In this document: positions 1-64,000 of the stretch, one piece after another
How the letters are laid out: every line of letters begins with the position of its first letter
Position numbering within the stretch: position 1 is the stretch's first letter
NCBI GenBank assembly: GCA_021648085.1
Contig: JAKITS010000001.1
Location: 816,064 to 880,063 of the forward strand
Length of the DNA stretch: 64,000 nt
DNA from: Candidatus Magasanikiibacteriota bacterium
GTDB taxonomy: Bacteria > Patescibacteriota > Patescibacteriia > Magasanikbacterales > UBA922
Direction of reading: 5' to 3'
Program-made: the position numbers and the translations under genes
The notes under the pieces: model-generated
The model's input: the letters and a program-made list of their open reading frames with translations, nothing else
What the model was told of the DNA's origin: nothing
The model's database searches: none

Positions 1-536
1 ATTAGTATCAACTGTCCCACCCTCAACCGAAGTTAAGAGGGGATGCACTTGATACTATCTTGTTCTTGTGGTTCAAGATAGGAATGTCACGAACGAGTCA
101 AAACCGTCTTGCGACAATGTTGTCTACATTTTCTACATCCATTCTATCTGTAGAACCGCTATACAATTTATTTTAGCCCATAATTTATAAAATTTAGCTC
201 CAAACTATTTTTTCTTAAATATCTTAGCTAAAGCTAAAGCTTATTAATAAAAAATTGTTTTCGCTTAAATTTTATTAAATTCTAACTAAAAGCAATTGTA
301 TAACGGATCTACCTCTAGAACATATACAAGAAATATACTAAAATTGTCTATTCCTTGAGTACAAGAATGTGTACTCGGATCGCCCAAAAATCTCTCTCCT
401 TTTACTTGGGCAATACGCGTAATCACAATTTAAATGTTCTTTTGTCGAATATTTCGACAGATTTAGGTGCTAACTGTTTGCCTTGGCGCCATTAATATAT
501 TGCTCCCAAGTATGTAACACCCAAGTCTGTAAAAAT

Positions 537-566
537 AAAACACTCTCTTGGTGGAGAGAGTGTTTT
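537..566. terminator. bidirectional intrinsic terminator
   Basis: aaaacactctcttggtggagagagtgtttt. Confidence 0.7.
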
Positions 567-671
567 ATTGCCTTTATACGGCTTTTATCAGTATGATTCT
601 ACTTTTGGCTCTCTCCTTCCAAATGTAGATAAGTTTTAAAATTTTGTTTATCAACTATTTAATTCATAATA

Positions 672-730
672 AATCATTTAATTGATAAATCAGTATACCA
701 TTCTTTGACTCTTTTGTCAAGTCTTTTGCC
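672..730. repeat. about 58-bp direct repeat (second copy 1166-1228) containing palindrome TTGACTCTTTTGTCAA
   Basis: aaatcatttaattgataaatcagtataccattctttgactcttttgtcaagtctttt vs caatcatttaattgatatataactataccactttttggctcttttgtcaagtcttttt. Confidence 0.75.
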
Positions 731-899
731 TCCATTTTTGTCTTTTCCCTAGGGGAATTAGCTTTTTCCGGTTTCTTTCTTTTTATAAAGGTTTACTGTT
801 TTTTTGTAATTTGCTTCTTCATTTTAATGAAGATAATTCATAAATTCTTGTATTTTTCTTAGAATTTATAAATTATTCTCAATAAATGATGTTTTTTGT

Positions 900-1090
900 G
901 TTTTAGTGATATTTTCACGAGATCCCAGCCTGCCGGCAGGCACGGCTTCGACTTCGCTCAGGATGGCGTGATGGAAAGGTGATGTTGTCCCGAGATCCTT
1001 CGGCTGTCGCTCAGGATGACGTGGTTTTATTCACATCATATTAAGCTGAATATAGTGGAGTCGAAACAAACCAGCCAACAGGCACAGTAT
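900..1090. repeat. MITE-like repeat family copy (X units with cctgccggcagg insertion)
   Basis: cgagatcccagcctgccggcaggcacggcttcgacttcgctcaggatggcgtg ... ccgagatccttcggctgtcgctcaggatgacgtg. Confidence 0.8.
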
Positions 1091-1269
1091 CTCGAAGCTT
1101 TATCACCAGAACTATAAATATTCAATGTTCTTTTGTTTTAAACTTAAAGGTACTTATTTCGGCTTATCAATCATTTAATTGATATATAACTATACCACTT
1201 TTTGGCTCTTTTGTCAAGTCTTTTTAACTCTATTTGGCTTATTTTAGCCAAATTTTATATTGATATTTT

Positions 1270-1490
1270 TTGGTTTTTGTGATATTGTTTCGAGATCCTT
1301 CGACTTCGCTCAGGATGACGTGTGTATGTTTTATGTTTTGTTTAGGACGACATGTGAGTATTTTGTGCTTTGCTCCGTTCGGAATGACGTTTTTTATTCA
1401 CGTCATATTGAGCTTCACCTCGTGGAGTTAAAAATAAAAGCTCACGTCATATTGAGCGGAACGAAGTGGAGTCGAAATATCTCGTGTTTG
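1270..1490. repeat. MITE-like repeat family copy
   Basis: tcgagatccttcgacttcgctcaggatgacgtg (1292-1322), hairpin atgacgt..acgtcat, and acgtcatattgagcggaacgaagtggagtcgaaatatctcg (about 1445-1485). Confidence 0.85.
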
Positions 1491-1530
1491 TTTTATTATT
1501 TTTTACTCCTTAGTTTATAAGACAAAATCC

Positions 1531-1559
1531 TTGACAAAATAGAACAATTCATTTATAAT
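1531..1559 (+). promoter_or_regulatory. sigma70-type promoter (TTGACA-17 bp-TATAAT) for rpsT
   Basis: ttgaca at 1531-1536, 17-nt spacer, tataat at 1554-1559, about 30 nt upstream of rpsT ATG. Confidence 0.7.
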
Positions 1560-1588
1560 GCCTGTGTTTAATAAACTTCAAGAAAATT

Positions 1589-1858
1589 ATGCCAAATAAA
1601 GATAATGCCAAAAAGGCACTAAGACAATCAATTAAAAGAGCTCTCAGAAACAAAAAAGTAAAAATAGCTTACAAAGAAGCTGTGAAAAATGTAGATAAAG
1701 CTATTTTAGCTGGATCAAAAGATCTAACAGCATTAGTTGTGAAAGCTCAAAAGAAATTGGATAAAGCTGCAAAACTAAATGTAATCAGCAAAAATACTGC
1801 TGGAAGAAAAGTAGCAAGATTGATGAGAAAAATGTCAAAAGTTAAGGTCGCAAAGTAA
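1589..1858 (+). CDS. rpsT: 30S ribosomal protein S20
   Basis: 89 aa, basic, N-term MPNKDNAKKALRQSIKRALRNKK matches S20 family; consensus sigma70 promoter 1531-1559 upstream, hairpin terminator downstream. Confidence 0.9.
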   Translation: MPNKDNAKKALRQSIKRALRNKKVKIAYKEAVKNVDKAILAGSKDLTALVVKAQKKLDKAAKLNVISKNTAGRKVARLMRKMSKVKVAK

Positions 1859-1959
1859 AGAAATATTGTTTTAAAAAACCTCGATGTAATAATCAAGGTT
1901 TTTTTGTTTAAATAAAAAAGGGAATTGGCATTTTTTTAATTATTTATATTTTAGTGATA

Positions 1960-2140
1960 TTTCTACGAGATCCCTGCCTGCCGGCAGGAAGCGGAGTCGA
2001 AATGACGTGACTTAATATACGTCATCCTGAGCGGAGTGAAACGAAGTCGAAATATCTCGGGAAAGTATCATTAGAACTTTGAATATTTTATGTTCTAATG
2101 ATCCTGAATCGAGATCCTTCGACTTCGCTCAGGATGACGT
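1960..2140. mobile_element. MITE-like element (complete 122-bp copy 2019-2140 plus adjacent half-unit)
   Basis: ACGTCATCCTGAGCGGAGTGAAACGAAGTCGAAATATCTCGGG - 50-bp palindromic spacer - CGAGATCCTTCGACTTCGCTCAGGATGACGT. Confidence 0.8.
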
Positions 2141-2279
2141 TATGAGATAGCAAACTAAGTAAGAAAAAGAAGAGTGTTCTTTTTATATTTTGTCTTATAT
2201 TGTCTGTGCCATGTCTTATATTGTCTGTGCTATGTCTTTTCTTGTTCTAACCCAAAAGAATTAAGCAAGCATCAGCGAT

Positions 2280-3257
2280 TTATCCTTCTGCAAATTTTCC
2301 AACTAAAACATCTAAAAGTAAAGACTGGTCAACTTGGCCGGTTTTTATTTTTATATCAAAATCCAAAAGTTCTGAGTAGAAATTTTTTAAAGTATCTAGC
2401 GAATAATTATTCGCAGTTGATAAAGATTTTTGTGCCACATACGGATGCATCTTCAAAGTGACGGCAAGAGATTTGCTGTTTACTTGTCCATTTCTTTCTA
2501 CAAAATCTTTGATTTCTAACAAGATCCTACATTGACGCAAAAGCATAGCAAAAATATAAAGCGTATTTTCGCCTTTTTTGTATTGTTGGCGAATCATTGC
2601 ATAAGCATTTTTACTATTTTTATTTAAAATACTATCTATTAAATTGAAAATATTATCATCCGCCTTCTCTGCAACAAACAAATCTACATCTTTGTCTGTG
2701 ATCTCTTCACCATCTTTGTAATCCAAAAGTTGGTCGAGTAGGGAACTAGCTTGCCACATATCTATGGAATTTTTTGCAAGTTTGTTTGAAGCACTCCAAT
2801 TTATAGCACCACCTCTGCTTTGAGCTTCTTTTGCTATCCAACCTCCCAACTCATTTGACTTCAGGACGTCAAATTTGCGCGTGTAGGGCTGTTTGACTAG
2901 CAAAGACATAAGATTCTTCGCAACCTTCTTTTTTACAGTGTCTAAGCCGTCCCAAATCACTACAACATTTTTACTTTCTTTATCAAAAAAACCTTTTTTT
3001 AGGTGTTCTGCAAATAATTCAAAGAGTTTGTCTTGATTTGCAGCAAAAAAATTTTCCAGCACAATCATCTTTTTCTCCGCCAAAAAAGGAACGGTCAAAA
3101 CCTCGTTCCAAATAAACCCAATTTCTTTTGTCTTCTCGCAATCTATTTTTACAGTATTGAACCCTTCTAAATCACGCTTCTCCTTGAAACCTTTTATCAT
3201 TTGATTCAAATATTTTCTACTGCGAAAAGTGTCTTTGCCGTAAATAAAAATTATCAT
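2280..3257 (-). CDS. holA: DNA polymerase III delta subunit
   Basis: 325 aa; length and overall pattern typical of HolA (N-term MIIFIYGKDTF..., C-terminal helical domain); family call from pattern recognition, not a computed alignment. Confidence 0.7.
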   Translation of the reverse strand: MIIFIYGKDTFRSRKYLNQMIKGFKEKRDLEGFNTVKIDCEKTKEIGFIWNEVLTVPFLAEKKMIVLENFFAANQDKLFELFAEHLKKGFFDKESKNVVVIWDGLDTVKKKVAKNLMSLLVKQPYTRKFDVLKSNELGGWIAKEAQSRGGAINWSASNKLAKNSIDMWQASSLLDQLLDYKDGEEITDKDVDLFVAEKADDNIFNLIDSILNKNSKNAYAMIRQQYKKGENTLYIFAMLLRQCRILLEIKDFVERNGQVNSKSLAVTLKMHPYVAQKSLSTANNYSLDTLKNFYSELLDFDIKIKTGQVDQSLLLDVLVGKFAEG

Positions 3258-3295
3258 ATGTACTTATTCTAGTTTAATACCTTGCTATTGACAAG

Positions 3296-3395
3296 TAAAC
3301 AAAAGATGAATCACTTAGTTTGATGAATCGTTATACTTGATAAATCATTTTCGCTTCGCTGGATTTGATAAATCGCTTCGCTTGGATAAGACAGG
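3296..3395. repeat. short repeat family 2 (TTGATGAATCGCTTCGCTTG-like), multiple units
   Basis: gatgaatcacttagtttgatgaatcg...ttgataaatcattttcgcttcgctggatttgataaatcgcttcgcttgg; relatives at 7925-7972, 9105-9215, 20425-20470. Confidence 0.7.
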
Positions 3396-3456
3396 GAATT
3401 GACAAACTTTGTTTTTTATGTTTAAATATTACGACCTCAAATCAAAGGAGTAGGCA

Positions 3457-4023
3457 ATGAGAAAGTTCTTTTCAGCAATATTCGTGTTCTCAATTTTAAC
3501 TTTGTTTTGTTTTCCAATTTTTGGGCAGGGCTATGTTAGTTTGGAAACTGAAGTTTCAGTTCAAAATAATGTGGCCAGTATAAACACACTCGGGTATGCC
3601 GAGGTCGACAACATATTTATATTTGCTTCTGTTAGTGAAAATTTTTCGCAAGTTTATGGAGGACTAACAATCTCCGCCAACGAATTGTCTGCCGGCGCAG
3701 GAATAGGCGTGACAGGTGAAAATAATTTTAGAACTGCTTTATTTACTAGTTGGAGAGAAAAGTACTATTCTTTTTCGGCTGTAGGTGAAATGGATTTGAG
3801 TGAAGACTCAAAAGGAAACTTCTTTTACATTTTAAAATTCTTGACATATTCTCCAGAAAACATACTTAGATACGGATGGGTTTTAAGAAGGTTTAATGGT
3901 TTTGGACCACTTCTCGAATTCAATTTTGGTAGCCATATCACGGTCTGGAGTTCGCCGGTAATGTACGGCATCTTGGAAACAGGAAAAGTCAGCTCCATGT
4001 TTGGACTACGGATAAAAAACTAG
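3457..4023 (+). CDS. hypothetical secreted protein (N-terminal signal peptide)
   Basis: 188 aa, hydrophobic N-term MRKFFSAIFVFSILTLFCFPIFGQG; Gly/Ser/Asn-rich; followed by strong hairpin terminator 4028-4060. Confidence 0.5.
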   Translation: MRKFFSAIFVFSILTLFCFPIFGQGYVSLETEVSVQNNVASINTLGYAEVDNIFIFASVSENFSQVYGGLTISANELSAGAGIGVTGENNFRTALFTSWREKYYSFSAVGEMDLSEDSKGNFFYILKFLTYSPENILRYGWVLRRFNGFGPLLEFNFGSHITVWSSPVMYGILETGKVSSMFGLRIKN

Positions 4024-4027
4024 AAAC

Positions 4028-4060
4028 CAAAACCGTCTCGATACTTCGAGACGGTTTTTT
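4028..4060 (+). terminator. intrinsic terminator
   Basis: aaaaccgtctcgatacttcgagacggttttttt. Confidence 0.8.
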
Positions 4061-4084
4061 TATTTCTTATTTATATTTTAATTG

Positions 4085-4395
4085 TTCTGTGGCGAGATCC
4101 TTCGGCTTCGCTCAGGATGACGTATTTAACTTTTTACTTTATAGACTTTACGAACTTTCTACTCTGTCATCCTAAACTCGATTAGGGATCCAGAGTTTGT
4201 ATCACAATATAATTATTACAGTTTGTGTATTTTTATATAAAAATAATTCTGGTTTGTAGACTCCTAGATTCCCAGTCGAGCTGAGAATGACAGAAAACCC
4301 AACGCACGTCATATGGAGCGGAGTGAAACGGAGTCGAAAATTTAACACACGTCATATTGAGCGGAACGAAGTGGAGTCGAAATATCTCAGTTTAG
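4085..4395. repeat. MITE-like repeat family units plus Z module (ggattcccagtcgagctgagaatgacag)
   Basis: gcgagatccttcggcttcgctcaggatgacgta (about 4092-4124), Z module about 4268-4300, two Y-prime units about 4305-4390. Confidence 0.8.
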
Positions 4396-4439
4396 TATTA
4401 TTAAAATATAAATAATTAAATTAAAACTTTAGCCTTTTT

Positions 4440-7139
4440 TTATTTTAATTCACCCCAATTTTTGGCATGGCACGTATGAATTTCGAGTGGTGCCAACATT
4501 TTTGTGCTGTGATCAAAATGTTGCACAGTTTGCATTACCTCTTCTACAACTTTTGTCACTTTGTTTACCAAACTGCTTTTTACCTCAAAAATCAATTCGT
4601 CGTGAACTTGCAAAACTATTTTTACATCTTCAAGTTTAAAATTTTTCTTTAATCTTTTGTCAATTTCTATCATCGCAAGTTTGAGCATATCAGCTGCTGT
4701 TCCCTGAATTGGCATATTTACTGCCATTCGCTCACCAGAGTTTCTCACCTGAAAATTTGATGCTCTCAATTCTGGAATATATCTGCGTCTTCCAAAAAAA
4801 GTTTCAACATATCCAAGTTTTTTTGCAGAATCCAAAGTTTCGTCTATATATTTTTTGACACCTTCAAATTCCTCAAAATATTTTTTTATAAATTCTTTTG
4901 CTTGTTCGTTGGAAATTCCTGTTCTGCTCGCCAAACCATATGAACCCATTCCATACAAAACACCAAAATTTACCTCTTTGGCACGACTTCGCATTGTTTT
5001 TGTAACCTCATCTTCTGACACACCGTTTATCGCTGCCGCAGTTGCTGTGTGAATGTCTTTTCCTTCGTTAAAAATCTCCAACATCTTTTTATCTTTTGCA
5101 AGCGAAGCCACAATTCTAAGCTCAATCTGCGAATAGTCGGCTGAAACCAGTTCAAAACCACTCGGTGTGCTAAAAGCCGTACGAATTTCTCTGCCAATTT
5201 CCGAACGCGTAGGAATATTCTGCAAATTTGGTTTTGAGCTAGAAAGTCTACCGGTTGTTGTCACGGCTTGATTAAAATCTGTATGAATTCTATTTGTATT
5301 TTTATTTATAATTTTTGGCAAAGCATCTACATAAGTATTTTTCAATTTTGACAATTCACGAAACTCCTCTATAAGTGGAATTATGTTGTGAAAACTTCGC
5401 AATTTATTCAATTCGCTAGAAGCAGTGGAGTAGCCAGTTTTACCTTTTTTAATTCCAGCGGTTGACAAAGCCAAATCTTTGAACAAAATATCGCGAAGCT
5501 GAACAGACGAGGCAATATTAAAATCTTTTCCTGCCAATTTATGTATTTTTTCAGTTGTTTTTTCCAATTTTGCGTTTATTTGTTTTGCCAATTTATTTAA
5601 TTTTTCTTTATCAACAAATATTCCATTTAGTTCTATTTGCGCCAAAACTTTTATCAACGGCATTTCAATTTTATGAAACAAATCATCATTTTTCTGTTCT
5701 TTCAAAAATTTATGATATTCTTCGTAAAGTCTGAAAAAATATTCAACCCCCTCATGTACGACTTCTGTACCATCATCAAACAAACTCGTTTGAACATTTT
5801 CTTTTATTTCTTTTCCAAGTTCTCTTGCAACAATACTTTTCAAATCGTGAGCACGGGTGCTAGAATTTGTTAAATACGAAGCAATCATCAAATCAAAAAG
5901 TTTGTTTTTAATTTCAATTCTATTTACTAACAAAATTTTTGTAAGTTGTTTTAGATTATGCCCAAAAAGCAAATTATCCCCAGAAAACAAAGAATAAAAA
6001 GTTTTCTTTTGATCATTTTCAAAAGCACGAAAATCGAAAAAATAATTTTCATTTTTAATTCCACACGCAAATCCTATCAATTTATTTCCTAAAACATCTT
6101 CATTTCCTAAAATTTCTTTACAAAAAAATTCTTTTTCTTTTTTTAATTTTGAAACTATTTTTTCTACATCTTCTACTGAAACTTTTACAATTTCTCTTTT
6201 TTCTTTTTCGGTAGATTTTGTTGGAAGATCTTTTTCCTCGTCGCCAAACATCGCAGAAGCGCGTTTTACCAAACTATTAAATCCAAAACCATTGAACAAA
6301 GCCACAACTTCTTCCAAATCTATTGTTTGTGTCTCGGCATCTTTTACTTTGAAATTTAGACCTTTTACATCTGTCACAATTGTTGCCAATTTTTTACTCA
6401 AAAAAGCCATTTCCTTGTCTGCTTTTAGCAGTTTTACAGTTCGCGGTTTTATTCCTTTTTCTTCCAAACTATCTATTTGCTCATAAATTTTCTCCAAATT
6501 CCCAATTTTAGAAAGCAGTTCATTTGCGCCTTTATCTCCAATTCCTTTTACTCCTGGAATATTATCAGATGGATCGCCTTTTAAAGATTTAAAATCAACC
6601 ATCATTTCTGGTGCAAAACCAAATTTTTCTTTTACAGCCTTTTCATCGAACATTACCACATCTGTTATTCCTTTGCGGATCAAATATACATGGATATTTT
6701 CATCTACCAACTGCAATAAATCTTTATCGCCACTTGAGATTATAACCTGCCCATCCCACTTTTTACTTAAATCTTTTGCAATTGTTCCTATCACATCATC
6801 AGCCTCAAAACCTGCTTTTTGATAAATTGGAATATCAAAAGCCTTCACAACTTCGTGCACAAGTGGAATTTGATCATATAATTCTTGGTCTGTCTTTACC
6901 CGCTTTACCTTATATTCTTTGTACAGATCATCTCGAAAAGTCTTTTTTGCAACATCAAAACTCACAGCCAAATATTCTGGTTTTATAGTATCCAAAACCT
7001 TCAAAAGCATAGAAGCAAAACCATACACAGCGTTCACCTGCACGCCAGCTTTGGTAGTAAACGGAGGAAGCGCGTGATAAGCTCTGTGGATTATCGCATT
7101 CCCATCTATAATTACAAATTTTTCTTTTTTATTAGTCAT
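4440..7139 (-). CDS. polA: DNA polymerase I
   Basis: 899 aa; N-terminal 5'-3' exonuclease domain, C-terminal family A polymerase motifs (DYSQIELR, QVHDELIFEV); 3'-5' exo motifs appear degenerate. Confidence 0.95.
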   Translation of the reverse strand: MTNKKEKFVIIDGNAIIHRAYHALPPFTTKAGVQVNAVYGFASMLLKVLDTIKPEYLAVSFDVAKKTFRDDLYKEYKVKRVKTDQELYDQIPLVHEVVKAFDIPIYQKAGFEADDVIGTIAKDLSKKWDGQVIISSGDKDLLQLVDENIHVYLIRKGITDVVMFDEKAVKEKFGFAPEMMVDFKSLKGDPSDNIPGVKGIGDKGANELLSKIGNLEKIYEQIDSLEEKGIKPRTVKLLKADKEMAFLSKKLATIVTDVKGLNFKVKDAETQTIDLEEVVALFNGFGFNSLVKRASAMFGDEEKDLPTKSTEKEKREIVKVSVEDVEKIVSKLKKEKEFFCKEILGNEDVLGNKLIGFACGIKNENYFFDFRAFENDQKKTFYSLFSGDNLLFGHNLKQLTKILLVNRIEIKNKLFDLMIASYLTNSSTRAHDLKSIVARELGKEIKENVQTSLFDDGTEVVHEGVEYFFRLYEEYHKFLKEQKNDDLFHKIEMPLIKVLAQIELNGIFVDKEKLNKLAKQINAKLEKTTEKIHKLAGKDFNIASSVQLRDILFKDLALSTAGIKKGKTGYSTASSELNKLRSFHNIIPLIEEFRELSKLKNTYVDALPKIINKNTNRIHTDFNQAVTTTGRLSSSKPNLQNIPTRSEIGREIRTAFSTPSGFELVSADYSQIELRIVASLAKDKKMLEIFNEGKDIHTATAAAINGVSEDEVTKTMRSRAKEVNFGVLYGMGSYGLASRTGISNEQAKEFIKKYFEEFEGVKKYIDETLDSAKKLGYVETFFGRRRYIPELRASNFQVRNSGERMAVNMPIQGTAADMLKLAMIEIDKRLKKNFKLEDVKIVLQVHDELIFEVKSSLVNKVTKVVEEVMQTVQHFDHSTKMLAPLEIHTCHAKNWGELK

Positions 7140-7194
7140 AGACTGTATTGTATCACTTTTACAAACAGTTTCAAGACATAATCTTTTTACTACT

Positions 7195-7760
7195 GTTTAT
7201 CATTTCTAGCTTAACCAGAAATCAACCGATCCCCAAGCTGAGGATGACAAGAAGGATATAATGATAGATGATACAGATTCGTGTGTAAACTCATTCCTTA
7301 CTTAATCTGCTCAATCTACTTTTCTCTCACGTCATCCCGAACGAAGCGAAGCCGAGCTTGAGGGATCTCGAGACAGAATAACAAAAACATTAAATAGTGA
7401 AACAAATACGAGATATTTCGGCTCTACTTCGTTCCGCTCAATATGACGTGAATAAAAAACGTCATCCTAAGCGAAGCTGAAGGATCTCGTGAAAGAATAA
7501 TAAGAACAAAAAATAGTAAAACAAACACGAGATCCTTCGGCTCCACTCCGTTCCGCTCAATATGACGTGAATAAAAAACGTCATCCTGAGCGAAATGGAG
7601 CAAAGCGGAATGAAGTCGAAGGATCTCGAGACAGTATCACAAAAGGAAAAAATATATTAACCCTTGAAAAGATATTAAAAATATGTTATATTTGTGTTGA
7701 GTAAGTGTACTAATGAATTAAAAACGAGATCCTTCGGCTATCGCTCAGGATGACGTGATT
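7195..7760. mobile_element. array of three tandem MITE-like copies plus leader segment (about 565 bp)
   Basis: copies 7329-7449, 7459-7568, 7578-7755 joined by gaataaaaa linkers; 7218-7470 about 85% identical to 19128-19400. Confidence 0.85.
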
Positions 7761-7847
7761 AATTTGTGACTTTCGACTTTATAGACTTTTGACTTTTTTA
7801 CTTAGTCTGCCTAGTCTGCTTAATCGTTAATCTGCTTTTTCTCCAAT

Positions 7848-7922
<75 letters not shown>

Positions 7923-8035
7923 AGATCGTGTAACTTCGTTCGTTTGATCTATCGCTTCGCTTGAAAGAAAAAATATACAAAAATAAAAAAAGCCTTGGAT
8001 GTTTAGTCCGAGGCTTTTGGCTTTTTAGCTTATTT

Positions 8036-8647
8036 TCATTTTGCTAGAAGCCATCTATGTAACTTGGCAAAGGTAATGTATTTCTTCTGGAAACTAACTA
8101 CAATCCTCACTGTAGCTTTTATTAGTTTTTTCAAACCAACCAAAGTAAACACAATAATTTCACCCATTATTGCGAAAAGTACAAAACCTACACAAAGTAA
8201 AAGTCCATAAACCATTCCAAACCAAACACCATAAGCAATTGAACACAAAAATCCAAATCCCAAAATTGCAAATACAGGCTCGTTCTGTTTGTGTTCAAAT
8301 ACTATTCTATAAGTTAATACCAAAATAAAAACACAAATTGGAACAAAAAGTAGATCCCACCATCTACTTTGGAAAGTTTCAATAAATAGACTTGGAACCA
8401 ATTTTAGCAATACTCCATGAATACTATACTCATAATAAACATAATCAACCACCAAATTGCTTTCAGCAAAATACTGAAAGATGCTCAAAACCACAAGAGT
8501 GATGACCGTTGAAATCATGGCAAAACGCCACATCAATTTCACTGTTCTTTTCCACTCCATTTTTTTCTTATTTTCTTCTGCTTTTCTCCACATCTCTTCT
8601 GCTTGCTCTTCACTAGAAACATAAACAACATTGATGTCTTCAGACAT
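8036..8647 (-). CDS. hypothetical polytopic membrane protein
   Basis: 203 aa, 4-5 hydrophobic helices; consensus minus-strand promoter (TTGACA-17-TATACT) at 8727-8755. Confidence 0.5.
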   Translation of the reverse strand: MSEDINVVYVSSEEQAEEMWRKAEENKKKMEWKRTVKLMWRFAMISTVITLVVLSIFQYFAESNLVVDYVYYEYSIHGVLLKLVPSLFIETFQSRWWDLLFVPICVFILVLTYRIVFEHKQNEPVFAILGFGFLCSIAYGVWFGMVYGLLLCVGFVLFAIMGEIIVFTLVGLKKLIKATVRIVVSFQKKYITFAKLHRWLLAK

Positions 8648-8726
8648 GTTCTTCTCCGTGTTTAGGCATTTTCATGCCTATTTAAGTTTAGACTGGGTTA
8701 GACTGGGATTGTAAGGAACTTCGATA

Positions 8727-8755
8727 AGTATAGCACAAAAAAAGGGTTTTGTCAA
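8727..8755 (-). promoter_or_regulatory. sigma70-type promoter (TTGACA-17-TATACT) on minus strand
   Basis: revcomp of 8727-8755 reads ttgacaaaaccctttttttgtgctatact. Confidence 0.65.
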
Positions 8756-8778
8756 GCTAAAAGCAGTGATTTTACAAA

Positions 8779-8808
8779 CAAAAAAGAACTTTTTAAAAAG
8801 TTCTTTTT
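8779..8808. terminator. bidirectional intrinsic terminator
   Basis: aaaaaagaactttttaaaaagttctttttt. Confidence 0.7.
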
Positions 8809-8859
8809 TGTTTTTACACTCAATTTACTACACTTTCCTCTATCATCCTCAACTTAATT

Positions 8860-9081
8860 AAAAATCCAAGGTCTACAAACCAGAACTGTGATTCAAACCC
8901 TGGATTCCCAGTCAAGCTGAGAATGACAAAAAAATCCGTACGTCATATTGAGCGGAGTGAAACGGAGTCGAAATATCTCGTGAAAGTATTATCCAAATTA
9001 TGAATATTTAAAGTCTTATGATTTTATTTCGAGATCCGTTCGACTTCATTCCGCTTTGCTGCATTCCGCTCAGGATGACGT
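8860..9081. mobile_element. Z module + complete MITE-like copy (8940-9081)
   Basis: ggattcccagtcaagctgagaatgacaaaaaaatcc then ACGTCATATTGAGCGGAGTGAAACGGAGTCGAAATATCTCG - spacer - CGAGATCCGTTCGACTTCATTCCGCTTTGCTGCATTCCGCTCAGGATGACGTG. Confidence 0.85.
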
Positions 9082-9104
9082 GTTTATTTTTACTTTTTCT
9101 TTTT

Positions 9105-9215
9105 TATTCTAATCTAAACGAACGAAGTGAGTGATTTATCAAGCAGGCGAAGCCTAGCGATTCACCAAATGGAGCGCAAGCGGAATGATTCATCAAGCGT
9201 AAGCGATCCATCATT
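9105..9215. repeat. short repeat family 2 copy cluster
   Basis: cgaacgaagtgagtgatttatcaagcaggcgaagcctagcgattcacc...gcgcaagcggaatgattcatcaagcgtaagcgatcc. Confidence 0.7.
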
Positions 9216-12200
9216 TCCCAATCTTCACATTTATTAAGTCTCCCTTCCCAGGAATTCCTTTTTTGAGTTTTACCTCTGCTATAAACACATGGTCTCCTTT
9301 TGCCAAAATCTTACTTAAAGTAAAAGTAATTTTCCCATCGAACAAATTGGAAAAATCTGTTATTTCTTCCAAAACAGTTCTTATTCCATCTACATCTTCT
9401 TGGATTATAACAGATTCAATTTGATCAATTTTAAATGGTGTCAAAAAGAAAGTATAAGGAAAATCATTTTTATTAATAATAATATTATTTCCAACCCAAG
9501 TGACGCTCGGTGGTTCAACCCCAGCTATCAATTCAAAAGTTATCTCTTCAATTCGTCTATTTCCCAAATCGTCTTCTGCTGTAATTGTCAAAGTATGTGA
9601 ACCGTCTTGCAAATCGGTAGCATAATAATTCAAATTGAACGGATGAGTTTTTATCACTCCAACATAATTTCCGTTTAGTTGATATGTCACTTTTGCAATT
9701 CCTCTTGGCGAGCTAAAACGAATATCTGTATCAATCTGTCTAGAGCCCAAAGTTGAGCTTGTCGAAGGAAAAATCACTTCAATTGTTGGTGCCATTCCAA
9801 GTGATTCATCTGAATCAAAATCTGCTGGAGGATCTTCAAAACTCACCTCCCAATCTGGATTTGCTTCTTGTTTTCTTTTTATCCAATCTTTAATCGATGC
9901 TTCCCAAATATTATATTGATAATCATTTGCTGGATTTGTTGGGCCCTGCCCACGTGGATTACTTTTTACCAGATAATGCAAAATAGAATGCGGTGGAATA
10001 TAAGTTCGCTCAATTATATTATCTACTGGCGTTGAGCTTGTTGCAATTCTACCTGTTGCCCTGTTTATCATCAGTGTCACACTCCCACCTTTAGACCCTC
10101 TTAAAATAGGTTTTGTAGCAGTATTTGCTGGCGCTCCAGGGAAATATTCCAAAGGAGATCCTTCCAAAGCTTGACTCATAAATGCATTCCAAATTGGACC
10201 AGCAACACGACTTCCGCCATAACCTCTTTTCATTGGAGTATTGTCTGTATTTCCAGCCCAAACTCCTGCAACCAAACTTGGTGTATACCCAATTGTCCAA
10301 GCATCAACATAGCCATTTGTCGTTCCTGTCTTTGCTGCCACCTGCCTCCCAGGAATATTCAAAATACTATTCAATCCAAACGCATAAGCGCGAGCATAAT
10401 TATCACTTAAAACACTAGAAATTGTATTGGTCACCCAGGTTTCTAAAACTCTTTGTGGTCGCTTTCTTTTCCACTCTTCTAAAATCTCTCCTCTATTATC
10501 TATTACTTTCAAAATTGAGACAGATTCTACTTTAGTTCCACCATTTGCAAATACAGAATAAGCAGAAACATGTTCCAACAATTTTACCTCCCCCCCTCCT
10601 AAAACCAAACTAAGTCCAAAATCTCCAGAAGAAAGAGTCGTATATCCTAGACGCTCTGCAAACTCAACACCCTTTTTTGCACCAACCAAATATAAAGTCT
10701 TTACCGCTGGAATATTTAATGAGCCCTGCAAAGCCTGACGCATAGTCACAGGTCCGCGTTCTTGCAAGTCATAATTTCTAGGCATATAAGATCTACCACT
10801 CACGGCAAAATTTGTAAGTACATCAAAAATAATTGTCTCTGGAGTATAGCCCATCTCAAAAGCTGCGGCATAAATAATAGGCTTAAACGACGAACCAGGC
10901 TGACGCTTTCCAAGTGTAGCTACATTAAATTTTCCATCGATATCGTCATTATTAAAATCTTTGGAACCAATCATCGCCAAAATTTGACCAGTTTTTGGAT
11001 CCATCACTACAAGCGAAGTATTGTCCGCATCGGCTTCTGCCAAAACTCTTGTCCCGATATCATTTACAACATTCTCAGCAATCATTTGCTTTTCCCAGTC
11101 GAGTGTTGTTAAAACCCTCAAACCACCCGTGTCCACAAGTTGTTCCCCATATTTTTCTACTAGCTTTTGCTTCACATAAAGTACAAAATGAGGTGATTTT
11201 ATGTCACTATAACGAACTTCCATAAGCAATTCTTCCTCTTGAGCAGAATTCTTTTCTTCTTCAGAAATATAACCCTCGTCGAACATTCTCTGCAATACAA
11301 AATTACGGCGTGTTTTAAGCATTTCTGTATTATTCAAATAAGACGAAGGAGCTTTTGGTATACCGGCCAAAGTCGCAGATTCTGCCAAAGTTAAATCTGT
11401 TACATGTTTTCCAAAATAAGCCTGAGAAGCTGACTCTACACCGTAGTTTGTAGAGCCATAAGGAATTTCATTGAAATAAATTTTTAAAATCTGATCTTTA
11501 CTATATTTCTGCTCCAAACGAAGAGATAATATTATTTCTTTCAGTTTTCTAGTATAAGTCCTCTCGTTGGTCAAAATTGCATTTTTTACCAATTGCTGAG
11601 TCAAAGTAGATGTTCCAGCAATTCTTCTCTCGGTAAATACCCCCATCACCACAGCACGCAAAATACTCAGAGGACGAACTCCATAATGTTCATAAAATTT
11701 TGTATCTTCTGTGGCAATTGCACCATTTATTAAATCTTGTGGAATATCTTCCAATTCTACAATTGTTCTCTTTTTGTCTGCAAAAATCTCATAAAGCAAA
11801 TGTTCGCCTGTTCTATCATAAATTTTTGTACTTTGATCCACATTTCTATCTGTAATCTTATCTGGATCTGGCAAATCTTTGTTTGCCCAAGCTATTAAAA
11901 TAGTCCCAAGAAAAAAACAAAAAACAAAGACTGTTAGCAATGTTAGTCCAATCTTCTTTCTAAATTCACGGCGTTTATACTCTGGAAGTCTAGAATAATA
12001 TTTTTTTACCTTGAATGGCGCAGAAAAAAACTTAGTAAACATCACTAAAGGGATAAAAACAACCCAAACCCAAGACTTGGACTTTTTTAGTCCTTTTTTA
12101 ATCTTTTTTCGGCTATTTTGTATGTATCCGTAAGAACGGTTTTTAAGAGGAGGAATTGGCATATTTTTGCTAAAATTAGCGAAATTTAAAATTATATAAA

Positions 12201-12231
12201 AATAAAATTTTTTACTCAATATACTTGACAA
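9211..12231 (-). CDS. class A penicillin-binding protein (transglycosylase/transpeptidase) with about 300-aa C-terminal extension
   Basis: 1006 aa; N-terminal TM; GT51 motifs (EDTKFYEHYGVRP); transpeptidase SSFKP, SLN, KTGT motifs; extra C-terminal beta-rich region. Confidence 0.9.
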   Translation of the reverse strand: MSSILSKKFYFYIILNFANFSKNMPIPPLKNRSYGYIQNSRKKIKKGLKKSKSWVWVVFIPLVMFTKFFSAPFKVKKYYSRLPEYKRREFRKKIGLTLLTVFVFCFFLGTILIAWANKDLPDPDKITDRNVDQSTKIYDRTGEHLLYEIFADKKRTIVELEDIPQDLINGAIATEDTKFYEHYGVRPLSILRAVVMGVFTERRIAGTSTLTQQLVKNAILTNERTYTRKLKEIILSLRLEQKYSKDQILKIYFNEIPYGSTNYGVESASQAYFGKHVTDLTLAESATLAGIPKAPSSYLNNTEMLKTRRNFVLQRMFDEGYISEEEKNSAQEEELLMEVRYSDIKSPHFVLYVKQKLVEKYGEQLVDTGGLRVLTTLDWEKQMIAENVVNDIGTRVLAEADADNTSLVVMDPKTGQILAMIGSKDFNNDDIDGKFNVATLGKRQPGSSFKPIIYAAAFEMGYTPETIIFDVLTNFAVSGRSYMPRNYDLQERGPVTMRQALQGSLNIPAVKTLYLVGAKKGVEFAERLGYTTLSSGDFGLSLVLGGGEVKLLEHVSAYSVFANGGTKVESVSILKVIDNRGEILEEWKRKRPQRVLETWVTNTISSVLSDNYARAYAFGLNSILNIPGRQVAAKTGTTNGYVDAWTIGYTPSLVAGVWAGNTDNTPMKRGYGGSRVAGPIWNAFMSQALEGSPLEYFPGAPANTATKPILRGSKGGSVTLMINRATGRIATSSTPVDNIIERTYIPPHSILHYLVKSNPRGQGPTNPANDYQYNIWEASIKDWIKRKQEANPDWEVSFEDPPADFDSDESLGMAPTIEVIFPSTSSTLGSRQIDTDIRFSSPRGIAKVTYQLNGNYVGVIKTHPFNLNYYATDLQDGSHTLTITAEDDLGNRRIEEITFELIAGVEPPSVTWVGNNIIINKNDFPYTFFLTPFKIDQIESVIIQEDVDGIRTVLEEITDFSNLFDGKITFTLSKILAKGDHVFIAEVKLKKGIPGKGDLINVKIGK

Positions 12232-12339
12232 AACTTACTATTTATGCTACACTAATAAGGTTAAAATAACAAGAATTAAGTCTGACTATAAGTCAGGCTT
12301 TTTAAATAGACTGCTCTTAAAAGCAATAAGTCTAAATAT

Positions 12340-12867
12340 ATGAAAAATTTTATTAAAACAATTAAATACAGAAATTTCTTCAACGGAACACTGGTTTTTA
12401 TTATTGCTTCTAGTTTGATAGTAAGTAATAACTACCCACAGGTAGTAAGAGCTGAATCTAATTTTATGATTACAGACCCTATTACTTTTACACTTCAGAA
12501 GAATGAAACTATAGCACAAAAACTTCCTAAAAGCAACGACAGAGAAGCTATTAAAACTATGTGGGTGGTTATTACTGCTTATTCTAGTACTGTCGATCAA
12601 ACAGACAGCACACCATGTCACACCGCAAACAACTTTGACTTGTGTACTTATTACGATGAATACAGCGATTACAACTCTATTGCTGGCAACGGATTTATGT
12701 TTAATACAGAGGTTCGTATGCCAGAGATCTTTGGTGACAAAGTATTTGTAGTTCGTGACCGTATGAACAAGAGGTATACTTACGGTCGTATGGATATATG
12801 GTTACCTACACGCGCCGAAGCTATTGAGTTTGGTGTAAAGCGTGTAAAAATGGAAATCTACAATTAA
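12340..12867 (+). CDS. 3D-domain protein (cell-wall associated, MltA/YuiC-like)
   Basis: 175 aa, N-terminal TM/signal; C-terminal 3D-domain-like segment with conserved Asp residues (VITAYSS...GRMDIWLPTRAEAIEFG); promoter TTGACA-17-TACACT at 12225-12253. Confidence 0.65.
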   Translation: MKNFIKTIKYRNFFNGTLVFIIASSLIVSNNYPQVVRAESNFMITDPITFTLQKNETIAQKLPKSNDREAIKTMWVVITAYSSTVDQTDSTPCHTANNFDLCTYYDEYSDYNSIAGNGFMFNTEVRMPEIFGDKVFVVRDRMNKRYTYGRMDIWLPTRAEAIEFGVKRVKMEIYN

Positions 12868-12883
12868 ATATTTCATTTAAACA

Positions 12884-12911
12884 AAAAAGAGCTTTTAAAA
12901 GCTCTTTTTTG
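12884..12911. terminator. bidirectional intrinsic terminator between convergent 3D-domain gene and dnaN
   Basis: aaaaaagagcttttaaaagctctttttt perfect hairpin flanked by A/T runs. Confidence 0.8.
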
Positions 12912-12918
12912 TTTGTTT

Positions 12919-14037
12919 TTATTGCCTAATAGGCATCACAATATAAATATAACTATTGTCATTTTTTGGTTTGAGCAAACAAGGTGTATCGCTAGTATTT
13001 ATATTTAAAATAACTTCACTTCCAGAGATTTGTTGCAATCCGTCCAAAACATATCTATGATTCAATAAAATTTCATTTCCATCACCAACAACTTTTGCAT
13101 CTAAACTAGAAGAGTGTTCTCCGGTTTGTGTACTTGTAGAAGAAACAGTCATTTCTCCGTCGCCAATTTTAAAATTCACTGCGTTTACTCCCAAAGTTGT
13201 AAATAAACTTGCAGCTTTTATCTTTTTTACCAAAGATCCGTTTGAAACAGTCGCACCAGTTTTAAATTCCTTGGGGATAATCTGTGTATAATCTGGATAC
13301 TTACCACCCACAAGCCTAGAAGACATTTCAAAATTCGCAAATCTTACAGAAATCTGGTTTTCACTTACCCACAAACGCACATTATTTTCAGCTTGCTCAC
13401 CTTTTAAAGTACCTATCAATCGAACCAATTCTTGAACACTTTTTGAAGGAACAATACATTCAAAACTTTCGTCTCCTTGCGAAATTTCTATTTTCTTTTC
13501 AGCCAATCTGTATGAATCTGTTCCAGCCAAAGTTAGACCTTTAAAACTTGGATTGAAAAATCCAAAATAAACTCCAGATAATTCTTGTCTTATTTCATTT
13601 TTTGCCACAGCTACAACAACTTTTGCCAACGAATCTTTAAAACCTTCTGCCGAAAGTACATATCCATTTTTTTCTTCTATTTCTGGAATAACGGGATAGT
13701 CATCTGCTTCTACACCTTTTATTTTTGTTTTGGAACTTCCACATTTTACGATAAGTTCATTTTCTTCTAAAGAAATATGAATTTGTTCTTCTGGTAAAAG
13801 ATTTATAAAATCAGTCAATGTTTTTGCTGGAACTGTAAAACTTCCTTCGTTTTCTATTTTAGCTCTTAGGTTTGTTTTTATTGCAATTTCCAAATTTGTA
13901 CTCACAAGTTCAACTTTAGAGCCACCTACCTGAATCAATACATTATTTAGTATTGGTAAATTTGTATGTTTATTTGCTATTCCGCTTACTTGGTGTAATA
14001 CGCTTAATAGGTTTTCTCTTGTACATGTGAATTTCAT
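12919..14037 (-). CDS. dnaN: DNA polymerase III beta sliding clamp
   Basis: 372 aa; N-term MKFTCTRENLLSVLHQVSGIANKHTNLPILNNVLIQ typical DnaN; located directly downstream of dnaA. Confidence 0.85.
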   Translation of the reverse strand: MKFTCTRENLLSVLHQVSGIANKHTNLPILNNVLIQVGGSKVELVSTNLEIAIKTNLRAKIENEGSFTVPAKTLTDFINLLPEEQIHISLEENELIVKCGSSKTKIKGVEADDYPVIPEIEEKNGYVLSAEGFKDSLAKVVVAVAKNEIRQELSGVYFGFFNPSFKGLTLAGTDSYRLAEKKIEISQGDESFECIVPSKSVQELVRLIGTLKGEQAENNVRLWVSENQISVRFANFEMSSRLVGGKYPDYTQIIPKEFKTGATVSNGSLVKKIKAASLFTTLGVNAVNFKIGDGEMTVSSTSTQTGEHSSSLDAKVVGDGNEILLNHRYVLDGLQQISGSEVILNINTSDTPCLLKPKNDNSYIYIVMPIRQ

Positions 14038-14139
14038 ATTTTAAAATATTAGTTGAAATCTGAAAATTTGAGTTTCTAGAATTTTATTTTTGTCCTTTCT
14101 ATTAATATATAAATATAAATAGAAGTAGTAGTAATAAGG

Positions 14140-14365
14140 GCTGTGGACAAAGTGGATAACCCTTATTTTTGTTTTGGTTTAGCTAATTTTTGTTTGTTAG
14201 AAATGTGTATCAAGCTGTTAATTTTCTATTAACAACTTGTGTATAAAACTGTTGATAACATTTTGTATGTGGATAACTTACTTTTTGTACACAGGTTATT
14301 CATCTTCTCTCCACAATTTATTCTACATGTTATACATATTTTATCAACAGTTTATCCACTTTTTG
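14140..14365. promoter_or_regulatory. DnaA-box cluster in dnaA-dnaN intergenic region (candidate oriC part)
   Basis: TTATCCACA-like boxes at about 14152 (agtggataac), 14268 (tgtggataact, perfect), 14355 (tttatccact); AT-rich. Confidence 0.6.
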
Positions 14366-14402
14366 TATATAAAATGAATATAAATATTAAACTTTTTACA
14401 AA

Positions 14403-15833
14403 TTAAGTTATAGTATATAATCTTTGTTTAATTAATTCTATTTCTTGTTGTAGTTTTTCATCCATATCTACTTTTTTGTAAATTTTTTTGTATGCATGCA
14501 TTGCTGTTGTGTGATCTCTTCCTCCCATCTCGTTTCCTATTGCAGGATAGGACATACTCAACTCAATTCGCATTAAATACATTATTATTTGTCTTGGGAA
14601 AGATATGTGTCTCGCTCTACTTTTATTTAATATGTCGGTTGGGCTTATATTATAAAATTCAGTAACGGCGTCAATAAGTCTTCTTGGTGTAAGATTTGTT
14701 TTTACATTAACTTTTTTAAATGTGGATATAATTGAATTAACACTATCAATTGTCGGAAAAATATTTTTTAACTCGTGAAATGCAATAATTTTGTTTAATG
14801 CACCTTCTAGTTCACGGATATTGCTTTGTACAGACTCTGCTACCATTTGTACCACCTCGTCTGTTAGTGAATAATTTTTTTCTAGACATTTTGATTGTAA
14901 AATAGCCACTCTTGTCTCTAAGTCTGGGGCTGAAATATCTGCTATCATTCCCCATTCAAAACGGCTTTTGAGTCTGTCTGCTAAAGACGCAATTTCTTTT
15001 GGTGGTCTATCACTTGTGAGGACTACTTGCCTTCTGTTTTGGTGGAGTTCGTTAAAAGTATGGAAAAACTCTTCTTGAGTTTGCTCTTTACCGCCTATAA
15101 ATTGAATGTCGTCTATTAAAAGTAGGTCTACATTTCTATATTTTTCTTTAAAATTCGTAATTCTCCTTTGTTGTACAGCCGAGACAAAATCATTTGTAAA
15201 TTTTTCAGATGTTACATATAAAAAATTCATATTTGGATTTGTCGCAAGCATGGAGTGTGCTATTGCTTGAAGGAGGTGGGTTTTTCCTAATCCAACTCCA
15301 CCATAAATAAACAAAGGATTGTATGCTTCACCAGGACGATTTGCCACAGCGTTTGCAGCGGCATGAGCAAGTTCATTATTTTTTCCTATTATAAAAGATT
15401 CAAAAGAGTATTTAGAGTTTAAGCTAAAACTGTGCCCACTTATTGGCAACATACTAGGTGTAAACTTTTTTTGTGCTGGCGGAACATTGAAAGTTTGTGG
15501 TTTAGTTTTGGGCAGGCTTTGATGTTTTGGTGCAACATTTCGCTTTAAAGCTTCTGTTGCTATAGGTTCTTTTTGTATTTTTTTTATATTATTAACTGTG
15601 TAAGTAACGCGTCTAATAGGTTTTTGAGTTACTTTTTCTAAAAGTCTGACAAGCTCAGAATGATATTTTTTTTCTAACCAGCTTTTTGTAAATTGATTTG
15701 GAACGCAGACTTCTATCTGACCAGCTTCATAGTTTGAAATTCCAGTATCACCAAACCATGTAATAAAATTAGCCTTTGAGATTTTGAGCTCAAATTCTGC
15801 TAGTATGGCTTGCCAAATTTCGTGATTTGTCAT
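14403..15833 (-). CDS. dnaA: chromosomal replication initiator DnaA
   Basis: 476 aa; AAA+ Walker A GGVGLGKTHLLQA, Walker B LLLIDDIQF, C-terminal DNA-binding domain; flanked by DnaA boxes. Confidence 0.95.
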   Translation of the reverse strand: MTNHEIWQAILAEFELKISKANFITWFGDTGISNYEAGQIEVCVPNQFTKSWLEKKYHSELVRLLEKVTQKPIRRVTYTVNNIKKIQKEPIATEALKRNVAPKHQSLPKTKPQTFNVPPAQKKFTPSMLPISGHSFSLNSKYSFESFIIGKNNELAHAAANAVANRPGEAYNPLFIYGGVGLGKTHLLQAIAHSMLATNPNMNFLYVTSEKFTNDFVSAVQQRRITNFKEKYRNVDLLLIDDIQFIGGKEQTQEEFFHTFNELHQNRRQVVLTSDRPPKEIASLADRLKSRFEWGMIADISAPDLETRVAILQSKCLEKNYSLTDEVVQMVAESVQSNIRELEGALNKIIAFHELKNIFPTIDSVNSIISTFKKVNVKTNLTPRRLIDAVTEFYNISPTDILNKSRARHISFPRQIIMYLMRIELSMSYPAIGNEMGGRDHTTAMHAYKKIYKKVDMDEKLQQEIELIKQRLYTIT

Positions 15834-15974
15834 AATTATTTTATATGGTTGGTTTTGCTAAAGTATTATTTTTTGAAGAAGGTTAATTTGGTAATAATTC
15901 TTTGTAATAATAAATTGATTTCATTGTAGCACATAACTTATAAACAAAAAATTGTTCTTAATTTAGCCAAAAAA

Positions 15975-16022
15975 TAAAATTGTGTGGATAACTTGGGTAT
16001 ATTATACACAGGTTATCCACAT
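15975..16022. promoter_or_regulatory. DnaA boxes upstream of dnaA (candidate oriC part / dnaA autoregulation)
   Basis: two perfect TTATCCACA boxes (gtgtggataactt at about 15980 and ggttatccacatg at about 16012) in AT-rich dnaA-rpmH intergenic region. Confidence 0.65.
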
Positions 16023-16173
16023 GTTAACAAGTCTTTATAAAAAACGCAAACGGTAAAAAAACTCTGTAATGGTTGACAAAATCAAATAATTTGTTTATAA
16101 TGGCTTCATTGAGTCTAATGTGATTCAGTTGCACAATTTTTTATTGGACAGTAAGTCCACTTAGTATATTAAT

Positions 16174-16350
16174 ATGCCGAAAAGAACCTATCAACCCAAA
16201 AAAAGAAAAAGAGCGAGAGCACATGGTTTCATGAAAAGAATGAAAACAAAAGCAGGTAGAAATCTTTTGAAAAGAAGAAGAGATAAAAAAAGAGATAAAT
16301 TATCTGTAAGTGATGAAAAAAAAGGTAAACGCCTTAGAAAAACTCGTTAA
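16174..16350 (+). CDS. rpmH: 50S ribosomal protein L34 (with C-terminal basic extension)
   Basis: [45 protein letters not shown] matches L34 consensus, then about 14 extra basic residues; not in ORF track (<60 aa); canonical position upstream of rnpA. Confidence 0.8.
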
Positions 16351-16546
16351 ATTTTTTTGAAAAAACCGTATTGTAAGACCTGCCTCAAAACATTGTTTTT
16401 ATTAAAACTTATAAATTTTTAATAAAGAAAACATGTTTTGAGGCAGGTCTTTTGGATTTTTTTGGTATAATGAAATAACAATTAGATTGTAGCTTTATTT
16501 CTTAAAATTTGATATTTAAAGTTTGTAATTTGTTTGTATCTTATTT

Positions 16547-16942
16547 TTGTATTTTAATAAAAATATGCTTCAAAAAGAAAATAGATTAAAGAAGATGAAA
16601 GATTTTGAAATACTTTTTAAAGAAGGTAGATATTTTAATTTAGAATTTTTGACATTAAAAGTTTGGAAAATTGATCCAGAAAAATATCCCAGAAAAAAAT
16701 ATTCAAAAGACGATTTAAAAATTGCTTTTACTGTTGGCTTGAAAGTAAACAAAAGTGCAGTAAAAAGAAACAGAGTAAGAAGAAAAATGCGCGAAGTTGT
16801 AAGGCTACTTATAAAATCAGAAAAAATAAAAAAAGGTTTTATGGCGGTTTTAATTGCAAAGCCAGAAACTTTGGAAAAAGATTATGCTGAAATTGAAAAA
16901 GTAATAAATAAACTTTTGTTTAAAGCACATTTAATAAAATAG
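16547..16942 (+). CDS. rnpA: ribonuclease P protein component
   Basis: 131 aa basic protein directly downstream of rpmH; RnpA-like RNR motif region (VKRNRVRRKMREVVR). Confidence 0.8.
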   Translation: MYFNKNMLQKENRLKKMKDFEILFKEGRYFNLEFLTLKVWKIDPEKYPRKKYSKDDLKIAFTVGLKVNKSAVKRNRVRRKMREVVRLLIKSEKIKKGFMAVLIAKPETLEKDYAEIEKVINKLLFKAHLIK

Positions 16943-16974
16943 CAAACTAAATAAATTAAAAGTTCATAAAGTCC

Positions 16975-17240
16975 TTACTTTTCTGTCATTCCTGACTTGA
17001 CCAGGAATTCAGGAGTCTTTGGTAAATAGACAATGATACAAACCCTGCCTGCCCGCCGGCAGACGGGGGTCATCAATCAAGCTGAGGATGACAGAATACC
17101 CATATGTCATCCTGAGCGAAGTCGAAGGATCTCGGGATAAGTATTACAAAACAAAAAACATTCACAATTTTGGTTATACTTTCCCGAGATTCCTCAAGTT
17201 CCACTTCACTTCGTTTCGTTTCGTTTGAGATGATGTGTAG
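16975..17240. mobile_element. composite repeat: gtcattcctgacttgaccaggaattcaggagtc module + cctgcccgccggcag + Z + MITE copy (17104-17237)
   Basis: atgtcatcctgagcgaagtcgaaggatctcggg ... cccgagattcctcaagttccacttcacttcgtttcgtttcgtttgagatgatgtg. Confidence 0.8.
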
Positions 17241-17281
17241 AGTCTTTTGTCATTTTAAACAAAAGTGAAAATACTTTTTAT

Positions 17282-17545
17282 ATGAAAAAAATAATCAAAA
17301 AAATACTTTATATGCCACGCATTCCATTTTTGTGGGCAATAAAACTTTATCAAAAAACACTATCTCCAGATCATGGAGTTTTTAAATCTCAGCATCCGTA
17401 CGGATATTGTAGGTTTTACCCAACTTGTAGCGAATACGGTTACAAAATCATTCAAAAAAAAGGTCTTATAAAAGGAATTCCAAAAACTGCCTGGCGAATT
17501 GCCCGTTGCAATCCTTGGAGTAAAGGTGGTGTGGATTTACCTTAA
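17282..17545 (+). CDS. yidD: membrane protein insertion efficiency factor YidD
   Basis: 87 aa; conserved YQKTLSPDHG...CRFYPTCSEY...RCNPWSKGGVD motifs; canonical position after rnpA. Confidence 0.85.
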   Translation: MKKIIKKILYMPRIPFLWAIKLYQKTLSPDHGVFKSQHPYGYCRFYPTCSEYGYKIIQKKGLIKGIPKTAWRIARCNPWSKGGVDLP

Positions 17546-17734
17546 AAAGGTTGACAAAAATCTAAATTTATAATAATTTTAGAATAGTTCTTTAACTTTT
17601 TAGATCAAAATAAAAAAATATTATAAAAAACTTTAGTTCGTTTTCTCTCTAGCTTGTTTTATTTGGATCTATTGCTATCATTTTGATATTGATTATCATA
17701 AAAATCAAAAACTCGTAATTTAATTACGAGTTTT

Positions 17735-17962
17735 TTATTTTAGAATTTCAATTAGTTTATTTTTTCCGCTTTTACCTTTTTTAATCAAAATTTTGGATTT
17801 TGGAATTTTCCACTCTTTGTTTATTAGTTTTATCAAAGCTTCATTTGCTTTTCCATTAATGGGCGGGGAAGTCAGCTTTATTTTGAAACTTCCATCTTCC
17901 AACTTTTCTATTTTATTTTCCGAAGATTTTGGAATTACTTTTATTTTTATAAATTTTTTCAT
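17735..17962 (-). CDS. DUF167/YggU-family small protein
   Basis: 75 aa; pattern ...KVIPKSSENKIEKLEDGSFKIKLTSPPINGKANEALIKLI... typical of UPF0235. Confidence 0.55.
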   Translation of the reverse strand: MKKFIKIKVIPKSSENKIEKLEDGSFKIKLTSPPINGKANEALIKLINKEWKIPKSKILIKKGKSGKNKLIEILK

Positions 17963-17989
17963 AAATTATAATTAAGAATTAGTAAAAAT

Positions 17990-18125
17990 AAAATCACGTC
18001 ATCCTGAGCGATAGCCGAAGGATCTCGGGACAATATTACCAGAACATAAAATATTCAAAGTTCTAATGATACTAAATCGAGATATTTCGACTTCGTTTCA
18101 CTCCGCTCAATATGTCGTATTTTTA
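17990..18125. mobile_element. complete MITE-like copy (17996-18118)
   Basis: cacgtcatcctgagcgatagccgaaggatctcggg - spacer (inverted relative of the 2060 spacer) - tcgagatatttcgacttcgtttcactccgctcaatatgtcgta. Confidence 0.85.
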
Positions 18126-18250
18126 TTCATAGTAATACACCAAAATTTGCCTCGGTGTGGAAGTAATTATTACAGAAATATCTTGGGTATTGATCTGAGG
18201 ATAATTTATTTATGTTATCCTGAATGAAGTCTGAAGACTATTTTTTTAAT

Positions 18251-19018
18251 TCATAAAAAACCCAATGCTTTTTTATGAAGTTTTCCATTTGTGGCAACTA
18301 TGTTTGTATCACCAATTTGCCAGTCTTCACCTTCAAAATTTGTTGCTTTTCCCCCAGCTTCACGCAAAATAGCGATTCCAGCTATAACATCCCAAGAATG
18401 TACTTCTGTCATTATACACACATCGGCTTTTCCGCTCGCTACACTTGTTAGTTCAACGCCTGCGGCCGCAAATATGCGAACACGGGCGTTTGCCTCGTTT
18501 AGGTTTTTAAAGACCTTATTTAACTCTTTTACACCTTGTTTTGTATGACCGCCACAGATTAGTGCCATCATTTGTGTGTGTTTTGGTTCTGATACAGAAA
18601 TCTTCTTATTATTTACAAAAGCGCCACCACCTTTTTCAGCCCAAAATACTTCGTTTGTGAGAGGACTTCCCACCACACCAAGCTTTATTTTTCCTTTTTC
18701 GGCAAAGCTAATATGAGTTGTAAATTCTTTGAATCCGTATGCAAAATTGCTAGTTCCGTCTAATGGATCTACAAACCAAGTTCGCTCGCTCCCATTTTCT
18801 ATCGCTGGCGACTCTTCACTAATTATGTTATCTGTAGAAAAATATCTTTCTAATTCTTTTATAATAATTATATTTGCTTTTTTGTCCGCTTTTGTGACGA
18901 TTTCTCCATGCTTTTTTGTCTCAATTTCTGTCTGCCCAAGTGAATTAAACTCTTTTTTTAAAAATGTATTTACTTTTCTTGCTATTTTAATTGCAATTTT
19001 TAATTCTTTACTTTTCAT
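18251..19018 (-). CDS. inositol monophosphatase family protein (SuhB-like)
   Basis: 255 aa; IMPase motifs WFVDPLDGTSNFAYGF and downstream WDVIAGIAI. Confidence 0.8.
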   Translation of the reverse strand: MKSKELKIAIKIARKVNTFLKKEFNSLGQTEIETKKHGEIVTKADKKANIIIIKELERYFSTDNIISEESPAIENGSERTWFVDPLDGTSNFAYGFKEFTTHISFAEKGKIKLGVVGSPLTNEVFWAEKGGGAFVNNKKISVSEPKHTQMMALICGGHTKQGVKELNKVFKNLNEANARVRIFAAAGVELTSVASGKADVCIMTEVHSWDVIAGIAILREAGGKATNFEGEDWQIGDTNIVATNGKLHKKALGFL

Positions 19019-19059
19019 ATTTTATGGTTATTTCTTTTATTTTACCATATTTATCATCT

Positions 19060-19660
19060 CTTAGCTTAACCAGGAATCCAGGAGTCTTTAATCACAAAAC
19101 AGTGAAAGAAAAGAAAAAAAGAAAAAAAGAAATAGATCTCCAAGCTAAGGATGACAAGAAGGACATAATGATACATGACACAGATAACATGATACAGATT
19201 CTTATATAAATTCCTTCCTTACTTAATCTACCCAATCTGCTTATTTCTTAATCTACTTTTCTCTCACGTCATCCCGAACGAAGCGAAGCGGAATTTAAAA
19301 AATCTCGAAACAATATCACAAAAACATAAAATAGTGAAACAATCCCGAGATATTTCGACTCCGCTTCGTTCCGCTCAATATGACGTGAACTTTTATTTTC
19401 GACTCCACAAGGTGAAGCTCAATATGACGTGAATAAAAACTTTTCGACTTCACTACACTTTGTTCCGTTTCGTTTGGGATGACGTATAGAGTCTTCTATC
19501 ATTTCTCAGTGAAGCGAGAAATCCCTTAAACATTTTAAAAACACAAAACACATTAATTAAAACACTGAAACGATTTCTCATCCGTATTCTCGGATTCGAA
19601 ATGACAGAAATAAGGTTTAATTATTTATATTTTGGTTATATTGCACCGAGATATTTCGAA
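19060..19660. mobile_element. composite repeat array (paralog of 7195-7760) with extra modules
   Basis: gcttaaccaggaatccaggagtc; leader about 85% identical to 7218-7330; MITE copy 19266-19386; extra Y unit to 19432; module gaagcgagaaatccc...ggattcgaaatgacagaa shared with 28680-28745. Confidence 0.85.
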
Positions 19661-19745
19661 TCTACTTAATATAAAGAAATAATAGTTTTTTAACAATATA
19701 AAAAGCGCCTTCCTTATGGTTAGCGCTTTTGTTTTTTCTTTCTCT

Positions 19746-19955
19746 CTATCTTTTTTTTGTCTCTAACACCTCAATTTTTTTGTGGCAATGACTTTTCCCG
19801 TCTTGCCACTGGTGATGTTTGAGCTTGTGGCAAACCGTCTCCACACGCTCAAATGTTTTTCCATTATACCGACTCACAATTGTGTGTGAGTCGGAAATGG
19901 TGGAAGCACACCCGCTCGCCAAAATGGCGAGCGAGAAGAAAAACAAGTACTTCAT
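19746..19955 (-). CDS. small lipoprotein, paralog 1 (lipobox LASGC)
   Basis: likely start at MKYLFFFSLAILASGCAST; ORF-track N-extension overlaps upstream paralog and is probably not translated. Confidence 0.5.
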   Translation of the reverse strand: MKYLFFFSLAILASGCASTISDSHTIVSRYNGKTFERVETVCHKLKHHQWQDGKSHCHKKIEVLETKKR

Positions 19956-20206
19956 CTTCTCCTCTTTTTTTGTTTCTTTTTTTTGATCGCCCGATACCGT
20001 CGTTGTTGGGCTTTTTCCCAGCTTGTTAGGACGGTACACTGAAATTTGCCGTTTTTAATACGGCAAACTGCGGCTCTCCGCGCTTGATAGCGCGGATTTC
20101 CGTAATACCGCTCACTCGCACTTTGCGAGTCCGCGGTGATCACGATACACCCGCTCGCCAAAATGGCGAGCGAGAAAAAAAGGAGGAAAATTAGCAAATG
20201 TTTCAT
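19952..20206 (-). CDS. small lipoprotein, paralog 2 (lipobox LASGC), poly-Lys/Arg tail
   Basis: likely start MKHLLIFLLFFSLAILASGC; shares signal peptide and nucleotide block cacccgctcgccaaaatggcgagcgagaa with paralog 1; minus-strand promoter TTGACA-17-TATATT at 20343-20371. Confidence 0.5.
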   Translation of the reverse strand: MKHLLIFLLFFSLAILASGCIVITADSQSASERYYGNPRYQARRAAVCRIKNGKFQCTVLTSWEKAQQRRYRAIKKKKQKKRRR

Positions 20207-20474
20207 TTCTTCTCCTTTTTTTTCGTTTCTTTTTTCTTTTCTTTTTTTTCTGTAAGGCATCGCTCCCACGATGCACCAAAAGACACAAGAACCATCACGG
20301 CCCCTCCTTTTTTAGGTTAAAAAATGAAATGAACATCGTTTAAATATACCACAAAAAAGCACTTTTGTCAAGCTTTGTATCTAAAAAAAACAAAAAAGAG
20401 CTAAAAAGCCCTTTTTTGTTCTTATTCTGTCCTAATCCAAGCGAAGAGATTCATCAAATGAAGTGATTCATTAT

Positions 20475-21755
20475 TTACTTTATTATTTGATCTTTCAACC
20501 ATTTCATCACTTTTCTATTTTGAACCATATTCGCAATTGTTCCACGAACTTCTGGTTTTTCTAGGTTTTTCATGTATTCTTCCTCGTGTTTGTACATTTT
20601 TTTCATTGTTGCAATCTCAGCATCAATTTCCTCTTTTTCAGCTTTTATATCATTTTCAATGGCGATTTCTCTAGATAAAAGTGCTGCTTTTGCACGTTTT
20701 TCAGCTTGAGCTTTGAAATCTTTAAACAGTTCTTTCTCTGTTTTTTTGATATCTTGCAAGTATTGTTCTATTGTAATTCCGTTTTTTTCAATATCGCGTT
20801 GCAATTCATAGAAAATTTTCTGTTTTTCATTGTCAATCAACAATTCTGGAATTTCATCAAATTTTGTTTTTTCAATCATTTTATCCAAAATTTCTATCTC
20901 AAAAGATTGATCTGCTTTGTGATCTGCTTCTGTTTGCAGATTCTTTTTAATTGTTGTTTTCAACTCTTCTACAGTTTTTTGTCCAAGTTTTACAGCAAAC
21001 CCTTCGTTTAATTCTGGAAATTGTCTTTCAAAAACTTCATTTACCTTTACTTTGAAACCAACTTTTTTTCCAGCAAGCATTTTTTGGTAGTGATCTTTTG
21101 GAAATTTAAGTGTAAATTCCTTTTTATCACCTTTTTTTAGTCCAACTATTTGTTCGTTGAAACCTTTTATATAGTGAGGTTCGCTTAAGTAAACTTGGTA
21201 GTTTTTGCTTTGTCCTCCGTCAACAGGAACTTTGTCCAAAAACATATCCATATCTATCAAAAGCTTGTCCTCTCCTTTTGCTTTTCCTGTTTTTGACACT
21301 TCTACGGCCTGCGTTTTACGAAGTGAATCGATTGTTTCATCTACTTGTTTGTCTGTAATTTCCTTTTTTTCTAACTTTGCTTTTACAGATTTTGTTTCAG
21401 CTAGCTTAATTTTTGGTAAAAGTGACACTACAGCTTTATATACCAAGTCATTTTTTGGTGCCATTTTTTCTATATTTATTTCAGGTTGCCCTATACTTTC
21501 TAACTCTTCTTTTTTGATAATTTCTACAAAAGTTTCCTGAATTATGTGGTTTACTGCCTCTTGTAAAAGTGCCATTTCACCAACTTCTTTTTTCAAAACA
21601 TCTAAAGGTACATTTCCCTTGCGAAATCCTTTTATATTTACTTTTTTAGAAACTCTTTTTCCAGCTTCTTCAAGCTGTTTTTTGTAATCTTCTGGAGCTA
21701 CAGTCACATTTAATTGAAGCTGAGACTTCGGAAGTTTTTTGGTTGAATAATCCAT
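20475..21755 (-). CDS. tig: trigger factor
   Basis: 426 aa; N-terminal ribosome-binding GFRKGNVP motif, PPIase middle domain, C-terminal arm. Confidence 0.9.
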   Translation of the reverse strand: MDYSTKKLPKSQLQLNVTVAPEDYKKQLEEAGKRVSKKVNIKGFRKGNVPLDVLKKEVGEMALLQEAVNHIIQETFVEIIKKEELESIGQPEINIEKMAPKNDLVYKAVVSLLPKIKLAETKSVKAKLEKKEITDKQVDETIDSLRKTQAVEVSKTGKAKGEDKLLIDMDMFLDKVPVDGGQSKNYQVYLSEPHYIKGFNEQIVGLKKGDKKEFTLKFPKDHYQKMLAGKKVGFKVKVNEVFERQFPELNEGFAVKLGQKTVEELKTTIKKNLQTEADHKADQSFEIEILDKMIEKTKFDEIPELLIDNEKQKIFYELQRDIEKNGITIEQYLQDIKKTEKELFKDFKAQAEKRAKAALLSREIAIENDIKAEKEEIDAEIATMKKMYKHEEEYMKNLEKPEVRGTIANMVQNRKVMKWLKDQIIK

Positions 21756-21901
21756 AATTTATAAAATATATTATTGAGACCATATAATAACCTATTTTTG
21801 CAAAAAAATCAAGTTTTAATGTAGAAAAACATAAAACTTATTTTTTCATTGACTTTTCTTGCTAAAAAAGGCATAATAATAGTGTTTCAGGATAACACCT
21901 G

Positions 21902-23278
21902 ATGGTTATTATGAGGCATAAATTATATAAAATATTTCTTAAATTTTTGCGTACCCTTGTTTTGACAAAGAGGGCTTTTTTTCGTATATTCAAAATATTG
22001 AAACCATTTTTTGAAAAAATTGGTCAACTTTATAGAAGTACACTAGGTTTTTGGGTTTATAAGATACTTTTTGGAGTAAAAAGAAGAACAGGAAAATTCA
22101 ATAACCCAATAAAAGGATCAATAGCACATTTTTTTGGTAAGCGCAATACTCTGCAAGTTGTATTTTTTGTGGTTGCTATTGTGGTTATGATTCCTCATAG
22201 TTCACTTTATACTCAAGACAGTGCGTCTGTGCCTGGTAGAAATTCTGTACTTTATAAAATGGTAGGCTCTGGAGAACAGGATTTTGATATGCAAGAGGTA
22301 ATTATAGATATTTCAGCAATTCAAACACCGCAAGACACTAGGAGTTGGCGTGAGGCATCTATTGTTTTGGAAACAGGTGCAACTCCACAAAAAGTTATTA
22401 TAGAAAAAGAGGGTATTTCTGGAATTACTGCTGGAGGAAGTGCTATTGCAAAACCTTCAATTATTACAGGGGCAGAAATTCCAACAATTGAAGCGGGAAG
22501 AGTAGATTCTCGCACAGAAATTTTAAATTATGAAGTTCAGCCAGGAGATGTTATTGGTTCAATTGCACAGAAATTTGGGTTAAATACTATTACTGTTTTG
22601 TGGGCGAACGGATTAACTTCTCGTTCTTATATTCGCCCAGGCGATAAGTTGAAAATTTTACCAACTGACGGGGTTTTGCATAAGGTTGTAAGTGGAGATA
22701 ATATTTCTAAAATTGCAAGCAAATACAGTGTAAAAGTAGATGAGATAGTAGAGTACAACAAGCTTGCGAATGCATCTGACATAATAGTAGGAGAACAGTT
22801 AATTGTTCCAGGTGGTGTAAAACCAAGAGCAGTTTATATTCCAAGACCTTCAAGCGGGAATTCTGTGTTTAGAAATGTTTCTGCTCCACCACCGTCTGTA
22901 AGCTCACCTGCTGGATCTGAATTTGTATGGCCTGCAGGGGTTCGTAGAATTACTCAATATTATGGTTGGCGTCATACTGCTTTGGATATTGCCGGGCCAA
23001 TTGGAACACCGCTTTATGCATCAAAAAGTGGTACGGTTATAAAATCTAAGTGTGGATGGAATGGTGGTTATGGTTGTTATGTTATTTTGAACCACGGAGG
23101 CGGTGTGCAGACACTTTACGCGCATTCTTCACAACTCCTAGTTTCTTACGGGGAAAAGGTTGTGCAAGGGCAGGTAATTGCACTAATGGGTTCTACCGGT
23201 CGCTCTACTGGATCACATATTCATTATGAGGTTCGTATAAACGGAGTTAGGAAAAACCCACTAAGATATATCAAATAA
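21902..23278 (+). CDS. LysM-domain M23 family peptidoglycan metalloendopeptidase
   Basis: 458 aa; N-terminal TM, two LysM repeats (YEVQPGDVIGSIAQKFG; HKVVSGDNISKIASKYS), C-terminal M23 motifs HTALDIAG...HIHYEV. Confidence 0.85.
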   Translation: MVIMRHKLYKIFLKFLRTLVLTKRAFFRIFKILKPFFEKIGQLYRSTLGFWVYKILFGVKRRTGKFNNPIKGSIAHFFGKRNTLQVVFFVVAIVVMIPHSSLYTQDSASVPGRNSVLYKMVGSGEQDFDMQEVIIDISAIQTPQDTRSWREASIVLETGATPQKVIIEKEGISGITAGGSAIAKPSIITGAEIPTIEAGRVDSRTEILNYEVQPGDVIGSIAQKFGLNTITVLWANGLTSRSYIRPGDKLKILPTDGVLHKVVSGDNISKIASKYSVKVDEIVEYNKLANASDIIVGEQLIVPGGVKPRAVYIPRPSSGNSVFRNVSAPPPSVSSPAGSEFVWPAGVRRITQYYGWRHTALDIAGPIGTPLYASKSGTVIKSKCGWNGGYGCYVILNHGGGVQTLYAHSSQLLVSYGEKVVQGQVIALMGSTGRSTGSHIHYEVRINGVRKNPLRYIK

Positions 23279-23353
23279 AAAATCAGCTAAACAGCTGATT
23301 TTTTATTTGACATTAAGAGTGAAAGTTTATTAAACTTGTATTAAGTTCTTTTT

Positions 23354-23698
23354 ATGGAGGAAAAAATGAAATGTACACAATGTGAAAATGGGCAAATCCG
23401 TGTTTGGGATTATAATGAAAATAAATGTCTTAAAAAAGAAGCTGTATCTTCTATTGGAATTTGTGCTAAGTGTGATAGTTGTTTTGCAAAATTTTTTATT
23501 AAACGGGAAGGTCTTTGTCTTCAATATCTCGATCAAATTTCACAAAATCCTGTTGAGGTTATTTTTGATAAAAGAGGTTTTGAGGTAAGTTGCGGACGGA
23601 GTTGGTTTTTTGAGGGTAAGACTTATAAACCATCAAAAGCTGTTTTGAAAAAATTGGCAAATAGTCCTAAATTGTCTGATTTTATTAAAAAAATATAA
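23354..23698 (+). CDS. hypothetical Cys-rich protein
   Basis: 114 aa with CxxC pairs (CTQCENG...CAKCDSC); bracketed by two hairpin terminators (23275-23306 and 23703-23730); likely true start at MKCTQ (23366) after GGAGG RBS. Confidence 0.4.
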   Translation: MEEKMKCTQCENGQIRVWDYNENKCLKKEAVSSIGICAKCDSCFAKFFIKREGLCLQYLDQISQNPVEVIFDKRGFEVSCGRSWFFEGKTYKPSKAVLKKLANSPKLSDFIKKI

Positions 23699-23758
23699 AA
23701 TCAAAAACCAGCTGAAAAGCTGGTTTTTTGTCTCAGATTATCTGTTTTATGTCTTTTC

Positions 23759-25276
23759 CTATTCAACCCTCGCTCTAAATTGTAATGCTTCTGCAATGTG
23801 CTTAGTCTCAAGATTATCTATATTTTCCAGATCTGCAATAGTTCTAGCAAGTTTCAAAATTCTATAGTAACTTCGTGCAGAAAGATGTAATTTTTCTACG
23901 GCCTGTCTTAGTAATTCTTTGGATTCATCGTTTAATTTACAAAATTCACGGATATCTTTTGTACGCATTTCGCTATTTGTGTGATAAGGCAAATTTTCAA
24001 AACGCTCACTTTGTTTTTTTCTTGCATTTTCAACGCGTACACGAATATTTTTAGATGTTTCTGCTAGATCATTTTTTGATAATTTTTCAAATGCTACTCT
24101 TGGTACTTCTACATGCAAATCTATTCTATCCAAAAGTGGTCCGCTAATTTTCTTTTTGTAATGTGCAATTTGAGAAGGGGAGCAGGTACACATTCTGTCT
24201 GGGTCGCTAAAATATCCACACGGACAAGGATTTTGACTTGCAACAAGTGTAAACTGTGCTGGAAATGTTAGGCTTCCTTGTGCTCTAGAAATGGACACTA
24301 CACCATCTTCGAGTGGTTGGCGTAGATTTTCCAGTACAGACCTCGGAAACTCTGGGAATTCATCCAAAAATAGTACTCCACGATGTGCCATAGAAATTTC
24401 TCCGGGTTTTGGAAAGCGACCTCCACCAACTAGTGCAACTGCACTAGCACTATGATGTGGAGCTCTAAATGGACGCTCTGTAATTAAAGCTTTTTTAAAT
24501 AAATTTCCAGAAACAGAATAAATTTTTGTTACCTCTAAAGCTTCTTCTAAAGTCATTTTTGGTAAAATACTTGGGAAGGTTCTGGCTAAAAGTGTTTTTC
24601 CAGACCCAGGAGGTCCAGAAAGAAGTATGTTGTGAGCACCACTCGCTGCTATTTCTAAAGCTCTTTTTGCAAATTCTTGTCCTTTTACATGAGCCATGTC
24701 GAGCTCGTATAAATTTTCTGTAAACCATTCTTCCGGATTTTGTGGTTGCACAGGCTCCATTTTTTTAATATTTGTAATATGTTCAACCAATTCTTTAAAA
24801 TTTGAAACAGAATAAATTTCAATTCCAGAGACAAGACCAGCCTCTTTTACATTTTGAGCTGGGACAAAAAGTCGTTTAAAATTATTTTTTTTTGCAAACA
24901 ACGCGATAGGAAGTATGCCATTTGCAGAGCGAACACTTCCGTCCAATGCCAATTCCCCCACAAACAAACTATCATCAAAAGTATTTTTCATTTTTTGGCT
25001 TGCCAAAAACATCCCAATCGCCATCGGTAAATCGTAATGAGAACCTTCTTTGCGCACATCTGCTGGCGCCAAATTTACAATTATTTTGTGATTGCTAGGA
25101 AATTGCAACCCAGCATTTTTCCACGCTGTCCTTATCCTTTCTTTTGCCTCCTGAATGGCAGCATCTGGTAAACCAACTATTTGATAACCGGGCCAACTTC
25201 CAGAAACATCCACTTCTACATCAATCTGTGCACATCCTAAACCAAGAACCCCTGCAGAATTAATTTTACAAAACAT
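23759..25276 (-). CDS. comM: Mg-chelatase-like AAA+ protein YifB/ComM
   Basis: 505 aa; N-terminal Lon-protease-like domain, Walker A GPPGSGKT, zinc-ribbon-like CPCGYF...CTC, C-terminal helical domain. Confidence 0.9.
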   Translation of the reverse strand: MFCKINSAGVLGLGCAQIDVEVDVSGSWPGYQIVGLPDAAIQEAKERIRTAWKNAGLQFPSNHKIIVNLAPADVRKEGSHYDLPMAIGMFLASQKMKNTFDDSLFVGELALDGSVRSANGILPIALFAKKNNFKRLFVPAQNVKEAGLVSGIEIYSVSNFKELVEHITNIKKMEPVQPQNPEEWFTENLYELDMAHVKGQEFAKRALEIAASGAHNILLSGPPGSGKTLLARTFPSILPKMTLEEALEVTKIYSVSGNLFKKALITERPFRAPHHSASAVALVGGGRFPKPGEISMAHRGVLFLDEFPEFPRSVLENLRQPLEDGVVSISRAQGSLTFPAQFTLVASQNPCPCGYFSDPDRMCTCSPSQIAHYKKKISGPLLDRIDLHVEVPRVAFEKLSKNDLAETSKNIRVRVENARKKQSERFENLPYHTNSEMRTKDIREFCKLNDESKELLRQAVEKLHLSARSYYRILKLARTIADLENIDNLETKHIAEALQFRARVE

Positions 25277-25277
25277 A

Positions 25278-25781
25278 TTATTGCTTTTTCTTTAAGCTCG
25301 GAACTACAAGTATCAGCCCCCCTACTATTATCATAATATCCGCTATATTTATAACCGATGTGAACACCCTAAAGTAATCTACCACAAAACCAAGAAATAC
25401 ACGATCTATTAAATTTGAGATGGCTCCTGCAATAACAAGAGATGTTCCAAAAATAAGCCAAAACTTTTTTTTCTTGGTTTTCATTAGAAAAATAATTAAA
25501 CTTGCAATTATAATTGGTATAAATGTGATTAGCAAGAATTTTGGCATAGGAAGACTAAAAGCAATGCCATAGTTTTCATAATATTCCCACCCGACTATAT
25601 TTTTAATTAAATAATAGCTTTTAGATGGATTGTTTACAGCCATACTTTTTAGACTCTGATCCAAAAACAAAAAAAACCCAGATAAAAAAGTTGCTCCTAA
25701 AAGCATTTTTGCACAGAGTATTTTTTGCTTGCTTAAAGCCATTTTAAGCTTCTTCTTTGATTGTTTTTTTACAACTAACAC
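25278..25781 (-). CDS. lspA: lipoprotein signal peptidase II
   Basis: 167 aa, 4 TM; conserved NxGxAF-like GIAFSL and NLIDRVFLGFVVDYF motifs. Confidence 0.8.
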   Translation of the reverse strand: MLVVKKQSKKKLKMALSKQKILCAKMLLGATFLSGFFLFLDQSLKSMAVNNPSKSYYLIKNIVGWEYYENYGIAFSLPMPKFLLITFIPIIIASLIIFLMKTKKKKFWLIFGTSLVIAGAISNLIDRVFLGFVVDYFRVFTSVINIADIMIIVGGLILVVPSLKKKQ

Positions 25782-26118
25782 AAGATCCTGAAGTTGGTCG
25801 TGCTCGTAGTCTTCTTTTGTCTATAGGTTTGTCGCAGTATTTACAAATACCATAAGACCTTTTCTCTATTGAAGTTAGTGCTTTGTTTACGTCGCGCAAC
25901 AACTTTTCCAAGTTTATCTCCAAAGGCTTGTTTACAGCATATTGCTCCATTTCTTGCACATTATCATCTTCATCATCTCCATATTCTGGATAGTTTGCCT
26001 CAAAATCTCCTTTTATCTTAGGATTTTTACGAGTAAATTTAGAAAGCTCTCTTTCTAAACGAGTCTTATCTTTTAGTAATTTTTCTTTTATTTCCCCTAC
26101 AAATTTTGGATCATGCAT
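25744..26118 (-). CDS. DksA/TraR-family C4 zinc-finger protein
   Basis: 124 aa; C-terminal CKYCDKPI...CVSCKK four-Cys finger, N-terminal coiled-coil; overlaps lspA start by 38 nt. Confidence 0.7.
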   Translation of the reverse strand: MHDPKFVGEIKEKLLKDKTRLERELSKFTRKNPKIKGDFEANYPEYGDDEDDNVQEMEQYAVNKPLEINLEKLLRDVNKALTSIEKRSYGICKYCDKPIDKRRLRARPTSGSCVSCKKTIKEEA

Positions 26119-26179
26119 ATTGTTCTACTATTTAAAGTGCTTCTATTATATGAAATAATTCGATTTTTTGCAATAGCTC

Positions 26180-26430
26180 GTAAGAAGAACAAGAAATAAA
26201 TACACATCATCCCGAACAAAGCGAAGTACAAAATACTCACATATTATCCCAAACAAAACGCAAAATATACACACGTCATCCTGAGCGAAGCCGAAGGATC
26301 TCGAAACAATATCACCAAAACATAAAAATAGTGAAACAAACACGAGATATTTCGACTCCACTTCGTTTTGTTTAGTATGATGTGAAGTCCTTTTGTCATT
26401 CCCGACCCCGATCGGGAATCCAGGAGTCTT
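26180..26430. mobile_element. MITE-like copy (26273-26383) plus flanking modules (gtcattcccgaccccgatcgggaatccaggagtc)
   Basis: cacgtcatcctgagcgaagccgaaggatctcgaaac ... cacgagatatttcgactccacttcgttttgtttagtatgatgtg. Confidence 0.85.
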
Positions 26431-26454
26431 TATTCACAGATAATAAAAGAAAGA

Positions 26455-26735
26455 ACAGGAAAGTAGTGTGTTTACTTATTTAAACAAACAAAAAAGGCGT
26501 CCGAATGAGCCTAATAGTTATATTTGCTCTGGACGCCTTGTTTATAGTTCGTCTTCTTTAAGTACGATATTTTCGCAATCTCTGCGAAAGGTATTATTAC
26601 TTAAGGAAGACTCTCTTTACCCCACAGAGGTAGAGCCCTCGGTTCGTCATATAAACGACGAACAATAGTGAAGGTTACCAGTCCAGCTTACGGTTGTTGC
26701 GTCTCATAAGTGCCTTAGGAGACTTTTTTATTTTT
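26455..26735. ncRNA. candidate structured small RNA (unclassified), strand uncertain
   Basis: about 280-bp ORF-free, unusually GC-richer segment with long imperfect stem-loops (gtcttctttaagta...tacttaaggaagac; gttcgtc..gacgaac); intrinsic terminators at both edges (26495-26540 facing minus; 26700-26735 facing plus). Confidence 0.35.
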
Positions 26736-27004
26736 GTTTTTGTTTTTTTGTCCGAAGATAATTGGACAGCTTTTTGAAATGAAAGAGCATTAAAACGCAA
26801 CAATTATAAGCTGGAAAGAGTAGAGTGAAAGAGGTCGATGTAACTCGCAAATAGAACTTTGTGAATTACAGCGTTTGTCAATGAACTATGTCTATATTAT
26901 GCCATATTTTTTAGAGTTTGTCAATGTTGGTGGGATTAGTTTAAATTTGGCTAAATTAAGCCAGTTTTTTTGAACACAAAAGTGTGTGTTAGTAAATACA
27001 AAAA

Positions 27005-27216
27005 AAATTGTGGATAAATTTAAAAAGTTATCCACAGATTTACTAAGTTATCCACAAGTTATCCACATTTTATATTTTTTGTGTAGGACTGAATAATTAT
27101 TTTTGGAGAGTTAGCTGTGTACAAAATGTGTACAACCTGTGGATTTTTCGTGGAAAACTTGAAAATAAAGGCTTGTATAAAATATGTGAACAGACATAAA
27201 AGTTTAGTGTGGATAA
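27005..27216. promoter_or_regulatory. cluster of five perfect DnaA boxes (TTATCCACA) in AT-rich intergenic region
   Basis: ttgtggataaatt (27008), gttatccacag (27038), gttatccacaag (27050), ttatccacatt (27060), gtgtggataagtt (27207); about 11 kb from dnaA. Confidence 0.7.
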
Positions 27217-27313
27217 GTTTAAAATTGAAAAATTTATATATTATTTAAAATGATTTAGTATTTTGTTATTTTTCAAATAATAAAATACCCTCAATTTTTC
27301 AATTGAGGGTAAA

Positions 27314-27394
27314 TACCGGAAACGGGAATCGAACCCGTACGCTTTAAGGCGGGAGATTTTAAGTCTCCTGTGTATACCATTTCACCATTCCGGC
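27314..27394 (-). tRNA. tRNA-Leu (UAA), copy 1
   Basis: minus-strand GCCGGAATGGTGAAATGGTATACACAGGAGACTTAAAATCTCC + long variable arm + CGGGTTCGATTCCCG; anticodon loop CUUAAAA; own promoter (TTGACA-17-TAATTT, minus, about 27420-27455). Confidence 0.8.
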
Positions 27395-27667
27395 ACAAGA
27401 AATTAAAAAATAATGAACTATTTATGAAATTATCATATTTTTTGTTTTTTGTCAATCTTTTTGGATTAAATTTTGGATAAATTATAAAAATAAATATATT
27501 TATTCATTCCCACAACAAAAAAACAGCAATACTGCTGTTTTTGTGCCGCGTTCGAGGGTCTCCCTGTGTAGTTTTGGTTTTCACCAAACCTACCCTTCGA
27601 TTCCCGACATGACACAAGACTTTGTGTCATTCCCACAACAAAAAAACAGCAATACTGCTGTTTTTTG

Positions 27668-27752
27668 TGCCGCGGGCGGGAATCGAACCCGCACTCCTTT
27701 AGGGGGAACAGGATTTTAAGTCCTGCGTGTCTACCAATTCCACCACCGCGGC
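27668..27752 (-). tRNA. tRNA-Leu (UAA), copy 2
   Basis: minus-strand GCCGCGGTGGTGGAATTGGTAGACACGCAGGACTTAAAATCCTG + long variable arm + TTCGATTCCCGCCCGCGGCA; immediately followed by hairpin terminator 27640-27667. Confidence 0.85.
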
Positions 27753-27912
27753 AGGGGTTTGTATGTTTGAAGACAGTCCCATTATGTCTTAATTTTTACA
27801 AAAAGTCAAGATTTATCCTTTTTAGCTTGACAAAAGAGGTTGAAGATGGTATTTTATAATGCATCAGTAACATAGTGTTGCTGGTGTTCAGTTTCAACAT
27901 GGAGGAAGGAAA

Positions 27913-28542
27913 ATGGGCGACAGAGGTCTTTATATGAATAATAATTGGTTTGGTGACATCAATAAATCTGATGACACAAAAAATAAAATAAAACAAACAC
28001 AAAAAAGTGTGCGACATCTTGTGATTGATGCAAGAGTTAAAGCACAAAAGTCCGCTAAAAGAATTTTGGAAGAGGTGGAGCTTCGTGTCCGCGTAATGGA
28101 TAGTAGGTTGGTGGAGTTCATTGTATTTGTCATGGCGAATGAGTGGATCCAGCAAAGTTATTTAGGAATTGACGAGGAACTTAAGAACCTATCACTTCGT
28201 CCACTTTCCTTAGCTCTTGCTCTTCAAGCCAGCTTTTGGGATGGTTTGTTGAAAGAAATTGAAGACAATGAAAATTTAGATATTTCAGCTTTTATTCTAG
28301 AGACAAGAGATAAGGCTATTGTCTCTGGTCAGTTGTTTGTGGAGGATATGAAGCCTTGTTATGAGGAACTTCTTCAAAGATTAAAAAATATAAAAGATCT
28401 GATTTTAGAAATGAAAGGTATGAAAGCCGCTTCAGATTTTGGTAAAATTAAGAATTGTTTTACTTTTACTAGCTACACCCCACTTTCTGTTGCTCTTCGT
28501 GAGCAAAAAAGAGTGTGGGATGAGTTGGTTGAAAAGATCTAA
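27913..28542 (+). CDS. hypothetical protein
   Basis: 209 aa, good RBS (GGAGGAAGGAAAATG); no recognisable family; acidic/helical. Confidence 0.45.
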   Translation: MGDRGLYMNNNWFGDINKSDDTKNKIKQTQKSVRHLVIDARVKAQKSAKRILEEVELRVRVMDSRLVEFIVFVMANEWIQQSYLGIDEELKNLSLRPLSLALALQASFWDGLLKEIEDNENLDISAFILETRDKAIVSGQLFVEDMKPCYEELLQRLKNIKDLILEMKGMKAASDFGKIKNCFTFTSYTPLSVALREQKRVWDELVEKI

Positions 28543-28599
28543 AAATAATAAAAAAGATAAGCAGAATAACAAAGCCAGCGGAACAACCGCTGGCTCTTT

Positions 28600-28870
28600 T
28601 TTTATAAAAAATATTGTACATTATGCTTATTCCGGTCATCTCGAGCGAAGTGAGAGAGCGCTTAAGTGTTTTAAAAACAACACACTTTAATAATAAAGCT
28701 TAAGCGATTTCTCACTTACATACTTGGGTTCGGAATGACAGAACAAAAGGAACTAAGGTTTTATTATAATTATTTATATTTTATGAAACTGTATGGGGAT
28801 ATTTCGACTCCACTTCGTTTCGCTCAATATGATGTGAAAGAAAGACCTCTTCGAGGTTAAGATCTAAGAC
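28600..28870. repeat. degenerate composite repeat (shares modules with 19500-19640)
   Basis: ggtcatctcgagcgaagtgagagagcg...ttcggaatgacagaa...gatatttcgactccacttcgtttcgctcaatatgatgtg. Confidence 0.7.
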
Positions 28871-28966
28871 TATTCCGTAGTTAAGCGAAGAAGAAAGTTA
28901 GAAAGCTCTTTCCTGCTTAATTCTTATTTTTTGTATCATGTTATCTGAATCATGTATCATACTCTC

Positions 28967-29962
28967 TTACCAATCTAAACTTCCTGCGTTTTGGTATTCT
29001 GTCACTCTTGTTTCAAAGAAATTTTTTTCTTTTTTTAGGTCAATAATTTCACTCATCCACGGAAATGGATTTTGGTCATTATAAACTTTTGGTAAATTTA
29101 TTCGCTCCAATCTTCGGTCTGCAATGTGGCGAACATATTCTTTGATAATTTCTGGTTGTAATCCTAAAATTCCTCTTGGTAGGCAATCGTCAACATAAGC
29201 TTCTTCTAATTTTACAGCTTCTTGAATTGTATTTGAAACAGAATTTTTAAACGCTTCTGTCCAAATTTCTGGATTTTCAGAAATAATTGTATTTATCAAA
29301 TCCACTCCAAAAGCTAAATGTACAGATTCATCTCGCAAAATATATTGAAACTGCTCACCAACACCAACCATTTTGTTTTGGCGAAGTAGGGAAAGCATCA
29401 TCGCAAAACCAGCGTAAAAGAAAATTCCTTCCATTACAACATAATATCCAATCAAATCGTATACAAATTTTTGCATATTTTCCGTTGTGTTTGTCTCAAA
29501 ATTTGGATCAAAGATCGATGTTGTAATATTTACCACAAAATCATCTTTGGCTTTTATACTTGGAACAGTGATGTACATATTGTAAATTTCTTCTGGATCT
29601 AATCCCAAAGAATCACAACAATATATAAAAGTATCGGTGTGAACGGCTTCCTCGTATGCTTGGCGAAGTAGATATTGACGACATTCTGGATTTGTGACAT
29701 GTCTGTAAACTGCCAAAACGATATTATTTGCAGTCAAACTCTCGGCGGTAGAGAAAAATCCCAAATTCCACATTATCATTCTACGCTCTTCCTTGCTAAG
29801 TCCACCTTGTTTTTTCCAAAGCTCTACATCTTGTTGCATTGGTACCTCTTCTGGAACCCAATTGTTTGCAACACCAGCTTTGTAATGAACTCTTGCCCAA
29901 GGATATTGAAAGGGCAGTATTTTATTTGGATCGGTCGTTGAATTGTTTAATATACTTTTCAT
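28967..29962 (-). CDS. nrdB: ribonucleotide reductase class Ia beta subunit
   Basis: 331 aa; di-iron ligand motifs (EEAVHTDTF, ...EGIFFYAGFA...RDESVHLAFG) and radical tyrosine region. Confidence 0.9.
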   Translation of the reverse strand: MKSILNNSTTDPNKILPFQYPWARVHYKAGVANNWVPEEVPMQQDVELWKKQGGLSKEERRMIMWNLGFFSTAESLTANNIVLAVYRHVTNPECRQYLLRQAYEEAVHTDTFIYCCDSLGLDPEEIYNMYITVPSIKAKDDFVVNITTSIFDPNFETNTTENMQKFVYDLIGYYVVMEGIFFYAGFAMMLSLLRQNKMVGVGEQFQYILRDESVHLAFGVDLINTIISENPEIWTEAFKNSVSNTIQEAVKLEEAYVDDCLPRGILGLQPEIIKEYVRHIADRRLERINLPKVYNDQNPFPWMSEIIDLKKEKNFFETRVTEYQNAGSLDW

Positions 29963-29977
29963 ATTTTTTTATTTAAA

Positions 29978-30108
29978 CACATCATTCTAAACGAAATTGA
30001 AAGATCTCAAAAAAACTTAGAAGAAATACGAATATTTATAATTTTGGTTATATTATTTCGAGATATTTCGACTTCACTTTGTTTTGCTCAATATGATGTG
30101 TGTATTTT
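29978..30108. repeat. degenerate MITE-like copy in nrdA-nrdB intergenic spacer
   Basis: cacatcattctaaacgaaattgaaagatctcaa ... tcgagatatttcgacttcactttgttttgctcaatatgatgtg. Confidence 0.75.
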
Positions 30109-30157
30109 TTGTTTATCTTTTCCAATACTTAGTCTGCCCAATCGTTAGCGTGTTATT

Positions 30158-32917
30158 TTATTGGCATGATTCACATTCCGGATCTTCAATTCTACACAAT
30201 TGTGGCTCTGGAACTGTTGATTCAGTAGGTTTTGGTGTTGTTTCTATTTCTGATTTTGTTAAATCTTGTTTTTTGATATCAAGTGTACTTTTTTCAACAT
30301 GAGTTGCTGCGAGGGAACGCAGATAATAAGTAGTTTTCAACCCCATTTCCCAAGCAAATTGATATGTATCGGATATTTTTTTACCAGAAGTTCCTTTGAT
30401 AAAAATATTCATAGATTGACTTTGGTCTATCCATTTCCCGCGGTGAGCGGCTACTTTTATAAGCCAACTAGAATCAATCTCAAAAACTTCTTTGTATTTT
30501 GCACGAATTTCTTTTGGAATTGCATCTATATTTGAGATATTTCCATCATATCTTTTCAATTCATTTAGCATTTCACTATTCCACAAATTTAGTTTTTTCA
30601 ATTCATCTATCAAATACGAATTCACAATTGTAAACTCGCCACTCATATTTGACTTTACATAAATATTTTTGTAAATAGGTTCAATTGTTGGAGAACATCC
30701 TGCAATATTTGAAATTGTTGCAGTTGGCGCGACTGCCATACAATTTGAATTCCGCATTCCGTTTTCTTTTATCAATTCACGCACTTTATTCCAATCCAAT
30801 TTTGAATCTCTGTTTACATTTATTTTTTCACCACGCTCTTCTTCTAAAAGTGTAATTGTATCAATCGGCATAATTCCTCTATCCCATTTTGAACCACGGA
30901 AAGTAGGGTAAGCTCCTTTTTCTTTTGCCAAAGTTGTTGAGGTAGAAATTGCAAAATATGAGATAAGTTCCATACTTTCATCTGCAAATTTTATATTTTC
31001 TTCGGAATCAAATGAAATATTTAAGTTATAAAGTGCATATTGATAACCCATTACACCCAAACCAATTGGTCTGTGTTTTTTATTTGAATTTTCTCCTTCA
31101 ATTGTTGGGTAAAAGTTTAAATCTATTACATTATCTAGCATTCTCATTGCAGTTTTTACAGTTTTTTCCAAGAGAACTTTGTCTAAAAATCCATTTTCAG
31201 TATGACGTGCCAAATTTACTGAACCTAAATTACAAACTGCAGTTTCATCTTTAGATGTGTTAAGTGTAATTTCTGTACACAAGTTTGATGAGTGAATTAC
31301 ACCAACATGATCTTGCGGAGAACGAACATTGCAAGGATCTTTGAAAGTAATCCAAGGGTGTCCAGTCTCAAAAAGCATTGAAATCATTTTTTTCCACAAA
31401 TCAGACGCTTTCATTGTTTTGAATAGTTTTATTTCACCATTTTTTGCTTTTTGTTCATATTTTCCATAAATTTCTTCGAACTCTTTTCCATAAATTTCAT
31501 GTAATTCTGGAGTTTCGTCTGGTGAAAAAAGTGTCCATTCCATACTGCCCCTTACTCTTTTCATAAATAAATCTGGAATCCAGCTGGCAGTATTCATATC
31601 GTGAGTTCTGCGTCTTTCGTCTCCAGTATTTTTGCGAAGTTCTAGAAAATCCTCAAAATCAATGTGCCAAGCTTCCAAATAAGCACAAGTTGCACCGCGT
31701 CTGCGACCACTTCTATTTATTGCAACTGTTGTGTCGTTTGCAATTTTCAAAAATGGCACTACACCTTGGCTTTCTACGCCAGTTCCGCGGATAAGAGCAC
31801 CCATTCCACGCAGACTTGTCCAGTCGTTTCCAATTCCGCCAGACCATTTGGACATTTGAGCGTTATCAGAGATTGATTTGAAAATATGACTTAAAGAATC
31901 TTCAACTTTTGTAATATAACAAGAGCTAAGTTGTGGGTGAGTTGTGCCAGCGTGAAAAAGAGTGGGAGTAGATGGTACAAAAAGCAGTTGAGACATTATA
32001 TTGTAAAATTCAACAGCTTTTTCATTGTAATTAGTTTCGCTCAAAGCTAGCCCCATTGCCACACGCATCCAAAACATTTGCGGTGTTTCCAAAACTTCTT
32101 TTGTTTCCGGATTTCGCAAAAAATATCTATCGTATAAAGTTTGCATCCCTAGATATTCAATATTTTTATCACGAGATAAATCAATTTGTGAGCTCAAAAA
32201 GCCAAAATCAAATAATAGTAGTTTTGCATTTAATCTTTCTATTTCTACACCTTTTTTAATTTTTTCTTTGAAAGTTTTTGTATGAACATCTTTCAAATTA
32301 TTAAAATCAAAGTTATCTTCCAAAACTTCTTTGTAAACATCTTTCAACAACATTGTTGAAGCCAATTTTGAATACGCTGGATCTCTTTCTATATAAGAGC
32401 GTGCGCACAGAATAAGAGCTTTTGAAATTTCAGAAGTAGGTATGTTTTCATAAATTTCTGATCTACATTGATGAGCTATTCCGTCCACATCTATTAAATT
32501 TTTATCTTCTGCACAGATTTCTATATATTTTTTCAATTTTTCTATTGAAAAAGCTTGTTTTTCGCCACTTTTTTTTGTGACCATCAAGCTATCTGTTTCT
32601 ATTTTTTTTATTACTTCTTCTTTTTCAATTTTTCTATTTTTTGCATGTTCGTACCTATATATAATGTATGATTTTGCAACTGTATAGAAATTATTTTCCA
32701 TTAAAACTTGCTCAACAATATTTTGAACTTGCTCTACAGTCGGCGTGCCTTCTATTTGTTGTAAATTTTGAATTGTAGTTTCAGTTATTTTTTTCAAAAT
32801 TTCTGTGCCAAAAGAAACACGAGAAGCATTGAAAGCTTTGTAAACTGCGCTGTGAATTTTTTCAGGATTAAATTCTTGCATAGATCCGTCGCGCTTTTTT
32901 ATGAGTGGGATATTCAT
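30158..32917 (-). CDS. nrdA: ribonucleotide reductase class Ia alpha subunit with ATP-cone
   Basis: 919 aa; N-terminal ATP-cone (KRDGSMQEFNPEKIHSAV), catalytic motifs (NLCTEI, active-site Cys), C-terminal Cys pair CRIEDPECESCQ. Confidence 0.95.
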   Translation of the reverse strand: MNIPLIKKRDGSMQEFNPEKIHSAVYKAFNASRVSFGTEILKKITETTIQNLQQIEGTPTVEQVQNIVEQVLMENNFYTVAKSYIIYRYEHAKNRKIEKEEVIKKIETDSLMVTKKSGEKQAFSIEKLKKYIEICAEDKNLIDVDGIAHQCRSEIYENIPTSEISKALILCARSYIERDPAYSKLASTMLLKDVYKEVLEDNFDFNNLKDVHTKTFKEKIKKGVEIERLNAKLLLFDFGFLSSQIDLSRDKNIEYLGMQTLYDRYFLRNPETKEVLETPQMFWMRVAMGLALSETNYNEKAVEFYNIMSQLLFVPSTPTLFHAGTTHPQLSSCYITKVEDSLSHIFKSISDNAQMSKWSGGIGNDWTSLRGMGALIRGTGVESQGVVPFLKIANDTTVAINRSGRRRGATCAYLEAWHIDFEDFLELRKNTGDERRRTHDMNTASWIPDLFMKRVRGSMEWTLFSPDETPELHEIYGKEFEEIYGKYEQKAKNGEIKLFKTMKASDLWKKMISMLFETGHPWITFKDPCNVRSPQDHVGVIHSSNLCTEITLNTSKDETAVCNLGSVNLARHTENGFLDKVLLEKTVKTAMRMLDNVIDLNFYPTIEGENSNKKHRPIGLGVMGYQYALYNLNISFDSEENIKFADESMELISYFAISTSTTLAKEKGAYPTFRGSKWDRGIMPIDTITLLEEERGEKINVNRDSKLDWNKVRELIKENGMRNSNCMAVAPTATISNIAGCSPTIEPIYKNIYVKSNMSGEFTIVNSYLIDELKKLNLWNSEMLNELKRYDGNISNIDAIPKEIRAKYKEVFEIDSSWLIKVAAHRGKWIDQSQSMNIFIKGTSGKKISDTYQFAWEMGLKTTYYLRSLAATHVEKSTLDIKKQDLTKSEIETTPKPTESTVPEPQLCRIEDPECESCQ

Positions 32918-33211
32918 AATTTTTTGTTAGTAGACCTATTTCAAAATAAGATTTTGAAATAGGTCTGTTTTATAAATAAAGAACAAAGTAGAAGTTTTTA
33001 GACAATATCTTTGAAGAAGATAAAACACTATATATAGTGTCTATTATTTATTTAACATACTAGATATTGTATTTTGCTGTAAAATTATTATATCACATTT
33101 CAAAAAAATGTTATCCACAACATGTTGATAATGTTTTTTGAAATTGACATACGCTTAATGATATTGCTATAAATAAACCGCTATAAACTCATTAAAAAAT
33201 GGAGGTAATAG

Positions 33212-33913
33212 ATGAATCAAGCATTACTTGCAATTTTCACACCAATAATTGCAGCGATCACAGGTCTTTTTAAAATAATTTCTTCTGTTGGAGAAGGTGA
33301 GCGAGGAATAGTTCTTCGTTTTGGTAAGGCAAGATGCGATGAAAAAGGAAATCCAAGAATTTTTGAACCAGGTATCGTTTGGTTGCTGCCTTTTGCAGAC
33401 ACAATTCACATACGACACATAAAACAGCAAACTATTCATTTCAAAGGTCAGCGAATTATATTGAAAAACCAGCTATCTTTTTATGTAAGTGCTGTTGTAA
33501 TTTTTAGAATAAACGAAGTTTACAAAGCTCTTTTTGAAATTGAAAATGTAGATGCTTCTATTGAGGATCTTTGTATGGGAATTTTGCGGGATGTACTCTC
33601 TAAGCGAGATCACAAGACTATTTCTGAGACGAAAAAAATAGCAGACGAACTTTTAAAAGAAGTAAAATCTAGAGCAGAAGAATGGGGTGTTGAGTTTATT
33701 CAGTTTAACCTCACAAATTGTGATCCAACTCCAGAAACTGCAAATGTAATTATTTTGGAAACAGGCACAAGGATAAGGTTGGACGCTTTGAAAAAGTTTA
33801 CAAAAGAATCCAAAGAAGTTTTAGAAGGTTTAAATCCAAATTTGGCTGCAGTTTTGATCGGTGCACCGCTAGTTGCAACAGTTTCAAAGTCAGACGAAAA
33901 AAATAAGAGCTAG
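33212..33913 (+). CDS. SPFH/band-7 (prohibitin/HflC-like) domain protein
   Basis: 233 aa; N-terminal TM then GERGIVLRFGK...PGIVWLLPF block typical of SPFH; single perfect DnaA box at 33104-33112 upstream. Confidence 0.6.
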   Translation: MNQALLAIFTPIIAAITGLFKIISSVGEGERGIVLRFGKARCDEKGNPRIFEPGIVWLLPFADTIHIRHIKQQTIHFKGQRIILKNQLSFYVSAVVIFRINEVYKALFEIENVDASIEDLCMGILRDVLSKRDHKTISETKKIADELLKEVKSRAEEWGVEFIQFNLTNCDPTPETANVIILETGTRIRLDALKKFTKESKEVLEGLNPNLAAVLIGAPLVATVSKSDEKNKS

Positions 33914-33933
33914 GTAATCCTAGCTCTTTTTAT
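33906..33933. terminator. bidirectional terminator (agagctaggtaatcctagctct); near-copy at 34777-34806
   Basis: perfect hairpins with T/A runs between SPFH gene (+) and Fic-like gene (-); second copy after the 34461-34775 gene. Confidence 0.75.
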
Positions 33934-33935
33934 AT

Positions 33936-34376
33936 CTATTCTTTTTTTGGTGGGAAATGGTGAGGCCACTCCCCAGTATCTCTTTTTACCGCCATTCGCC
34001 AAATGAGATCAGCAACTCTTCCGTTGCCGTCGCAAAAAGGCCATGCGAGCCTAAATTCATTAAAAAGTTCTTCTGGCTTAATCATTGTTAAAAACATCCA
34101 ACAAAAATGTTGGTAAGCTCTTTTTGTGCTAAATTCCGCGCCTTTTGGCTTACGAAAAATTTGTCTATTTTCTTCTGGCTCTATAAGTTTAGCCAGTCTT
34201 ATAATAAAATTTTCTATTTCTCTATTTTTTTCTTTATATCGAGAAGTAGAAAATTTAAACTGCTTTGCTATTCTATAAGCTTTTGTAAAATTTTCTATTT
34301 GATGCAATTCAATAGCACCTCTTTTGGCGCAGCACACCCCAATAATAGCAATATCTTTGTTACTTAGTGCACCCAT
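33936..34376 (-). CDS. Fic/Doc-family-like protein with degenerate active-site motif (WPFCDGNGR instead of HPFx[DE]GNGR)
   Basis: 146 aa; C-terminal LAWPFCDGNGRVADLIWRM matches Fic core but catalytic His is Trp (TGG codon confirmed on DNA). Confidence 0.5.
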   Translation of the reverse strand: MGALSNKDIAIIGVCCAKRGAIELHQIENFTKAYRIAKQFKFSTSRYKEKNREIENFIIRLAKLIEPEENRQIFRKPKGAEFSTKRAYQHFCWMFLTMIKPEELFNEFRLAWPFCDGNGRVADLIWRMAVKRDTGEWPHHFPPKKE

Positions 34377-34460
34377 TTTTCCTCCTTAGGTTTAAGTTAT
34401 TTTTAAAGATTATAATATAATAACCAATTTTATAGATTCTGTCAAGTTTATTGACAGAAA

Positions 34461-34775
34461 ATGGTTTTTGTGTTATTATTTTTTTATTGTTCATTTCAAA
34501 AGGAGGACGAAGGTATGTCTGGTTGTAAAGAATTTGCTTTTAATTTTAATGGAAAACAAGAAGAACGAGTTGGTTTTTCTTCGGAGGACTCTGTTGAGCT
34601 AAAAGAAGGAGAAATATTGCAAAAAGGTGATTTTAGGTTTAGTACAGCCTTTGGTTGGGTTTTGATTGAAGTAAACTTAATTGGGACAGAAGTCCCAAAA
34701 AAACCAAGATATTGGATTAAAGCAAAAAAAAGAGGGACGGGGTATCTTCGTCCAAAGAAAAATGTTCAAAAATAG
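34461..34775 (+). CDS. hypothetical small protein
   Basis: likely start at MSGCKEF (34515) after AAAGGAGG RBS; promoter TTGACA-17-TATTAT at 34452-34480; terminator 34777-34806. Confidence 0.4.
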   Translation: MVFVLLFFYCSFQKEDEGMSGCKEFAFNFNGKQEERVGFSSEDSVELKEGEILQKGDFRFSTAFGWVLIEVNLIGTEVPKKPRYWIKAKKRGTGYLRPKKNVQK

Positions 34776-34846
34776 TAAAAAGCTAGGTAATATACCTAGC
34801 TTTTTTATTTGTATCTTCTATTTTTTTAAAGTATAATATAAATTGT

Positions 34847-35887
34847 ATGGAAGATAAATTTGACGCAATAAATATATCAGACGAACGGCTAGTTTCGGCT
34901 GAGCATTCGGAAGATGAAGAAGAGGAGAGAATAGAGGTAAATTTACGACCGTCTAGTCTTTTTGACTTTGTAGGGCAGGACAACATCAAAAAACAGCTTC
35001 ATATTTCTATGGAGGCTGCCAAGCAAAGAGATGAGCCAATTGAACATGTTTTACTTTATGGAAATCCTGGATTGGGTAAAACCACACTTGCTCACATTAT
35101 TTCGAATGAAATGAACTCAAACATAAAGTTGACGGCTGGCCCAGCGTTAGAGAGAGTTGGGGATTTGGCTGCAATTTTATCAAATTTGGAGCGTGGAGAT
35201 GTTTTGTTTATAGACGAAATTCACAGAATGAATAAGACTATTGAGGAGGTTCTTTATAGCGCTATGGAAGATTATGCACTGGATATTATTGTAGGAAAAG
35301 GTCCAGCAGCGAGAACACTGCGAATGCCGTTAGAGAGGTTTACAATAATTGGTGCAACTACAAAAATGAATTTACTTTCCGGACCGCTTCGCGATAGGTT
35401 TGGACATGTTTTTCATTTAAATTTTTACGAACACAAAGATATAGATAAAATTATAAACAGAAATGCAGAAATTTTAGATGTAACAATGGAACCTGGGATA
35501 AGTATGAAAATTTCAGAGAGATCTCGTAGAACACCTCGTGTTGCAAACAGACTTTTGAAGAGGGTTCGTGATTATGCACAAGTAAAAAATGATGGAAATA
35601 TAGACGAAACAGTAATAAGGTCTGCTTTTGAAATGCTTGGTGTAGACAACTACGGGCTAGATGAAGTAGATAGAAAAATATTGTCTGCAATTATAGAAAA
35701 ATTCAAAGGCGGACCTGTTGGTTTGGGAACCTTGGCAGCATCTGTTGCAGAAGATATAGAAACAATGGAGACAATTTATGAGCCATATTTATTGCAAATA
35801 GGCATGTTAGACAGGACACCGAGAGGTAGAACAGCGACACATATTGCAAAAAAACATATTGGAAATACAGATCCAACACTTTTTTAG
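34847..35887 (+). CDS. ruvB: Holliday junction branch migration helicase RuvB
   Basis: 346 aa; Walker A GNPGLGKTTLA, Walker B LFIDEIHRM, sensor and arginine fingers, winged-helix C-term. Confidence 0.95.
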   Translation: MEDKFDAINISDERLVSAEHSEDEEEERIEVNLRPSSLFDFVGQDNIKKQLHISMEAAKQRDEPIEHVLLYGNPGLGKTTLAHIISNEMNSNIKLTAGPALERVGDLAAILSNLERGDVLFIDEIHRMNKTIEEVLYSAMEDYALDIIVGKGPAARTLRMPLERFTIIGATTKMNLLSGPLRDRFGHVFHLNFYEHKDIDKIINRNAEILDVTMEPGISMKISERSRRTPRVANRLLKRVRDYAQVKNDGNIDETVIRSAFEMLGVDNYGLDEVDRKILSAIIEKFKGGPVGLGTLAASVAEDIETMETIYEPYLLQIGMLDRTPRGRTATHIAKKHIGNTDPTLF

Positions 35888-35915
35888 TAAAACTTAGCTA
35901 GTAAATTTTTAAACT

Positions 35916-36170
35916 ATGATAATTGTTCCACTTTATTTTGCACTTTTTGCCTATCTGTTATTTTTAGTGGGTTTTGTCGTGCTCTTTTTATTAAATGTTT
36001 ATCATATTGTAAGTACTGGAACTTTTTCATTTTGGTCTTTGGCTGTAACATTTTTTACACTTATTTCTATTACTCTAGTTTTGTATCTTACTTGGTTTTT
36101 ACTTCAAGATGTAAATTGGCAAGCACCAATAATTGAGTTTGGAGCAAATTTTTTTAACTTTGAAAAATAA
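35916..36170 (+). CDS. hypothetical small membrane protein (3 TM)
   Basis: 84 aa, almost entirely hydrophobic helices. Confidence 0.4.
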   Translation: MIIVPLYFALFAYLLFLVGFVVLFLLNVYHIVSTGTFSFWSLAVTFFTLISITLVLYLTWFLLQDVNWQAPIIEFGANFFNFEK

Positions 36171-36738
36171 TATGCATATCGCATTTCTAATAAATAAAAA
36201 ACCCAATGAAAAGATTTTATATGTCCTGAAAAGGCATAGTATAACTTTTGTTCCTTTTTTATTTCTATTTTTGATTTTGGTAATTTTGCCAGTTGCGGTT
36301 TATCTTTTGTTTTTAAACTTAGAGCCAAATGTTTTGACTGGTGATATTTTATATCCGTTATTAGTTCTTCTTGGGAGTATTTATTATTTGGGTATCTTCC
36401 TATTTTTCTATAGTAATTTTACAGATTTTTATCTTGATGTTTGGATAATTACAGATGATAGAATTATAGATATAGAACAACATGGACTTCTTGCTCGTAG
36501 TACTTCTGAAACAGAATTACACAGAATTCAAGATGTGACAGACGAGGTAAAAGGAATTTTTCCAACACTTTTTAAATATGGAAATGTAATAGTAAAAACT
36601 GCATCAGACACACAGGACATTGTTTTTAGAAATGTTCCATTTCCTGGTAAAATTCGTGGAGAACTTATCAAACTTGCACGACAAGATAGAAGAAATCACT
36701 TAATGCATAAATCAGAACTTGAAAATAAGGAAAAATAA
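36133..36738 (+). CDS. membrane-anchored bacterial PH-domain (DUF304/YdbT-like) protein
   Basis: two TM helices then ...WIITDDRIIDIEQHGLL...GNVIVKTASDTQDIVFRNVPFP... resembling bPH_2; probable true start ATG at 36172. Confidence 0.45.
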   Translation: MSLEQIFLTLKNNMHIAFLINKKPNEKILYVLKRHSITFVPFLFLFLILVILPVAVYLLFLNLEPNVLTGDILYPLLVLLGSIYYLGIFLFFYSNFTDFYLDVWIITDDRIIDIEQHGLLARSTSETELHRIQDVTDEVKGIFPTLFKYGNVIVKTASDTQDIVFRNVPFPGKIRGELIKLARQDRRNHLMHKSELENKEK

Positions 36739-36740
36739 AT

Positions 36741-37043
36741 ATGGATTTTTTTGTAAAGTGGTTTTTGGACCACACACTTTTGGCGCAAATCTCAATAATT
36801 TATTTGGTAATTATAAATATTGCTACATTTTTTTATTTTGGATTAGACAAAATAAAAGCGAGCTTGGCTCAAAGGCGAATTAGTGAAAAAAAACTTTGGA
36901 CACTTTCGTTAATTGGTGGATCTTTGGGTGGACTTTTGGGAATGTATTTTTTTCGTCATAAAACAAAAAAACTTTCTTTTCAGGTAGTAATAGGAATAAT
37001 TTTAGCAACTCAAGTTTGGTTGGTTGTTTGGTTTTTGAGGTAA
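36741..37043 (+). CDS. DUF1294-family membrane protein
   Basis: 100 aa; YFGLDKIKA...RRISEKKLWTLSLIGGSLGGLLGMYFFRHKTKK pattern typical of DUF1294. Confidence 0.5.
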   Translation: MDFFVKWFLDHTLLAQISIIYLVIINIATFFYFGLDKIKASLAQRRISEKKLWTLSLIGGSLGGLLGMYFFRHKTKKLSFQVVIGIILATQVWLVVWFLR

Positions 37044-37165
37044 AAAATTTAAATATATTAAAAATTAGCATTTTTTTGCTAATTTTTTAGTTTTATAAAA
37101 ATTGACTTTTGGTTATTTTTATTTTAAATTTAAATAGGATCTTTTTATAGACAAAAGGGGTAAAA

Positions 37166-37648
37166 ATGGAAAAACAGAAAATTTTCTACTGTTTTTTGTG
37201 TCAAAAAAAATCTGAACAAAATACCTTATGCACTTCTTGTAATATCATTAGTAAAGGTTTAGGTATTGTTGTATTATTCACTGTATTTTTTTCTGGATGT
37301 TTTGTTAGTAGTCCGCCATCGTGGTTTGGTGGTGCTGTTAGTATTTGTTTTGTTTTGAGTATAGTTTTTTTGTGGCCTATTTTTTTGATAAGCTTTATAA
37401 AAAATATGACAACAAAAGAGGAATTTAATGAAATTAATGTTGGTAAATTTGCTGAAAAATATAACACATTGTTTAGGACATTTTTTATCGCTGTTATATT
37501 TATTTTATTATTGTTAATTGCGGTATTTTTTGCTCCAAATCCATTTTTTAGTATTTTTGTTGGAACAGTCATGGCAATAGTAGTCTTGTTTGTGGGTAGT
37601 ATTTTTTTATTATTAGCTTTGGCAATCCAACACACAAAAAATATATAA
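37166..37648 (+). CDS. hypothetical membrane protein with N-terminal C4 zinc-ribbon-like motif
   Basis: CFLCQKK...CTSC then 4 TM helices. Confidence 0.4.
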   Translation: MEKQKIFYCFLCQKKSEQNTLCTSCNIISKGLGIVVLFTVFFSGCFVSSPPSWFGGAVSICFVLSIVFLWPIFLISFIKNMTTKEEFNEINVGKFAEKYNTLFRTFFIAVIFILLLLIAVFFAPNPFFSIFVGTVMAIVVLFVGSIFLLLALAIQHTKNI

Positions 37649-37748
37649 TTTATAAATCTTTAAGTTTATGTTTTTTGTATTGACTTTTTGCTATTTTTTT
37701 GTTTATATTTAAATTAGATCTTTTCATATTCAAAAAAAGGAGTCAAAA

Positions 37749-38084
37749 ATGAATAAATATAAAACTATTTTTTGGTTTACATCTTTTTTAGTATTTTTTT
37801 TGGGTTTTTTAATTGTTTTAATTTTGTATTTAAATAACACACAGGAAATAACGAAATATAGTGTAGAAATTAGAAATGAGTGTATGAATGATGACCGTCT
37901 TTTGAAAGTTGAAAGTGAAAAAGTTTTTAAAACAAATACTTTGGCTTGTTGTGGGGTTTGCTCATTGAAATATAAGGTTATCTCTAACGGAAAAGAATGT
38001 ATAGCTTTATATTTAAATAATGAAGAAGATGATTATAAATGGTATGAAAAAATAGAATGTCCTTTTGAAATTTTAGAAAACTAA
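37749..38084 (+). CDS. hypothetical membrane-anchored Cys-rich protein
   Basis: 111 aa; N-terminal TM, six Cys in C-terminal half; hairpin terminator 38087-38115. Confidence 0.4.
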   Translation: MNKYKTIFWFTSFLVFFLGFLIVLILYLNNTQEITKYSVEIRNECMNDDRLLKVESEKVFKTNTLACCGVCSLKYKVISNGKECIALYLNNEEDDYKWYEKIECPFEILEN

Positions 38085-38113
38085 AAAAACCGCCAATTTT
38101 GGCGGTTTTATTT

Positions 38114-38359
38114 TTAGCAATACTTTTCTCTTCTTTTTACTAATTGTTCATATGCAATTTCTGGGCTTATTGTTTTAAAAAATGCATCTTCTGACAGTTT
38201 TTTCAACTGTTCGTCTGTAGCGCAACCTATTAACATATTTATGACACTTTCTAGTAAAATATAGCATGGATTTTTTTCACCATCAAACACGGCTGTCAGC
38301 ATTTTTTTGGCCATAAGGTCTAGAGTGTGTTCTACTAATTTGTCTTTTTCTTTACACAT
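38114..38359 (-). CDS. hypothetical small soluble protein
   Basis: 81 aa, helical, no recognisable family. Confidence 0.35.
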   Translation of the reverse strand: MCKEKDKLVEHTLDLMAKKMLTAVFDGEKNPCYILLESVINMLIGCATDEQLKKLSEDAFFKTISPEIAYEQLVKRREKYC

Positions 38360-38449
38360 TTTTTCTCCTTTTTGTTTGTAAGGATCTGCTTATAATTTAA
38401 CTTTAAAATATAAAAAAGTCAACGAAACACTTGACAAACTCCACCTTTT

Positions 38450-38749
38450 TTGTTAATGTTTATCGAAGTTCTTTTTAAAAATACATTTGGAGGTTATATG
38501 ATTTTGGCGTGTGGTGGTGCTGGTCCTGGTATGAATTCACAAAATATGCTGTTGACAGAAATAGAGATTAGACAAATTGCTAGAAAATATGGCTTTAAAA
38601 AATGGCGAACTGCAGAATTAGGTGTGTTGTGTAATTTTGTACAAAATGAAACAGAGTATTTTAAATATTTTGGTTATTTTGAGGTGAGGTCTGGTATGGA
38701 AGAGTTGGTTAATATTTTATTAAAAAATAAAATAAACTTTACTTTTTAA
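38450..38749 (+). CDS. hypothetical small protein
   Basis: probable start at 38498 (MILACGG) after GGAGG RBS. Confidence 0.35.
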   Translation: MLMFIEVLFKNTFGGYMILACGGAGPGMNSQNMLLTEIEIRQIARKYGFKKWRTAELGVLCNFVQNETEYFKYFGYFEVRSGMEELVNILLKNKINFTF

Positions 38750-38778
38750 ATTAAATCAAAACACAAAAGGAGGGAATC

Positions 38779-38997
38779 GTGGCATATATTAATTACAGGG
38801 ATAGAGATGTTGAAGAGGTTCGAAGTGTCCTTCAGGACTTGTGTCACAGGGCAGAGTCTGAGCAAGAGCTTCGAACAGAACTTTATTTATTGTTCGGGAG
38901 CAGAGTAATATCTGTTCAGTGTATTCAAAATAAAAATCGACCAATGTTTATAGCAAAGGTGTGTAGCCCAATTTTGGGCAAGACTATCTCAACTTAA
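38779..38997 (+). CDS. hypothetical small protein (GTG start)
   Basis: 72 aa; RBS AAAGGAGGG 7 nt upstream of GTG. Confidence 0.35.
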   Translation: MAYINYRDRDVEEVRSVLQDLCHRAESEQELRTELYLLFGSRVISVQCIQNKNRPMFIAKVCSPILGKTIST

Positions 38998-39113
38998 AGT
39001 GTAAACAGTCTTTTTTAAAAAGGCTGTTTTTTTATTTCACAAAAAGTTATCAACACTCTCTTTTTTTATTTAAAAATGGTAAAATAATAATGCTAGATAT
39101 AAATCCATAAAGC

Positions 39114-41468
39114 TTGTCGGCTGTTATGAATCATCAGTTTGGAGATGAAACTATAGATTTTGTTTCTCTGGAGGAGGGGGAGATTAGCAAGAAATTAAAG
39201 GACTATAATATTGCCCTTACTTTTGAGGAAGGGAGAAAAATTCAACAAGATTTTTTAGGTAGAGCACCATACATTTCAGAATGCGTGCTTTGGTCTATTC
39301 AAGGTTCAGAACACTGCTCTTACAAGAGCAGTCGTTTATTTTTAAATCAGTATATTACCGATGGGCCAAATGTAATTTTGGGTCCAACTGAAGATGCTGG
39401 GATTATAGAAATTGCAAAAGATAAAAACGGAGGCAAATATGGTTTGGTAATAAGTCATGAGTCACACAACCATCCATCCCAGATTGTGCCTTATGAAGGT
39501 GCAGCAACTGGAATTGGTGGAAATGTCCGTGATGTCTCTTGTATGGGCGCAAAAGTAATTGCTGGAGCAGACGCACTTCGTTTTGGTGAGATAGAAAAAC
39601 AAAAAACAAAATATATTCAAAATGAGGTTGTAAAAGGAATTGCAGGATATGGAAATCCAATTGGTGTGCCAATAATTGCAGGCGATACCTATTTTAATAA
39701 AGGTTATAATGACAATTGTTTGGTAAATGTTGTTCATCTTGGAGTTTTGAAAGAGGATGAAATTATACATTCTAAAGCTCCAAAAAATGCAGACGGTTAT
39801 GATTTGATTTTGGTGGGAAAAGCAACTGATAACACAGGTTTTGGTGGGGCACAGTTTGCATCGCTAGAATTGGAAGAAGATAAAAAAGAACAAAATAAAG
39901 GGGCCGTACAAGAACCGAACGCATTTCTAAAAAAACACTTACTCAAAGCAACTCATACTTTGGTAAAAAAATTAAAAAAATTAAACTTATTGAATAGGGT
40001 TGGGCTCAAAGATTTGGGCGCTGGTGGAATTAGCTGTGCAGCAGTAGAATTGGCCGATAGCGCTGGATATGGAGTAGAAGTGGATATGGACAAAGTTCAG
40101 TTTGGAATGGAGGGTTTACACCCAACTGTGGCGCTTTGTTCGGAAACTCAAGAAAGATATATGTGGGTGGCATGTCCAATTGCGACGCCAATAATTTTGG
40201 AACATTACAACAAGATTTTTGAATTGCCAAAAATGGCAAAAAATGCAAAAGCAACCGTAATAGGGAAAATAAAAAATGGTGGACAATTTGTGGTGAAACA
40301 CAAAGGAAGAGATATAATAAATGCAAAAGCAAGTGATATTACAAAAGGTTTGCTTTATGAGAGAAAATATAAAAAACCAGAATTTACACTTAAAAAACCA
40401 AAAATAAAAAATGAAGGCGGTTTGAATCAGATTTTTTTGAAAATTTTATCGCACGAAAATATAGCTTCAAAAAAAGTAATTTACGAGAGATATGACAAGC
40501 AAGTTCAAGGTGCAACAGTTGTTGAGCCTGGCGAAGCAGATGCTGGCGTGGTCCAGCCATTTTTGGATACTGATTTTCCAGACGAGATAAAAAATGTTGG
40601 TGTAGCACTTTCTGTGGATCATAACCCCAGGTTTGGGCTTATAGATTCGTATTGGGGAGCAGTAAACGCTGTGGCTGAAGCTATGAGAAATGTGACGGCT
40701 GTTGGTGCTGTGCCACAAGCTATTACAAATTGCTTAAATTATGGAAATCCAGAAAAAGAAGAGCAGATGTTTCAATTTGTAGAAGGTATAAAAGGAATTG
40801 CAAGGACTTGTAAAAATATTCATTTAAAAAATCATCCAAATTCACCAATTCCAATTATTTCTGGAAATGTTTCACTTTATAATGAGTCTGATGATGGCGC
40901 TATTCCACCAAGTCCAGTCATTGCTTGCGTTGGAAAAATAGAAGATGTTTCAAAAGTTATAAAAATGAGCTTTAAAAAAACGGGAAGTAAAATTTTTATG
41001 GTTGGGAAGCGAAGAGAAGAGTGTGGTGGAAGTGTTTATTTTGATATTTTTGGTGAGCTTGGTGCGATTGTTCCAAAAGTAAACTTCAAAGAATTGGAAA
41101 ATCAAATTTTTGCAATGACAGACGCTATAGAAGGGCGTTTAATTTTAAGTGCACACGATATAAGCGATGGTGGAATTGCTATAGCACTTGCAGAAATGAC
41201 TTTTCAAAATGAAATTGGATGTGAGGTTGAAATAAAATCAGACTTTTCAAGTGATAGAATTTTGTTTGGTGAAACCGGAGGTTTTGTAATAGAAGTTTCA
41301 GAAGAAAATGAAAAGCAGTTAAAAGAAATTTTTACAGAAAGAAATACAGGTTTGTTTGAAATAGGAAAAACAATAAAAAGAAAGAGGATTTTGATAAATA
41401 AAAAAATTGAAATTGAACTGGAAAGCGCAAAAAATGCTTGGGAAAATGGATTGAGAAGTAAATTGTAA
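39114..41468 (+). CDS. purL: phosphoribosylformylglycinamidine synthase II (large subunit)
   Basis: 784 aa; PurL motifs (ISHESHNHPS, GIGGNVRDVSCMGAKVIA, duplicated AIRS-like domains). Confidence 0.9.
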   Translation: MSAVMNHQFGDETIDFVSLEEGEISKKLKDYNIALTFEEGRKIQQDFLGRAPYISECVLWSIQGSEHCSYKSSRLFLNQYITDGPNVILGPTEDAGIIEIAKDKNGGKYGLVISHESHNHPSQIVPYEGAATGIGGNVRDVSCMGAKVIAGADALRFGEIEKQKTKYIQNEVVKGIAGYGNPIGVPIIAGDTYFNKGYNDNCLVNVVHLGVLKEDEIIHSKAPKNADGYDLILVGKATDNTGFGGAQFASLELEEDKKEQNKGAVQEPNAFLKKHLLKATHTLVKKLKKLNLLNRVGLKDLGAGGISCAAVELADSAGYGVEVDMDKVQFGMEGLHPTVALCSETQERYMWVACPIATPIILEHYNKIFELPKMAKNAKATVIGKIKNGGQFVVKHKGRDIINAKASDITKGLLYERKYKKPEFTLKKPKIKNEGGLNQIFLKILSHENIASKKVIYERYDKQVQGATVVEPGEADAGVVQPFLDTDFPDEIKNVGVALSVDHNPRFGLIDSYWGAVNAVAEAMRNVTAVGAVPQAITNCLNYGNPEKEEQMFQFVEGIKGIARTCKNIHLKNHPNSPIPIISGNVSLYNESDDGAIPPSPVIACVGKIEDVSKVIKMSFKKTGSKIFMVGKRREECGGSVYFDIFGELGAIVPKVNFKELENQIFAMTDAIEGRLILSAHDISDGGIAIALAEMTFQNEIGCEVEIKSDFSSDRILFGETGGFVIEVSEENEKQLKEIFTERNTGLFEIGKTIKRKRILINKKIEIELESAKNAWENGLRSKL

Positions 41469-41782
41469 TTTTTCTTTTTTATCCTAACCTCCCGAACATT
41501 TGAAATTTTTGGACTAATTTATTTTTAAAACTTATGGTTTTCTGAGTATACAAAAAATAATTGAAGTAGCAAATGCGGTCAATTAAATAAGTTTTAAAAA
41601 TAAATTAAGCCTAAAATTGTCAACCGTTCGGCACTTTTATTTACCTTTTGGTGTCAAAAGGTAAGGTGAGAACATTTTTATGTTATCGTTAAAGAAGCTT
41701 TACTTAAATAACATGTTTAAGGGATTTCTCACTTTGTTCGAAATGAAAGAAGTCTAAAGCTTACAAGCTAATTTATAAATTT

Positions 41783-42823
41783 ATGACCATCACTTATGAA
41801 TTTTCCGGTGTAAATATAGATGTCGGAAATGAGGCTGTAAAAAGAATAAAAAATAAAGTTACGAGCACTTTTTCGCAATCTGTTTTGACTGGAATTGGCA
41901 GTTTTGGTGCTATGTATGATTTGAAAAATCTTTGTGAAAAATATAATAATCCAGTTTTGGTGCAAAGTATAGACGGAGTTGGCACAAAACTCATGATCGC
42001 AAAAATGATGAATAAATATGACACAGTTGGAGAAGACATTGTAAATCATTGTTGTGGTGATATTTTGACAATTGGCGCAAAACCACTAACTTTTTTGGAT
42101 TATATTGCCACCGCAAAAATGGATCCACAAATTATAGAAGATATTGTAAGTGGAATGGTGAGGGCTTGCAAAGAAAATGATATTTCACTTGTTGGTGGGG
42201 AAACTGCAGAAATGCCTGGAGTTTATGTAAATGGTGAAACAGATATTGCAGGTTCAATTACTGGAGTGGTAGAAAAAAATAAACAAATTATTGGAAAAAA
42301 CATAGAAGAAGGTGATTGTGTTTTGGGTTTTACCTCGAGCGGACTGCATACAAATGGATACTCATTGGCCAGAAAAATACTTTTTGAAGTTGGAGGTTTG
42401 AGTGTTCATAGTAATTTGTCGGAATTAGACAGAAGTTTGGGGGAAGTTTTGCTTGAGCCTCATAAAAATTATACAAAACCAGTGTTTTTACTTTTGAATT
42501 TTGGAATAAATATAAAAGGAATTGCACATATTACTGGCGGAGGAATGTTGGAAAATATTCCAAGAATTTTGCCAGAAAATTGTGCTGTAAAAATTCAAAA
42601 GGGAAGTTGGCAGGTTTTACCAATTTTTACTTTGATGCAAAAAATTGGAGGTGTTGTCGAGGAAGAAATGTACAGAACATTTAATATGGGTATTGGAATG
42701 GTTTTAATTTTATCAAAAAATGAAGTAGAAAATGCGATAAACTTAATAAATAAAAGTTTTCCTGATTATAAAATTTGTGAAATTGGAAAAGTAGTAAAAA
42801 GGGAAGGGCAAGTAATTTTATGA
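41783..42823 (+). CDS. purM: phosphoribosylformylglycinamidine cyclo-ligase (AIR synthetase)
   Basis: 346 aa; VQSIDGVGTKLMIA, GGETAEMPGVY motifs; stop overlaps next start (ATGA). Confidence 0.9.
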   Translation: MTITYEFSGVNIDVGNEAVKRIKNKVTSTFSQSVLTGIGSFGAMYDLKNLCEKYNNPVLVQSIDGVGTKLMIAKMMNKYDTVGEDIVNHCCGDILTIGAKPLTFLDYIATAKMDPQIIEDIVSGMVRACKENDISLVGGETAEMPGVYVNGETDIAGSITGVVEKNKQIIGKNIEEGDCVLGFTSSGLHTNGYSLARKILFEVGGLSVHSNLSELDRSLGEVLLEPHKNYTKPVFLLLNFGINIKGIAHITGGGMLENIPRILPENCAVKIQKGSWQVLPIFTLMQKIGGVVEEEMYRTFNMGIGMVLILSKNEVENAINLINKSFPDYKICEIGKVVKREGQVIL

Positions 42824-45543
42824 GAATAGCAATAATACAATTTCCTGGAAGTAACTGTGAAGCAGAAACAATAAGAGCAGTGAACAAAGCTGGAATGCAG
42901 GCTGAATCTGTTTTTTGGAATTGTAATTATGAAAAATTAAAAGAATACGATGGTTTTGTAATTGTCGGCGGATTTTCTTATGAAGACAGATCGCGCGCTG
43001 GGATTATTTCTGCACTCGATCCAATTATGAAAGTAATTTTTGAGGAGTCTGCAAAAGGTAAACCAATTTTGGGAATTTGTAATGGCGCCCAAATTTTGGT
43101 GGAAAGTGGTTTGGTGCCCGGAATTGAAAATAAAAAAGTTGCGCTTGCAATAAATCAGCAAATAAAAGAGGGGTATGTGGTGGGAACAGGATTTTTCAAT
43201 GATTGGGTAAATATAAAAGTGTCAGCAAAATGTGCATTTACAACTAATTTGAAAGAAGGAGAAATTTTGAGAATTCCTGTGGCGCACGCAGAAGGTCGTT
43301 TTGTTTTTCCGCTTATTTTTTTGAGTGAGTTGGAAGAGTCTGGATGCACAACTTTTAAATATTGTGATAGTAGTGGGGAAGTTAGAGATGATTTTCCTAT
43401 AAATCCAAACGGATCAATTGCAAATTTGGCAGCCATTTCAAATAAAGATGGAAATGTAATGGCAATAATGCCTCATCCAGAAAGATGTGAGGAAGGTCAG
43501 ATTATTTTTATTTCTATGCGAGAGTATATAAGACAAAATAAACAGAATTTTTTGAAATTTGCGGAGGTAAAAAATAATTTTCAGGAAAAAATTGAATTAA
43601 AAGAATACAAATTGCAAAAAAATAAGTATGAAATAATAGTGGAAGAAATAATTACAGATAACGAATCTTATACTGTGGAGCAAACATTAAAAAATTTGGG
43701 AATAAATGCAAAAATTTCAAAGCAAATTCATTGGGAGATTGAATGTGAAAATATTTCAAAAGAAGATTTAACTCAAACTGGTGAATTTTTTAACACAAAT
43801 AAGGAAAAATTGGCAGAAGAAAATTATGAAGATAATTTTCTGTTGGTTCAGTATAAGGATGATATTTACGGAGTAGAAAAAAAGGAAAATTTAGAGAAAA
43901 ACCATGGAATTATTGGTTTAAAAAAAATCAAAAAAGGAATTCTTTGGAATATCACTTTGGATAATAAAACAGAATTAAAATCAGTTTTGAAAACAGGTAT
44001 ATTTTATAATAAAAATTCACAAAATTGTTATTTATATTCAAAATCTATGAATAATTTTCCAATAAGCGGATACGCTTCAGATTTGTATAGTGAAATAATT
44101 AGTAAAAACATACATAATTATTTGTCAGATACAAACTTAAATCTTCAAAACAAGAAAAAAGGGAAAGTCCGCGATATTTATGATTTGGATAATAATTTAT
44201 TAATTGTAACTACAGATAGGCAAAGTGCTTTTGATAGGGTGTTAACGCATATTCCTTTCAAGGGACAAGTTTTAAATCAGACTAGTCTTTGGTGGTTTGA
44301 CCAAACTCAACATATTATTCCAAATCACATAATTCATAGTCCGGATTCAAATGTGATTTTGGTAAAAAAATGTGAACCGTTTAAAGTGGAGATCATTGTG
44401 AGAGGTTATATAACCGGAACGACGAGTACTTCTGCGTGGACAAATTATGAAAAAGGAATTAGAAATTTTTGTGGAAATTGCTTGCCAGAAGGAATGGTAA
44501 AAAATCAAAAATTTGAAGAGCCAATTGTCACACCAACCACAAAAGATGAGTACGATGAATCTATTTCAGCTAAGCAAATAGTAGAGAGGGGTTTGATGAG
44601 TCAGGAAGATTGGGATTATGTTTACAAAAAAGCATTAGAAATTTTTACTTTTGGACAAAGAATAGCCAAGCAAAATGGATTGATTTTAGTGGATACAAAA
44701 TATGAATTTGGAAAAGCACAAGATGGAACTATAATATTGATAGACGAAGTTCACACGCCGGACTCAAGTAGATATTGGATCGCTAGAACTTATGAGGATA
44801 GATTTGCGAGTGGACAGGAGCCAGAAAATATAGATAAGGAATTTTTGCGTTTGTGGTTTATTGAAAATTGTAATCCGTATGAAGATGAAAATTTACCAGA
44901 AGCACCAAAAGATTTAGTTGTAGAGCTTTCTCGTAGATACATTCGTTTGTACGAGATGATTACAGGAAAAGAATTTAAATTTCCAGATATGACTTTGAAT
45001 TTGCATAATAGAATTCAGGAAAATTTAAAAAAATATACTGCAAAAAAAGTGGAATCTACTTATGCAAATATTGGATTGGAAGAAATAAAAAGTGAAGAAA
45101 TTCATAAAGAAAAAATAAAGCCAGAAATTGAAAAAATAACTATAAAACCAAAAGCAATTTTAATTTTGGGTTCAATTTCAGACGAAGAATTTACAAAAAA
45201 TATTACAGATGAATTGGAAAAATACGGAATTAATTTTGAGCAATTTGTAGCTTCTGCTCATAAACAACCACGAGAAGTTTTACAGATTTTAGATAATAAT
45301 AAAGATAAAAAGCAGATAGTTTATATTACAATTGCGGGGCGTTCCAATGCTTTGTCTGGTTTTGTTGCTGGAAATTCTAGCTTTCCTGTGATAGCGTGTC
45401 CACCACTCAAAGATAAGTTTGATATGATGGTAAACATAAATTCATCTCTTCAAATGCCAAGTAATGTTCCGGTTTTGACAATTTTGGATCCAAAAAATAC
45501 AGCACTTGCGGTAAAAAGAATTTTTGATTTATGTGTGGAATAG
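42820..45543 (+). CDS. four-domain fusion: FGAM synthase glutaminase (PurQ) + PurS-like region + SAICAR synthetase (PurC) + class II AIR carboxylase (PurE)
   Basis: 907 aa single ORF; N-term MRIAIIQFPGSNCE...GICNGAQIL (PurQ triad Cys/His); middle PurS-like ferredoxin-like repeat(s); GKVRDIYDLDNNLLIVTTDRQSAFD (PurC); C-term ILGSISDE...SAHKQPRE...AGRSNALSGFVAGNSSFPVIACPP (class II PurE signature, like animal PAICS). Confidence 0.85.
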   Translation: MRIAIIQFPGSNCEAETIRAVNKAGMQAESVFWNCNYEKLKEYDGFVIVGGFSYEDRSRAGIISALDPIMKVIFEESAKGKPILGICNGAQILVESGLVPGIENKKVALAINQQIKEGYVVGTGFFNDWVNIKVSAKCAFTTNLKEGEILRIPVAHAEGRFVFPLIFLSELEESGCTTFKYCDSSGEVRDDFPINPNGSIANLAAISNKDGNVMAIMPHPERCEEGQIIFISMREYIRQNKQNFLKFAEVKNNFQEKIELKEYKLQKNKYEIIVEEIITDNESYTVEQTLKNLGINAKISKQIHWEIECENISKEDLTQTGEFFNTNKEKLAEENYEDNFLLVQYKDDIYGVEKKENLEKNHGIIGLKKIKKGILWNITLDNKTELKSVLKTGIFYNKNSQNCYLYSKSMNNFPISGYASDLYSEIISKNIHNYLSDTNLNLQNKKKGKVRDIYDLDNNLLIVTTDRQSAFDRVLTHIPFKGQVLNQTSLWWFDQTQHIIPNHIIHSPDSNVILVKKCEPFKVEIIVRGYITGTTSTSAWTNYEKGIRNFCGNCLPEGMVKNQKFEEPIVTPTTKDEYDESISAKQIVERGLMSQEDWDYVYKKALEIFTFGQRIAKQNGLILVDTKYEFGKAQDGTIILIDEVHTPDSSRYWIARTYEDRFASGQEPENIDKEFLRLWFIENCNPYEDENLPEAPKDLVVELSRRYIRLYEMITGKEFKFPDMTLNLHNRIQENLKKYTAKKVESTYANIGLEEIKSEEIHKEKIKPEIEKITIKPKAILILGSISDEEFTKNITDELEKYGINFEQFVASAHKQPREVLQILDNNKDKKQIVYITIAGRSNALSGFVAGNSSFPVIACPPLKDKFDMMVNINSSLQMPSNVPVLTILDPKNTALAVKRIFDLCVE

Positions 45544-48296
45544 TAGGGATTTATTCTCAAAAGTCAGTTTCATTGGATTTGTGTGATGCACTCATCCATC
45601 TTCAGCATAGGGGTACAGATGCTGGCGGTATGCTCACTTATGATTCTAGATTTCATACTAAAAAAGGAATGGGTTTGGTAAGAGATATCTTTAAAGAAAA
45701 TATCTTAAAAAATTTAACAGGAAATTGGGGGATTGCAAATAATAGATATACAACAACAGGATCTTCAAAAAAACTTTTCAATGTTCAGCCATTTAAAACC
45801 AGTTCTCCTTATGGAATTTCTTTGGTGCATAATGGAAATATTACAAATTCACAAGTATTAAAAAAAGAATTGGAAGAGCAAAATAAATATTATTGTAATT
45901 CTGAGTCTGATACAGAAATTATTTTGGGTTTGTTTGCATCTGAATTGCAAAAAAATAACGAAGGATTAGATTTTTTTGATAATTTGTGTAAATCAGTTGA
46001 GGCTGTTTTTGATAAAGCTTATGGAGGGTATTCAATTGTGGGAATTATCGCAGGAAAAGGAATGTTTGCTTTTAGAGATCCAAATGGAATCAGACCTTTT
46101 GTCTGGGGAAAAAGAGAAAATGAAAATGGACAAAGTGATTTCATTTTTTCTTCTGAAAATACAATGTATCATACTTTAAATTTTAAAATGCAGGGAAATG
46201 TTTTGCCTGGAGAAGTAGTTTTTATCAACAAAAAAGGTGAGATGTGCAGAAAACGTTTGCGAAAAGAAATTTTTACACCGTGTGCTTTTGAATATGTTTA
46301 TTTGGCAAGGCCGGATGCGGTGATAAATAGTATAAGTGTTTATAGAGCAAGACTTAGAATGGGAGATAATTTGGCAAAAAAATGGAAAAGATTTTATCCA
46401 GACATAACGCCAGATATTGTGATTCCTGTTCCATTTTGTGCAAATACTATGGCACTTTCTGTGGCACATATTTTGAAAGTTCGATATTCTGAAGGTTTGC
46501 ATAAGAATTCTTTTGTTGGGCGTACTTTCATAATGCCTGGACAAGAAAAGCGTAGAAAGTCTGTTTTACAAAAATTATCACCTCAAGAATTGGAAATTAA
46601 AGGTAAGAATGTAATGCTTGTCGACGATTCAATAGTTCGTGGGACAACAAGTAAAGAGGTAGTTAAAATGGTTCGAGGTGCTGGCGCAAAAAAAGTATAT
46701 TTTGTATCCGCTTCGCCACCTATAAAATATCCAGATTTTTATGGTATTGATATTTCCACCCAACAAGAATTGATTGCTGCAAACAAATCTATGGAAGAAA
46801 TACGCCAATTTATGGATGTAGATGTTTTACTTTATCAAGATATAGAAGATTTGACAGAAGCCATCACGAGAAAAGGAAATCACAGTATAGATAGACTTTC
46901 TATGCCATATTTTGATGGTTGGTATGTGACTGGAGTTGTAAATAAAATCCAAGAAAAAAAAGAAAAAAAAGTAAAAAAAATATTGATAGTTGGTTCTGGA
47001 GCGCGCGAACATGCAATTTTGCGAGCATTTTTGCGTTCAAAACAAAAAATTTCACTATATTGTTTTGGGACCAGTTTAAATATAGGAATAAAAAACTATT
47101 GTGTAGATTATATGGTTGGAAAAATGACTGACATAGGACAAATTTTGGATTTTGCGAAAAATAATAATATAGACCTTATAATTATTGGGCCAGAAATACC
47201 GCTGAATGCTGGACTTGCAGATTTGTTGTGGAAAAATAATATTCCAACTGTTGGTCCTACAAAAAAACTTGCACAACTTGAGACGAGTAAGTCGTTTACA
47301 AGAAAATTGATGGAAAAATATGGAATTAGCGGTCTTCCAAAATATAAAATTTTTAATTCGACAGAAGGAGTTGGGGAATTTCTATATGAATTGGATGGAA
47401 ATTATGTAATAAAAGTAGATGGATTGATGGGTGGAAAAGGAGTAAAAGTTTCTGGCGAACATTTGAAAAATTTTGAGGAAGCTTTGGAATATTGCAGAGA
47501 AATTATAAGTAAAAAAAGTAGTTTTGTAATAGAGGAAAAATTTATTGGTCAGGAATTTTCTTTAATGAGTTTTTCAGATGGGATAAATTTAGCACATATG
47601 CCAGTTGTACAAGATCATAAAAGAGCTTTTGAAAATGACAAAGGGCCAAATACTGGTGGAATGGGAAGTTATTCTTGTGCAGACCATTCACTTCCTTTTT
47701 TGACTGAGAAAAATGTTCAAAAAGCAAAAGGAATTACGCGTTCAATTTTGAATGCATTAAAAAAAGAATTTGGTGAATTGTATAAAGGAATTCTGTATGG
47801 CGGATTTATGGTTACAAAGAATGGTATAAAAGTAATAGAATATAATGTTCGTTTTGGTGATCCAGAATCTCTGAATGTTCTAAGTCTTTTAGAGTCAGAT
47901 TTTGTAGAAATTTGCGAAGGGATAACGAGTGGAAGGTTAGATAAGTGCGATATAAATTTCGCAAAAAAAGCTACTGTTTGTAAATATGCTGTACCAATTG
48001 GATATCCAACAAAACCCGTAAAAGGAGAAAAAATTGACATTTCCGAGGTGAAAAATCAAGAAAATTTATATTTGGCTTCTGTGGATTTGTTAAATGGTGA
48101 TTTAATTGAAATAGGATCGCGTACTACAGCATTTGTGGGAATTGCGAATACAGTTTTTGAGGCTGAAAAAGAAGCAGAAAGTGAAATTCAAAAAATAAAA
48201 GGTCCGCTTTTTCACAGGAAAGACATTGGAAAAGAGGAAACTATAGAAAACAAAATTAAATTTATGGAAAAAATATGCAATCAGAAAAAAAACTAA
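45531..48296 (+). CDS. fusion: amidophosphoribosyltransferase (PurF) + GAR synthetase (PurD)
   Basis: 921 aa; N-term MCGIVGI Ntn-amidotransferase, PRTase motif VMLVDDSIVRGTTS; from about aa 480 KKILIVGSGAREHAIL and ATP-grasp (PurD). Confidence 0.9.
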   Translation: MCGIVGIYSQKSVSLDLCDALIHLQHRGTDAGGMLTYDSRFHTKKGMGLVRDIFKENILKNLTGNWGIANNRYTTTGSSKKLFNVQPFKTSSPYGISLVHNGNITNSQVLKKELEEQNKYYCNSESDTEIILGLFASELQKNNEGLDFFDNLCKSVEAVFDKAYGGYSIVGIIAGKGMFAFRDPNGIRPFVWGKRENENGQSDFIFSSENTMYHTLNFKMQGNVLPGEVVFINKKGEMCRKRLRKEIFTPCAFEYVYLARPDAVINSISVYRARLRMGDNLAKKWKRFYPDITPDIVIPVPFCANTMALSVAHILKVRYSEGLHKNSFVGRTFIMPGQEKRRKSVLQKLSPQELEIKGKNVMLVDDSIVRGTTSKEVVKMVRGAGAKKVYFVSASPPIKYPDFYGIDISTQQELIAANKSMEEIRQFMDVDVLLYQDIEDLTEAITRKGNHSIDRLSMPYFDGWYVTGVVNKIQEKKEKKVKKILIVGSGAREHAILRAFLRSKQKISLYCFGTSLNIGIKNYCVDYMVGKMTDIGQILDFAKNNNIDLIIIGPEIPLNAGLADLLWKNNIPTVGPTKKLAQLETSKSFTRKLMEKYGISGLPKYKIFNSTEGVGEFLYELDGNYVIKVDGLMGGKGVKVSGEHLKNFEEALEYCREIISKKSSFVIEEKFIGQEFSLMSFSDGINLAHMPVVQDHKRAFENDKGPNTGGMGSYSCADHSLPFLTEKNVQKAKGITRSILNALKKEFGELYKGILYGGFMVTKNGIKVIEYNVRFGDPESLNVLSLLESDFVEICEGITSGRLDKCDINFAKKATVCKYAVPIGYPTKPVKGEKIDISEVKNQENLYLASVDLLNGDLIEIGSRTTAFVGIANTVFEAEKEAESEIQKIKGPLFHRKDIGKEETIENKIKFMEKICNQKKN

Positions 48297-50524
48297 AAAT
48301 TGGAGTTTTGGGTTCAACTCGCGGAACGAGTATGCAGCCTATAATAGACGCAATCGAACAGAATTTGTTGAAGGCATCTGTAGAATTGGTTGTTTCTAAT
48401 GTTGAAAATGCTTTTATATTAAAAAGAGCAAGAATGTGTGGAATAGCCGCAACATACATAAATGATTTTGGGAAAAATCGTGAAGATTATGATAAAGAGG
48501 TTTCAAAAATTTTTGAATCTTTTGAGGTTGATTTGGTTTTATTGATTGGATATATGAAGATATTATCCCAATTTTTTGTTCAGAAATGGGCTGGAAAAAT
48601 TATGAATGTCCACCCTTCACTTTTACCAGCTTTTACAGGAAAAATGGATGAACAAGTTCATTACGATGTCTTAGTTTCAGGAGATAAAGAGAGCGGTTGT
48701 ACAATTCACTTTGTAGATGAGGGGGTAGATTCTGGCGACATAATCATACAAAAAAAGTGTTCAGTTTTGTCGCACGATACAGTAATTTCTCTGAAAGACA
48801 AAGTTCAGAAATTGGAGGGCAAAGCTTTCATAGAAGCAATAAAAGAATTTGCGAATGGTAGTATTTTATCTTACAATAGTGAGGTTCAAGATCAAATACA
48901 AAATAGGAGTGTGGAGATGTGTGGAAAAACAGCCCTTTTGTCAGTTTACAATAAAACAGATATAGATATTTTTGCGCGCAAACTTATTTATCTTGGTTGG
49001 AAAATTGTAGCTTCTGGCGGAACAGCAAGATTTCTAAAAGAGCGGGGAATTGAAGTTCAGGATGTTGCAGATTTTGTTGGAGGCGGGGCAATTTTAGGGC
49101 ATAGAGTTGTGACATTGGATAGAAAAATCCACGCAGCACTTTTGTCTAAAGATTTGCCAGAAGATAACGAAGAGCTAAAAAGACTTGGTGTACCAAAAAT
49201 TGATTTGGTTTGTGTGGATCTTTATCCCTTGGAAGATGAGATCTCTTCTGAAGGAAGTACACAAGAATCTGTAATAGAAAAAACTGATATTGGCGGGCCG
49301 ACACTGCTCCGCTCCGCCGCAAAAGGTAGAAGAATTGTTGTTTGTGATTTTGAAGATAGAGACAAAACGTTGAAATGGCTTGCGATGGGTAAACCATACG
49401 AAAATAAGTTCATTACAAATTTGGTTGCAAAAACCGAAGAGATTGTTGCTAGATATTGTCTAATTTCTGCAAATTTTCATAGTGAAGGAAAAATAAAAGG
49501 AATAGTTGGTTTTGAGAGGCAAAAATGTGGTTATGGTGAAAATGCACAACAAAAAACAGCAAGTTTGTTAACTTACAAAAATAACGATCCTTTGAGTTTT
49601 AATAATTTTAAACAGGTTCGTGGTGTGCCAATGAGTTATAATAATTGTTGTGATGTAGATAGAATGGTTCAAACAATAACCCATATCGCAGCTGGTTTTG
49701 ATATAAATTTTGGCGAGGTTCCCTTTATTGCAGTTGCTGTAAAACACGGAAATCCATGTGGTGTAGCAATTGGAGAAGACAAGAAAATAGTTCTACAAAG
49801 AGTAATTGACGGTGATCCACGTGCAATTTTTGGAGGAATGATTATGACAAATTTTTCATTGGGTGTAAATGATACTGAGGTTATTTTAAACTATAAAATG
49901 GAAAAAGGAGGCAATAGACTTTTGGATGGGGTGGTTGCGCCTGCAATAGATGAAAATACAAGAGATTTACTAAAAAGACGAACTGGGCGTTGTAGAATGG
50001 TAGAAAATCCAGCTTTAGCAGAAATGTATTCAGGCAGTTTGGATAAAAATCCTAGGTTTCGTTATGTGAGAGGGGGATTTTTGCTGCAAGATAATTATGA
50101 TTTTGTAATGAATTTTACAAATACAGTAATTGAAAAACAAGGTATTATTTCAGAAGACATTGAAAAAGATTTAATTCTAGCTTGGGCTATTGGTTCAACA
50201 AGTAATAGTAACGCAATAACTTTGGTAAAAAACAGAATGTTGATTGGAAATGGTGTTGGTCAGCAAGATAGAGTTGGGGCTTGTGAACTTGCTATCAAAA
50301 AAGCCACAGACCAAGGACATTTGATTGTGGATTCCGTAGCTTATAGTGATAGCTTTTTCCCATTTTTAGATGGACCAGAAAAACTGTATGAAAGTAGAGT
50401 TAAAGCAATTCTAACTTCTAGTGGGTCTGTGCGAGATAAAGATCTGAAAGATTTTTGTCTAGTAAATGGAATTACACTTTATATGATCCCGGATAAAATA
50501 GGCAGAGGTTTTTTTGGACATTAA
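48275..50524 (+). CDS. fusion: GAR transformylase (PurN) + bifunctional AICAR transformylase/IMP cyclohydrolase (PurH)
   Basis: 749 aa; N-term KIGVLGSTRG...HPSLLPAFTG (PurN), then MGS-like LLSVYNKTDI...ASGGTARFLKERGI and AICARFT domain (PurH). Confidence 0.9.
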   Translation: MQSEKKLKIGVLGSTRGTSMQPIIDAIEQNLLKASVELVVSNVENAFILKRARMCGIAATYINDFGKNREDYDKEVSKIFESFEVDLVLLIGYMKILSQFFVQKWAGKIMNVHPSLLPAFTGKMDEQVHYDVLVSGDKESGCTIHFVDEGVDSGDIIIQKKCSVLSHDTVISLKDKVQKLEGKAFIEAIKEFANGSILSYNSEVQDQIQNRSVEMCGKTALLSVYNKTDIDIFARKLIYLGWKIVASGGTARFLKERGIEVQDVADFVGGGAILGHRVVTLDRKIHAALLSKDLPEDNEELKRLGVPKIDLVCVDLYPLEDEISSEGSTQESVIEKTDIGGPTLLRSAAKGRRIVVCDFEDRDKTLKWLAMGKPYENKFITNLVAKTEEIVARYCLISANFHSEGKIKGIVGFERQKCGYGENAQQKTASLLTYKNNDPLSFNNFKQVRGVPMSYNNCCDVDRMVQTITHIAAGFDINFGEVPFIAVAVKHGNPCGVAIGEDKKIVLQRVIDGDPRAIFGGMIMTNFSLGVNDTEVILNYKMEKGGNRLLDGVVAPAIDENTRDLLKRRTGRCRMVENPALAEMYSGSLDKNPRFRYVRGGFLLQDNYDFVMNFTNTVIEKQGIISEDIEKDLILAWAIGSTSNSNAITLVKNRMLIGNGVGQQDRVGACELAIKKATDQGHLIVDSVAYSDSFFPFLDGPEKLYESRVKAILTSSGSVRDKDLKDFCLVNGITLYMIPDKIGRGFFGH

Positions 50525-50527
50525 AAA

Positions 50528-50556
50528 ATAAAATCGATGTACTAACATCGATTTTT
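50528..50556. terminator. bidirectional intrinsic terminator after pur operon / PAS gene
   Basis: aaaatcgatgtactaacatcgatttttt. Confidence 0.8.
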
Positions 50557-50580
50557 TATTTACAAAAATATAGTTTTATA

Positions 50581-51081
50581 TTATTTTTCTAACTTCTTTA
50601 GTCTTTTCTTCATTTTAGCCATTTTACACTCTCTTCTCACTAATAGTTTATTTATTTTTTCGAGTTTTTCTATCTTGTGTTTCAATTTTTCTTCTATTTT
50701 TTTTTCTTTTGTTATATTTCTAGAGACAAGGAGAATATACGCATTTTTTTCTTTACTACTTTTTACTTGTGAAAAGGTCATATTGCACCAAGTTCTGTTC
50801 GATGCTCCTTTCACTCCTTTTGTAATATGTTTTATTTCTATTGTTGACGGTACTCCATCTAAGGCTTTTTTCATTGCTCTTTTTATTTTTTTCAAATAAA
50901 CCTCTTCTATCGTTTTTAAATAGTCCCAATTTTGAGTTTGAAGCCTGTCTTTGAAGCCGTGCTCAAGTAATCCGCCTCTATTTATATAAAGAATGTCTCC
51001 TTTTAAATCTAAAATTTTTATACAATCCAAAGAGGCATCTAATATACATTTTACCTCTTCAATAAATTTATCTTTTTTCAT
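50581..51081 (-). CDS. PAS-domain protein with C-terminal coiled coil
   Basis: 166 aa; LDCIKILDLKGDILYINRGGLLEHGF PAS-like core, Lys-rich helical tail. Confidence 0.5.
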   Translation of the reverse strand: MKKDKFIEEVKCILDASLDCIKILDLKGDILYINRGGLLEHGFKDRLQTQNWDYLKTIEEVYLKKIKRAMKKALDGVPSTIEIKHITKGVKGASNRTWCNMTFSQVKSSKEKNAYILLVSRNITKEKKIEEKLKHKIEKLEKINKLLVRRECKMAKMKKRLKKLEK

Positions 51082-51161
51082 ATAAAAACTTTTATCTCTC
51101 TTTTTATTTTACCACAAAAATAAAAACACTGCTAAATTGCAGTGTTTTTATTTGTTTATTT

Positions 51162-51725
51162 TTAACTCTCACGCCCCCCATAATCTCCTGTGTCAGTGTT
51201 TACTAAAATTGTCTCTCCTTCTTTTATAAAAATTGGCGCATGAATTAGTAAACCATTTTCTAATCCAATTTCTTTTGTCACATTTCCACTTGCTGTATCA
51301 CCTTTTACGGCTGGTGGAGAATCGACAACTTTATAAGAAATTTTTCTTGGAAGTTGGATTGCAACTGGATTTCCTTCGTGTAAAACAGTGATTACAACCA
51401 AACCTTCTTTTAAGAATTTTCCGTCTGTTCCAATTAAATCTTCGTCCATTTCAACTGTTTCATAAGTTTCATTATTCATAAAAGAATATTTTCCAGAATT
51501 TTTATATAAAAATTGCATATTTTTTCTTTCCACATGTGCAATGTCTATATTTTCTCCACTTTTGTATGTAATTTCAATTGTTTTACCACTTCCAATTCCT
51601 TTCATTTTAGTTTTAGAAAAAGCACACCCTTTTCCAGGATTTACAAATTTAAAATCTACAACAACATAAAGATCATTTGCGTGTTTTATGACAGCACCTT
51701 TTTTGATATCAGTAGTATCACCCAT
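51162..51725 (-). CDS. efp: translation elongation factor P
   Basis: 187 aa; KOW-like N-domain with NPGKG loop (modifiable Lys), OB domains; terminator 51122-51152. Confidence 0.9.
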   Translation of the reverse strand: MGDTTDIKKGAVIKHANDLYVVVDFKFVNPGKGCAFSKTKMKGIGSGKTIEITYKSGENIDIAHVERKNMQFLYKNSGKYSFMNNETYETVEMDEDLIGTDGKFLKEGLVVITVLHEGNPVAIQLPRKISYKVVDSPPAVKGDTASGNVTKEIGLENGLLIHAPIFIKEGETILVNTDTGDYGGRES

Positions 51726-51773
51726 ATTTTTTTATTAATTTCTAAACTCTAAGGTAAGAATACATAAAATAGG

Positions 51774-52766
51774 CTATTTTTTCAAGTTAAATAATTTATT
51801 TGTAGGAAGTAAAAGTATATTTTCTATTTTTTTACAATTTGCAAAAAGCATTATCAATCTATCAACACCAAGTGCAATTCCAGCAGATTTCGGCATTTTT
51901 TCTACAGCATTTATAAATTCTTCATCAATTCCAAAGTGTGGATTATCCTTTTCTATTCTTTTTCTTTGTTCATTTTCGTCTGTTAATTCAGAAAATGCAT
52001 TTGCCAACTCAATTCCGTTTACATAAAGCTCAAAACGCTCTGCATACTTTGGATTTTCTTTTGAAATTTTTGCAAGCGATGCCATTTGTGCTGGATAGTT
52101 ATAAACTATTGTTGGAACTTTTTTTCCTAGATATTCTTCTATTTTATTTAAGAAAATTCTATAAAATAAGTCTTCAAAAGGTTCATTTTTGCCTGCATTA
52201 AAACCTAATTTTTTACAAAGTTTATACATTTTTGAAGTTTCACAGTATTTATCTAAATTTACATTAACATATTTTTGCCATAATTCTTTCATTGAAATTT
52301 TTTCCCATTTTTTTTCAATATTTACTCCATTAATTTTTGTAATTCCAGTTTTTTGAGATATTAATTTAAGTAAATCTTCACAGTCTTTCATTATTTTATA
52401 AAAATCTTCTTCGGCTCTGTACCACTCAAGCATTGTAAATTCTGGATTATGATGTCCGCCAAAAGATTCGCAATTGCGAAAGCAGTGCGTAATTGTAAAA
52501 ATTTTTTTAAATCCGCTAGCTAAAGTTTTCTTCATTGTATATTCTGGAGAAGTATGTAGAAATCCGTTGAAATTTTCTTTTTTTTCATTTTGAATTTCTA
52601 CAGAAATAGGCGAGAGGTTTGGCTCTGAATCTGGATATTTTATTAAAATAGGTGGGTCTAATTCCAAAAAACCTTCATTTTCAAAAAAGTTTCTAATAAT
52701 TTTAATTATTTTTGCACGAAGTACAAAATTTTTTTCATTTTTACTAATGTGTAAGATCTGCTCCAT
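51774..52766 (-). CDS. epmA: EF-P lysine beta-lysyltransferase (class II LysRS paralog)
   Basis: 330 aa; class II aaRS motifs (FRNCESFGGHHNPEFTMLEWY; ERFELYVNGIELANAFSE; GIALGVDRL), no anticodon-binding domain; adjacent to efp. Confidence 0.75.
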   Translation of the reverse strand: MEQILHISKNEKNFVLRAKIIKIIRNFFENEGFLELDPPILIKYPDSEPNLSPISVEIQNEKKENFNGFLHTSPEYTMKKTLASGFKKIFTITHCFRNCESFGGHHNPEFTMLEWYRAEEDFYKIMKDCEDLLKLISQKTGITKINGVNIEKKWEKISMKELWQKYVNVNLDKYCETSKMYKLCKKLGFNAGKNEPFEDLFYRIFLNKIEEYLGKKVPTIVYNYPAQMASLAKISKENPKYAERFELYVNGIELANAFSELTDENEQRKRIEKDNPHFGIDEEFINAVEKMPKSAGIALGVDRLIMLFANCKKIENILLLPTNKLFNLKK

Positions 52767-52900
52767 ATTTTTTTGGATGATATTTGATCACTTTGACACC
52801 TTAACCTAAAATAGCTAAAAATTCAAGCTAAAAGATAGATTTCTATTGACAAAAAATACAAAAAAAGGTAAAATTATTTTGTTAATTGGTAGTTATTTTT

Positions 52901-53034
52901 GCGGGCGTCGTATAATGGTTATTATCGAGCGAGTGAGCGAAATGAGAAAGTTATCTTGTTAAAATAATTTTTTCATTTCCGAACGAGTGACGATAATATG
53001 GAATCTGAAAAGTTCCATATTATCTCGGCCTTCA
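52901..53034 (+). pseudogene. tRNA-Gly(UCC) 5' fragment interrupted by a 92-bp repeat-family insertion with 6-bp duplication (ATTATC)
   Basis: 52901-52926 identical to nt 1-26 of downstream tRNA-Gly; 92-bp insert (direct CGARCGAGTGA repeats plus 12-bp perfect hairpin gataatatggaa/ttccatattatc); tRNA resumes ATTATCTCGGCCTTC (53019-53034) then diverges. Confidence 0.6.
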
Positions 53035-53070
53035 CAATTCTTGTTTGTTTCAAAATTTACAAAATATTAT

Positions 53071-53142
53071 GCGGGCGTCGTATAATGGTTATTATCTCGG
53101 CCTTCCAAGCCGATGATGCCGGTTCGATTCCGGTCGCCCGCT
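53071..53142 (+). tRNA. tRNA-Gly (UCC)
   Basis: GCGGGCG acceptor, anticodon loop CTTCCAA, T-arm GCCGGTTCGATTCCGGT, 3' CGCCCGC-T; no encoded CCA. Confidence 0.85.
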
Positions 53143-53175
53143 CTAGTTGATTATATAAACAGCTAATTTTCTCAA

Positions 53176-54306
53176 ATGTTTGCAAAAAACAAAGCTAATT
53201 TAATAGGTTTGGTTTACAAAAAGGTTTTTAAGCCTGTTTTTTTTCGTCTAGATCCAGAATTTGTACACGATAGATTTATAAAAGTAGGAAACCTTATGGG
53301 TAAATGCAAGGTTGCAAAATTTTTTACAAGAAATCTTTTTGATTATAAAAATTCTGCACTTCAGCAAAATATTTTAGATATTAATTTTGAGAATCCAATT
53401 GGACTTTCTGCAGGTTTTGATAAAAATGGAAAATTGATAGATATTTTAGGTGGTGTTGGTTTTGGTTTTATGCAAGTTGGAACTATTACAAATGAATATT
53501 ACAAAGGAAACCCAAAACCAAGATTGCATAGACTTATAAAATCCAAAGCACTGATTGTTTATTATGGTTTAAAAAATGATGGAGTAGAAAAAATTATAGA
53601 AAGACTAAAAAAATCCAAAAAAACTAATTTTGTAAAAGGAATTTCAATAGGAAAGACAAATTGTACAAGAACAGCAGGACTTGATGCTGGAGTAGAAGAT
53701 TATTTTGAGTGTTATAAAAAGGTTTTGGAAAGCGGGGTTGGAGATTTTTATACTTTAAATATTTCTTGTCCAAACACTTTTGGTGGCGAACCTTTTACAA
53801 AACCAGAAAAATTATTAAAACTTTTAGAGAAAATTTATTCTATTCAAAGCAAAAAACCTATTTTTTTGAAAATGCCAATAAATTTACCGTGGGTTGAGTT
53901 TGAAAAACTTTTGGAAATAATAGTCCAATACAAAATAAACGGAGTAATAATCGGAAATTTAAATAAAAATTTTCAAGATAAAAGCTTGAAAGATAAAATT
54001 TCAGAAAATATGAAAGGAGGAATAAGTGGAAAACCTACAAAAAAACTTTCAAATGAATTAATTTCCAAAACTTATAAAAAATACGGAGATAATTTGGTAA
54101 TTGTGGGTGTTGGTGGAATTTTTTCTGCAGAAGACGCTTATGAAAAAATAAAACTAGGTGCATCTTTGGTACAATTAATAACAGGAATGATTTTTGAAGG
54201 ACCACAATTAATAGGAAAGATAAATATAGAATTGGTTAAGCTTATGAAAAAGGACGGATTTGAGAAAATTTCTCAAGCTGTTGGGGTTTCACATAAAAAG
54301 ACTTGA
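53176..54306 (+). CDS. pyrD: dihydroorotate dehydrogenase (quinone-type/class 2-like)
   Basis: 376 aa; N-terminal extension, NPIGLSAGFDKNG, TIGVGGIFSAEDAYEKI motifs. Confidence 0.85.
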   Translation: MFAKNKANLIGLVYKKVFKPVFFRLDPEFVHDRFIKVGNLMGKCKVAKFFTRNLFDYKNSALQQNILDINFENPIGLSAGFDKNGKLIDILGGVGFGFMQVGTITNEYYKGNPKPRLHRLIKSKALIVYYGLKNDGVEKIIERLKKSKKTNFVKGISIGKTNCTRTAGLDAGVEDYFECYKKVLESGVGDFYTLNISCPNTFGGEPFTKPEKLLKLLEKIYSIQSKKPIFLKMPINLPWVEFEKLLEIIVQYKINGVIIGNLNKNFQDKSLKDKISENMKGGISGKPTKKLSNELISKTYKKYGDNLVIVGVGGIFSAEDAYEKIKLGASLVQLITGMIFEGPQLIGKINIELVKLMKKDGFEKISQAVGVSHKKT

Positions 54307-54403
54307 TTTTTTTATTAAAGTCTGGTATTATTGTTTTGTGAATAAGAAATATAAAAATGGTATTTAGAAATCAAAAAAGGTTGTTTCTAAATGCGCTTTA
54401 TAT

Positions 54404-54479
54404 CGCGGGGTAGAGCAGTTGGCAGCTCGGCGGGCCCATAACCCGCAGGTCGTCGGTTCGAGTCCGACCCCCGCTACCA
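54404..54479 (+). tRNA. tRNA-Met (CAU), initiator-like, CCA encoded
   Basis: CGCGGGG...GGCGGGCCCATAACCCGC (three G-C pairs in anticodon stem as in tRNA-fMet), T-arm GGTTCGAGTCC, 3' ACCA; position 33 is C (unusual), 1:72 is C:U. Confidence 0.8.
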
Positions 54480-54554
54480 AAGAAAGAATTAAGTACTAAG
54501 AAATAAGTAAAATAAAAAACTTAATTCTTGGCTTTTTAGTATGGTTCTCCATAT

Positions 54555-54628
54555 GCGGTAATAGCTCAGTTGGCTAGAGCGCCTCCTTGCCAAGGAGGAG
54601 GTCGCCAGTTCGAATCTGGTTTACCGCT
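54555..54628 (+). tRNA. tRNA-Gly (GCC)
   Basis: GCGGTAATAGCTCAGTTGGCTAGAGCGCCTCCTTGCCAAGGAGGAGGTCGCCAGTTCGAATCTGGTTTACCGCT; anticodon loop TTGCCAA. Confidence 0.85.
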
Positions 54629-54749
54629 CAAATAAAAAACATCGTTTAAATAACGATGTTTTTTATTTTAACCTTGACAAGAGCCTTAGTTTATGGTATT
54701 GTAAGTCGTTCGTTCTTTTCATTTTTCGTTCACAAAAAAGGAGACAGAA

Positions 54750-55463
54750 ATGTCAGTAACAGTAAAGTTTGTTGTTGTAATCTTTTCGCTTTTTCTATTC
54801 ACGGCTTGTGGTAAGGGTTTTTGCTCCACCACAGCTTGTGGTGGACCTGAAGAGGAGGTCACGGTTGTAAATGTTGGAGCGGATGCCTCATACTCAGATA
54901 TTTCTTCTGAGGTGGACGTGGATACAGAAAGGTTCTGTGATTGGACAAATCCAACAGAACTAAATCCAGATTTCGTCCATCTCGATATTCGTTGGACAGG
55001 TGATGAAACTCTGGAAAGAGATTTTTATACAGATAATATTTTATCTGTGAAAGAGTTTGCATTTTCACCGTATATTGTACCGCAAACTTATCTAATTGGT
55101 GTGTGGTGTACAAATTGGATAAGGGTTGGCGGCGATGATTATTGGACTGATTACAGAGAAATTCCGTTTTTAGGGCAAGAGTTTGCAACTTTTTCAATAA
55201 ATATTCCAAAAGAGATTTTTGAGACTTATGACTATTGCCAAACATTTGTAAATGTGTTTTGCGCTTCAAGAGGTGGTGATGGTTGTTGGCATGCTGTCGA
55301 AATGATTAGTGGAAATGAGAAGTATCCAATTGTGCAAGTCAACGGGCATATAGAGTATTGTGTAGATAATAGCAAAGTCATCGATGCTGATATTGATGAT
55401 AAACACTTCTATATGCAAGATCGAGAAGCATACGCACACGGATTCTATTTGAACGAAATATAA
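54750..55463 (+). CDS. hypothetical lipoprotein (lipobox LFTAC), Cys/Trp/Asp-rich
   Basis: 237 aa; signal + LFTACG; promoter TTGACA-17-TATTGT at about 54671-54700; terminator 55477-55509. Confidence 0.5.
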   Translation: MSVTVKFVVVIFSLFLFTACGKGFCSTTACGGPEEEVTVVNVGADASYSDISSEVDVDTERFCDWTNPTELNPDFVHLDIRWTGDETLERDFYTDNILSVKEFAFSPYIVPQTYLIGVWCTNWIRVGGDDYWTDYREIPFLGQEFATFSINIPKEIFETYDYCQTFVNVFCASRGGDGCWHAVEMISGNEKYPIVQVNGHIEYCVDNSKVIDADIDDKHFYMQDREAYAHGFYLNEI

Positions 55464-55576
55464 GATTTCAAAAATCAAAAGCCCACTGTTTTTTACAGCG
55501 GGCTTTTTTAATTTTTATTACTTAATCTCACCAACAAAAGTGTGGTATAATAAGATATACCAACATAAAAAATAGT

Positions 55577-56950
55577 ATGGCAATTCTTAAAAAGAAAAAA
55601 ATGAAACTAAAAAGGCGAAGCCATCATTTTAAATTGGTTAAAAAAATAGACTTAAAAAAACAAAAAGGTAGTAAAAAAAAGAATGTAAATAAAGTATCTG
55701 CAAATAAAAAAATAGTAACAGCAAAAAAAATAAATAAATTGATTGAGAGTGCAAAACACAAACATGTCCAAGATATTATAGTGGAGCTATTCAATGGTTT
55801 GATGGTGTATGCTGCTATCGGTGAGTCTGCCTCAGATTTGCATATAGAACCATGGGAGGAGGAAGCTGTTATTCGTATTCGTGTAGATGGTATTTTATAC
55901 GATAGGTTTAAAGTTAATAAAACTATCTATAGGCATCTTGTAGCACTTTTGAAGATTCTTACAAAAATGAGAACAGACGAGCACAGGTCTCCACAAGATG
56001 GGCGTTTTGAGTTTGATACTCCCACAAACGATGTAGATGTGCGAGCCTCTATTATTCCAACATCAAACGGAGAAAAAGTAGTTTTACGGTTTCTTTCTGG
56101 TAAATCTCATAAATTAACATTAACACAACTCGGATTTTTGAAGCACGATTTAAAAAAAGTTTCCAAAGCAATTCACAAAAATTGGGGAATGATTTTGGCA
56201 ACAGGTCCAACAGGAAGTGGAAAGACAACATCAATTTATGCAATTTTGGAAGAGATAAATAAAAGAGAGGTTAACATAACCACAATTGAAGATCCCGTAG
56301 AGTTTGAAATAGAGGGTGTAAACCAAAGCCAGGTCGACAGAAAGGCAAAGCTAGATTTTGCTACTGGACTTCGCTCTCTTTTGAGGCAAGATCCTGATGT
56401 AATTATGGTTGGTGAGATTCGCGATCACGAAACAGCAAAAATAGCAGTAAATGCAGCTATGACTGGACACAAACTACTCTCAACTCTGCACACAAATAAC
56501 GCCGCTACAACTGTTTTAAGACTTATAGATATGGGAACAGAGCCTTATTTGGTAGCCTCAACACTTATTTGTGCTATTGCTCAGCGGTTGGTTCGCAAGT
56601 TGTGTTCAGAATGTAAAGAAAAAAGAACTTTTACAAAAACTAAGGCTAAAAAAATTCTAAAAAAAGAACATATAGATTTATTATTTGGAAATAAAAAATC
56701 AATCAAAATATCAGCCGCAACTGGGTGCTACGAGTGTGGAAATACAGGATACAAAGGGCGTTTAGGTGTTTATGAGGTTTTGGAGAATACACCTGAAATA
56801 CAGGAGTTAATTTTGAAACATGTAAATAGTACAAAACTACAAGAAATAGCTATTAAAAATGGGATGACAACAATGGCAGAAGATGGATTGAAAAAAGTTG
56901 CTTGCCATGACACCACATTAGAGGAATTTATGAGGGTTATGCAAGAGTAA
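55577..56950 (+). CDS. pilB: type IV pilus / type II secretion assembly ATPase (PilB/GspE family) with Lys-rich N-terminal extension
   Basis: 457 aa; Walker A GPTGSGKTT, Asp box, His box, C-terminal tetra-Cys motif CSECK...CYECGNTG. Confidence 0.9.
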   Translation: MAILKKKKMKLKRRSHHFKLVKKIDLKKQKGSKKKNVNKVSANKKIVTAKKINKLIESAKHKHVQDIIVELFNGLMVYAAIGESASDLHIEPWEEEAVIRIRVDGILYDRFKVNKTIYRHLVALLKILTKMRTDEHRSPQDGRFEFDTPTNDVDVRASIIPTSNGEKVVLRFLSGKSHKLTLTQLGFLKHDLKKVSKAIHKNWGMILATGPTGSGKTTSIYAILEEINKREVNITTIEDPVEFEIEGVNQSQVDRKAKLDFATGLRSLLRQDPDVIMVGEIRDHETAKIAVNAAMTGHKLLSTLHTNNAATTVLRLIDMGTEPYLVASTLICAIAQRLVRKLCSECKEKRTFTKTKAKKILKKEHIDLLFGNKKSIKISAATGCYECGNTGYKGRLGVYEVLENTPEIQELILKHVNSTKLQEIAIKNGMTTMAEDGLKKVACHDTTLEEFMRVMQE

Positions 56951-56961
56951 TATATTTTAAT

Positions 56962-58080
56962 ATGAAGAAGAAGCACCATAAAAAACATAAAATAATAAAA
57001 AAATCTAAAAAAAAGCAGAACCTGCTTTGGAATAGAATATCTGTAAATTTAAAACATACAGAATTGATGCTATTTACAAAATACCTTAATGTTTTGTTGG
57101 GTTCTGGTCTTACTTTAGATGAAGCGTTGGATATTTTGGTGGATCAATCATCTGGTTCTTTAAAAAAGATTTTAAAAAGCCTTCAAGGAAATATAAGAAA
57201 AGGTGGAACTTTATCTGCTGGTTTAGAAAATTATCCTCATATATTTTCTTCTGTATTTATAAATTTAATTAAAGCTGGAGAAAGCTCTGGTACATTGCAA
57301 AATAATTTAGAAAATTTAACGCTTCAAATGGAAAAGGAGTATGAACTTAGAAAAAAGGTTAAAGGTGCACTTGTTTATCCGGTGGTTGTGCTTTCTGTTG
57401 CTGTAATAGTAATGGTTGGAATTATAATCTTTGTAATGCCTGGGCTTGTGGAGCTTTTTTATTCTTTAAAAATAGAATTACCAGCAACAACAAAAGGTTT
57501 GCTTTGGGTATCTGAATTATTTAGAGACGATTATCTTACTGTTATTGCTTTTTCGATAACATTGTTTATTTTTTTATCTGTATTGAAAAAATTAAAATTT
57601 GTAAAACCTATTTTACACTGGATTTTATTGCGTTTACCTGTCGCAGGTAAGCTTTCTAGAGATACAAACTTAGCAAGGTTGACAAGACTAATGGGCACTA
57701 TGCTGAAAAGTGGCATGACTTTAAAAGAAGTCTTGTCTATATCTTCTCAGGTTTTACAAAATGTAAGGTATAAAAAAGTAATGAAAAGAGTTGGGAAAGA
57801 GGTTGCAAGAGGGGGAACTATAAGTGGAGTTCTTGAAAAACATAAAAAAATGTTTCCAATTTTAGCAACAAGGCTTATTAAAGTTGGAGAAGAGACAGGA
57901 ACATTGGATAAAATGTTAGTATATGTTGCCGAATTTTATGAACAAGAAATTGATGGAACAACAAAAAATTTATCTACACTTTTAGAACCTTTTGTTATAC
58001 TTTTGATAGGAGGGGTTGTGGCACTTCTAGCTTCTTCTATTATTACACCAATTTATAAGATAATAGGTTCTGTAGGTTAA
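56962..58080 (+). CDS. pilC: type IV pilus / T2SS platform protein (PilC/GspF family)
   Basis: 372 aa; duplicated GspF domains, 3 TM, LIKAGESSGTL and VGEETGTLD motifs. Confidence 0.85.
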   Translation: MKKKHHKKHKIIKKSKKKQNLLWNRISVNLKHTELMLFTKYLNVLLGSGLTLDEALDILVDQSSGSLKKILKSLQGNIRKGGTLSAGLENYPHIFSSVFINLIKAGESSGTLQNNLENLTLQMEKEYELRKKVKGALVYPVVVLSVAVIVMVGIIIFVMPGLVELFYSLKIELPATTKGLLWVSELFRDDYLTVIAFSITLFIFLSVLKKLKFVKPILHWILLRLPVAGKLSRDTNLARLTRLMGTMLKSGMTLKEVLSISSQVLQNVRYKKVMKRVGKEVARGGTISGVLEKHKKMFPILATRLIKVGEETGTLDKMLVYVAEFYEQEIDGTTKNLSTLLEPFVILLIGGVVALLASSIITPIYKIIGSVG

Positions 58081-58083
58081 TAA

Positions 58084-58572
58084 ATGAAACAAAAAGGTTT
58101 TACAACAATAGAGATTATAGTAGCAATGAGTATATTTTTAATAATTTCCGCTGCTAGTTTTGGTATTTATACAAACTTTCAAAATGTTATTGCAGAAACT
58201 GGATTAAAAGAGGTTGGTTCGGTTATTAATTCTGCTGCAAACAAAGCTAGAAACGGACTTTTTGGCACTTCTTGGGGAATATATTTTCCTTATGATGAAG
58301 TGACTAGAAAAACAGAAACTGCTGTAATTTTTTCTGGCGATAGTTATGGTGCTAGGGACACATCAAAAGATATAAATATAAAATTTACAAAAGCAATAGA
58401 ATTTATAAATATGTCTGTGAGTGGTTCTGGTAGTTCAAGTGGCAATGATCACGAAATTGTATTTTTACCTTTTTCCGCAGATACTAGTCAGTACGGAGAG
58501 ATATTAGTGCAATCTTTTGGTGCAACCTCAACCATTATTGTATCAAAAGATGGGTTTATTACTTGGAAGTAG
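58084..58572 (+). CDS. type IV pilin / pseudopilin (prepilin N-terminal motif GFTTIEIIVAM)
   Basis: 162 aa; class III signal peptide MKQKGFTTIE with Glu+5, hydrophobic alpha1 helix. Confidence 0.7.
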   Translation: MKQKGFTTIEIIVAMSIFLIISAASFGIYTNFQNVIAETGLKEVGSVINSAANKARNGLFGTSWGIYFPYDEVTRKTETAVIFSGDSYGARDTSKDINIKFTKAIEFINMSVSGSGSSSGNDHEIVFLPFSADTSQYGEILVQSFGATSTIIVSKDGFITWK

Positions 58573-58573
58573 T

Positions 58574-59458
58574 ATGATTTTAAAAAATAAAAAAGGATTT
58601 TCAGTTCTAGAGCCTCTTTTAACAATAGGTTTAATGGCTATAATTTTTCTTTCCCTCTCTAGTTTGTTGGTAGTGAGTAGTTTTGATAGTTATAAAAATA
58701 CAGATTTTCAAGAAGGTTTATGGCTTGCACAAGAAGGTGTCTCTGCTATAAAAACTATGACATTTAGTGATTTATTTGAGACTGCGAGTGGTAGTTTACA
58801 TTTTGTGACTAGTTCACAAGAGGTTGGCAGTTGGCAATTACTAGAAAATGGTCCAGAAAATACAGGAAAGTTTACAAGAGAAATTTTGGTAAGTAGTATA
58901 AGACGAAGCGCAAGTTGTGGTATAAGTGAAAATCAAGCAGATACAATAGATCTGGATACTTTTAAAATAGAAAGTAATGTGACTTGGCAAGACACAAATG
59001 GAGAAATGCGAGATGTTTCTCTTGAAAGTTTTAGAACAAATTGGCAAAACCCAAGTGGAAGCTGTTTTGTGGTGAATGATTCTTGTTTGTCTGTAGATAT
59101 TTCATCGGCTTCTTGGTCTGGAGGAAAACAGTTGAGAGATGTGTACTTTACAAATATATGTGAAGACGATTTTGATATTGATAGTATAATTTTTACTTGG
59201 GATTATAATACAGAAATAACACAAGTATTTTTGGATAATCACAAAATTTGGTCTAGCTCTGGCCCAGGCTCTCCTTCCGGCTATCAAACAAGTGGTACAG
59301 AGCTTTTTGTACATCATGCAGAGGTTGATGGTGAAGATACAGTAGAGCTACATAAAACTCAATTTACACAAAATATGGAAGGTTCTACTATCTCAATAAC
59401 TGTTTATTTAGAAGATGGTACTTCTGTGAGTACTGGAATTTTTACTCCTTCTTATTAG
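58574..59458 (+). CDS. pilin-like protein (prepilin-like N-terminus KGFSVLEPLL)
   Basis: start set at ATG 58574 right after previous stop; N-terminal GFSVLE + hydrophobic helix; large Ser/Thr-rich globular part. Confidence 0.55.
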   Translation: MILKNKKGFSVLEPLLTIGLMAIIFLSLSSLLVVSSFDSYKNTDFQEGLWLAQEGVSAIKTMTFSDLFETASGSLHFVTSSQEVGSWQLLENGPENTGKFTREILVSSIRRSASCGISENQADTIDLDTFKIESNVTWQDTNGEMRDVSLESFRTNWQNPSGSCFVVNDSCLSVDISSASWSGGKQLRDVYFTNICEDDFDIDSIIFTWDYNTEITQVFLDNHKIWSSSGPGSPSGYQTSGTELFVHHAEVDGEDTVELHKTQFTQNMEGSTISITVYLEDGTSVSTGIFTPSY

Positions 59459-59459
59459 T

Positions 59460-60020
59460 ATGAGAAAGCAAAACGGAATTACACTCGTGGGAACCCTTGT
59501 TTACATAGCTTTACTGGCTATAATTTTACCTGCTTTAGTTATGTTTTTTTTGGGAACTACTGCAAATTATTCAAAATTAGACACAAAATCTAGAATAATA
59601 AATTCTGCTTCTGTAATTTTCTCCAGAGTTCATTATGAGTTTAATAATGCAACAGCTTTTAGTATAACAAGCTCTACTTTGGGAGTGGATGAGAGTAGAT
59701 TATTTTTTCAAAATAAAAATGGAAATAGTTTTATTTTGGAAAGTGTCTCAACAACAGCATTATTTGCAGATACACAGCAAAATATAAACAGATTGCGTCT
59801 TGTAAACCAAAGCAGTAGCACACAAAGTTGGCTAACAGATCCAGATTTAAATATAGATAAGTGGAACATACACGCAGTTAGAGATAGTGTTGGCACACTA
59901 ACAGGGTTGCGCGTAGAATTGAAAATAGAAGGTCCTACGGTTTCAGAAGAAGGTTTTAATTCAAATAGTTTTAATGTTTCAACTACAATAAATTTTAATT
60001 CTAGTATTTTAGAAATTTAG
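59460..60020 (+). CDS. pilin-like / minor pseudopilin
   Basis: 186 aa; N-term MRKQNGITLVGTLVYIALLAIIL hydrophobic prepilin-like helix. Confidence 0.45.
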   Translation: MRKQNGITLVGTLVYIALLAIILPALVMFFLGTTANYSKLDTKSRIINSASVIFSRVHYEFNNATAFSITSSTLGVDESRLFFQNKNGNSFILESVSTTALFADTQQNINRLRLVNQSSSTQSWLTDPDLNIDKWNIHAVRDSVGTLTGLRVELKIEGPTVSEEGFNSNSFNVSTTINFNSSILEI

Positions 60021-60021
60021 T

Positions 60022-60408
60022 ATGACTATAATAAAAAATGATAAAGGAGTTGTAATGATACTTCTTTTGGTTGTTATAGGCATTACTTCGTTTATTTTTT
60101 TCTTTGGTTTTGCCAGAACTAGTCTTATGACTGTTTTGGATTTAGATGAGCAAATTATAGCAGTACAAACGAAAGAAAGATTAACTGCTTGTGTGGACGA
60201 GGTTTTAATAAGATTGCAAAACGATAGTACATTTAACACAACTACAATAAATATGGTATCATATAATTGTGGAGTAAATATATCTGGAAATGTATCAAAT
60301 ACTACTGTAAATGTATCTACAACTTACAAAAACATAGAAAGGGGGATTGAGCTGAATTTAACATTAGATCCTGTTGTAATCCAAAGCTTAGAAGAGAGGC
60401 TAAATTAG
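60022..60408 (+). CDS. pilin-like / minor pseudopilin
   Basis: 128 aa; N-terminal hydrophobic helix; Asn/Thr-rich; last gene of operon, terminator 60487-60517. Confidence 0.4.
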   Translation: MTIIKNDKGVVMILLLVVIGITSFIFFFGFARTSLMTVLDLDEQIIAVQTKERLTACVDEVLIRLQNDSTFNTTTINMVSYNCGVNISGNVSNTTVNVSTTYKNIERGIELNLTLDPVVIQSLEERLN

Positions 60409-60532
60409 AACTTTTTAGAGTAATAGTTGCCAAACTGTAAAAGGTGAACTGTATATTCTTAGAAGGAATTTCGCTTTTTAGAGCGTAAAAAAATCGTGGG
60501 ATAACCGCGATTTTTTTATTGGTAATATCTTG

Positions 60533-62689
60533 TTATTTTGAAGGTATCTCTAATATAAAAGTGGCACCTTTCCTTTTTTTTGTTTTAGCTTTGCACCACA
60601 GCTGACCTTTATGTTTTTTTGCAAATTTACGACTTATAAATAAATCAACACCTAACCCTTCTGGTTTTATTTTTTTAATTTCATTTCCTCTAAAGAATTT
60701 TTCAAAAATTAATTCTTTGTTTTTTGTAGATACTCCAACACCTTCGTCTTCCACTGAAACAGTAAATTTGTCTGTCCGAACATTTAATGATGGATGTATG
60801 ATAATAGTACTTTTTTTTGGGCTATAATCTACAGCATTGGAAATGAGTGTTTCTAGAATTTGTTGTATTTTTTTTGTATCACAGTTTATGGTAATTTCTT
60901 TTTGACTAGATTTTATTTTAATTTTTATACCTTTTTTCTCTATGTCTTCTTCTACTTTTTCTAATGCTGGTGTCAGTAGATTTTTAAAGAAATCATTTGG
61001 ATCTTTTTTGATAGCTACTTTTTTTTCTGATATTTCGAGTGATGTAAAAAGTGAATTTAAACCATTATTTAAAGATTTTAGTTTGTAGTGAATTCCACTT
61101 GTGTGAGAGCTGATTTTTTTACTTATTTTTCCAACATCTCCATCTAATAAAATTTCCAAATCCCAAAGAGCCGAAGAAAGCGGTGTACGAAGGTGAAGAG
61201 ACAAAACATTTATAAATTCAGTTTTAATTTTATCTGTTTCTTGAAGTTTTCTCAAGGCTTCTGAGTGTTCAATTGGGTAAACAACTTCTTTTGAAATCTG
61301 GTCTATTAGTCGGATATCTTTATCATAAAAAGGATCATCAGACTTCTTTTTTCCTATAATTAATATAGCGATCAATTTTTTGTCTTTGTGAGAATAAATA
61401 GGGGAAATAACTTCAAACTTAGACTTATTCATAGCTTTTTTAAAGTGAATAAGTTTTTTTCTTTGTCCATTTGTAAAAATACGAGTATGGCTTACTAAAT
61501 AGTCCAGATGGTCTTTAAAAATAACACTTGTATTTTTGTCTATAAAAGCCTCTTTGTTTTTGTGGTCTGATATATACTCTACTAAGTCCTTATGTTTTTC
61601 AATTTTTATTTTATTTTTATCTCCAAAAACTTTTGCAGTATGAAATTTCTTGTAAACAGCACTCCCAAGTATAAAGGTGACATCATCTGTTTGGAGTTTG
61701 TCTTTAATTTTTTGTGCAGTATCTGTAAGTAAGTTTTTCAAATTGTGTTTTGATATTAGAAGATTATTAAATTCTTCTAGTGCAGAGCGTAAGTGGTATT
61801 GTCTTTTGAAAAATATCTTGTTTGTAATCCTCTCTAAAGAGTTTTTGAAAGGTGTAAAACCAATTGTAATTATAAAAGCTGCCAAAACAAGTGCATAAGT
61901 TTGCCCAATAAACTCTCCGGCAAAAAGCATGCTTGCAATAAATAGTGTGGCTACAACTACAAAAGTTGCAGAAAATATAAAACCTCTTTTTATAATAACC
62001 TCTATATCCAAAAATCTATGTTTTACAATAGCATAACCAATGATTAAAAGCATTGGGAAAGAGAATAAAGGTCCTATATTATTATAGTGAAAATTATTAA
62101 ATAAAATCGGTAAAAATAGATTTGTTATAAGTATTGGTATTACCAATATGGAAAAACCTATTGTTGTATATGCTAGTTTAATTTTTTCTATTTTTTTAGA
62201 ATTTATAACTTTTATAATTAAAATTATAAGAGTTATTATAATAATTGTTGGGTAATAAAAAGTAAAAAAATTAATTAAAGGCCCCAAGGTTCCATTTATG
62301 GATCCATTAATAATAATAACACTATTTGTAATTAATAGGGGTGTTAATGTTAAAATAAATAAAACTAAACTTACAATAATATAAAATAAATTAAATAATT
62401 TATTTTTTGGTTTTGTTTTTGGATATATTAAAGAAAAATATAAAAAAACATTAACTAAAATTAAAGAAAAAGAAAAAGCGAGCCTACTCCACCAAAGTTG
62501 AAGTGTAGGCCCGCCTATTGCAGTAATTGTAAAAAAAAGAGAAATATTCCAAAACGCTAAACTAAAAGCATAAGTTGCAAATAGTTTATTTAAAATATTT
62601 TTTTTATTATTAAATAGTATTTTTAAACCTAATAATATATTTAAAGAAAAAACAATTAAATATAAAATTGAAAATGAATTATAAATCAT
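60533..62689 (-). CDS. sensor histidine kinase with N-terminal 7-8 TM sensor domain
   Basis: 718 aa; polytopic N-half, H-box LSLHLRTPLSS, HATPase_c motifs (N box LISNAVDYS, G boxes DEGVGV, GLGVDL). Confidence 0.8.
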   Translation of the reverse strand: MIYNSFSILYLIVFSLNILLGLKILFNNKKNILNKLFATYAFSLAFWNISLFFTITAIGGPTLQLWWSRLAFSFSLILVNVFLYFSLIYPKTKPKNKLFNLFYIIVSLVLFILTLTPLLITNSVIIINGSINGTLGPLINFFTFYYPTIIIITLIILIIKVINSKKIEKIKLAYTTIGFSILVIPILITNLFLPILFNNFHYNNIGPLFSFPMLLIIGYAIVKHRFLDIEVIIKRGFIFSATFVVVATLFIASMLFAGEFIGQTYALVLAAFIITIGFTPFKNSLERITNKIFFKRQYHLRSALEEFNNLLISKHNLKNLLTDTAQKIKDKLQTDDVTFILGSAVYKKFHTAKVFGDKNKIKIEKHKDLVEYISDHKNKEAFIDKNTSVIFKDHLDYLVSHTRIFTNGQRKKLIHFKKAMNKSKFEVISPIYSHKDKKLIAILIIGKKKSDDPFYDKDIRLIDQISKEVVYPIEHSEALRKLQETDKIKTEFINVLSLHLRTPLSSALWDLEILLDGDVGKISKKISSHTSGIHYKLKSLNNGLNSLFTSLEISEKKVAIKKDPNDFFKNLLTPALEKVEEDIEKKGIKIKIKSSQKEITINCDTKKIQQILETLISNAVDYSPKKSTIIIHPSLNVRTDKFTVSVEDEGVGVSTKNKELIFEKFFRGNEIKKIKPEGLGVDLFISRKFAKKHKGQLWCKAKTKKRKGATFILEIPSK

Positions 62690-63983
62690 AATTTAAATTA
62701 AAATATATTTTATCTTTAAAAAAAATACTACCAGGAGCAGAAAATGTACCGTGATATTCTTTATATGATTCCCAAATTTTAATATTACAAGTTTTAGATA
62801 TTTCTAACCAATATTTTTTTTGACAAACAGCTATCCAATATTTTGTATAGATTTTCTTTTTTGTGGTTATTAATGAAAATGCTGTTATTAAAATACCTAA
62901 ATTTGTAGTTCTTTTTATTTTTGCGACTGACAATCTAGATAATTCCAGTGTTTTCATTCTTGCTATTTCTTGAAATTTTGGTAATTCAAACTCCTCTTCC
63001 AATAAAAATCCTCTTGGAGTATTTGGAATTAGCCTAATACACCCTATTATACCACAATTATTCTTTGCAAAAAAATGATAAGAATATTGATCAAACCAGT
63101 CTATTTCTATTTTGTCTGGATAATCTTTTGGGTCTAAACTTTTTATTTCTTCACAATATACTTCATATCTTAATTTTTGGGTTTCAATTATTTCTTCTGG
63201 AGTTTGTGCTCTACGAATAAGAATTTCTTCCCCACCTTTTGTAATTATTTGACCCGTGTCTTTTTGGCAACTAAATAAAATACAAGTATCACCATACAAA
63301 ACTTCAAAATTTAAAATTATAAAACCTACATTTTTAAGAATTTCTTCTAGTTTTTTAGGTTCAATAAAGTGTACTGTACTTCCTTTTTTTGCAGCTTTTG
63401 CAATAACTAAGTTTATCATCATAAGTAAGACTGACAAAGGAAAAATACAAAAAAATAATAGTCCTGCTTTCCAATCTCTCTCTTTTTTAATCAATTGTAA
63501 ATGTTCATTTAGAATATTTTGTGGTTTTGGATTAAAAGGATTAACTAATACTAAAATACCACCGTCTTCTAATTTTTTATACCAATTTTCTATGACTTCT
63601 TCTGGATTTTTTGTTGTATAAAGCGAGTTTGAAGATATTATGCGGTCAAAAGATCTTTTATTTTTCGCTTCATTTTCAGTTCTTTTTTTTTCAAAATTTA
63701 CATTACTAAATTTTTTCAATTTTCTCCTTGCTTTTCCAAGCATTATAGAAGAGATATCGATTCCAAAAATTTTTATATTATAAGGTAAATCCTTCGAAGA
63801 AACCACTTCTTTTATTGAGTTTCCTGTTCCACATCCAGAATCTAAAATATCTAAGTGTGGAATAAGTCTCAACTCTTCCAAAATTCTCTTTTGTAAATAT
63901 TTGTAAGGTTTTAAAAATCTCACAATATCATACAAAATTGCATAGAATTGCCAAAAGAACTTTTTCATTACTTTTTCCTCCAA
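62679..63983 (-). CDS. fusion protein: class I SAM-dependent methyltransferase + TM segment + Acetyltransf_5-like N-acyl amino acid synthase (OlsB/FeeM/LuxI-fold GNAT) domain
   Basis: 434 aa; MTase motif I ILDSGCGTGN plus post-I acidic and motif II; central hydrophobic helix; C-term RRAQTPEEIIETQKLRYEVYCEEI...DWFDQYSYHFF...IIGCIRLIP matches Acetyltransf_5 signature; overlaps HK start by 11 nt. Confidence 0.55.
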   Translation of the reverse strand: MEEKVMKKFFWQFYAILYDIVRFLKPYKYLQKRILEELRLIPHLDILDSGCGTGNSIKEVVSSKDLPYNIKIFGIDISSIMLGKARRKLKKFSNVNFEKKRTENEAKNKRSFDRIISSNSLYTTKNPEEVIENWYKKLEDGGILVLVNPFNPKPQNILNEHLQLIKKERDWKAGLLFFCIFPLSVLLMMINLVIAKAAKKGSTVHFIEPKKLEEILKNVGFIILNFEVLYGDTCILFSCQKDTGQIITKGGEEILIRRAQTPEEIIETQKLRYEVYCEEIKSLDPKDYPDKIEIDWFDQYSYHFFAKNNCGIIGCIRLIPNTPRGFLLEEEFELPKFQEIARMKTLELSRLSVAKIKRTTNLGILITAFSLITTKKKIYTKYWIAVCQKKYWLEISKTCNIKIWESYKEYHGTFSAPGSIFFKDKIYFNLNYDL

Positions 63984-64000
63984 ATTACCCCCACGTTAAT

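Follow-up and report, generated by a model that had tools for sequence, protein, structure and literature searches.

Genomic context of the locus

The window, that is, the whole 64,000-nt stretch of DNA analysed here, carries a classical origin gene set and a minus-strand unit composed of a promoter, a structured non-coding block and an intrinsic terminator, which is followed by a DksA/TraR-family gene (Table 1). ComM, encoded three genes from this RNA, shares 70% identity with a protein of Candidatus Magasanikbacteria, which places the window in a Patescibacteria (CPR) genome. In the window, as well as in the related loci L020, L004, and L008, the RNA is located 4-11 kb from dnaA.

Five perfect DnaA boxes are found upstream of the RNA promoter. 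Because dnaA has flanking boxes of its own (14142-14360 and 15983-16021), this cluster near 27 kb represents a second one, and it possesses the most perfect boxes among the DnaA-box sites of the window. A third oriC candidate, consisting of two DnaA boxes at 33111-33131, is present between the divergent nrdA (minus) and Band-7 (plus) genes, at the very point where the genes change direction and the GC skew becomes positive. According to GC skew and gene orientation, the origin lies between 14 and 34 kb, which leaves all three box sites as candidates.

The association of DnaA boxes with the RNA promoter extends to the relatives described below. Across 33 related loci, the 500-nt stretch before the RNA promoter is 13-fold enriched in DnaA boxes compared with the rest, and the boxes occur at recurring offsets. 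Moreover, TGTATACA palindromes alternate with the DnaA boxes in 23 of 29 loci (65-fold enriched over the rest of the loci); in L020, L004, L096, L085, L138, and others, they fall within the 400 nt that precede the RNA promoter. The palindromes are probably recognised by a second DNA-binding protein.

Clusters of several high-affinity boxes in non-coding DNA near the origin are also represented by datA and DARS of E. coli and by the DnaA-box clusters of B. subtilis. E. coli datA follows a tRNA operon, and read-through transcription modulates it (PMC10950094); the window cluster is likewise placed directly downstream of tRNA genes. Unlike these known clusters, however, the one in the window keeps a fixed distance from the promoter of the structured RNA. 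The tRNA genes in question are two tandem tRNA-Leu(UAA) genes (27313-27395 and 27667-27752, minus), which, on the same strand, immediately precede the DnaA-box cluster; a tRNA-Leu upstream of the cluster is also present in L081 and L104. A 209-aa ORF at 27913-28542 (plus) belongs to no Pfam family, has only a faint coiled-coil-like NCBIfam match, and has no homologue in any fetched locus.

Table 1. Features of the RNA locus and its surroundings in the window (paired parts of the RNA are from the predicted fold)
Feature	Position	Strand	Remarks
Classical origin gene set	12919-17545		dnaN (minus), dnaA (minus), rnpA (plus), yidD (plus)
rnpA	16547-16942	plus	encodes RnpA
DksA/TraR-family gene	25744-26118	minus	Pfam zf-dskA_traR; NCBIfam yteA/DksA below cut-off
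dksA promoter-like site	26173-26145	minus	TTGCAA-17-TATAAT (promoter scan)
Probable RNA gene, ~400 nt	26490-26889	minus	5' end placed from the promoter, 3' end from the terminator
Intrinsic terminator	26490-26539	minus	two-tier, AAGGCGUCC...GGACGCC stem, then U6
P6 long hairpin	26551-26611	minus	GUCUUCCUUAAGUA..UACUUAAAGAAGAC, inner stem UUUCGCA/UGCGAAA
P3, 3' strand	26613-26625	minus	GUGGGGUAAAGAG; family consensus GYGGUAGARRGG
P5 arm	26629-26679	minus	GGUA-A-CCUUC / GAGGG-CUC-UACC around hairpin P5a (26663-26642)
P4 arm	26683-26814	minus	closing helix 26814-26796 with 26701-26683
P4, hairpin hpB	26723-26701	minus	predicted fold
P4, A-rich tract	26749-26723	minus	27 nt, predicted single-stranded
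P4, hairpin hpA	26770-26749	minus	predicted fold
P3, 5' strand	26820-26833	minus	CUCUUUCACUCUAC; partner 26625-26613
P2 hairpin	26836-26873	minus	predicted fold; one compensatory U-A to C-G change vs L081
Conserved 5' motif	26879-26887	minus	AGUUCAUUG; family consensus GUUCWUU, aligned in nearly all members
RNA promoter	26896-26924	minus	TTGACA 26924-26919, 17-bp spacer, extended -10 TGgCATAAT 26904-26896
Five perfect DnaA boxes	27009-27216		TTATCCACA; 85-300 bp upstream of the RNA promoter
Palindrome	~27117-27140		TGTACA..TGTACA, amid the DnaA-box cluster

Promoter, terminator and extent of the RNA unit

A sequence-only reading of this DNA had flagged the 281 nt at 26455-26735 as a GC-richer, highly structured segment with terminators on both edges and had proposed a novel small RNA there. 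The GC content of the segment (0.37-0.415 against 0.27-0.33 in the flanks) is indeed elevated, to a modest degree, and its structure is confirmed by fold prediction, in which z was -5.45 on the plus and -5.50 on the minus strand, and none of 200 dinucleotide shuffles was as stable. The terminator facing the minus strand is also borne out, since a G+C-rich stem-loop stands directly before a U-run. The relatives described below have terminators of the same design, in which an outer stem, an inner stem and a large loop are followed by U5-8, with stem sequences that differ (judged by eye).

The edges had been drawn differently from what we found. The segment covers just the 3' ~60% of the RNA unit, which extends to about 26889; the unit has to reach past the segment, as the helix P3 pairs a strand beyond the flagged span with one inside it. 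The promoter, which the promoter scan rates at 11/12 with a TG extension, is near-consensus for sigma-70, and the conservation of this promoter together with the long-range helix P3 argues for a single transcript from the minus strand, about 400 nt long, and the segment had left out the first third of it. As for the proposed plus-strand terminator at 26700-26735, a T-run does exist there next to a hairpin of 5 bp with a loop of 13 nt, but the terminator scan did not call it, and the same letters are the complement of hpB and the A-rich tract, which correspond to an internal hairpin and a conserved A-rich stretch of the minus-strand RNA in relatives. We infer both ends of the RNA, as well as its abundance, from sequence signals alone.

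Relatives and covariance model

Synteny and promoter inspection of five comM loci gave the first shared order, namely DnaA boxes, a TTGACAAA..TGnTATAnT promoter, 300-450 nt of non-coding DNA, a terminator, and the dksA-like gene, lspA, and comM. A further 80 loci were obtained from a metagenome scan seeded with the DksA-like protein. When the whole region was searched against 80 comM loci with nhmmer and blastn, only a weak match in L004 was returned, while iterated nhmmer delineated a core of ~75 nt common to 36 loci. Neither MAFFT of three full-length RNAs nor MAFFT and RNAalifold of the core with flanks kept the P5 strands in register, and almost no structure was recovered; for this reason, a trimmed core seed with a hand-drawn structure was used to build the covariance model R1.

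In 713 kb of dksA-like loci, R1 detected 60 copies. Each of them shares the strand of the gene and is located 250-500 nt upstream of the DksA-like ORF, although this constant synteny is partly built into the sampling, as every relative was fetched through the DksA-like neighbour or comM. By comparison, 964 kb of comM loci from other lineages gave one weak match (16.6 bits). The window copy scored 33.6 bits at 26612-26679 on the minus strand (E = 1.9e-5, a rough value owing to a shortened calibration).

Thirty-five members could be traced end to end. In essentially all of them, a consensus promoter precedes the core by 160-270 nt, and a terminator follows 110-260 nt downstream of it. The resulting promoter-RNA-terminator unit is 280-460 nt long and is present in at least 60 Patescibacteria (Magasanikbacteria-like) contigs. 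Two subtypes can be distinguished, a longer type 1, which includes the window, and a shorter type 2 (e.g., L015, L131, and L008). At ~7000-7400 of L046, the promoter, the P3 strands, and the A-rich tract are kept, while P5 is a simple hairpin missed by the covariance model; because L046 escapes the model, the family is probably broader than the 60 matches.

Secondary structure and covariation

The full RNA (26889-26490) has a minimum free energy of -133.9 kcal/mol, compared with -76.4 +/- 5.5 kcal/mol in shuffles (z = -10.5). All of the long helices named in the sequence-only reading are present in this fold: gtcttctttaagta/tacttaaggaagac around tttcgca/tgcgaaa corresponds to P6, and gttcgtc/gacgaac to P5a.

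The 5' motif is the loop of a covarying hairpin in type-2 members (GUAG/CUAC versus GUUG/CAAC, by eye). The paired sequences of P2 differ across the family, as judged by eye, its compensatory change coming from the window/L081 pair only. Within P4, the A-rich motif AAAAYAAAAAYAAAA was found in 21 of 35 members, while P5 is the most conserved part of the RNA. P6 varies within the family, with one or two different hairpins at that position in other members.

Two further pairings were seen. The RNAs of the window and L081 share a 5'-3' closing helix, AUAGUUC/GAACUAU, which was not found elsewhere by eye, so no such helix is proposed for the family. In type-1 members, CCUGG, which precedes the terminator, might form a pseudoknot with CCAGG in the loop of the terminator, a candidate that was likewise recognised by eye.

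Comparative alignment brought out covariation in the core. For P5, 90.7% of the cells are paired, compared with 69% for shuffled partners and 35-47% when partners were slid by 1-3 columns, and compensatory change occurs at 18 of 20 pairs, with 254 double-change cells against 85 +/- 11; the alignment was fitted to the model, which inflates these pair counts, and this is mitigated by the slid-partner control and by an unfitted test of P3. The latter used a plain, sequence-only MAFFT alignment (A7) of the two P3 strands spliced together, in which 88.6% of the cells are paired versus 80.5% in shuffles and 37-62% after sliding, with compensatory change at 8 of 11 pairs. The closing duplex of P4 beats its shuffles in 27 of 32 members (z < -2; mean z = -3.7), even though its sequences are unrelated between members, such as CGAGCU/AGCUCG, UUAGGGUG/CAACCCUAA, and CCAGCUUA/UAAGCUGG.

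The closest relative, L081, is 82.6% identical to the window RNA over its full length. Despite this 17% divergence, all 105 predicted pairs, including those of P5a and P6, are kept and none is broken, with five double and nine single pair-preserving changes; three compensatory changes fall in P6.

In these alignments, compensatory substitutions demonstrate that the predicted helices P3, P4, and P5 are maintained. The comparisons thus establish, at the level of the predicted fold, a conserved core that is a three-way junction closed by the long-range helix P3 (12-13 bp) and bearing the arms P4, with the A-rich strand at its tip, and P5, an irregular hairpin, while the part 3' of the core is predicted to consist of lineage-variable hairpins followed by the terminator.

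We consider it likely that the locus harbors an independent gene whose product, a large and structured non-coding RNA, belongs to a new family. The earlier proposal of a novel, lineage-specific small RNA holds insofar as the RNA is non-coding, structured, without Rfam match, and represented by 60 loci with covariation, but at 300-450 nt it would be large and not a typical small RNA.

Relationship with the DksA-like gene

An RNA in this position could also be a cis-acting leader or attenuator, riboswitch-like or protein-binding, which controls read-through into the dksA-like gene, lspA, and comM. Such a role is suggested by its location directly upstream of the DksA-like gene on the same strand in all 60 matches and by a terminator that precedes the DksA-like ORF by 90-370 nt, although the synteny is in part an artefact of having fetched the loci via dksA. 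A riboswitch or attenuation leader would belong to the 5' UTR of the gene it regulates, and no promoter would intervene. Instead, a -35/-10 promoter separates the terminator from dksA in at least 20 of 35 relatives and also in the window (26173-26145). Moreover, the terminator of the window is parted from the ORF by a spacer of 370 nt filled with repeats, and a consensus extended -10, a length of 300-450 nt, and a strong U6-8 terminator are typical of stable RNA genes.

The spacer of the window is occupied at 26160-26440 by degenerate G+C-rich repeat copies (GTCATCCTGAGCGAAGCCGAAGGATCTCG; GTCATTCCCGACCCCGATCGGGAATCC), while most relatives have ~90-330 nt between the terminator and the first matched dksA residue.

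A conserved antiterminator was looked for and did not prove to be general. Antiterminator-like pairing has a mean z of -0.4 over 30 members and z = +0.6 in the window; it is absent from the window and L081, and z reaches ~ -3 in a few type-2 members only. In L015 (~3270-3334), L133, and L140, the latter values go with a CUCGCC segment upstream of the terminator, which is complementary to the terminator 5' strand GGCGAG over 8-10 bp and speaks for a leader. Judging from this complementarity, the alternative fold could act as a termination modulator in that type-2 subgroup only.

Altogether, a leader function for the family appears unlikely. As far as the promoter predictions go, the DksA-like gene would be syntenic with the RNA but a separate unit, which usually has its own promoter. 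Because of this promoter, and because antiterminator pairing is not general, an independent RNA acting in trans is favoured.

Comparison with known RNA families

Rfam 15 (4227 models, gathering thresholds) detected only tRNAs in the window, and relaxed thresholds over 26100-27320 added only chance-level matches. At E <= 10, no family matched the window copy and none recurred in 14 further members; this includes RF00010 and RF00011, which were also without match at the gathering threshold, and the 6S-type and SRP models. As well, the Rfam 15 covariance models of OLE, GOLLD, ROOL, HEARO, and raiA gave no match, and no description of this RNA was found in a literature search.

We also considered an extremely diverged housekeeping RNA, i.e., RNase P RNA, 6S/Ms1, tmRNA, or SRP RNA, that the models miss. 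Its size and strong promoter would suit RNase P RNA or tmRNA, and the DksA-like neighbor, an RNA-polymerase binder, would suit a function of the 6S/Ms1 type. Class A RNase P RNA in particular is comparable in length and likewise has a strong promoter; RnpA is encoded inside the window, where no RNase P RNA was detected, and in other Patescibacteria rnpB is located within ~3 kb of comM, a roughly similar neighborhood. RNase P RNAs of CPR bacteria are known to score below the Rfam thresholds and yet keep their core (PMC8172020). In agreement with that study, two copies near comM in other lineages, L026 (~6880-7290) and L041 (~12100-12510), have a perfect CR-I and a near-perfect CR-V, yet fall under the Rfam gathering score.

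The signature motifs argue against this identity. The CR-I/CR-V pattern readily finds RNase P RNA in eight other Patescibacteria comM loci, with the motifs ~320 nt apart, whereas no consistent match to CR-I (GAGGAAAGUCC) or CR-V (ACAGAAnnnGGCUUA) within two mismatches occurs in the 35 members of the present family, so that this RNA is without the P4 core of RNase P. Likewise, the SRP helix-8 motif (GGAAGCAGCC-like) and the T-arm motif are absent from all 35 members, the window RNA ends in a terminator, and ARAGORN predicted no tmRNA in the window or 34 loci. The failure of the sequence-only reading to find RNase P, tmRNA, or SRP signatures in the window thus extends to its relatives, and the Rfam scan gave no match to these classes either. 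RNase P identity, which had been considered because rnpB occurs near comM elsewhere, was rejected owing to the absence of the catalytic-core motifs. The canonical RNase P RNA genes within ~3 kb of comM in other lineages are those of L011, L026, L041, L022, L029, L032, L055, and L006; the one in L011 (7294-7677) reaches the Rfam threshold with 111.9 bits. A CR-I-like site suspected in L015 is not part of an RNase P RNA.

The suggestion that the RNA may be 6S-like did not hold up either. 6S RNA is a rod of ~180-200 nt with a central bubble, whereas the covarying core here is a three-way junction with extra arms in an RNA of 280-460 nt. Some likeness to 6S/Ms1, the RNA-polymerase-binding decoys, exists all the same: this RNA is probably abundant too, given its very strong promoter, it adjoins the gene for an RNA-polymerase-binding factor, and it is predicted to have a long single-stranded tract between helices. 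Taking all of these observations together, we regard a diverged known housekeeping RNA as very unlikely.

A resemblance in kind is found with raiA, OLE, ROOL, GOLLD, and HEARO, which are likewise stand-alone, lineage-restricted, multi-helix RNAs of a few hundred nt with strong covariation and their own promoter and terminator. raiA also shares a conserved position just upstream of one gene and no obvious riboswitch. The host lineage (Patescibacteria) and the neighbor (the DksA-like gene) differ from those of the five classes, and we know of no counterpart in them to the upstream DnaA-box array.

DNA-level structure and coding potential

The unit directly adjoins the conserved array of DnaA boxes and TGTATACA palindromes and is origin-proximal, so the region might instead be a DNA-level structure of the replication origin or a DnaA-titration locus, or its transcript might be incidental and serve to drive transcription away from the DnaA boxes. 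However, the compensatory changes keep intramolecular helices and include G-U pairs, which are strand-specific for RNA, such as the U-G of P3, which never varies, and the numerous UG cells of P5. Moreover, the DNA sequence diverges freely while the pairing stays, and the conserved block is precisely delimited by promoter and terminator, which makes an explanation at the DNA level highly improbable. A small protein-coding gene can practically be dismissed: ORFs of 66 aa (26468-26668, plus) and 42 aa (26675-26803, minus) are present, but the former matches no protein family, in line with the earlier remark that it has no protein-like features, the erratic lengths and positions of ORFs over 35 homologous regions (the longest on the plus strand of L081 being 39 aa) argue against a conserved reading frame, and the substitutions preserve pairs and are not codon-like.

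Possible function and significance

An independent RNA gene with a consensus promoter and a strong terminator, placed close to the origin, would be expected to yield an abundant and stable RNA, which may act in trans. Two parts resemble binding surfaces, namely the junction of P5 and P3, which is invariant, and the A-rich, (AAN)n-like tract, which is predicted to be exposed; through them the RNA would most likely serve as a protein-binding scaffold or decoy. Since DnaA boxes are located upstream of the promoter, replication-linked control is suggested as well, in which RNA synthesis might be coupled to DnaA occupancy and, hence, to replication and growth state. RNA polymerase is a candidate partner, as the conserved neighbor encodes a DksA-like RNA-polymerase-binding protein. 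We offer this mechanism, a protein decoy coupled to DnaA, as a tentative possibility.

A fuller version, which we think doubtful, would make the RNA a replication-coupled regulator, in which box-bound DnaA sets transcription of the RNA and the RNA in turn feeds back on the machinery of transcription or replication. It might do so as an RNA polymerase decoy of the 6S/Ms1 type together with the neighboring DksA-like factor; alternatively, the RNA might bind DnaA, or a different single-strand binder, through its exposed A-rich strand.

Among bacterial RNAs, large and highly structured ones that covary strongly are uncommon, and those which have been solved, such as ribosomal RNA, RNase P, tmRNA, SRP, and 6S, proved to do fundamental jobs. 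The RNA described here is conserved within one lineage of the CPR. CPR bacteria are ultra-small, have minimal genomes and keep little useless DNA, and to our knowledge, almost nothing is known about their RNA biology. At the least, the finding would add a new RNA family to annotation resources and account for a ~400-bp "intergenic" block that is otherwise unexplained or mis-called as small ORFs. Its coupling to a DnaA-box array and a DksA-like gene leads to testable hypotheses on how transcription may be tied to replication. If the replication-coupled regulator were true, an RNA would connect the initiation of chromosome replication with global transcription in CPR bacteria of reduced genome size, a link that has not been known before.

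Follow-up and report, generated by a model that had tools for sequence, protein, structure and literature searches.

A DnaA-box cluster outside oriC in a Patescibacteria genome, a probable regulatory element upstream of a structured-RNA promoter beside dksA

DnaA boxes placed outside the origin of replication have been described in several bacteria. In Pseudomonas aeruginosa, the boxes of oriCII stand ahead of the gidA promoter, and their action is on transcription (PMC13438810). Bacillus subtilis carries six oriC-external clusters, those at sda, ywlC and yydA among them, some of which regulate their neighbours and which jointly restrain initiation (PMC2533591, PMC3245932). The promoters of the Escherichia coli DnaA regulon have a preferred site consisting of two boxes 2-3 bp apart (PMC11317965), and the core of the DARS elements is built from boxes I and II in opposite orientation with a 5-bp space, box III standing in tandem with box II (PMC6868365). 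Strand opening itself relies on a basal unwinding system of DnaA-trios, a GC spacer and tandem boxes, which was defined in B. subtilis and is found across bacteria (PMC8287927, PMC6669920). The origins and DnaA regulons of CPR bacteria, a group not yet available in pure culture, have scarcely been studied.

Here we analyse a cluster of DnaA boxes in a Patescibacteria (CPR) genome of 33% G+C, within one stretch of 64,000 nucleotides that we call the window. In genome and metagenome scans, the best relatives of its YifB come from Patescibacteria MAGs, with the Magasanikbacteria type on top, none of them above 70% identity; the five-box layout was compared between species only. The window contains nine exact TTATCCACA sites against 0.64 +/- 0.67 expected, a number that none of 100 shuffles reached, and five of the nine are concentrated within 208 bp at 27009-27216, the densest group of perfect boxes in the window, 11-13 kb from dnaA (Table 1). 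An earlier sequence-only reading had noticed five exact boxes within 210 bp of ORF-free DNA next to two tRNA-Leu genes; the boxes are far beyond chance expectation, no credible ORF lies in 26362-27312, and both tRNA genes are where it saw them. Its three head-to-tail boxes exist as well, but at 27028-27067 and not at 27038-27070, and its remark that the dnaA flanks have only 2-3 boxes each is true of exact matches alone, as allowing one mismatch raises the count to seven in the dnaA-dnaN spacer and three upstream of dnaA.

We read this cluster as probably being an upstream element through which DnaA regulates the promoter of a non-coding RNA, and potentially dksA behind it, and not as an origin. 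Like oriCII of P. aeruginosa (PMC13438810), it is a second group of boxes near the origin, placed ahead of a promoter; unlike oriCII, its target would be a structured non-coding RNA followed by dksA rather than gidAB-parAB, its host is a CPR bacterium, its role is read from sequence alone, and its distance to dnaA varies among relatives. With the B. subtilis clusters it shares the dense, high-affinity intergenic boxes by which those are recognised outside oriC (PMC2533591), and both organisms appear to have a bipartite oriC flanking dnaA. The Bacillus clusters are, however, mostly origin-proximal and differ in their neighbours from species to species, whereas for the CPR module proximity to the origin does not appear to be conserved, and its partner (the RNA with dksA) and box-promoter spacing are, across deep lineages. 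As at E. coli regulon sites (PMC11317965), the 27048 and 27059 boxes form a same-orientation pair upstream of a promoter, and this pair, spaced 2 bp apart here, is the core that the module has conserved; the window differs from those sites in its three extra perfect boxes, and the module in a co-occurring 22-24 bp palindrome that suggests a second factor. The E. coli datA, DARS1 and DARS2 sites are likewise non-coding box clusters outside oriC, datA also beside a tRNA operon, but a consensus scan of 26900-27300 finds no match here to the IHF consensus WATCAANNNNTTR, the inverted boxes are wrongly spaced, and the link is to a promoter rather than to control of the nucleotide state of DnaA. DnaA-box clusters away from the origin are, then, a known kind of element; the RNA target is unusual and apparently undescribed, and our literature search found nothing on this RNA or on DnaA-box clusters in CPR bacteria.

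Table 1. Features of the window, with positions counted from its first nucleotide; boxes are perfect unless stated otherwise.
Feature	Position	Strand	Remarks
PBP1A gene			Gene call; followed by dnaN and dnaA
dnaN	12919-14037	-	Gene call
Probable unwinding half of oriC, dnaA-dnaN spacer	14040-14400		Trio search, box scan, skew
AT-rich tract in dnaA-dnaN spacer	14096-14120		14096 tract in lowest 0.08% of stability
DnaA-trios TAG AAG TAG TAG TAA TAA	14121-14138		Followed by GGGC spacer
Tandem boxes TGTGGACAA, AGTGGATAA	14142-14159		Five further boxes (<=1 mismatch) out to 14360
dnaA	14403-15833	-	Gene call
dnaA/rpmH intergenic boxes	15983-16021		Two perfect, one with 1 mismatch
rpmH/rnpA/yidD		+	Beyond dnaA; then inositol-monophosphatase-family protein, trigger factor and M23 peptidase genes
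yifB/comM-like gene	23759-25276	-	Downstream of structured RNA
lspA	25278-25781	-	Downstream of structured RNA
dksA-like gene	25744-26118	-	Always travels with the module
Predicted structured transcript, ORF-free, ~400 nt	26490-26889	-	Fold and covariation
Intrinsic terminator of structured RNA (hairpin and T-run)	26490-26537	-	dksA next
A-rich single-stranded motif in structured RNA	26723-26750	-
rrn-boxA-like motif GTTCATTGACAAAC	26873-26886	-	At ~+3 of the transcript
Predicted sigma-70-type promoter TTGACA-17-(tg)CATAAT	26896-26924	-	11/12 consensus positions; reads leftward, away from boxes
CTGGCTTAATTTAGCCAAA motif	26944-26964	-	Between boxes and -35
DnaA box	27009-27017	-	Opposite in orientation to the tandem trio; nearest to promoter
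Three tandem DnaA boxes	27028-27036, 27048-27056, 27059-27067	+	Exact TTATCCACA scan
TGTACA-type repeat (cTGTGTACAAAATGTGTACAAcc), then 2-mismatch box TGTGGATTT	27117-27147		Repeat at 27117-27138
Fifth DnaA box, distal	27208-27216	-	~290 bp upstream of -35
AT-rich tract of low duplex stability	27217-27290		Between distal box and tRNA-Leu terminator
tRNA-Leu(UAA) no. 1	27313-27395	-	Terminator 27286-27311
tRNA-Leu(UAA) no. 2	27667-27752	-
nrdB-nrdA		-	Past the tRNA-Leu pair; mostly plus-strand genes from 33.2 kb on

The predicted strong promoter is the best match of its kind within 26000-28000, and the boxes stand 90-290 bp upstream of its -35 element with no overlap of the core promoter. Read on the minus strand, the tandem trio takes the form TGTGGATAA-ct-TGTGGATAA-11 nt-TGTGGATAA, directed at the promoter. 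At such distances a direct effect of the boxes on RNA polymerase is not guaranteed. The boxes also have company: in relatives they are flanked by a 22-24 bp palindrome, TTTGTATA(c/g)ACTAGT(c/g)TATACAAA, present one to three times, and the repeat at 27117-27147 in the window is its degenerate counterpart. In locus L004 (L numbers designate the loci of relatives) the palindrome additionally surrounds a tRNA-Arg gene; its presence there as well as beside the boxes suggests a second DNA-binding factor. We considered NrdR as the binder and set it aside, the NrdR-like box upstream of nrdA being different in sequence.

The arrangement recurs in relatives in a constant order, namely tandem boxes with 2-3 bp spacers, a minus-strand promoter, a boxA-like motif, the RNA, its terminator and dksA (with or without lspA and yifB). 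Boxes, promoter, an ORF-free RNA of 300-440 nt, terminator and dksA are present in L004, L008, L014, L015, L020, L021, L030 and L046, and the same architecture was found in L070, L082, L083, L084, L094, L102, L117 and L129. In L020 and L004, for example, boxes and a TTGACA/TATA(C/G)T promoter are followed by a non-coding RNA of ~350-440 nt with its terminator and by dksA-lspA-yifB, and L082 has three perfect tandem boxes between yifB and dksA. Across 160 loci, the cluster tracks dksA and not yifB, tRNA genes or dnaA. Homologous promoters were identified in 17 relatives. Our survey of boxes at promoters covered 18 loci in which a promoter is recognisable: boxes (<=1 mismatch) occur 70-215 bp upstream of -35 at 17 of these promoters, the eighteenth having 70 bp of sequence only, and at 6.66 per kb they are 14-fold denser there than over the remainder of these loci (0.47 per kb). 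Of 48 boxes, 36 share one orientation, and most boxes read TGTGGATAA toward the promoter. Finer details of the layout are retained as well: box pairs with a 2-3 bp spacer recur in ten loci (L004, L014, L020, L021, L030, L082, L084, L094, L102, L129), start-to-start spacings of 11-12 and 20 nt, as in the window, in L082, L084 and L020, an inverted promoter-proximal box in L020, L083 and L102, and distal boxes at -200 to -400 in L015, L046, L082 and L084. When the non-coding region was compared with the loci by blastn, matches were limited to boxes, promoter and A-runs. Most relatives have two to three boxes, and the window copy exceeds every one of them in the number and quality of its boxes; a surplus of good boxes would equally be expected if the site had been selected for titration.

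Downstream of the promoter, the predicted RNA is highly structured. Its minimum free energy in the window is -134 kcal/mol against -76 +/- 4.9 kcal/mol for shuffled sequences (z = -11.8), and the homologue in L046 also folds better than expected (z = -4.9). The sole ORF in 26362-27312, 66 codons long with a GTG start at 26468-26668(+), runs antisense to this RNA. An Rfam 15 covariance-model search brought only tRNAs to the gathering score, and the RNA copies from the window, L046 and L004 had no credible Rfam match at E <= 1-10. RNase P RNA, tmRNA, 6S RNA, SRP RNA, a group I intron and rRNA fragments were considered as identities and dropped for want of Rfam or ARAGORN support. Inside the RNA lies a near-invariant AAAACAAAAACAAAA stretch, and the helix that encloses it varies in sequence among lineages with its pairing retained. 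RNAalifold finds in a 7-sequence core alignment a 13-bp long-range helix in which 6 of the 13 pairs are compensatory; alignments made with MAFFT in plain mode, whether of the full RNA or a 12-sequence core, were too poor for this and yielded 0 pairs, and the output of an automatic helix picker was discarded after it had selected non-homologous helices. A covariance model built from the seven sequences matches the window copy at 26676-26784 (E = 0.078) and, weakly, syntenic positions in L074, L091, L092, L007, L095 and L083, several of these matches being marginal (E 0.08-0.55) and accepted mainly from their syntenic position. Paired cells make up 87% of the resulting 15-sequence alignment, compared with 67% for shuffles and 44-53% for slid controls; double changes occur in 10 of the 13 pairs. 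These counts are biased toward structure by the fitting of the alignment to the model.

Near its 5' end the transcript would carry a motif that resembles the rrn antitermination boxA, GCTCTTTAACAA; the position of the motif is conserved among relatives, where it reads GCTCTTTAAACAA (L094), GCTCTTTAACCAA (L102) and GTTCTTTGAAAAAC (L020); GATCTTTCAACAA is also found. boxA elements have been described ahead of long untranslated RNAs (PMC7665894), and the motif may serve as one here, at the head of an RNA that is presumably functional. Neither the window nor the scanned loci contain an rRNA operon.

In the mechanism that we propose, DnaA would bind in vivo to the 2-bp-spaced tandem pair and the neighbouring boxes cooperatively, centred ~90-145 bp upstream of -35, and a further factor would probably occupy the TGTA(T)ACA repeat or palindrome beside them. 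Binding of DnaA would then modulate transcription of the boxA-led, highly structured RNA of ~400 nt. Activation seems likelier than repression, since the boxes lie upstream of the core promoter without overlapping it. Expression of dksA-lspA-yifB may be affected too, either through read-through or jointly with a promoter of dksA's own. Five consensus boxes 11-13 kb from oriC would soak up DnaA soon after initiation, so that titration would come as a side effect, and for this five-box, origin-proximal copy we regard such a secondary effect as likely.

More tentatively, and with our doubts outweighing our confidence, we propose that the DnaA boxes and the co-conserved palindrome control an undescribed class of RNA (300-440 nt, boxA-led, with the AAAACAAAAACAAAA loop and a covarying closing helix) that has become fixed beside dksA across Patescibacteria. 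If this were true, the status of replication initiation would be coupled, with no intermediary, to both a stable RNA and a regulator of RNA polymerase in these reduced genomes. More generally, a DnaA-box module of fixed geometry before an unclassified RNA and dksA, in many CPR lineages, offers a regulatory link that can be tested; should DnaA control the promoter, the pair would be among the few of transcription factor and target that can be inferred for CPR bacteria, and it would point to a new RNA family worth characterising.

The cluster might instead be purely a sink or inactivation site for DnaA, of the B. subtilis cluster or E. coli datA type, with its adjacency to a promoter incidental. 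We hold this to be unlikely, yet it has the best claim among the alternatives: the five consensus boxes crowd into 208 bp at 11-13 kb from dnaA, there are more perfect ones than in any relative, and in B. subtilis initiation is held back by clusters that lie near the origin but outside oriC, a type reportedly frequent in Firmicutes and Actinobacteria (PMC3245932, PMC2533591). The position downstream of tRNA genes is also that of datA in E. coli (PMC10950094), but the tRNA neighbour is not conserved beside the module in relatives, and the consensus scan of 26900-27300 gave no IHF match. Distance and orientation to the promoter have been kept across very divergent genomes, most of which have few boxes, and at 11 of the 18 loci dnaA is absent from the fetched flanks (<=10 kb per side), the module-dnaA distance being 4.6-12 kb in L004, L008, L020 and L094; such a pattern is more in keeping with a promoter element than with a sink that works by dosage. 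In B. subtilis some clusters serve both purposes, and to that extent the two readings overlap.

A true, second or bipartite origin, in which DnaA would assemble at the 27-kb cluster and open the AT tract at 27217-27290, had been among the earlier suggestions, and we consider it highly improbable. In its favour, no denser cluster of perfect boxes exists in the window, and the adjoining tract, whose 40-mer at 27218 falls in the lowest 0.2% of duplex stability, has the look of a DNA-unwinding element. An easily melted sequence near 27000, which the sequence-only reading had named as something to look for, is present, but tracts of such stability are common in a window of 67% A+T, and this one comes without DnaA-trios. 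We searched both strands of the whole 64-kb window for unwinding modules by the rules of PMC8287927. The 27-kb cluster shows no TAG/TAA-type trios and no GC spacer, having only NAN triplets within A-runs; the single best module, and the one strong one, is at 14121-14159 in the dnaA-dnaN spacer, where trios, GC spacer and the same kind of boxes as in the basal system (PMC8287927, PMC6669920) come together at the modal 13-bp spacer. The trio arrangement is conserved at dnaA-dnaN in L008, L020 and L094 and, more weakly, in L004. The unwinding site of this lineage therefore probably occupies the classical dnaA-dnaN position, and the boxes between dnaA and rpmH would form the other half of a bipartite oriC of the B. 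subtilis kind, as well as the autoregulatory region of dnaA. A denser cluster of perfect boxes can evidently mislead as a guide to the origin.

Strand composition leads to the same place once gene orientation is accounted for. The raw cumulative GC skew has a low plateau at ~21.5-33 kb and its minimum at 32.5-33 kb, where gene orientation flips, and so does not single out the dnaA-dnaN region; since this minimum follows gene orientation, we used per-gene models instead, in which GC3 is the sum of a coding-strand effect and a replication-strand effect. The best switch in GC3 then lies at 12.75-14.25 kb, with 27 kb worse by 18.7 log-likelihood units (~10 once the overdispersion of 1.78 is allowed for; the models draw on few genes) and 33 kb worse by 28, and AT3 skew independently puts the switch at 11-15 kb. 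In L008 and L094 the same GC3 method recovers a switch at dnaN/dnaA. At the modules of L082, L083, L014, L046, L102, L015 and L084 it finds no switch (penalties of 15-41 log-likelihood units), and in L021 a switch at the module is weakly disfavoured (2.1 units); in L117 and L070 a switch there fits better, by 2.4 and 4 units, but with the opposite sign, which leaves these two uninformative. The lack of a skew switch at the modules of most relatives whose fetched loci lack dnaA implies that the module is not an origin in those genomes. Gene orientation, by contrast, agrees more closely with an origin at 27-33 kb than at 14 kb: if replication started at 14.2 kb, most of the genes from 18 to 33 kb, ~12 kb in all, would be transcribed head-on to replication, which is unusual. 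The dnaA region has been rearranged between L020 on the one hand and the window and L004 on the other, so local gene order is evidently fluid.

The chance that the boxes serve to regulate the neighbouring tRNA-Leu genes is slimmer still. A 1-mismatch box is found at 27472-27480, immediately upstream of a repeat that looks like a promoter for tRNA-Leu no. 1 and is 73% similar to the promoter region of the non-coding RNA (repeats D2, D3 and D7), but the five perfect boxes are downstream of that tRNA gene, beyond its terminator, and the module of relatives has no adjacent tRNA genes. Of the two targets that the sequence-only reading had offered for a DnaA-regulated promoter, the tRNA is thus disfavoured and the non-coding RNA retained, the latter on the strength of a promoter with 11 of 12 consensus positions, the conserved spacing of the boxes, and the fold and covariation of the RNA. 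Least credible of all is a DARS-like site, at which oppositely oriented boxes would promote release of ADP from DnaA: the inverted 27009 box and the three tandem boxes do recall the inverted-plus-tandem pattern of DARS boxes I-III, but the inverted pair 27009/27028 is 10 bp apart instead of 5 bp (9 to >60 bp in relatives) and 26900-27300 lacks an IHF consensus match. Of the datA- or DARS-like roles once suggested, we retain titration only. Fis and DARS are not known to occur beyond the Proteobacteria.

The DNA between the boxes and the promoter also has a counterpart elsewhere in the window. A 15-mer, CTTAATTTAGCCAAA, of the CTGGCTTAATTTAGCCAAA motif recurs at 15957-15971, next to the boxes that lie upstream of dnaA/rpmH. 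Across the window the TTTAGCCAAA motif shows no enrichment, but two of its three exact copies adjoin box clusters.

A canonical bipartite oriC flanks dnaA (first two rows of the table), and three IHF-consensus matches (14208, 14342 and 15908) lie in the dnaA flanks. The dnaA-dnaN spacer arrangement is kept in the relatives' loci L008, L020 and L094 and is weaker in a fourth, L004. Both the unwinding module of this spacer and the GC3/AT3 skew place the origin at ~14 kb, whereas the switch in gene orientation and in raw GC skew comes near 33 kb, which leaves ~12 kb of head-on genes (tig, the yifB operon, tRNA-Leu and nrdAB). Relative to the window and L004, dnaA-dnaN versus yifB is inverted in L020, L008 and L094. 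The public records of L002, L004, L008 and L020 are titled 'uncultured Gammaproteobacteria'; their gene content and similarity are clearly like those of the candidate phyla radiation (CPR), and the titles are probably mislabelling.

The five perfect DnaA boxes at ~27 kb belong to a module whose structured RNA, always followed by a dksA-like gene in CPR loci, is 300-440 nt long. This RNA carries a boxA-like motif at its 5' end and contains an invariant AAAACAAAAACAAAA stretch; its closing helix covaries, and Rfam holds no match for it. A 22-24 bp palindrome, TTTGTATA(c/g)ACTAGT(c/g)TATACAAA, flanks the module's DnaA boxes, and four further occurrences surround a tRNA-Arg gene in L004. We consider this palindrome probably to be the operator of a putative regulator. 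In addition, one identical 15-mer occurs next to the boxes upstream of dnaA and again next to those at 27 kb; relatives' modules carry similar TTAGCCAAA/GGCTAA motifs, and the 10-mer showed no enrichment across the window.

Beyond these boxes, the ncRNA promoter region has a 73% copy upstream of the first tRNA-Leu gene (27434-27481), with a DnaA box directly upstream of the copy's TTGACA. At the tRNA-Leu pair, the terminator and the sequence past it occur twice, as a perfect 39-nt direct repeat (27504-27542 and 27627-27665); this suggests a local partial duplication or insertion. Small REP-like repeats (gtcattcccgac...gatcgggaatcc) are dispersed among intergenic regions. Upstream of nrdA (33024-33131) lie a perfect, NrdR-box-like 16-bp palindrome, ACACTATATATAGTGT, with a second, weaker copy, and an inverted DnaA-box pair directly upstream of the TTGACA promoter of the divergent band-7/HflC-like gene.

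Coordinates of features in the window and in relatives' loci
Feature	Window	Relatives	Detail
oriC, dnaA-dnaN spacer	14040-14400		AT-rich tract, six DnaA-trios, GGGC, tandem boxes; spacer 13 bp
oriC, second part	15983-16021
Shared 15-mer	15957-15971 (+), 26946-26960 (-)		CTTAATTTAGCCAAA
Structured RNA	26490-26889 (-)	L004 7469-7912; L020 3405-3752; L046 6953-7296; others	unclassified
Palindrome	27117-27138	L004 3209-3620, 7337-7360; L008 8494/8618; L082 11982; L094 7932/8034	window copy degenerate
tRNA-Leu pair	27313-27752		common anticodon UAA; sequences differ, column identity 85%
DnaA box	27472-27480		TTATCCAAA; one mismatch
REP-like repeats	26385-26427, 27592-27634	L020 ~9355-9395
Inverted DnaA-box pair	33111, 33123		perfect; one mismatch

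Follow-up and report, generated by a model that had tools for sequence, protein, structure and literature searches.

We analysed a 64-kb window (64,000 nucleotides) of a 984-kb contig that belongs to a metagenome-assembled Candidatus Magasanikbacteria genome. On the reverse strand, at 33936-34376, lies a coding sequence of 146 codons with an ATG start, deposited at NCBI under the locus L3J07_04200 as 'hypothetical protein'. Its 146-aa product, hereafter the mini-Fic protein, contains EFRLAWPFCDGNGRVADLIWRM and a stretch reading NEFRLAWPFCDGNGRVADLIWRMAVKRDTGEWPHHFPPKKE. A ribosome-binding site, AAGGAGG (34381-34387, reverse strand), can be read off the sequence about 4-5 nt 5' of the ATG, preceded by a predicted sigma-70-like promoter, TTGACA-17-TATTAT (34417-34445, reverse strand), with 11 of 12 matches. 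At its 3' end the gene converges on an SPFH gene at 33212-33913 (Band_7, E 2e-27), and the two have in common a two-way, intrinsic-terminator-like hairpin at 33905-33928, with a 10-bp stem, 5 G-C pairs and T-rich tails on both strands. Both the convergent SPFH gene and the bidirectional terminator, which an earlier sequence-only reading of this DNA had proposed, were borne out. The surroundings are of a housekeeping character (nrdB, nrdA, ruvB, a bPH_2 protein, DUF1294, purL and purM), GC content is even across the region, and the mini-Fic gene matches the DNA around it. We conclude that mini-Fic is a genuine gene, and one that is apparently expressed, judging by the predicted promoter, ribosome-binding site and terminator.

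Upstream of the gene we observed a perfect palindrome at 34437-34459 (TTCTGTCAA-gttta-TTGACAGAA). The interval 34417-34479 holds two divergent sigma-70-like promoters, each with 11 of 12 matches, and each arm of this palindrome supplies the -35 box (TTGACA) of one of them; the palindrome could act as an operator or common regulatory site. The first promoter serves mini-Fic; the second serves a small orphan ORF (L3J07_04205, 34515-34775, forward strand, 86 aa), which is divergent from mini-Fic, lies upstream of ruvB, and has a consensus ribosome-binding site and its own terminator-like hairpin at 34777-34805. No homologue of this orphan was found among 5.8 billion proteins, nor any match in Pfam. 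It carries SVELKEG, which comes close to the inhibition motif of Fic proteins, [ST]xxxE[GN], but is one residue too long.

Elsewhere in the window, two tRNA-Leu(taa) genes lie about 270 bp apart on the reverse strand (27313-27395 and 27667-27752), an apparent local duplication. A hydrophobic ORF of 160 aa at 37166-37648 (forward strand), for which Pfam gave no match, is almost fully overlapped by an antisense ORF of 144 aa at 37201-37635 (reverse strand). The DNA here is very rich in A and T (GC 0.24-0.28), and the antisense ORF is probably an artefact of this composition; long chance ORFs thus occur in this window.

Fic-family membership of the 146-aa protein

Searches with the mini-Fic protein alone returned little. 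Pfam Fic (PF02661) scored 14.4 bits, where the cut-off is 24 (E 0.073), and aligned with residues 103-122 only, so that the gathering score was not reached. NCBIfam returned only a spurious PEPCase match (E 0.11), phmmer against the PDB only a spurious eS6 match, and PHROGs nothing meaningful (E 0.06-0.18); PADLOC models gave no match at E<=1 for either the mini-Fic protein or its SPFH neighbour. A word-indexed search of 5.8 billion proteins retrieved only the protein itself, and the BFVD viral fold library yielded only weak Fic matches. These sub-threshold or absent direct matches would suit an unrelated small helical protein in which PFxDGNGR had arisen by chance. Across all six reading frames of the 64-kb window, a motif of this type turns up a single time.

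An exhaustive phmmer search of 1.84 billion cluster representatives, by contrast, recovered 101 proteins at E<1e-3, 19 of them at E<1e-10. These relatives are mostly 150-190 aa long and align from about residue 4 to about residue 144. From them we assembled an alignment of 66 sequences (A1; the mini-Fic protein and 65 homologues), of which 61 match Pfam Fic at E <= 0.01, the best at 1.6e-12. A leave-one-out family HMM of 161 model positions, built without the window protein, gave the mini-Fic protein 112.6 bits (E 9e-37), with residues 1-144 placed on model positions 1-153. Compared with solved structures, the family profile matched FICD chains (human FICD; 1.1e-11, positions 21-139) together with more than 30 other solved Fic proteins. 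The Pfam Fic matches of the homologues, the FICD match and the leave-one-out score practically refute a chance motif.

Structure prediction is in keeping with this placement. A single-sequence AlphaFold prediction reached a pLDDT of only 43.5, and a model driven by the family alignment predicted the Fic fold, a core of helices in which the active-site loop lies between two central ones; it says nothing specific on the effect of the Trp described below. The assignment to the Fic family rests on homologues, profile searches and fold, because the direct Pfam match is sub-threshold, and on these grounds the mini-Fic protein is a true Fic-fold protein. The Pfam Fic search suggested in the sequence-only reading was borderline for the protein itself and positive for most of its homologues. 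Since a plain Pfam run would miss this protein, the case shows what exhaustive profile searches can add for orphan CPR proteins.

Active-site residues and the mini-Fic subfamily

The mini-Fic protein has WPFCDGNGRVAD where Fic proteins carry HPFx[D/E]GNGRxxR. Codon by codon, the degenerate motif (34008-34043, reverse strand) reads W112-P-F-C-D-G-N-G-R-V-A-D123, against the consensus H-P-F-x-D-G-N-G-R-v-G-[D/H]. Trp112 aligns without gaps to the column of the catalytic His, which is occupied by His in 63 of the 65 homologues; the other motif columns are likewise almost invariant (P 65/65, D 63/65, R 64/65). The principal claim of the sequence-only reading, that this is a small member of the Fic family with Trp in place of the catalytic His, is upheld. 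Its position for the Trp codon, 34004-34006, was wrong: the TGG lies at 34041-34043 (reverse strand). That reading had also called the rest of the motif intact, which holds for PFxDGNGR, in that P113, F114, D116, G117, N118, G119 and R120 are all retained, and fails beyond it. The Gly two residues past the motif Arg, present in 64 of 65 homologues, is Ala122, and the second canonical Arg (GNGRxxR) is Asp123. The latter change is characteristic of the subfamily as a whole, in which D or H stands at this column throughout (31 H, 21 D and others among the 65 homologues), and Arg is not among the six commonest residues there.

We considered whether the Trp could be an artefact of sequencing or assembly that conceals a His codon. 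The source is a metagenome-assembled genome, which leaves some room for such an error. Changing CAT or CAC to TGG, however, requires all three bases to differ, so that Trp112 is not a single-base error; every viable intermediate on these paths is non-His (Tyr, Cys, Arg or Gln). The three changes are adjacent, with no frameshift on either side, the reading frame agrees with the family alignment both upstream and downstream, nearby codons are also off consensus (I111A, E109R and G122A), and every bacterial genetic code reads TGG as Trp. We accordingly regard an artefact as highly improbable. Two specific variants were rejected: a double frameshift that hides a CAT His (out of frame, TCG CAT GGC CTT), as the same frame fits the family on either side of W112, and an alternative genetic code.

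The Trp is accompanied by further changes. Among the 30 alignment columns conserved in at least 80% of homologues, the mini-Fic protein breaks eight (Q15C, Q19R, Y105F, E109R, I111A, H112W, G122A and L141F), and about five of these eight lie in or near the catalytic loop or the N-terminal Q-helix (Q15C, Q19R, E109R, I111A, H112W and G122A are the ones named). The count alone is not diagnostic, because one homologue that keeps His (P0067) also breaks eight; the positions matter. In the N-terminal helix, C15-C-A-K-R19 (34320-34334, reverse strand) stands in place of the family Q-C-E-x-Q, of which Q19 is found in 63 of 65 homologues. The flap region, residues 66-83 (34128-34181, reverse strand), is shortened: where the family has GYRxxPVxFxxG the protein has IFRKPKGAEFSTK, and the alignment runs through IFRKPKGAEF into an HMM gap of about 9 residues. 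The segment past the conserved flap Arg measures 29 residues, fewer than in any other of the 66 sequences (median 40), and in the model the flap is predicted as coil, free of strands, with a pLDDT of 76-77, the lowest confidence in the protein. Residues retained are R75, A33, Y34, F108, the motif positions P113, F114, D116, G117, N118, G119 and R120, and W126, W137, P138 and the PP pair. Mean identity to its own subgroup is 33.7%, as against 38-43% for typical members, a modestly greater divergence.

Loss of Q19 is confined to sequences with a degenerate catalytic motif. Three of the 66 aligned sequences lack it, namely the mini-Fic protein (H->W), P0090 (H->N, G->R) and P0056 (D->N, R->H), that is 3 of 4 degenerate and 0 of 62 intact members (hypergeometric p about 9e-5). 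Because Q19 is lost only alongside degenerate motifs, we infer that it belongs to the active-site apparatus of the mini-Fic subfamily and that Q19 and the catalytic loop act as one functional unit, decayed in the mini-Fic protein. Placing a canonical class II phage Fic (ESNAIEG ... HPFVDGNGRTGR) on the family HMM set Q15xxxQ19 on the S-xxx-E of [S/T]xxxE[G/N], ungapped and with low posterior probability. In canonical Fic proteins the second motif Arg reportedly pairs with the inhibitory Glu, a finding ascribed to Engel et al. 2012. The occurrence of QxxxQ for S-xxx-E, together with D/H for the second Arg, suggests a variant Fic active-site organisation in the mini-Fic subfamily.

The family as a whole displays a consistent architecture. 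Its features in A1 are, in order, an N-terminal helix with QCExQ; AY..AK; a flap-like IEPxN..GYRxxPVxF; ..RAM..; YxEFExIHPFxDGNGRvG.LLW; and a C-terminal GxWPxxLPP, and almost all relatives carry the subfamily signature IHPFxDGNGRvG[D/H]LLW[K/A]. The window protein falls in the same length class and aligns over its full length at 33-41% identity with members such as P0006, P0003, P0011 and P0069, with which it has in common the C-terminal W..GxWPxxLPP tail and the post-motif [D]LxW[RK]. It differs from the subfamily in that the latter keeps I-H-P-F, G122, Q19 and E109 and has a longer flap. Degenerate members also exist elsewhere in the family, with H->N in P0090, H->C in P0100 and a deletion of the motif in P0096.

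Many relatives reside on phage-like contigs, whereas the window gene occupies a chromosomal housekeeping neighbourhood. So does its nearest relative, P0006 (41% identity, IHPFEDGNGRVGDLLWRM), which lies on a low-GC cellular contig and adjoins rplJ, rplL and a DJ-1 gene. P0089 is found among small same-strand genes that include an AcrVA2-like gene, and P0069, annotated 'Fic family protein' in a Thorarchaeota MAG, among many small genes, together with a Phage_T4_Y00F match. His-bearing members (L242, 1643-2686 and 6001-6564; L244, 113-598 and 2081-2434) lie in small same-strand gene arrays that include an AcrVA2-like (anti-CRISPR family) or Phage_T4_Y00F-like gene; these arrays resemble the early-gene or counter-defence regions of phages. 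A sister subgroup, ECxRQ ... HPFxDGNGRxGxI[LV][WY]N, is present on IMG/VR viral contigs (for example L081, 114 bits). Two giant ORFs on IMG/VR contigs also contain a mini-Fic-like domain, at residues 1994-2131 of an ORF of more than 2150 aa (L082, 1-6450) and at residues 440-573 of one of 1719 aa (L095, 3-5159). About 60 of the 66 aligned sequences match PHROGs 5978 and 11900, both annotated as function unknown.

Searches for closer relatives of the window protein were negative. Tblastn against 50,697 phage genomes revealed no close relative, isolates giving only a weak generic Fic match; a metagenome scan with the protein revealed none either, and tblastn across the 64-kb window found no paralogue. 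A profile scan of genome contigs with alignment A2 and one of metagenomes with A3 returned, among the matches listed, mostly generic larger Fic proteins. The degenerate DNA pattern for DGNGRxG[DH]LxW matched a single viral contig (L241), and since no ORF of 60 aa or more supports this match, we took it for chance. In the few family neighbourhoods read we recognised no conserved partner gene, the small divergent ORFs beside the mini-Fic gene and beside P0006 have no evident similarity by eye, and Pfam scans of ten longer members gave no informative domain fusions, bar one cupin fusion.

This sizeable uncharacterised subfamily, often in phage-like contexts and with a motif that departs from the AMPylation consensus, is the more interesting by-product of the analysis. 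The subfamily, in which Gln replaces the inhibitory Glu and D/H the second Arg, might conceivably catalyse an as yet undescribed Fic reaction.

Readings of the His-less protein

The motif His of Fic enzymes takes the proton from the hydroxyl of the target, which docks at the flap, while metal and phosphates are bound by the Asp and the GNGR nest (PMC2686095, PMC8401265, PMC4454073). Fic proteins in which this His is mutated are no longer toxic, even where the motif is degenerate, as in Fic2 H184A (PMC5651007). Given this role as general base, the mini-Fic protein is most likely a catalytically dead Fic-fold protein, and Trp112, the truncated flap and the lost Q-helix residue together make Fic-type phosphoryl or nucleotidyl transfer very unlikely. 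The sequence-only reading had offered a pseudo-enzyme, an altered specificity or a remnant. The substitutions Q19R, E109R, I111A and G122A and the short flap favour the first and the last of these, and altered specificity less so; joint loss of coupled residues fits lost catalysis better than re-tuned specificity.

We tentatively prefer a pseudo-enzyme that is maintained and acts by binding rather than modifying, a reading that we hold at somewhat less than even confidence. On this proposal, loss of the general-base His and of residues that vary in concert with the active site would have removed the transfer chemistry, and the retained helical Fic fold, the PFxDGNGR loop (a phosphate-binding nest plus the metal-binding Asp) and the C-terminal tail would serve a binding role. 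The putative ligand would be a nucleotide or phosphate, or the protein that active relatives modify; continued maintenance and the choice of ligand are both speculative. A binding role has precedent, as BepC (PMC8401265) and AvrB (PMC2686095) keep the fold and act by binding. The lack of a close relative (best identity 41%) weakens the case for maintenance, and the sporadic degenerate members P0090, P0100 and P0096 also fit recurrent decay.

The principal alternative is a decaying relic, a formerly active mini-Fic, perhaps derived from a phage or mobile element, that is drifting, open by luck and free of any role. We consider this quite possible, if somewhat doubtful. The protein is a singleton, several near-invariant residues and part of the flap are gone, its divergence slightly exceeds that of typical members, and other degenerate or motif-deleted members are dispersed through the family; as relatives often occur in phage-like contexts, horizontal arrival followed by decay is plausible. 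Several observations nonetheless favour maintenance over a relic. PFxDGNGR, W126 and WP..PP are exactly kept although the His codon changed at three bases. The ORF is open although 5% of single-base changes would give a stop, and none of 200,000 composition-matched shuffles stays open. The strong 11/12 promoter, consensus ribosome-binding site and terminator are intact, GC content matches the surroundings, the neighbours are housekeeping genes (nrdAB, ruvB, purL/M), and the genome is small, the host contig being about 1 Mb. Small genomes of the CPR kind usually purge dead genes. If the protein is merely a relic, it deserves an annotation note only ('Fic-like, catalytic His absent').

Alternatively, the protein could still be an enzyme of altered chemistry or specificity that uses another residue, a substrate-assisted mechanism or a different reaction at the DGNGR nest. 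Both Asp116, which binds the metal, and the GNGR anion nest are preserved. The subfamily, with D/H instead of the second Arg and Gln where the inhibitory Glu would stand, is already off the AMPylation consensus, and phosphorylation and phosphocholination are known reactions of Fic proteins whose motifs are non-canonical (PMC8401265, PMC4454073). The non-canonical Fic enzymes named in this literature nevertheless retain His, for example Fic2 (PMC5651007). The Trp in the window protein is incapable of a general-base role, the segment that corresponds to the target-positioning flap is short, and the additional loss of Q19, I111, G122 and E109 points to relaxation of the site, not retuning; an active enzyme of this kind is improbable. 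Doc and AnkX keep the motif His. A further idea is that this ultra-small bacterium keeps the protein as a non-catalytic decoy or 'reader', which would bind the target or nucleotide of active relatives and thereby shield the target from a phage-delivered enzyme or sense the modification. It is prompted by the frequency of active His-bearing mini-Fic enzymes on phage-like contigs, and we rate it as a distinct long shot; if true, it would represent a pseudo-enzyme form of immunity.

For the maintained pseudo-enzyme that we prefer, the protein would be a compact natural Fic pseudo-enzyme outside the pathogen effectors, in a reduced CPR genome where kept genes are usually useful. An annotation of L3J07_04200 as 'Fic-fold protein, catalytic His absent (W112)' is warranted.

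Comparison with known Fic systems

Among known Fic proteins, the FICD-type and class II members stand nearer to the mini-Fic protein than Doc does. With FICD/HYPE-type and class II Fic proteins it has in common the PFxDGNGR loop at the N-terminus of a helix, and the flap-like GYRxxPVxF is conserved in its family. It differs in that its 146 aa are essentially a bare core, with Trp for His, Asp for the second Arg and a short flap. The N-terminal helix of the family lies where class II Fic proteins have their inhibitory helix; the inhibitory [ST]xxxE, however, is QxxxQ in the subfamily and C15xxxR19 in the mini-Fic protein, in which [S/T]xxxE[G/N] is absent. The framing of the protein as 'antitoxin-less' is thus misplaced, since the family carries in cis a helix at the inhibitory position and the few neighbourhoods read hold no conserved partner. 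In class I FicTA systems the toxin is adjoined by a small antitoxin gene with [S/T]xxxE[G/N], whereas the sole small neighbour here is the orphan at 34515-34775. The description 'Doc-like' does not hold either: small size and membership of the Fido superfamily are common to both, and the mini-Fic locus has neither the Doc motif HxFx(D/N)(A/G)NKR nor an upstream phd antitoxin. The mini-Fic protein is therefore neither a Doc nor a FicTA toxin.

Bartonella BepC and Bep8 and Pseudomonas syringae AvrB resemble the mini-Fic protein in having lost catalytic motif residues with the Fic fold and loop conformation (PFxxGN) kept. BepC, for which no enzymatic activity was detected, acts via GEF-H1 binding (PMC8401265); Bep8 has the reduced motif PFxxGNE (PMC8401265, PMC2686095); and AvrB, from which the motif is absent, nevertheless binds ADP and a target peptide (PMC2686095, PMC8401265). 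For Fic clades that lack crucial residues, inactivity has been raised as a possibility (PMC4454073). These effectors differ from the window protein in being large secreted virulence proteins with extra domains from host-associated Proteobacteria, and no specific sequence kinship links them to it. The mini-Fic protein, by contrast, is a stand-alone protein of 146 aa from a Patescibacteria (CPR) genome, for which neither a secretion signal nor a partner was recognised. Fic domains of a degenerate kind have precedents; what is new here is a naturally His-less mini-Fic in a CPR bacterium, and the novelty is modest.

Follow-up and report, generated by a model that had tools for sequence, protein, structure and literature searches.

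Eight small genes downstream of ruvB in a Candidatus Magasanikbacteria genome: a conserved operon tail and probable variable cargo

The window analysed here is a stretch of 64,000 nucleotides from a Candidatus Magasanikbacteria MAG. Between ruvB and the pur operon it carries eight small open reading frames (g1 to g8), all of them found at or near the coordinates given in the initial annotation. In a codon-usage test trained on the long genes of the window, the proposed frame was the best-scoring one for all eight. The features of the locus are as follows, with positions counted from the first letter of the window.

34847..35887, plus strand: ruvB, 346 aa, first gene of a transcription unit running into g1-g3; lies outside the eight-gene stretch
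35916..36170, plus strand: g1, small membrane protein of 84 aa with two TM segments, partner of g2
36172..36738, plus strand: g2, 188 aa, two N-terminal TM segments and a C-terminal bacterial PH domain; starts 1 nt past the g1 stop
36741..37043, plus strand: g3, DUF1294 membrane protein of 100 aa, 2 nt past the g2 stop; last gene of the ruvB unit
37060..37087, plus strand: A+T-rich hairpin and T run (AAAAATTAGCA-TTTTTT-TGCTAATTTTT), read directly from the sequence
37102..37130, plus strand: promoter-like site for g4 (TTGACT, 17 nt, TAAATT)
37166..37648, plus strand: g4, orphan of 160 aa with an N-terminal CxxC-x9-CxxC and four hydrophobic segments
37680..37709, plus strand: promoter-like site for g5 (TTGACT, 18 nt, TATATT)
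37749..38084, plus strand: g5, 111 aa, N-terminal signal-anchor TM segment and a domain with six conserved Cys
38086..38109, both strands: bidirectional intrinsic terminator common to the convergent g5 and g6; 10-bp stem, 5 G-C pairs, T runs on both strands
38114..38359, minus strand: g6, soluble protein of 81 aa, probably helical
38422-38394, minus strand: promoter-like site for g6 (TTGACT, 17 nt, TAAATT)
38498..38749, plus strand: g7, orphan of 83 aa, GGAGG 4 nt upstream of the ATG; first gene of the g7-g8 unit
38779..38997, plus strand: g8, orphan ORF of 72 aa, GTG start 5 nt past GGAGG
39003..39029, plus strand: terminator after g8, followed by the conserved purL promoter region

TM segments are present in five of the eight genes, and the eight do differ in size from the genes that flank them, as stressed in the initial annotation. 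None of the eight belongs to a named housekeeping family (Pfam, NCBIfam), as had been proposed. To call them unannotatable was too strong: GenBank names g2 a PH domain-containing protein and g3 a DUF1294 domain-containing protein, and both assignments are borne out by Pfam matches above the cut-offs. Two descriptions had to be corrected. g1, taken for a 3-TM peptide, shows two long TM segments in the alignment, and g6 lies on the minus strand. Nor does the composition set the genes apart: GC3 is 0.17-0.26 for g1-g7 (0.18-0.26 for g4-g7) compared with 0.22 ± 0.04 for the genome, and g8 (0.36) is the only outlier.

The tight packing claimed for the whole stretch holds for g1-g2-g3, with gaps of 1 and 2 nt, and for no other genes. 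From g4 to g7 the gaps measure 29-138 nt; g5 and g6 with their shared terminator are 29 nt apart, and the others, of 100-138 nt, hold promoter-like sites and terminators. The region comprises at least five separate transcription units, with both strands represented. Terminator-like sites are enriched (9 versus 1.7 ± 1.5 in shuffles); promoter-like hexamers are not (19 found versus 20.8 expected in shuffles), the DNA being A+T-rich. A Shine-Dalgarno sequence is found upstream of all five genes g4-g8, g4, g5 and g6 are each preceded by a promoter-like site at a distance of 35-60 nt, the spacers of the relative L083 retain these sites, and terminators are located 3' of g5, g6 and g8.

Upstream of ruvB (Holliday junction branch migration DNA helicase RuvB, MCF6277015.1; 90% identical in the relatives L001, L081 and L082) lies a terminator-like hairpin (34777-34805). 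The terminator scan revealed none between ruvB and g1, nor anywhere from ruvB to g3. The hairpin at 37060..37087, which was not flagged by the scan because it contains fewer than 3 G-C pairs, is likely the end of the ruvB-g3 transcript, and the L083 spacer has a hairpin at the matching position. g1 is a hypothetical protein in NCBI (L3J07_04215), and none of 32 g1 family members searched matched a Pfam family. Its motifs are a conserved N-x-Y-H in the loop after TM1 and D/N-W after TM2; in an alignment of 32 sequences W68 is invariant and H30 at least 90% conserved. The start of g2 is the ATG at 36172 and not the TTG at 36133, as the ortholog alignments begin there and the NCBI protein agrees. 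Residues 91-163 of 188 form its PH domain (bPH_2, PF03703, formerly DUF304; E 7e-8, 33 bits versus a cut-off of 22, profile positions 6-76 of 78), and the two hydrophobic stretches just N-terminal to it are conserved in orthologs. g2 also matches the PHROGs family phrog_3707 'membrane-flanked domain' (E 4.5e-6); a sequence search of the PDB gave no match. g3 covers the full DUF1294 model (PF06961, positions 1-55; E 1.4e-22, 80.1 bits versus a cut-off of 25). All three genes are under purifying selection, with dN/dS values of 0.12 (g1, against L082), 0.16 (g2) and 0.18 (g3).

In 54 loci ruvB is followed, after 0.23-1.1 kb and with no change of strand, by a g2 homolog, and in about 50 loci the space between the two contains an ORF of 65-111 aa for which 2-3 TM segments are predicted. 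Of the 80 loci retrieved by RuvB alone, 35 show the order ruvB-g1-g2; over all loci the number is 54. Its carriers are Magasanikbacteria, Uhrbacteria, Buchananbacteria and unnamed Patescibacteria, with RuvB identities from 90% down to 53%; none of the examined loci of Clostridia, Erysipelotrichaceae, Saccharibacteria and Moranbacteria has it. g3 follows g2 in 19 loci (RuvB identity at least 66%), is absent in L081 and may be regarded as an optional third membrane gene found in Magasanikbacteria. g1-g3 is thus a clade-wide conserved tail of the ruvB operon. Within it g1 and g2, 1 nt apart, always occur together, and they are the demonstrably conserved pair of the region. Since a g1-like and g2-like pair is also found away from ruvB or without ruvB (L023, L028, L052, L107, L109, L113), g1-g2 is a conserved two-protein membrane unit.

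Different findings were obtained for g4-g8. g5 has, as described initially, one TM segment and six Cys, and its six-Cys domain is probably extracytoplasmic. The ortholog in L082/L083 (46% identity), which has an equivalent TTGAC-type site upstream in L083, conserves all six Cys and the C-terminal half. A full HMMER search with g5 against 1.84 billion representatives, the exhaustive search that covered this gene, gave one match, P0121 (110 aa, 45% identity). The g6 ortholog in L082/L083 has 82 aa and about 45-47% identity, and the Cys residues of the window g6 are not conserved in it; g6 matched no family in Pfam, NCBIfam, PHROGs or PADLOC. Orthologs of both genes occur only in this sister lineage, at 45-46% identity versus 90% for RuvB. 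Their dN values (0.40 for g5, 0.47 for g6) are 6-7 times that of RuvB, and dN/dS is about 0.3 (0.30 and 0.29). g5 and g6 are real, fast-evolving, lineage-restricted proteins.

For g4, g7 and g8 no homolog was found in any database searched, by searches of limited sensitivity: the g5 ortholog, although known, likewise escaped the word-indexed search. The putative zinc-ribbon + 4TM layout of g4 is visible in its sequence (C9-x2-C12-x9-C22-x2-C25 and the four hydrophobic segments), and the sole Pfam match is zf-B_box_Trim66, below the cut-off (E 0.03, 14.5 bits versus 27). The promoter-like site of g4 resembles the upstream regions of g5 and g6 (repeats D7 and I7), and a gap in the accession numbers implies that the g4 start differs in the NCBI annotation. 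At the g4 position L082/L083 have only a 113-nt spacer between g3 and the g5 ortholog; an insertion here and a deletion there both fit. g7 (hypothetical protein L3J07_04245) has a codon score of 0.34 and a poor AF2 single-sequence model (pLDDT 60). g8 is the weakest gene call of the eight, with the lowest codon score and atypical composition, and it is apparently not annotated in GenBank; its GTG start and strong ribosome-binding site are as described earlier. The single-sequence model of g8 is compact and of moderate confidence (pLDDT 76) with marginal fold matches, a search of BFVD giving nothing with E below 0.08. Positions ~39040-39090 align with the sequence upstream of purL in the relative L116; the g8 coding sequence does not. 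The three orphans are apparently unique to this genome and most likely represent young or very rapidly diverging surface or accessory genes.

The site at which g4-g8 reside is itself variable. In most relatives g3 converges on efp-epmA, and the distance between g3 and efp is only 83-387 nt (six relatives). In this genome it is 13.5 kb, occupied by g4-g8, an 11-kb purine-biosynthesis cluster and a PAS-domain gene. Other cargo at this junction includes Fic and other genes (L012), transketolase (L089) and the g5 and g6 orthologs with a PAS gene (L082/L083, which lack g4, g7 and g8); in L081 the gene directly after g2 encodes an RmlB-RmlD fusion. All of g4-g8 are absent in L081 and in more distant Magasanikbacteria. 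No meaningful direct repeats flank 36900-51200, no integrase was found, and there is no insertion at a tRNA, the nearest tRNAs lying at positions ~27.7 kb and ~53.1 kb.

We therefore consider it probable that two parts with no relation to each other make up the 3-kb stretch: one is the ruvB unit's conserved 3' end, the other is cargo at a recurrent insertion site. Part A (35916-37043) would belong to the ruvB transcription unit. Part B (37044-39030) would have been acquired at the convergent junction of the ruvB operon and efp-epmA, which in this genome appears to have gathered four further small transcription units (g4, g5, g6 and g7-g8) in addition to the pur cluster. With regard to part A, adjacency and co-occurrence suggest that g1 and g2 may be the subunits of a single stoichiometric membrane complex. 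Oligomeric rings are formed by PHb domains, which in the membrane families are predicted to be intracellular (PMC2817789); by analogy the PH domains of the complex would face the cytoplasm, probably as an oligomeric ring. Judged from YdbS/YdbT and DdE/DdF, the only relatives that have been studied, it would most likely act at the membrane on small peptides of amphipathic or hydrophobic character, or protect envelope integrity; a part in recombination is improbable. The comparison with YdbS/YdbT makes an envelope or membrane role plausible, and the lasting linkage of g1-g2 to ruvB could be functional.

The initial annotation had taken the eight genes together for a single module of accessory or lineage-specific character, inserted between ruvB and the pur operon and concerned with envelope stress, with toxin/immunity by small proteins, or left over from a phage. 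Their small size, the five TM proteins and the want of named housekeeping families agree with this, and for g4-g8 the lineage-specific part of the claim stands, as g4, g7 and g8 were found in none of the databases searched nor at the syntenic site of the closest relatives, and g5 and g6 only in the sister lineage. It fails for g1-g3: these are conserved with ruvB clade-wide, in dozens of genomes, and g4-g8 are not, therefore the eight genes are not one module. This split in conservation largely refutes the single module, and the number of transcription units on both strands, the native-like composition except for g8 and the missing flanking repeats, integrase and tRNA likewise speak against it. 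As to a phage remnant, the bPH domain in g2 was all that PHROGs recovered, tblastn searches with g4-g8 gave no match in 50,697 phage records or in plasmids, and an IMG/VR pattern scan found nothing; as to toxin/immunity or defence, PADLOC, Pfam and NCBIfam were empty. We regard the single module as highly improbable. Only slightly better placed, and still very doubtful, is the proposal that the g1-g2 pair works with RuvB, for instance by tethering branch migration or incoming-DNA recombination to the membrane, which would explain the conserved operon. Here the gene order, the steadiest of all neighbourhoods, is kept in at least 50 loci down to 53% RuvB identity, and the non-CPR loci examined showed no such pair beside ruvB; but the pair also exists without ruvB, it can be separated from ruvB by inserts of 0.6-3.7 kb (L010, L023, L028), the Pfam search detected no DNA-binding feature, and those bPH_2 proteins that have been studied work on peptides or on the envelope (PMC8657885, PMC3498285).

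Within the cargo, g7 and g8 had been proposed as a two-component small-protein system. That they are closely spaced and form one unit was confirmed: they are co-oriented, 29 nt apart, each start is preceded by GGAGG at 4-5 nt, and no terminator lies between them while one follows g8. The two-component idea drew on this adjacency alone, with neither recurrence nor a toxin-antitoxin domain. A toxin-antitoxin pair, or a regulator and its partner, that arrived with or beside the pur cluster would also agree with the joint absence of g7, g8 and that cluster from the L082/L083 syntenic site and with the moderately confident fold of g8. However, no toxin, antitoxin or defence family was matched (Pfam, NCBIfam, PADLOC), no homolog of either gene and hence no conserved pairing was found by searches of limited sensitivity, and the g7 model and g8 fold matches are weak as noted. 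Moreover, other Magasanikbacteria pur clusters have folD-purA and not g7-g8 upstream of purL, and in L116 (PurL 89% identical) the 219 nt that precede purL contain nothing of g8. Such a system is improbable. It is unlikely, although less so, that at least one of g4, g7 and g8 is not a functional protein gene and represents a chance or decaying ORF or a transcribed spacer. No homologs of the three were found, the codon score of g4 (0.15 bits per codon) about ties with its antisense shadow ORF, g8 is aberrant in the ways described, and by our own rough estimate a 72-codon open frame in 250 nt at 40% GC arises by chance with a probability of ~0.05 over six frames. On the other hand, each is best in its own frame, g7 and g8 have canonical Shine-Dalgarno spacing and g4 is preceded by AAGGGG, g4 has a promoter-like site, and the terminator follows g8 and not g7. 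The g4 layout is coherent while its antisense ORF is N/K/T-rich and of low complexity, the g8 model is compact, and no RNA structure signal was found. A joint reading goes furthest: g1-g2 would be an undescribed two-protein membrane machine, apparently specific to a large CPR clade and functionally coupled to RuvB (e.g. as a membrane link for incoming or recombining DNA in ultra-small episymbionts), and separately the g3-efp junction may be a cradle of new genes with g4, g7 and g8 arisen de novo. We consider this combination a long shot. The preferred reading is the composite of operon tail and cargo.

The two-part region is real yet mostly ordinary, and none of these results overturns current understanding. 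The practical outcome is a corrected annotation, in which three of the eight supposedly unannotatable genes are clade-wide ruvB-operon genes and five are variable cargo. In g1-g2 the PH membrane proteins of the YdbS/YdbT type, which are poorly understood, have a simple minimal-genome counterpart that is widely conserved and comes with a new partner family; as the pair is conserved in genomes of ~1 Mb, its function is argued to be important, and it is a reasonable structural target for the role of bacterial membrane PH domains. For recurrent insertion at one site in CPR genomes, the junction between the ruvB operon and efp offers a clear case from nature, and the origin of young genes might be studied with the orphans g4, g7 and g8.

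Among known systems g1-g2 is closest to YdbS/YdbT of Bacillus subtilis and Staphylococcus aureus (COG3402/COG3428) and to DdE/DdF. ydbST is a member of the sigma-W regulon (PMC3498285), and in S. aureus loss-of-function mutations in ydbT and ydbS were selected under pleurocidin and pexiganan (bioRxiv 10.64898/2026.07.05.736553). The likeness to YdbS, known from the Pfam domain level, lies in the layout of g2 (positively charged N-terminus, two TM helices, one bPH_2) and in the tight two-gene membrane pair. In contrast, g1 has 84 aa, two TM segments and no PH domain, where YdbT has six TM segments and three PH domains, and g1-g2 lies in the predicted ruvB transcript and not under an ECF sigma factor. 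Pfam shows no PH domain in g1 or g3, the neighbours of g2, which is accordingly without a multi-PH partner of the YdbT type; therefore the analogy to YdbS/YdbT and DdE/DdF is loose. Leaderless-bacteriocin loci likewise encode paired small membrane bPH proteins that handle or export small hydrophobic peptides, namely DdE/DdF (EntDD14), Orf7/Orf8 (aureocin A53) and LnqC/LnqD (lacticin Q), and export of the leaderless bacteriocin EntDD14 needs both DdE and DdF (PMC8657885). Peptide handling or export is the only experimentally supported role of the paired membrane-bPH architecture (PMC8657885). They differ from our locus in that no recognisable bacteriocin-like peptide gene, ABC transporter or immunity gene lies beside g1-g2, and g1 is longer and far more hydrophobic than leaderless bacteriocins and conserved like a housekeeping gene. 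g3 matches the full 55-residue model of DUF1294 (PF06961) with 80 bits and, in difference to this family, stands alone with no fused domain; in the literature mentioning the family no function is characterised. With a classical horizontally acquired genomic island g4-g8 share the presence/absence polymorphism among close relatives, but their composition is native-like (except g8) and they are without mobility genes or repeats. They rather resemble the orphan small genes of variable inter-operon sites, being short, homolog-less or restricted to the sister lineage and fast-evolving (dN/dS ~0.3), at a junction whose cargo differs by lineage.

The eight small ORFs between ruvB and the pur cluster do not make up a single module, as the initial annotation had read them: g1-g3 are the conserved tail of the ruvB operon, and g4-g8 are cargo at a site of recurrent insertion. 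RuvB of this locus is closest to Candidatus Magasanikbacteria and other Patescibacteria (CPR) MAGs (90% identity to the related locus L001, 64-75% to named Magasanikbacteria). Upstream neighbours are nrdA/nrdB, an SPFH gene, two small orphan genes and ruvB; downstream follow purL, purM, three fused pur genes, a PAS gene, efp and an epmA-like gene. All eight ORFs claimed are present in the ORF listing (GenBank locus tags L3J07_04215 onward):

35916-36170, plus strand, g1, small TM protein
36172-36738, plus strand, g2, bPH_2 membrane protein, ATG start at 36172
36741-37043, plus strand, g3, DUF1294 protein
37166-37648, plus strand, g4, orphan ORF
37749-38084, plus strand, g5, lineage-restricted ORF
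38114-38359, minus strand, g6, lineage-restricted ORF
38498-38749, plus strand, g7, orphan ORF
38779-38997, plus strand, g8, orphan ORF

In a codon-usage log-odds test trained on the 23 long ORFs of the window, all eight scored best in the proposed frame (0.12-0.34 bits per codon), with negative values in the other frames. As caveats, g4 ties with its antisense shadow ORF, and g8 has the lowest score of the eight and an atypical GC3 of 0.36 (long genes of the window: mean GC 33%, GC3 0.22 +/- 0.04). GenBank apparently lacks g8, since g7 (MCF6277022) and PurL (MCF6277023) are consecutive there. The bPH protein and the DUF1294 protein named initially were confirmed by Pfam matches above the curated cut-offs. 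For g1 and g4-g8 there was no family match in Pfam, NCBIfam, PHROGs or PADLOC, and the last three databases returned nothing for the island besides the bPH domain of g2. Paralogs of g1-g8 were not found within the window, nor any similarity among the eight.

When the window proteins were compared by tblastn with 80 loci fetched with RuvB alone, matches to g2 were found in 35, to g1 in 21 and to g3 in 10, always on the same strand and directly downstream of ruvB. With the addition of 35 metagenome loci fetched with g2, a g2 homolog lies 0.23-1.1 kb past ruvB in 54 loci, and in about 50 of these one ORF occupies the gap, encoding 65-111 aa and two or three hydrophobic segments. The ruvB-g2 loci span RuvB identities of 90% to 53%. 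Taxa with the ruvB-g1-g2 order include Magasanikbacteria, Uhrbacteria, Buchananbacteria and Parcubacteria; no locus examined from Clostridia, Erysipelotrichaceae, Saccharibacteria or Moranbacteria shows it. The stop of g1 is 1 nt from the start of g2 and the stop of g2 is 2 nt from the start of g3, so that the tight packing ascribed to all eight genes holds for g1-g3 and not for g4-g8. From ruvB to the end of g3 the window sequence has no terminator-like site. Values of dN/dS against L082, a locus of the sister lineage, are 0.08 for RuvB, 0.12 for g1, 0.16 for g2 and 0.18 for g3. Only relatives with at least 66% RuvB identity carry g3, which is missing in L081. This ruvB-g1-g2(-g3) arrangement was previously unremarked, and g1 is a new small partner family of the bPH protein.

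In L023, L028, L052, L107, L109 and L113 the g1-g2 pair is found without an adjacent ruvB or set off from it by insertions, and its linkage is therefore independent of ruvB; for the same reason a functional link of the pair with RuvB is possible but disfavoured. In L081, from a second lineage with 90% RuvB identity, a 650-aa fusion of a dTDP-glucose 4,6-dehydratase-like and an RmlD-like part (RmlB-RmlD, 2947-4899) directly follows g2, replacing g3 and all beyond, and the break point is after g2, not g3. In one Magasanikbacteria MAG (L010, ~10619-10950) a free-standing GIY-YIG nuclease ORF of 109 aa (PF01541, E 2e-13) lies between the g1 and g2 homologs and may be a mobile homing-endonuclease-like element.

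Beyond g3, the locus is variable. In L002, L004, L005, L007, L010 and L014, g3 is convergent with the efp-epmA pair at a distance of 83-387 nt. Other loci hold cargo at this junction, namely a Fic gene and others in L012 (3.5 kb in all), a transketolase in L089, and the g5 and g6 orthologs with a PAS gene in L082/L083. In the window the g3-efp distance is 13.5 kb, filled in order by g4-g8, purL, purM, the purQ-purC-purE, purF-purD and purN-purH fusions and the PAS gene. In L082/L083 a 113-nt spacer takes the place of g4, between g3 and the g5 ortholog, and one of 127 nt takes the place of g7, g8 and the pur cluster, between the g6 ortholog and the PAS gene. A search for repeats flanking the 13.5-kb insertion gave A+T-rich chance matches only. 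Neither the ruvB-tail arrangement nor this orphan-holding insertion hotspot comes as a surprise, and both are of modest interest.

The pur genes (39114-50524) form a compact cluster for de novo purine synthesis, three of its genes being fusions (purQ-purC-purE, 907 aa; purF-purD, 921 aa; purN-purH, 749 aa); the closest relatives, L082/L083, do not have it at the equivalent position. In other Magasanikbacteria the order is folD-purA-purL-x-purM-purQCE-purB-purF; purA, purB, folD and purS were not detectable within the 64-kb window. The purL-purM spacer (315 nt) holds a 32-nt inverted repeat (41504-41535/41587-41618, 91% complementary, 51 nt between the arms), and in L117 a 153-aa minus-strand ORF fills the equivalent spacer.

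Identity to the L082 orthologs is 45-47% for the cargo genes g5 and g6, as against 75-90% for the neighbours. Their dN is 0.40 and 0.47, with dN/dS of about 0.3 each; both are real genes under relaxed yet purifying selection. The L082/L083 ortholog of g5 keeps the C-terminal half and each of the six Cys. Across 1.84 billion representative proteins, searched exhaustively with HMMER, the 110-aa sister ortholog was the one homolog of g5. A word-indexed search of 5.8 billion proteins gave no match to concatenated g5-g8 or to g4 alone, negatives that are weak because the same search overlooked the existing g5 ortholog. Metagenome and IMG/VR pattern scans with concatenated g4-g8 were likewise without match, two of the six 8-mers being uninformative since they crossed artificial junctions. 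Neither did tblastn of g4-g8 against phage and plasmid records give matches, and homologs of g4, g7 and g8 were found in none of 119 related loci; in view of the overlooked g5 ortholog, the absence of homologs of these three genes across the searches carries limited weight.

From its positively charged N-terminus, its one TM segment and its six conserved Cys, the g5 product is most likely extracytoplasmic, anchored in the membrane and stabilised by disulfides or by metal. The g4 product may be a zinc-ribbon-like four-TM membrane protein, and g6 encodes a small cytoplasmic protein of probably helical structure. Fast evolution, lineage restriction and a membrane or surface location would fit putative accessory cell-surface roles of g4-g8, such roles being plausible for episymbiotic CPR bacteria. 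The position of g7 and g8 just upstream of a small-type purL raised the reading of either as a diverged PurS; this was rejected, since PF02700 was absent from both even at E up to 1 and relatives are without a small gene there. Nor is g7 a lipoprotein, as its sequence ILAC might suggest, for the Cys is at residue 5 with no signal peptide before it; its structure model (pLDDT 60) was unusable. A structured ncRNA or riboswitch at the g7 and g8 regions was rejected at RNA folding z of -0.8 and -1.4, and Rfam, at gathering and E-value thresholds, gave terminator hairpins only, as sub-threshold leader matches.

The regions upstream of g4, g5 and g6, and of the g5 and g6 orthologs in L083, have a common layout: a hairpin and TTGAC(T/C) are followed after ~17 nt by a box resembling TAAATT or TATATT, and then by a short leader, a Shine-Dalgarno sequence rich in A/G and the start codon. 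GGAGG stands 4-5 nt before the start of both g7 and g8; the convergent genes g5 and g6 are separated by a bidirectional terminator, and g8 is likewise followed by a terminator. Terminator-like sites are enriched, with 9 present and 1.7 +/- 1.5 in shuffles. For promoter-like hexamers there is no enrichment (19 versus 20.8), and individual promoter calls therefore rest on position and conservation. From these signals at least five transcription units are predicted: ruvB-g1-g2-g3, g4, g5, g6 (minus strand) and g7-g8.

Two orphan genes without Pfam match lie just upstream of ruvB, at 33936-34376 (minus strand) and 34461/34515-34775 (plus strand), a GGAGG at 34502 suggesting the start at 34515 for the second. 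Both are 47-53% identical to their L001/L082 counterparts, compared with 90% for RuvB, and fast-evolving small genes are therefore found on both sides of the ruvB operon. Further upstream, two tRNA-Leu(UAA) genes (27313-27395 and 27667-27752, minus strand) lie 270 nt apart.

An alignment of 32 g1 homologs, which gave no family match in Pfam, reveals two TM blocks rather than the 3-TM peptide proposed initially. The loop between them carries N-x-Y-H with the His at least 90% conserved, and an invariant Trp, mostly in D/N-W, follows TM2. Arg or Lys in the loop of many homologs suggests, by the positive-inside rule, that it is cytoplasmic. In the best-supported model, g1 and g2 would form a stoichiometric membrane complex, in which g2 would be anchored by its TM hairpin with the PH domain on the cytoplasmic side, and g1 would contribute a second TM hairpin with the conserved His and Trp.

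PHb domains oligomerise as rings, and the PH domains of membrane families are predicted to be intracellular (PMC2817789). The g2 protein belongs to bPH_2; its partner g1 has no PH domains, unlike a YdbS/YdbT-type pair, and g1-g2 is therefore not established as a pair of that type. Of the studied relatives, ydbST is in the sigma-W regulon (PMC3498285), and in S. aureus pleurocidin and pexiganan select ydbT and ydbS loss-of-function mutations (bioRxiv 10.64898/2026.07.05.736553). Export of the leaderless bacteriocin EntDD14 needs both DdE and DdF (PMC8657885). By analogy with these systems, the g1-g2 pair may serve in amphipathic-peptide handling or envelope protection.
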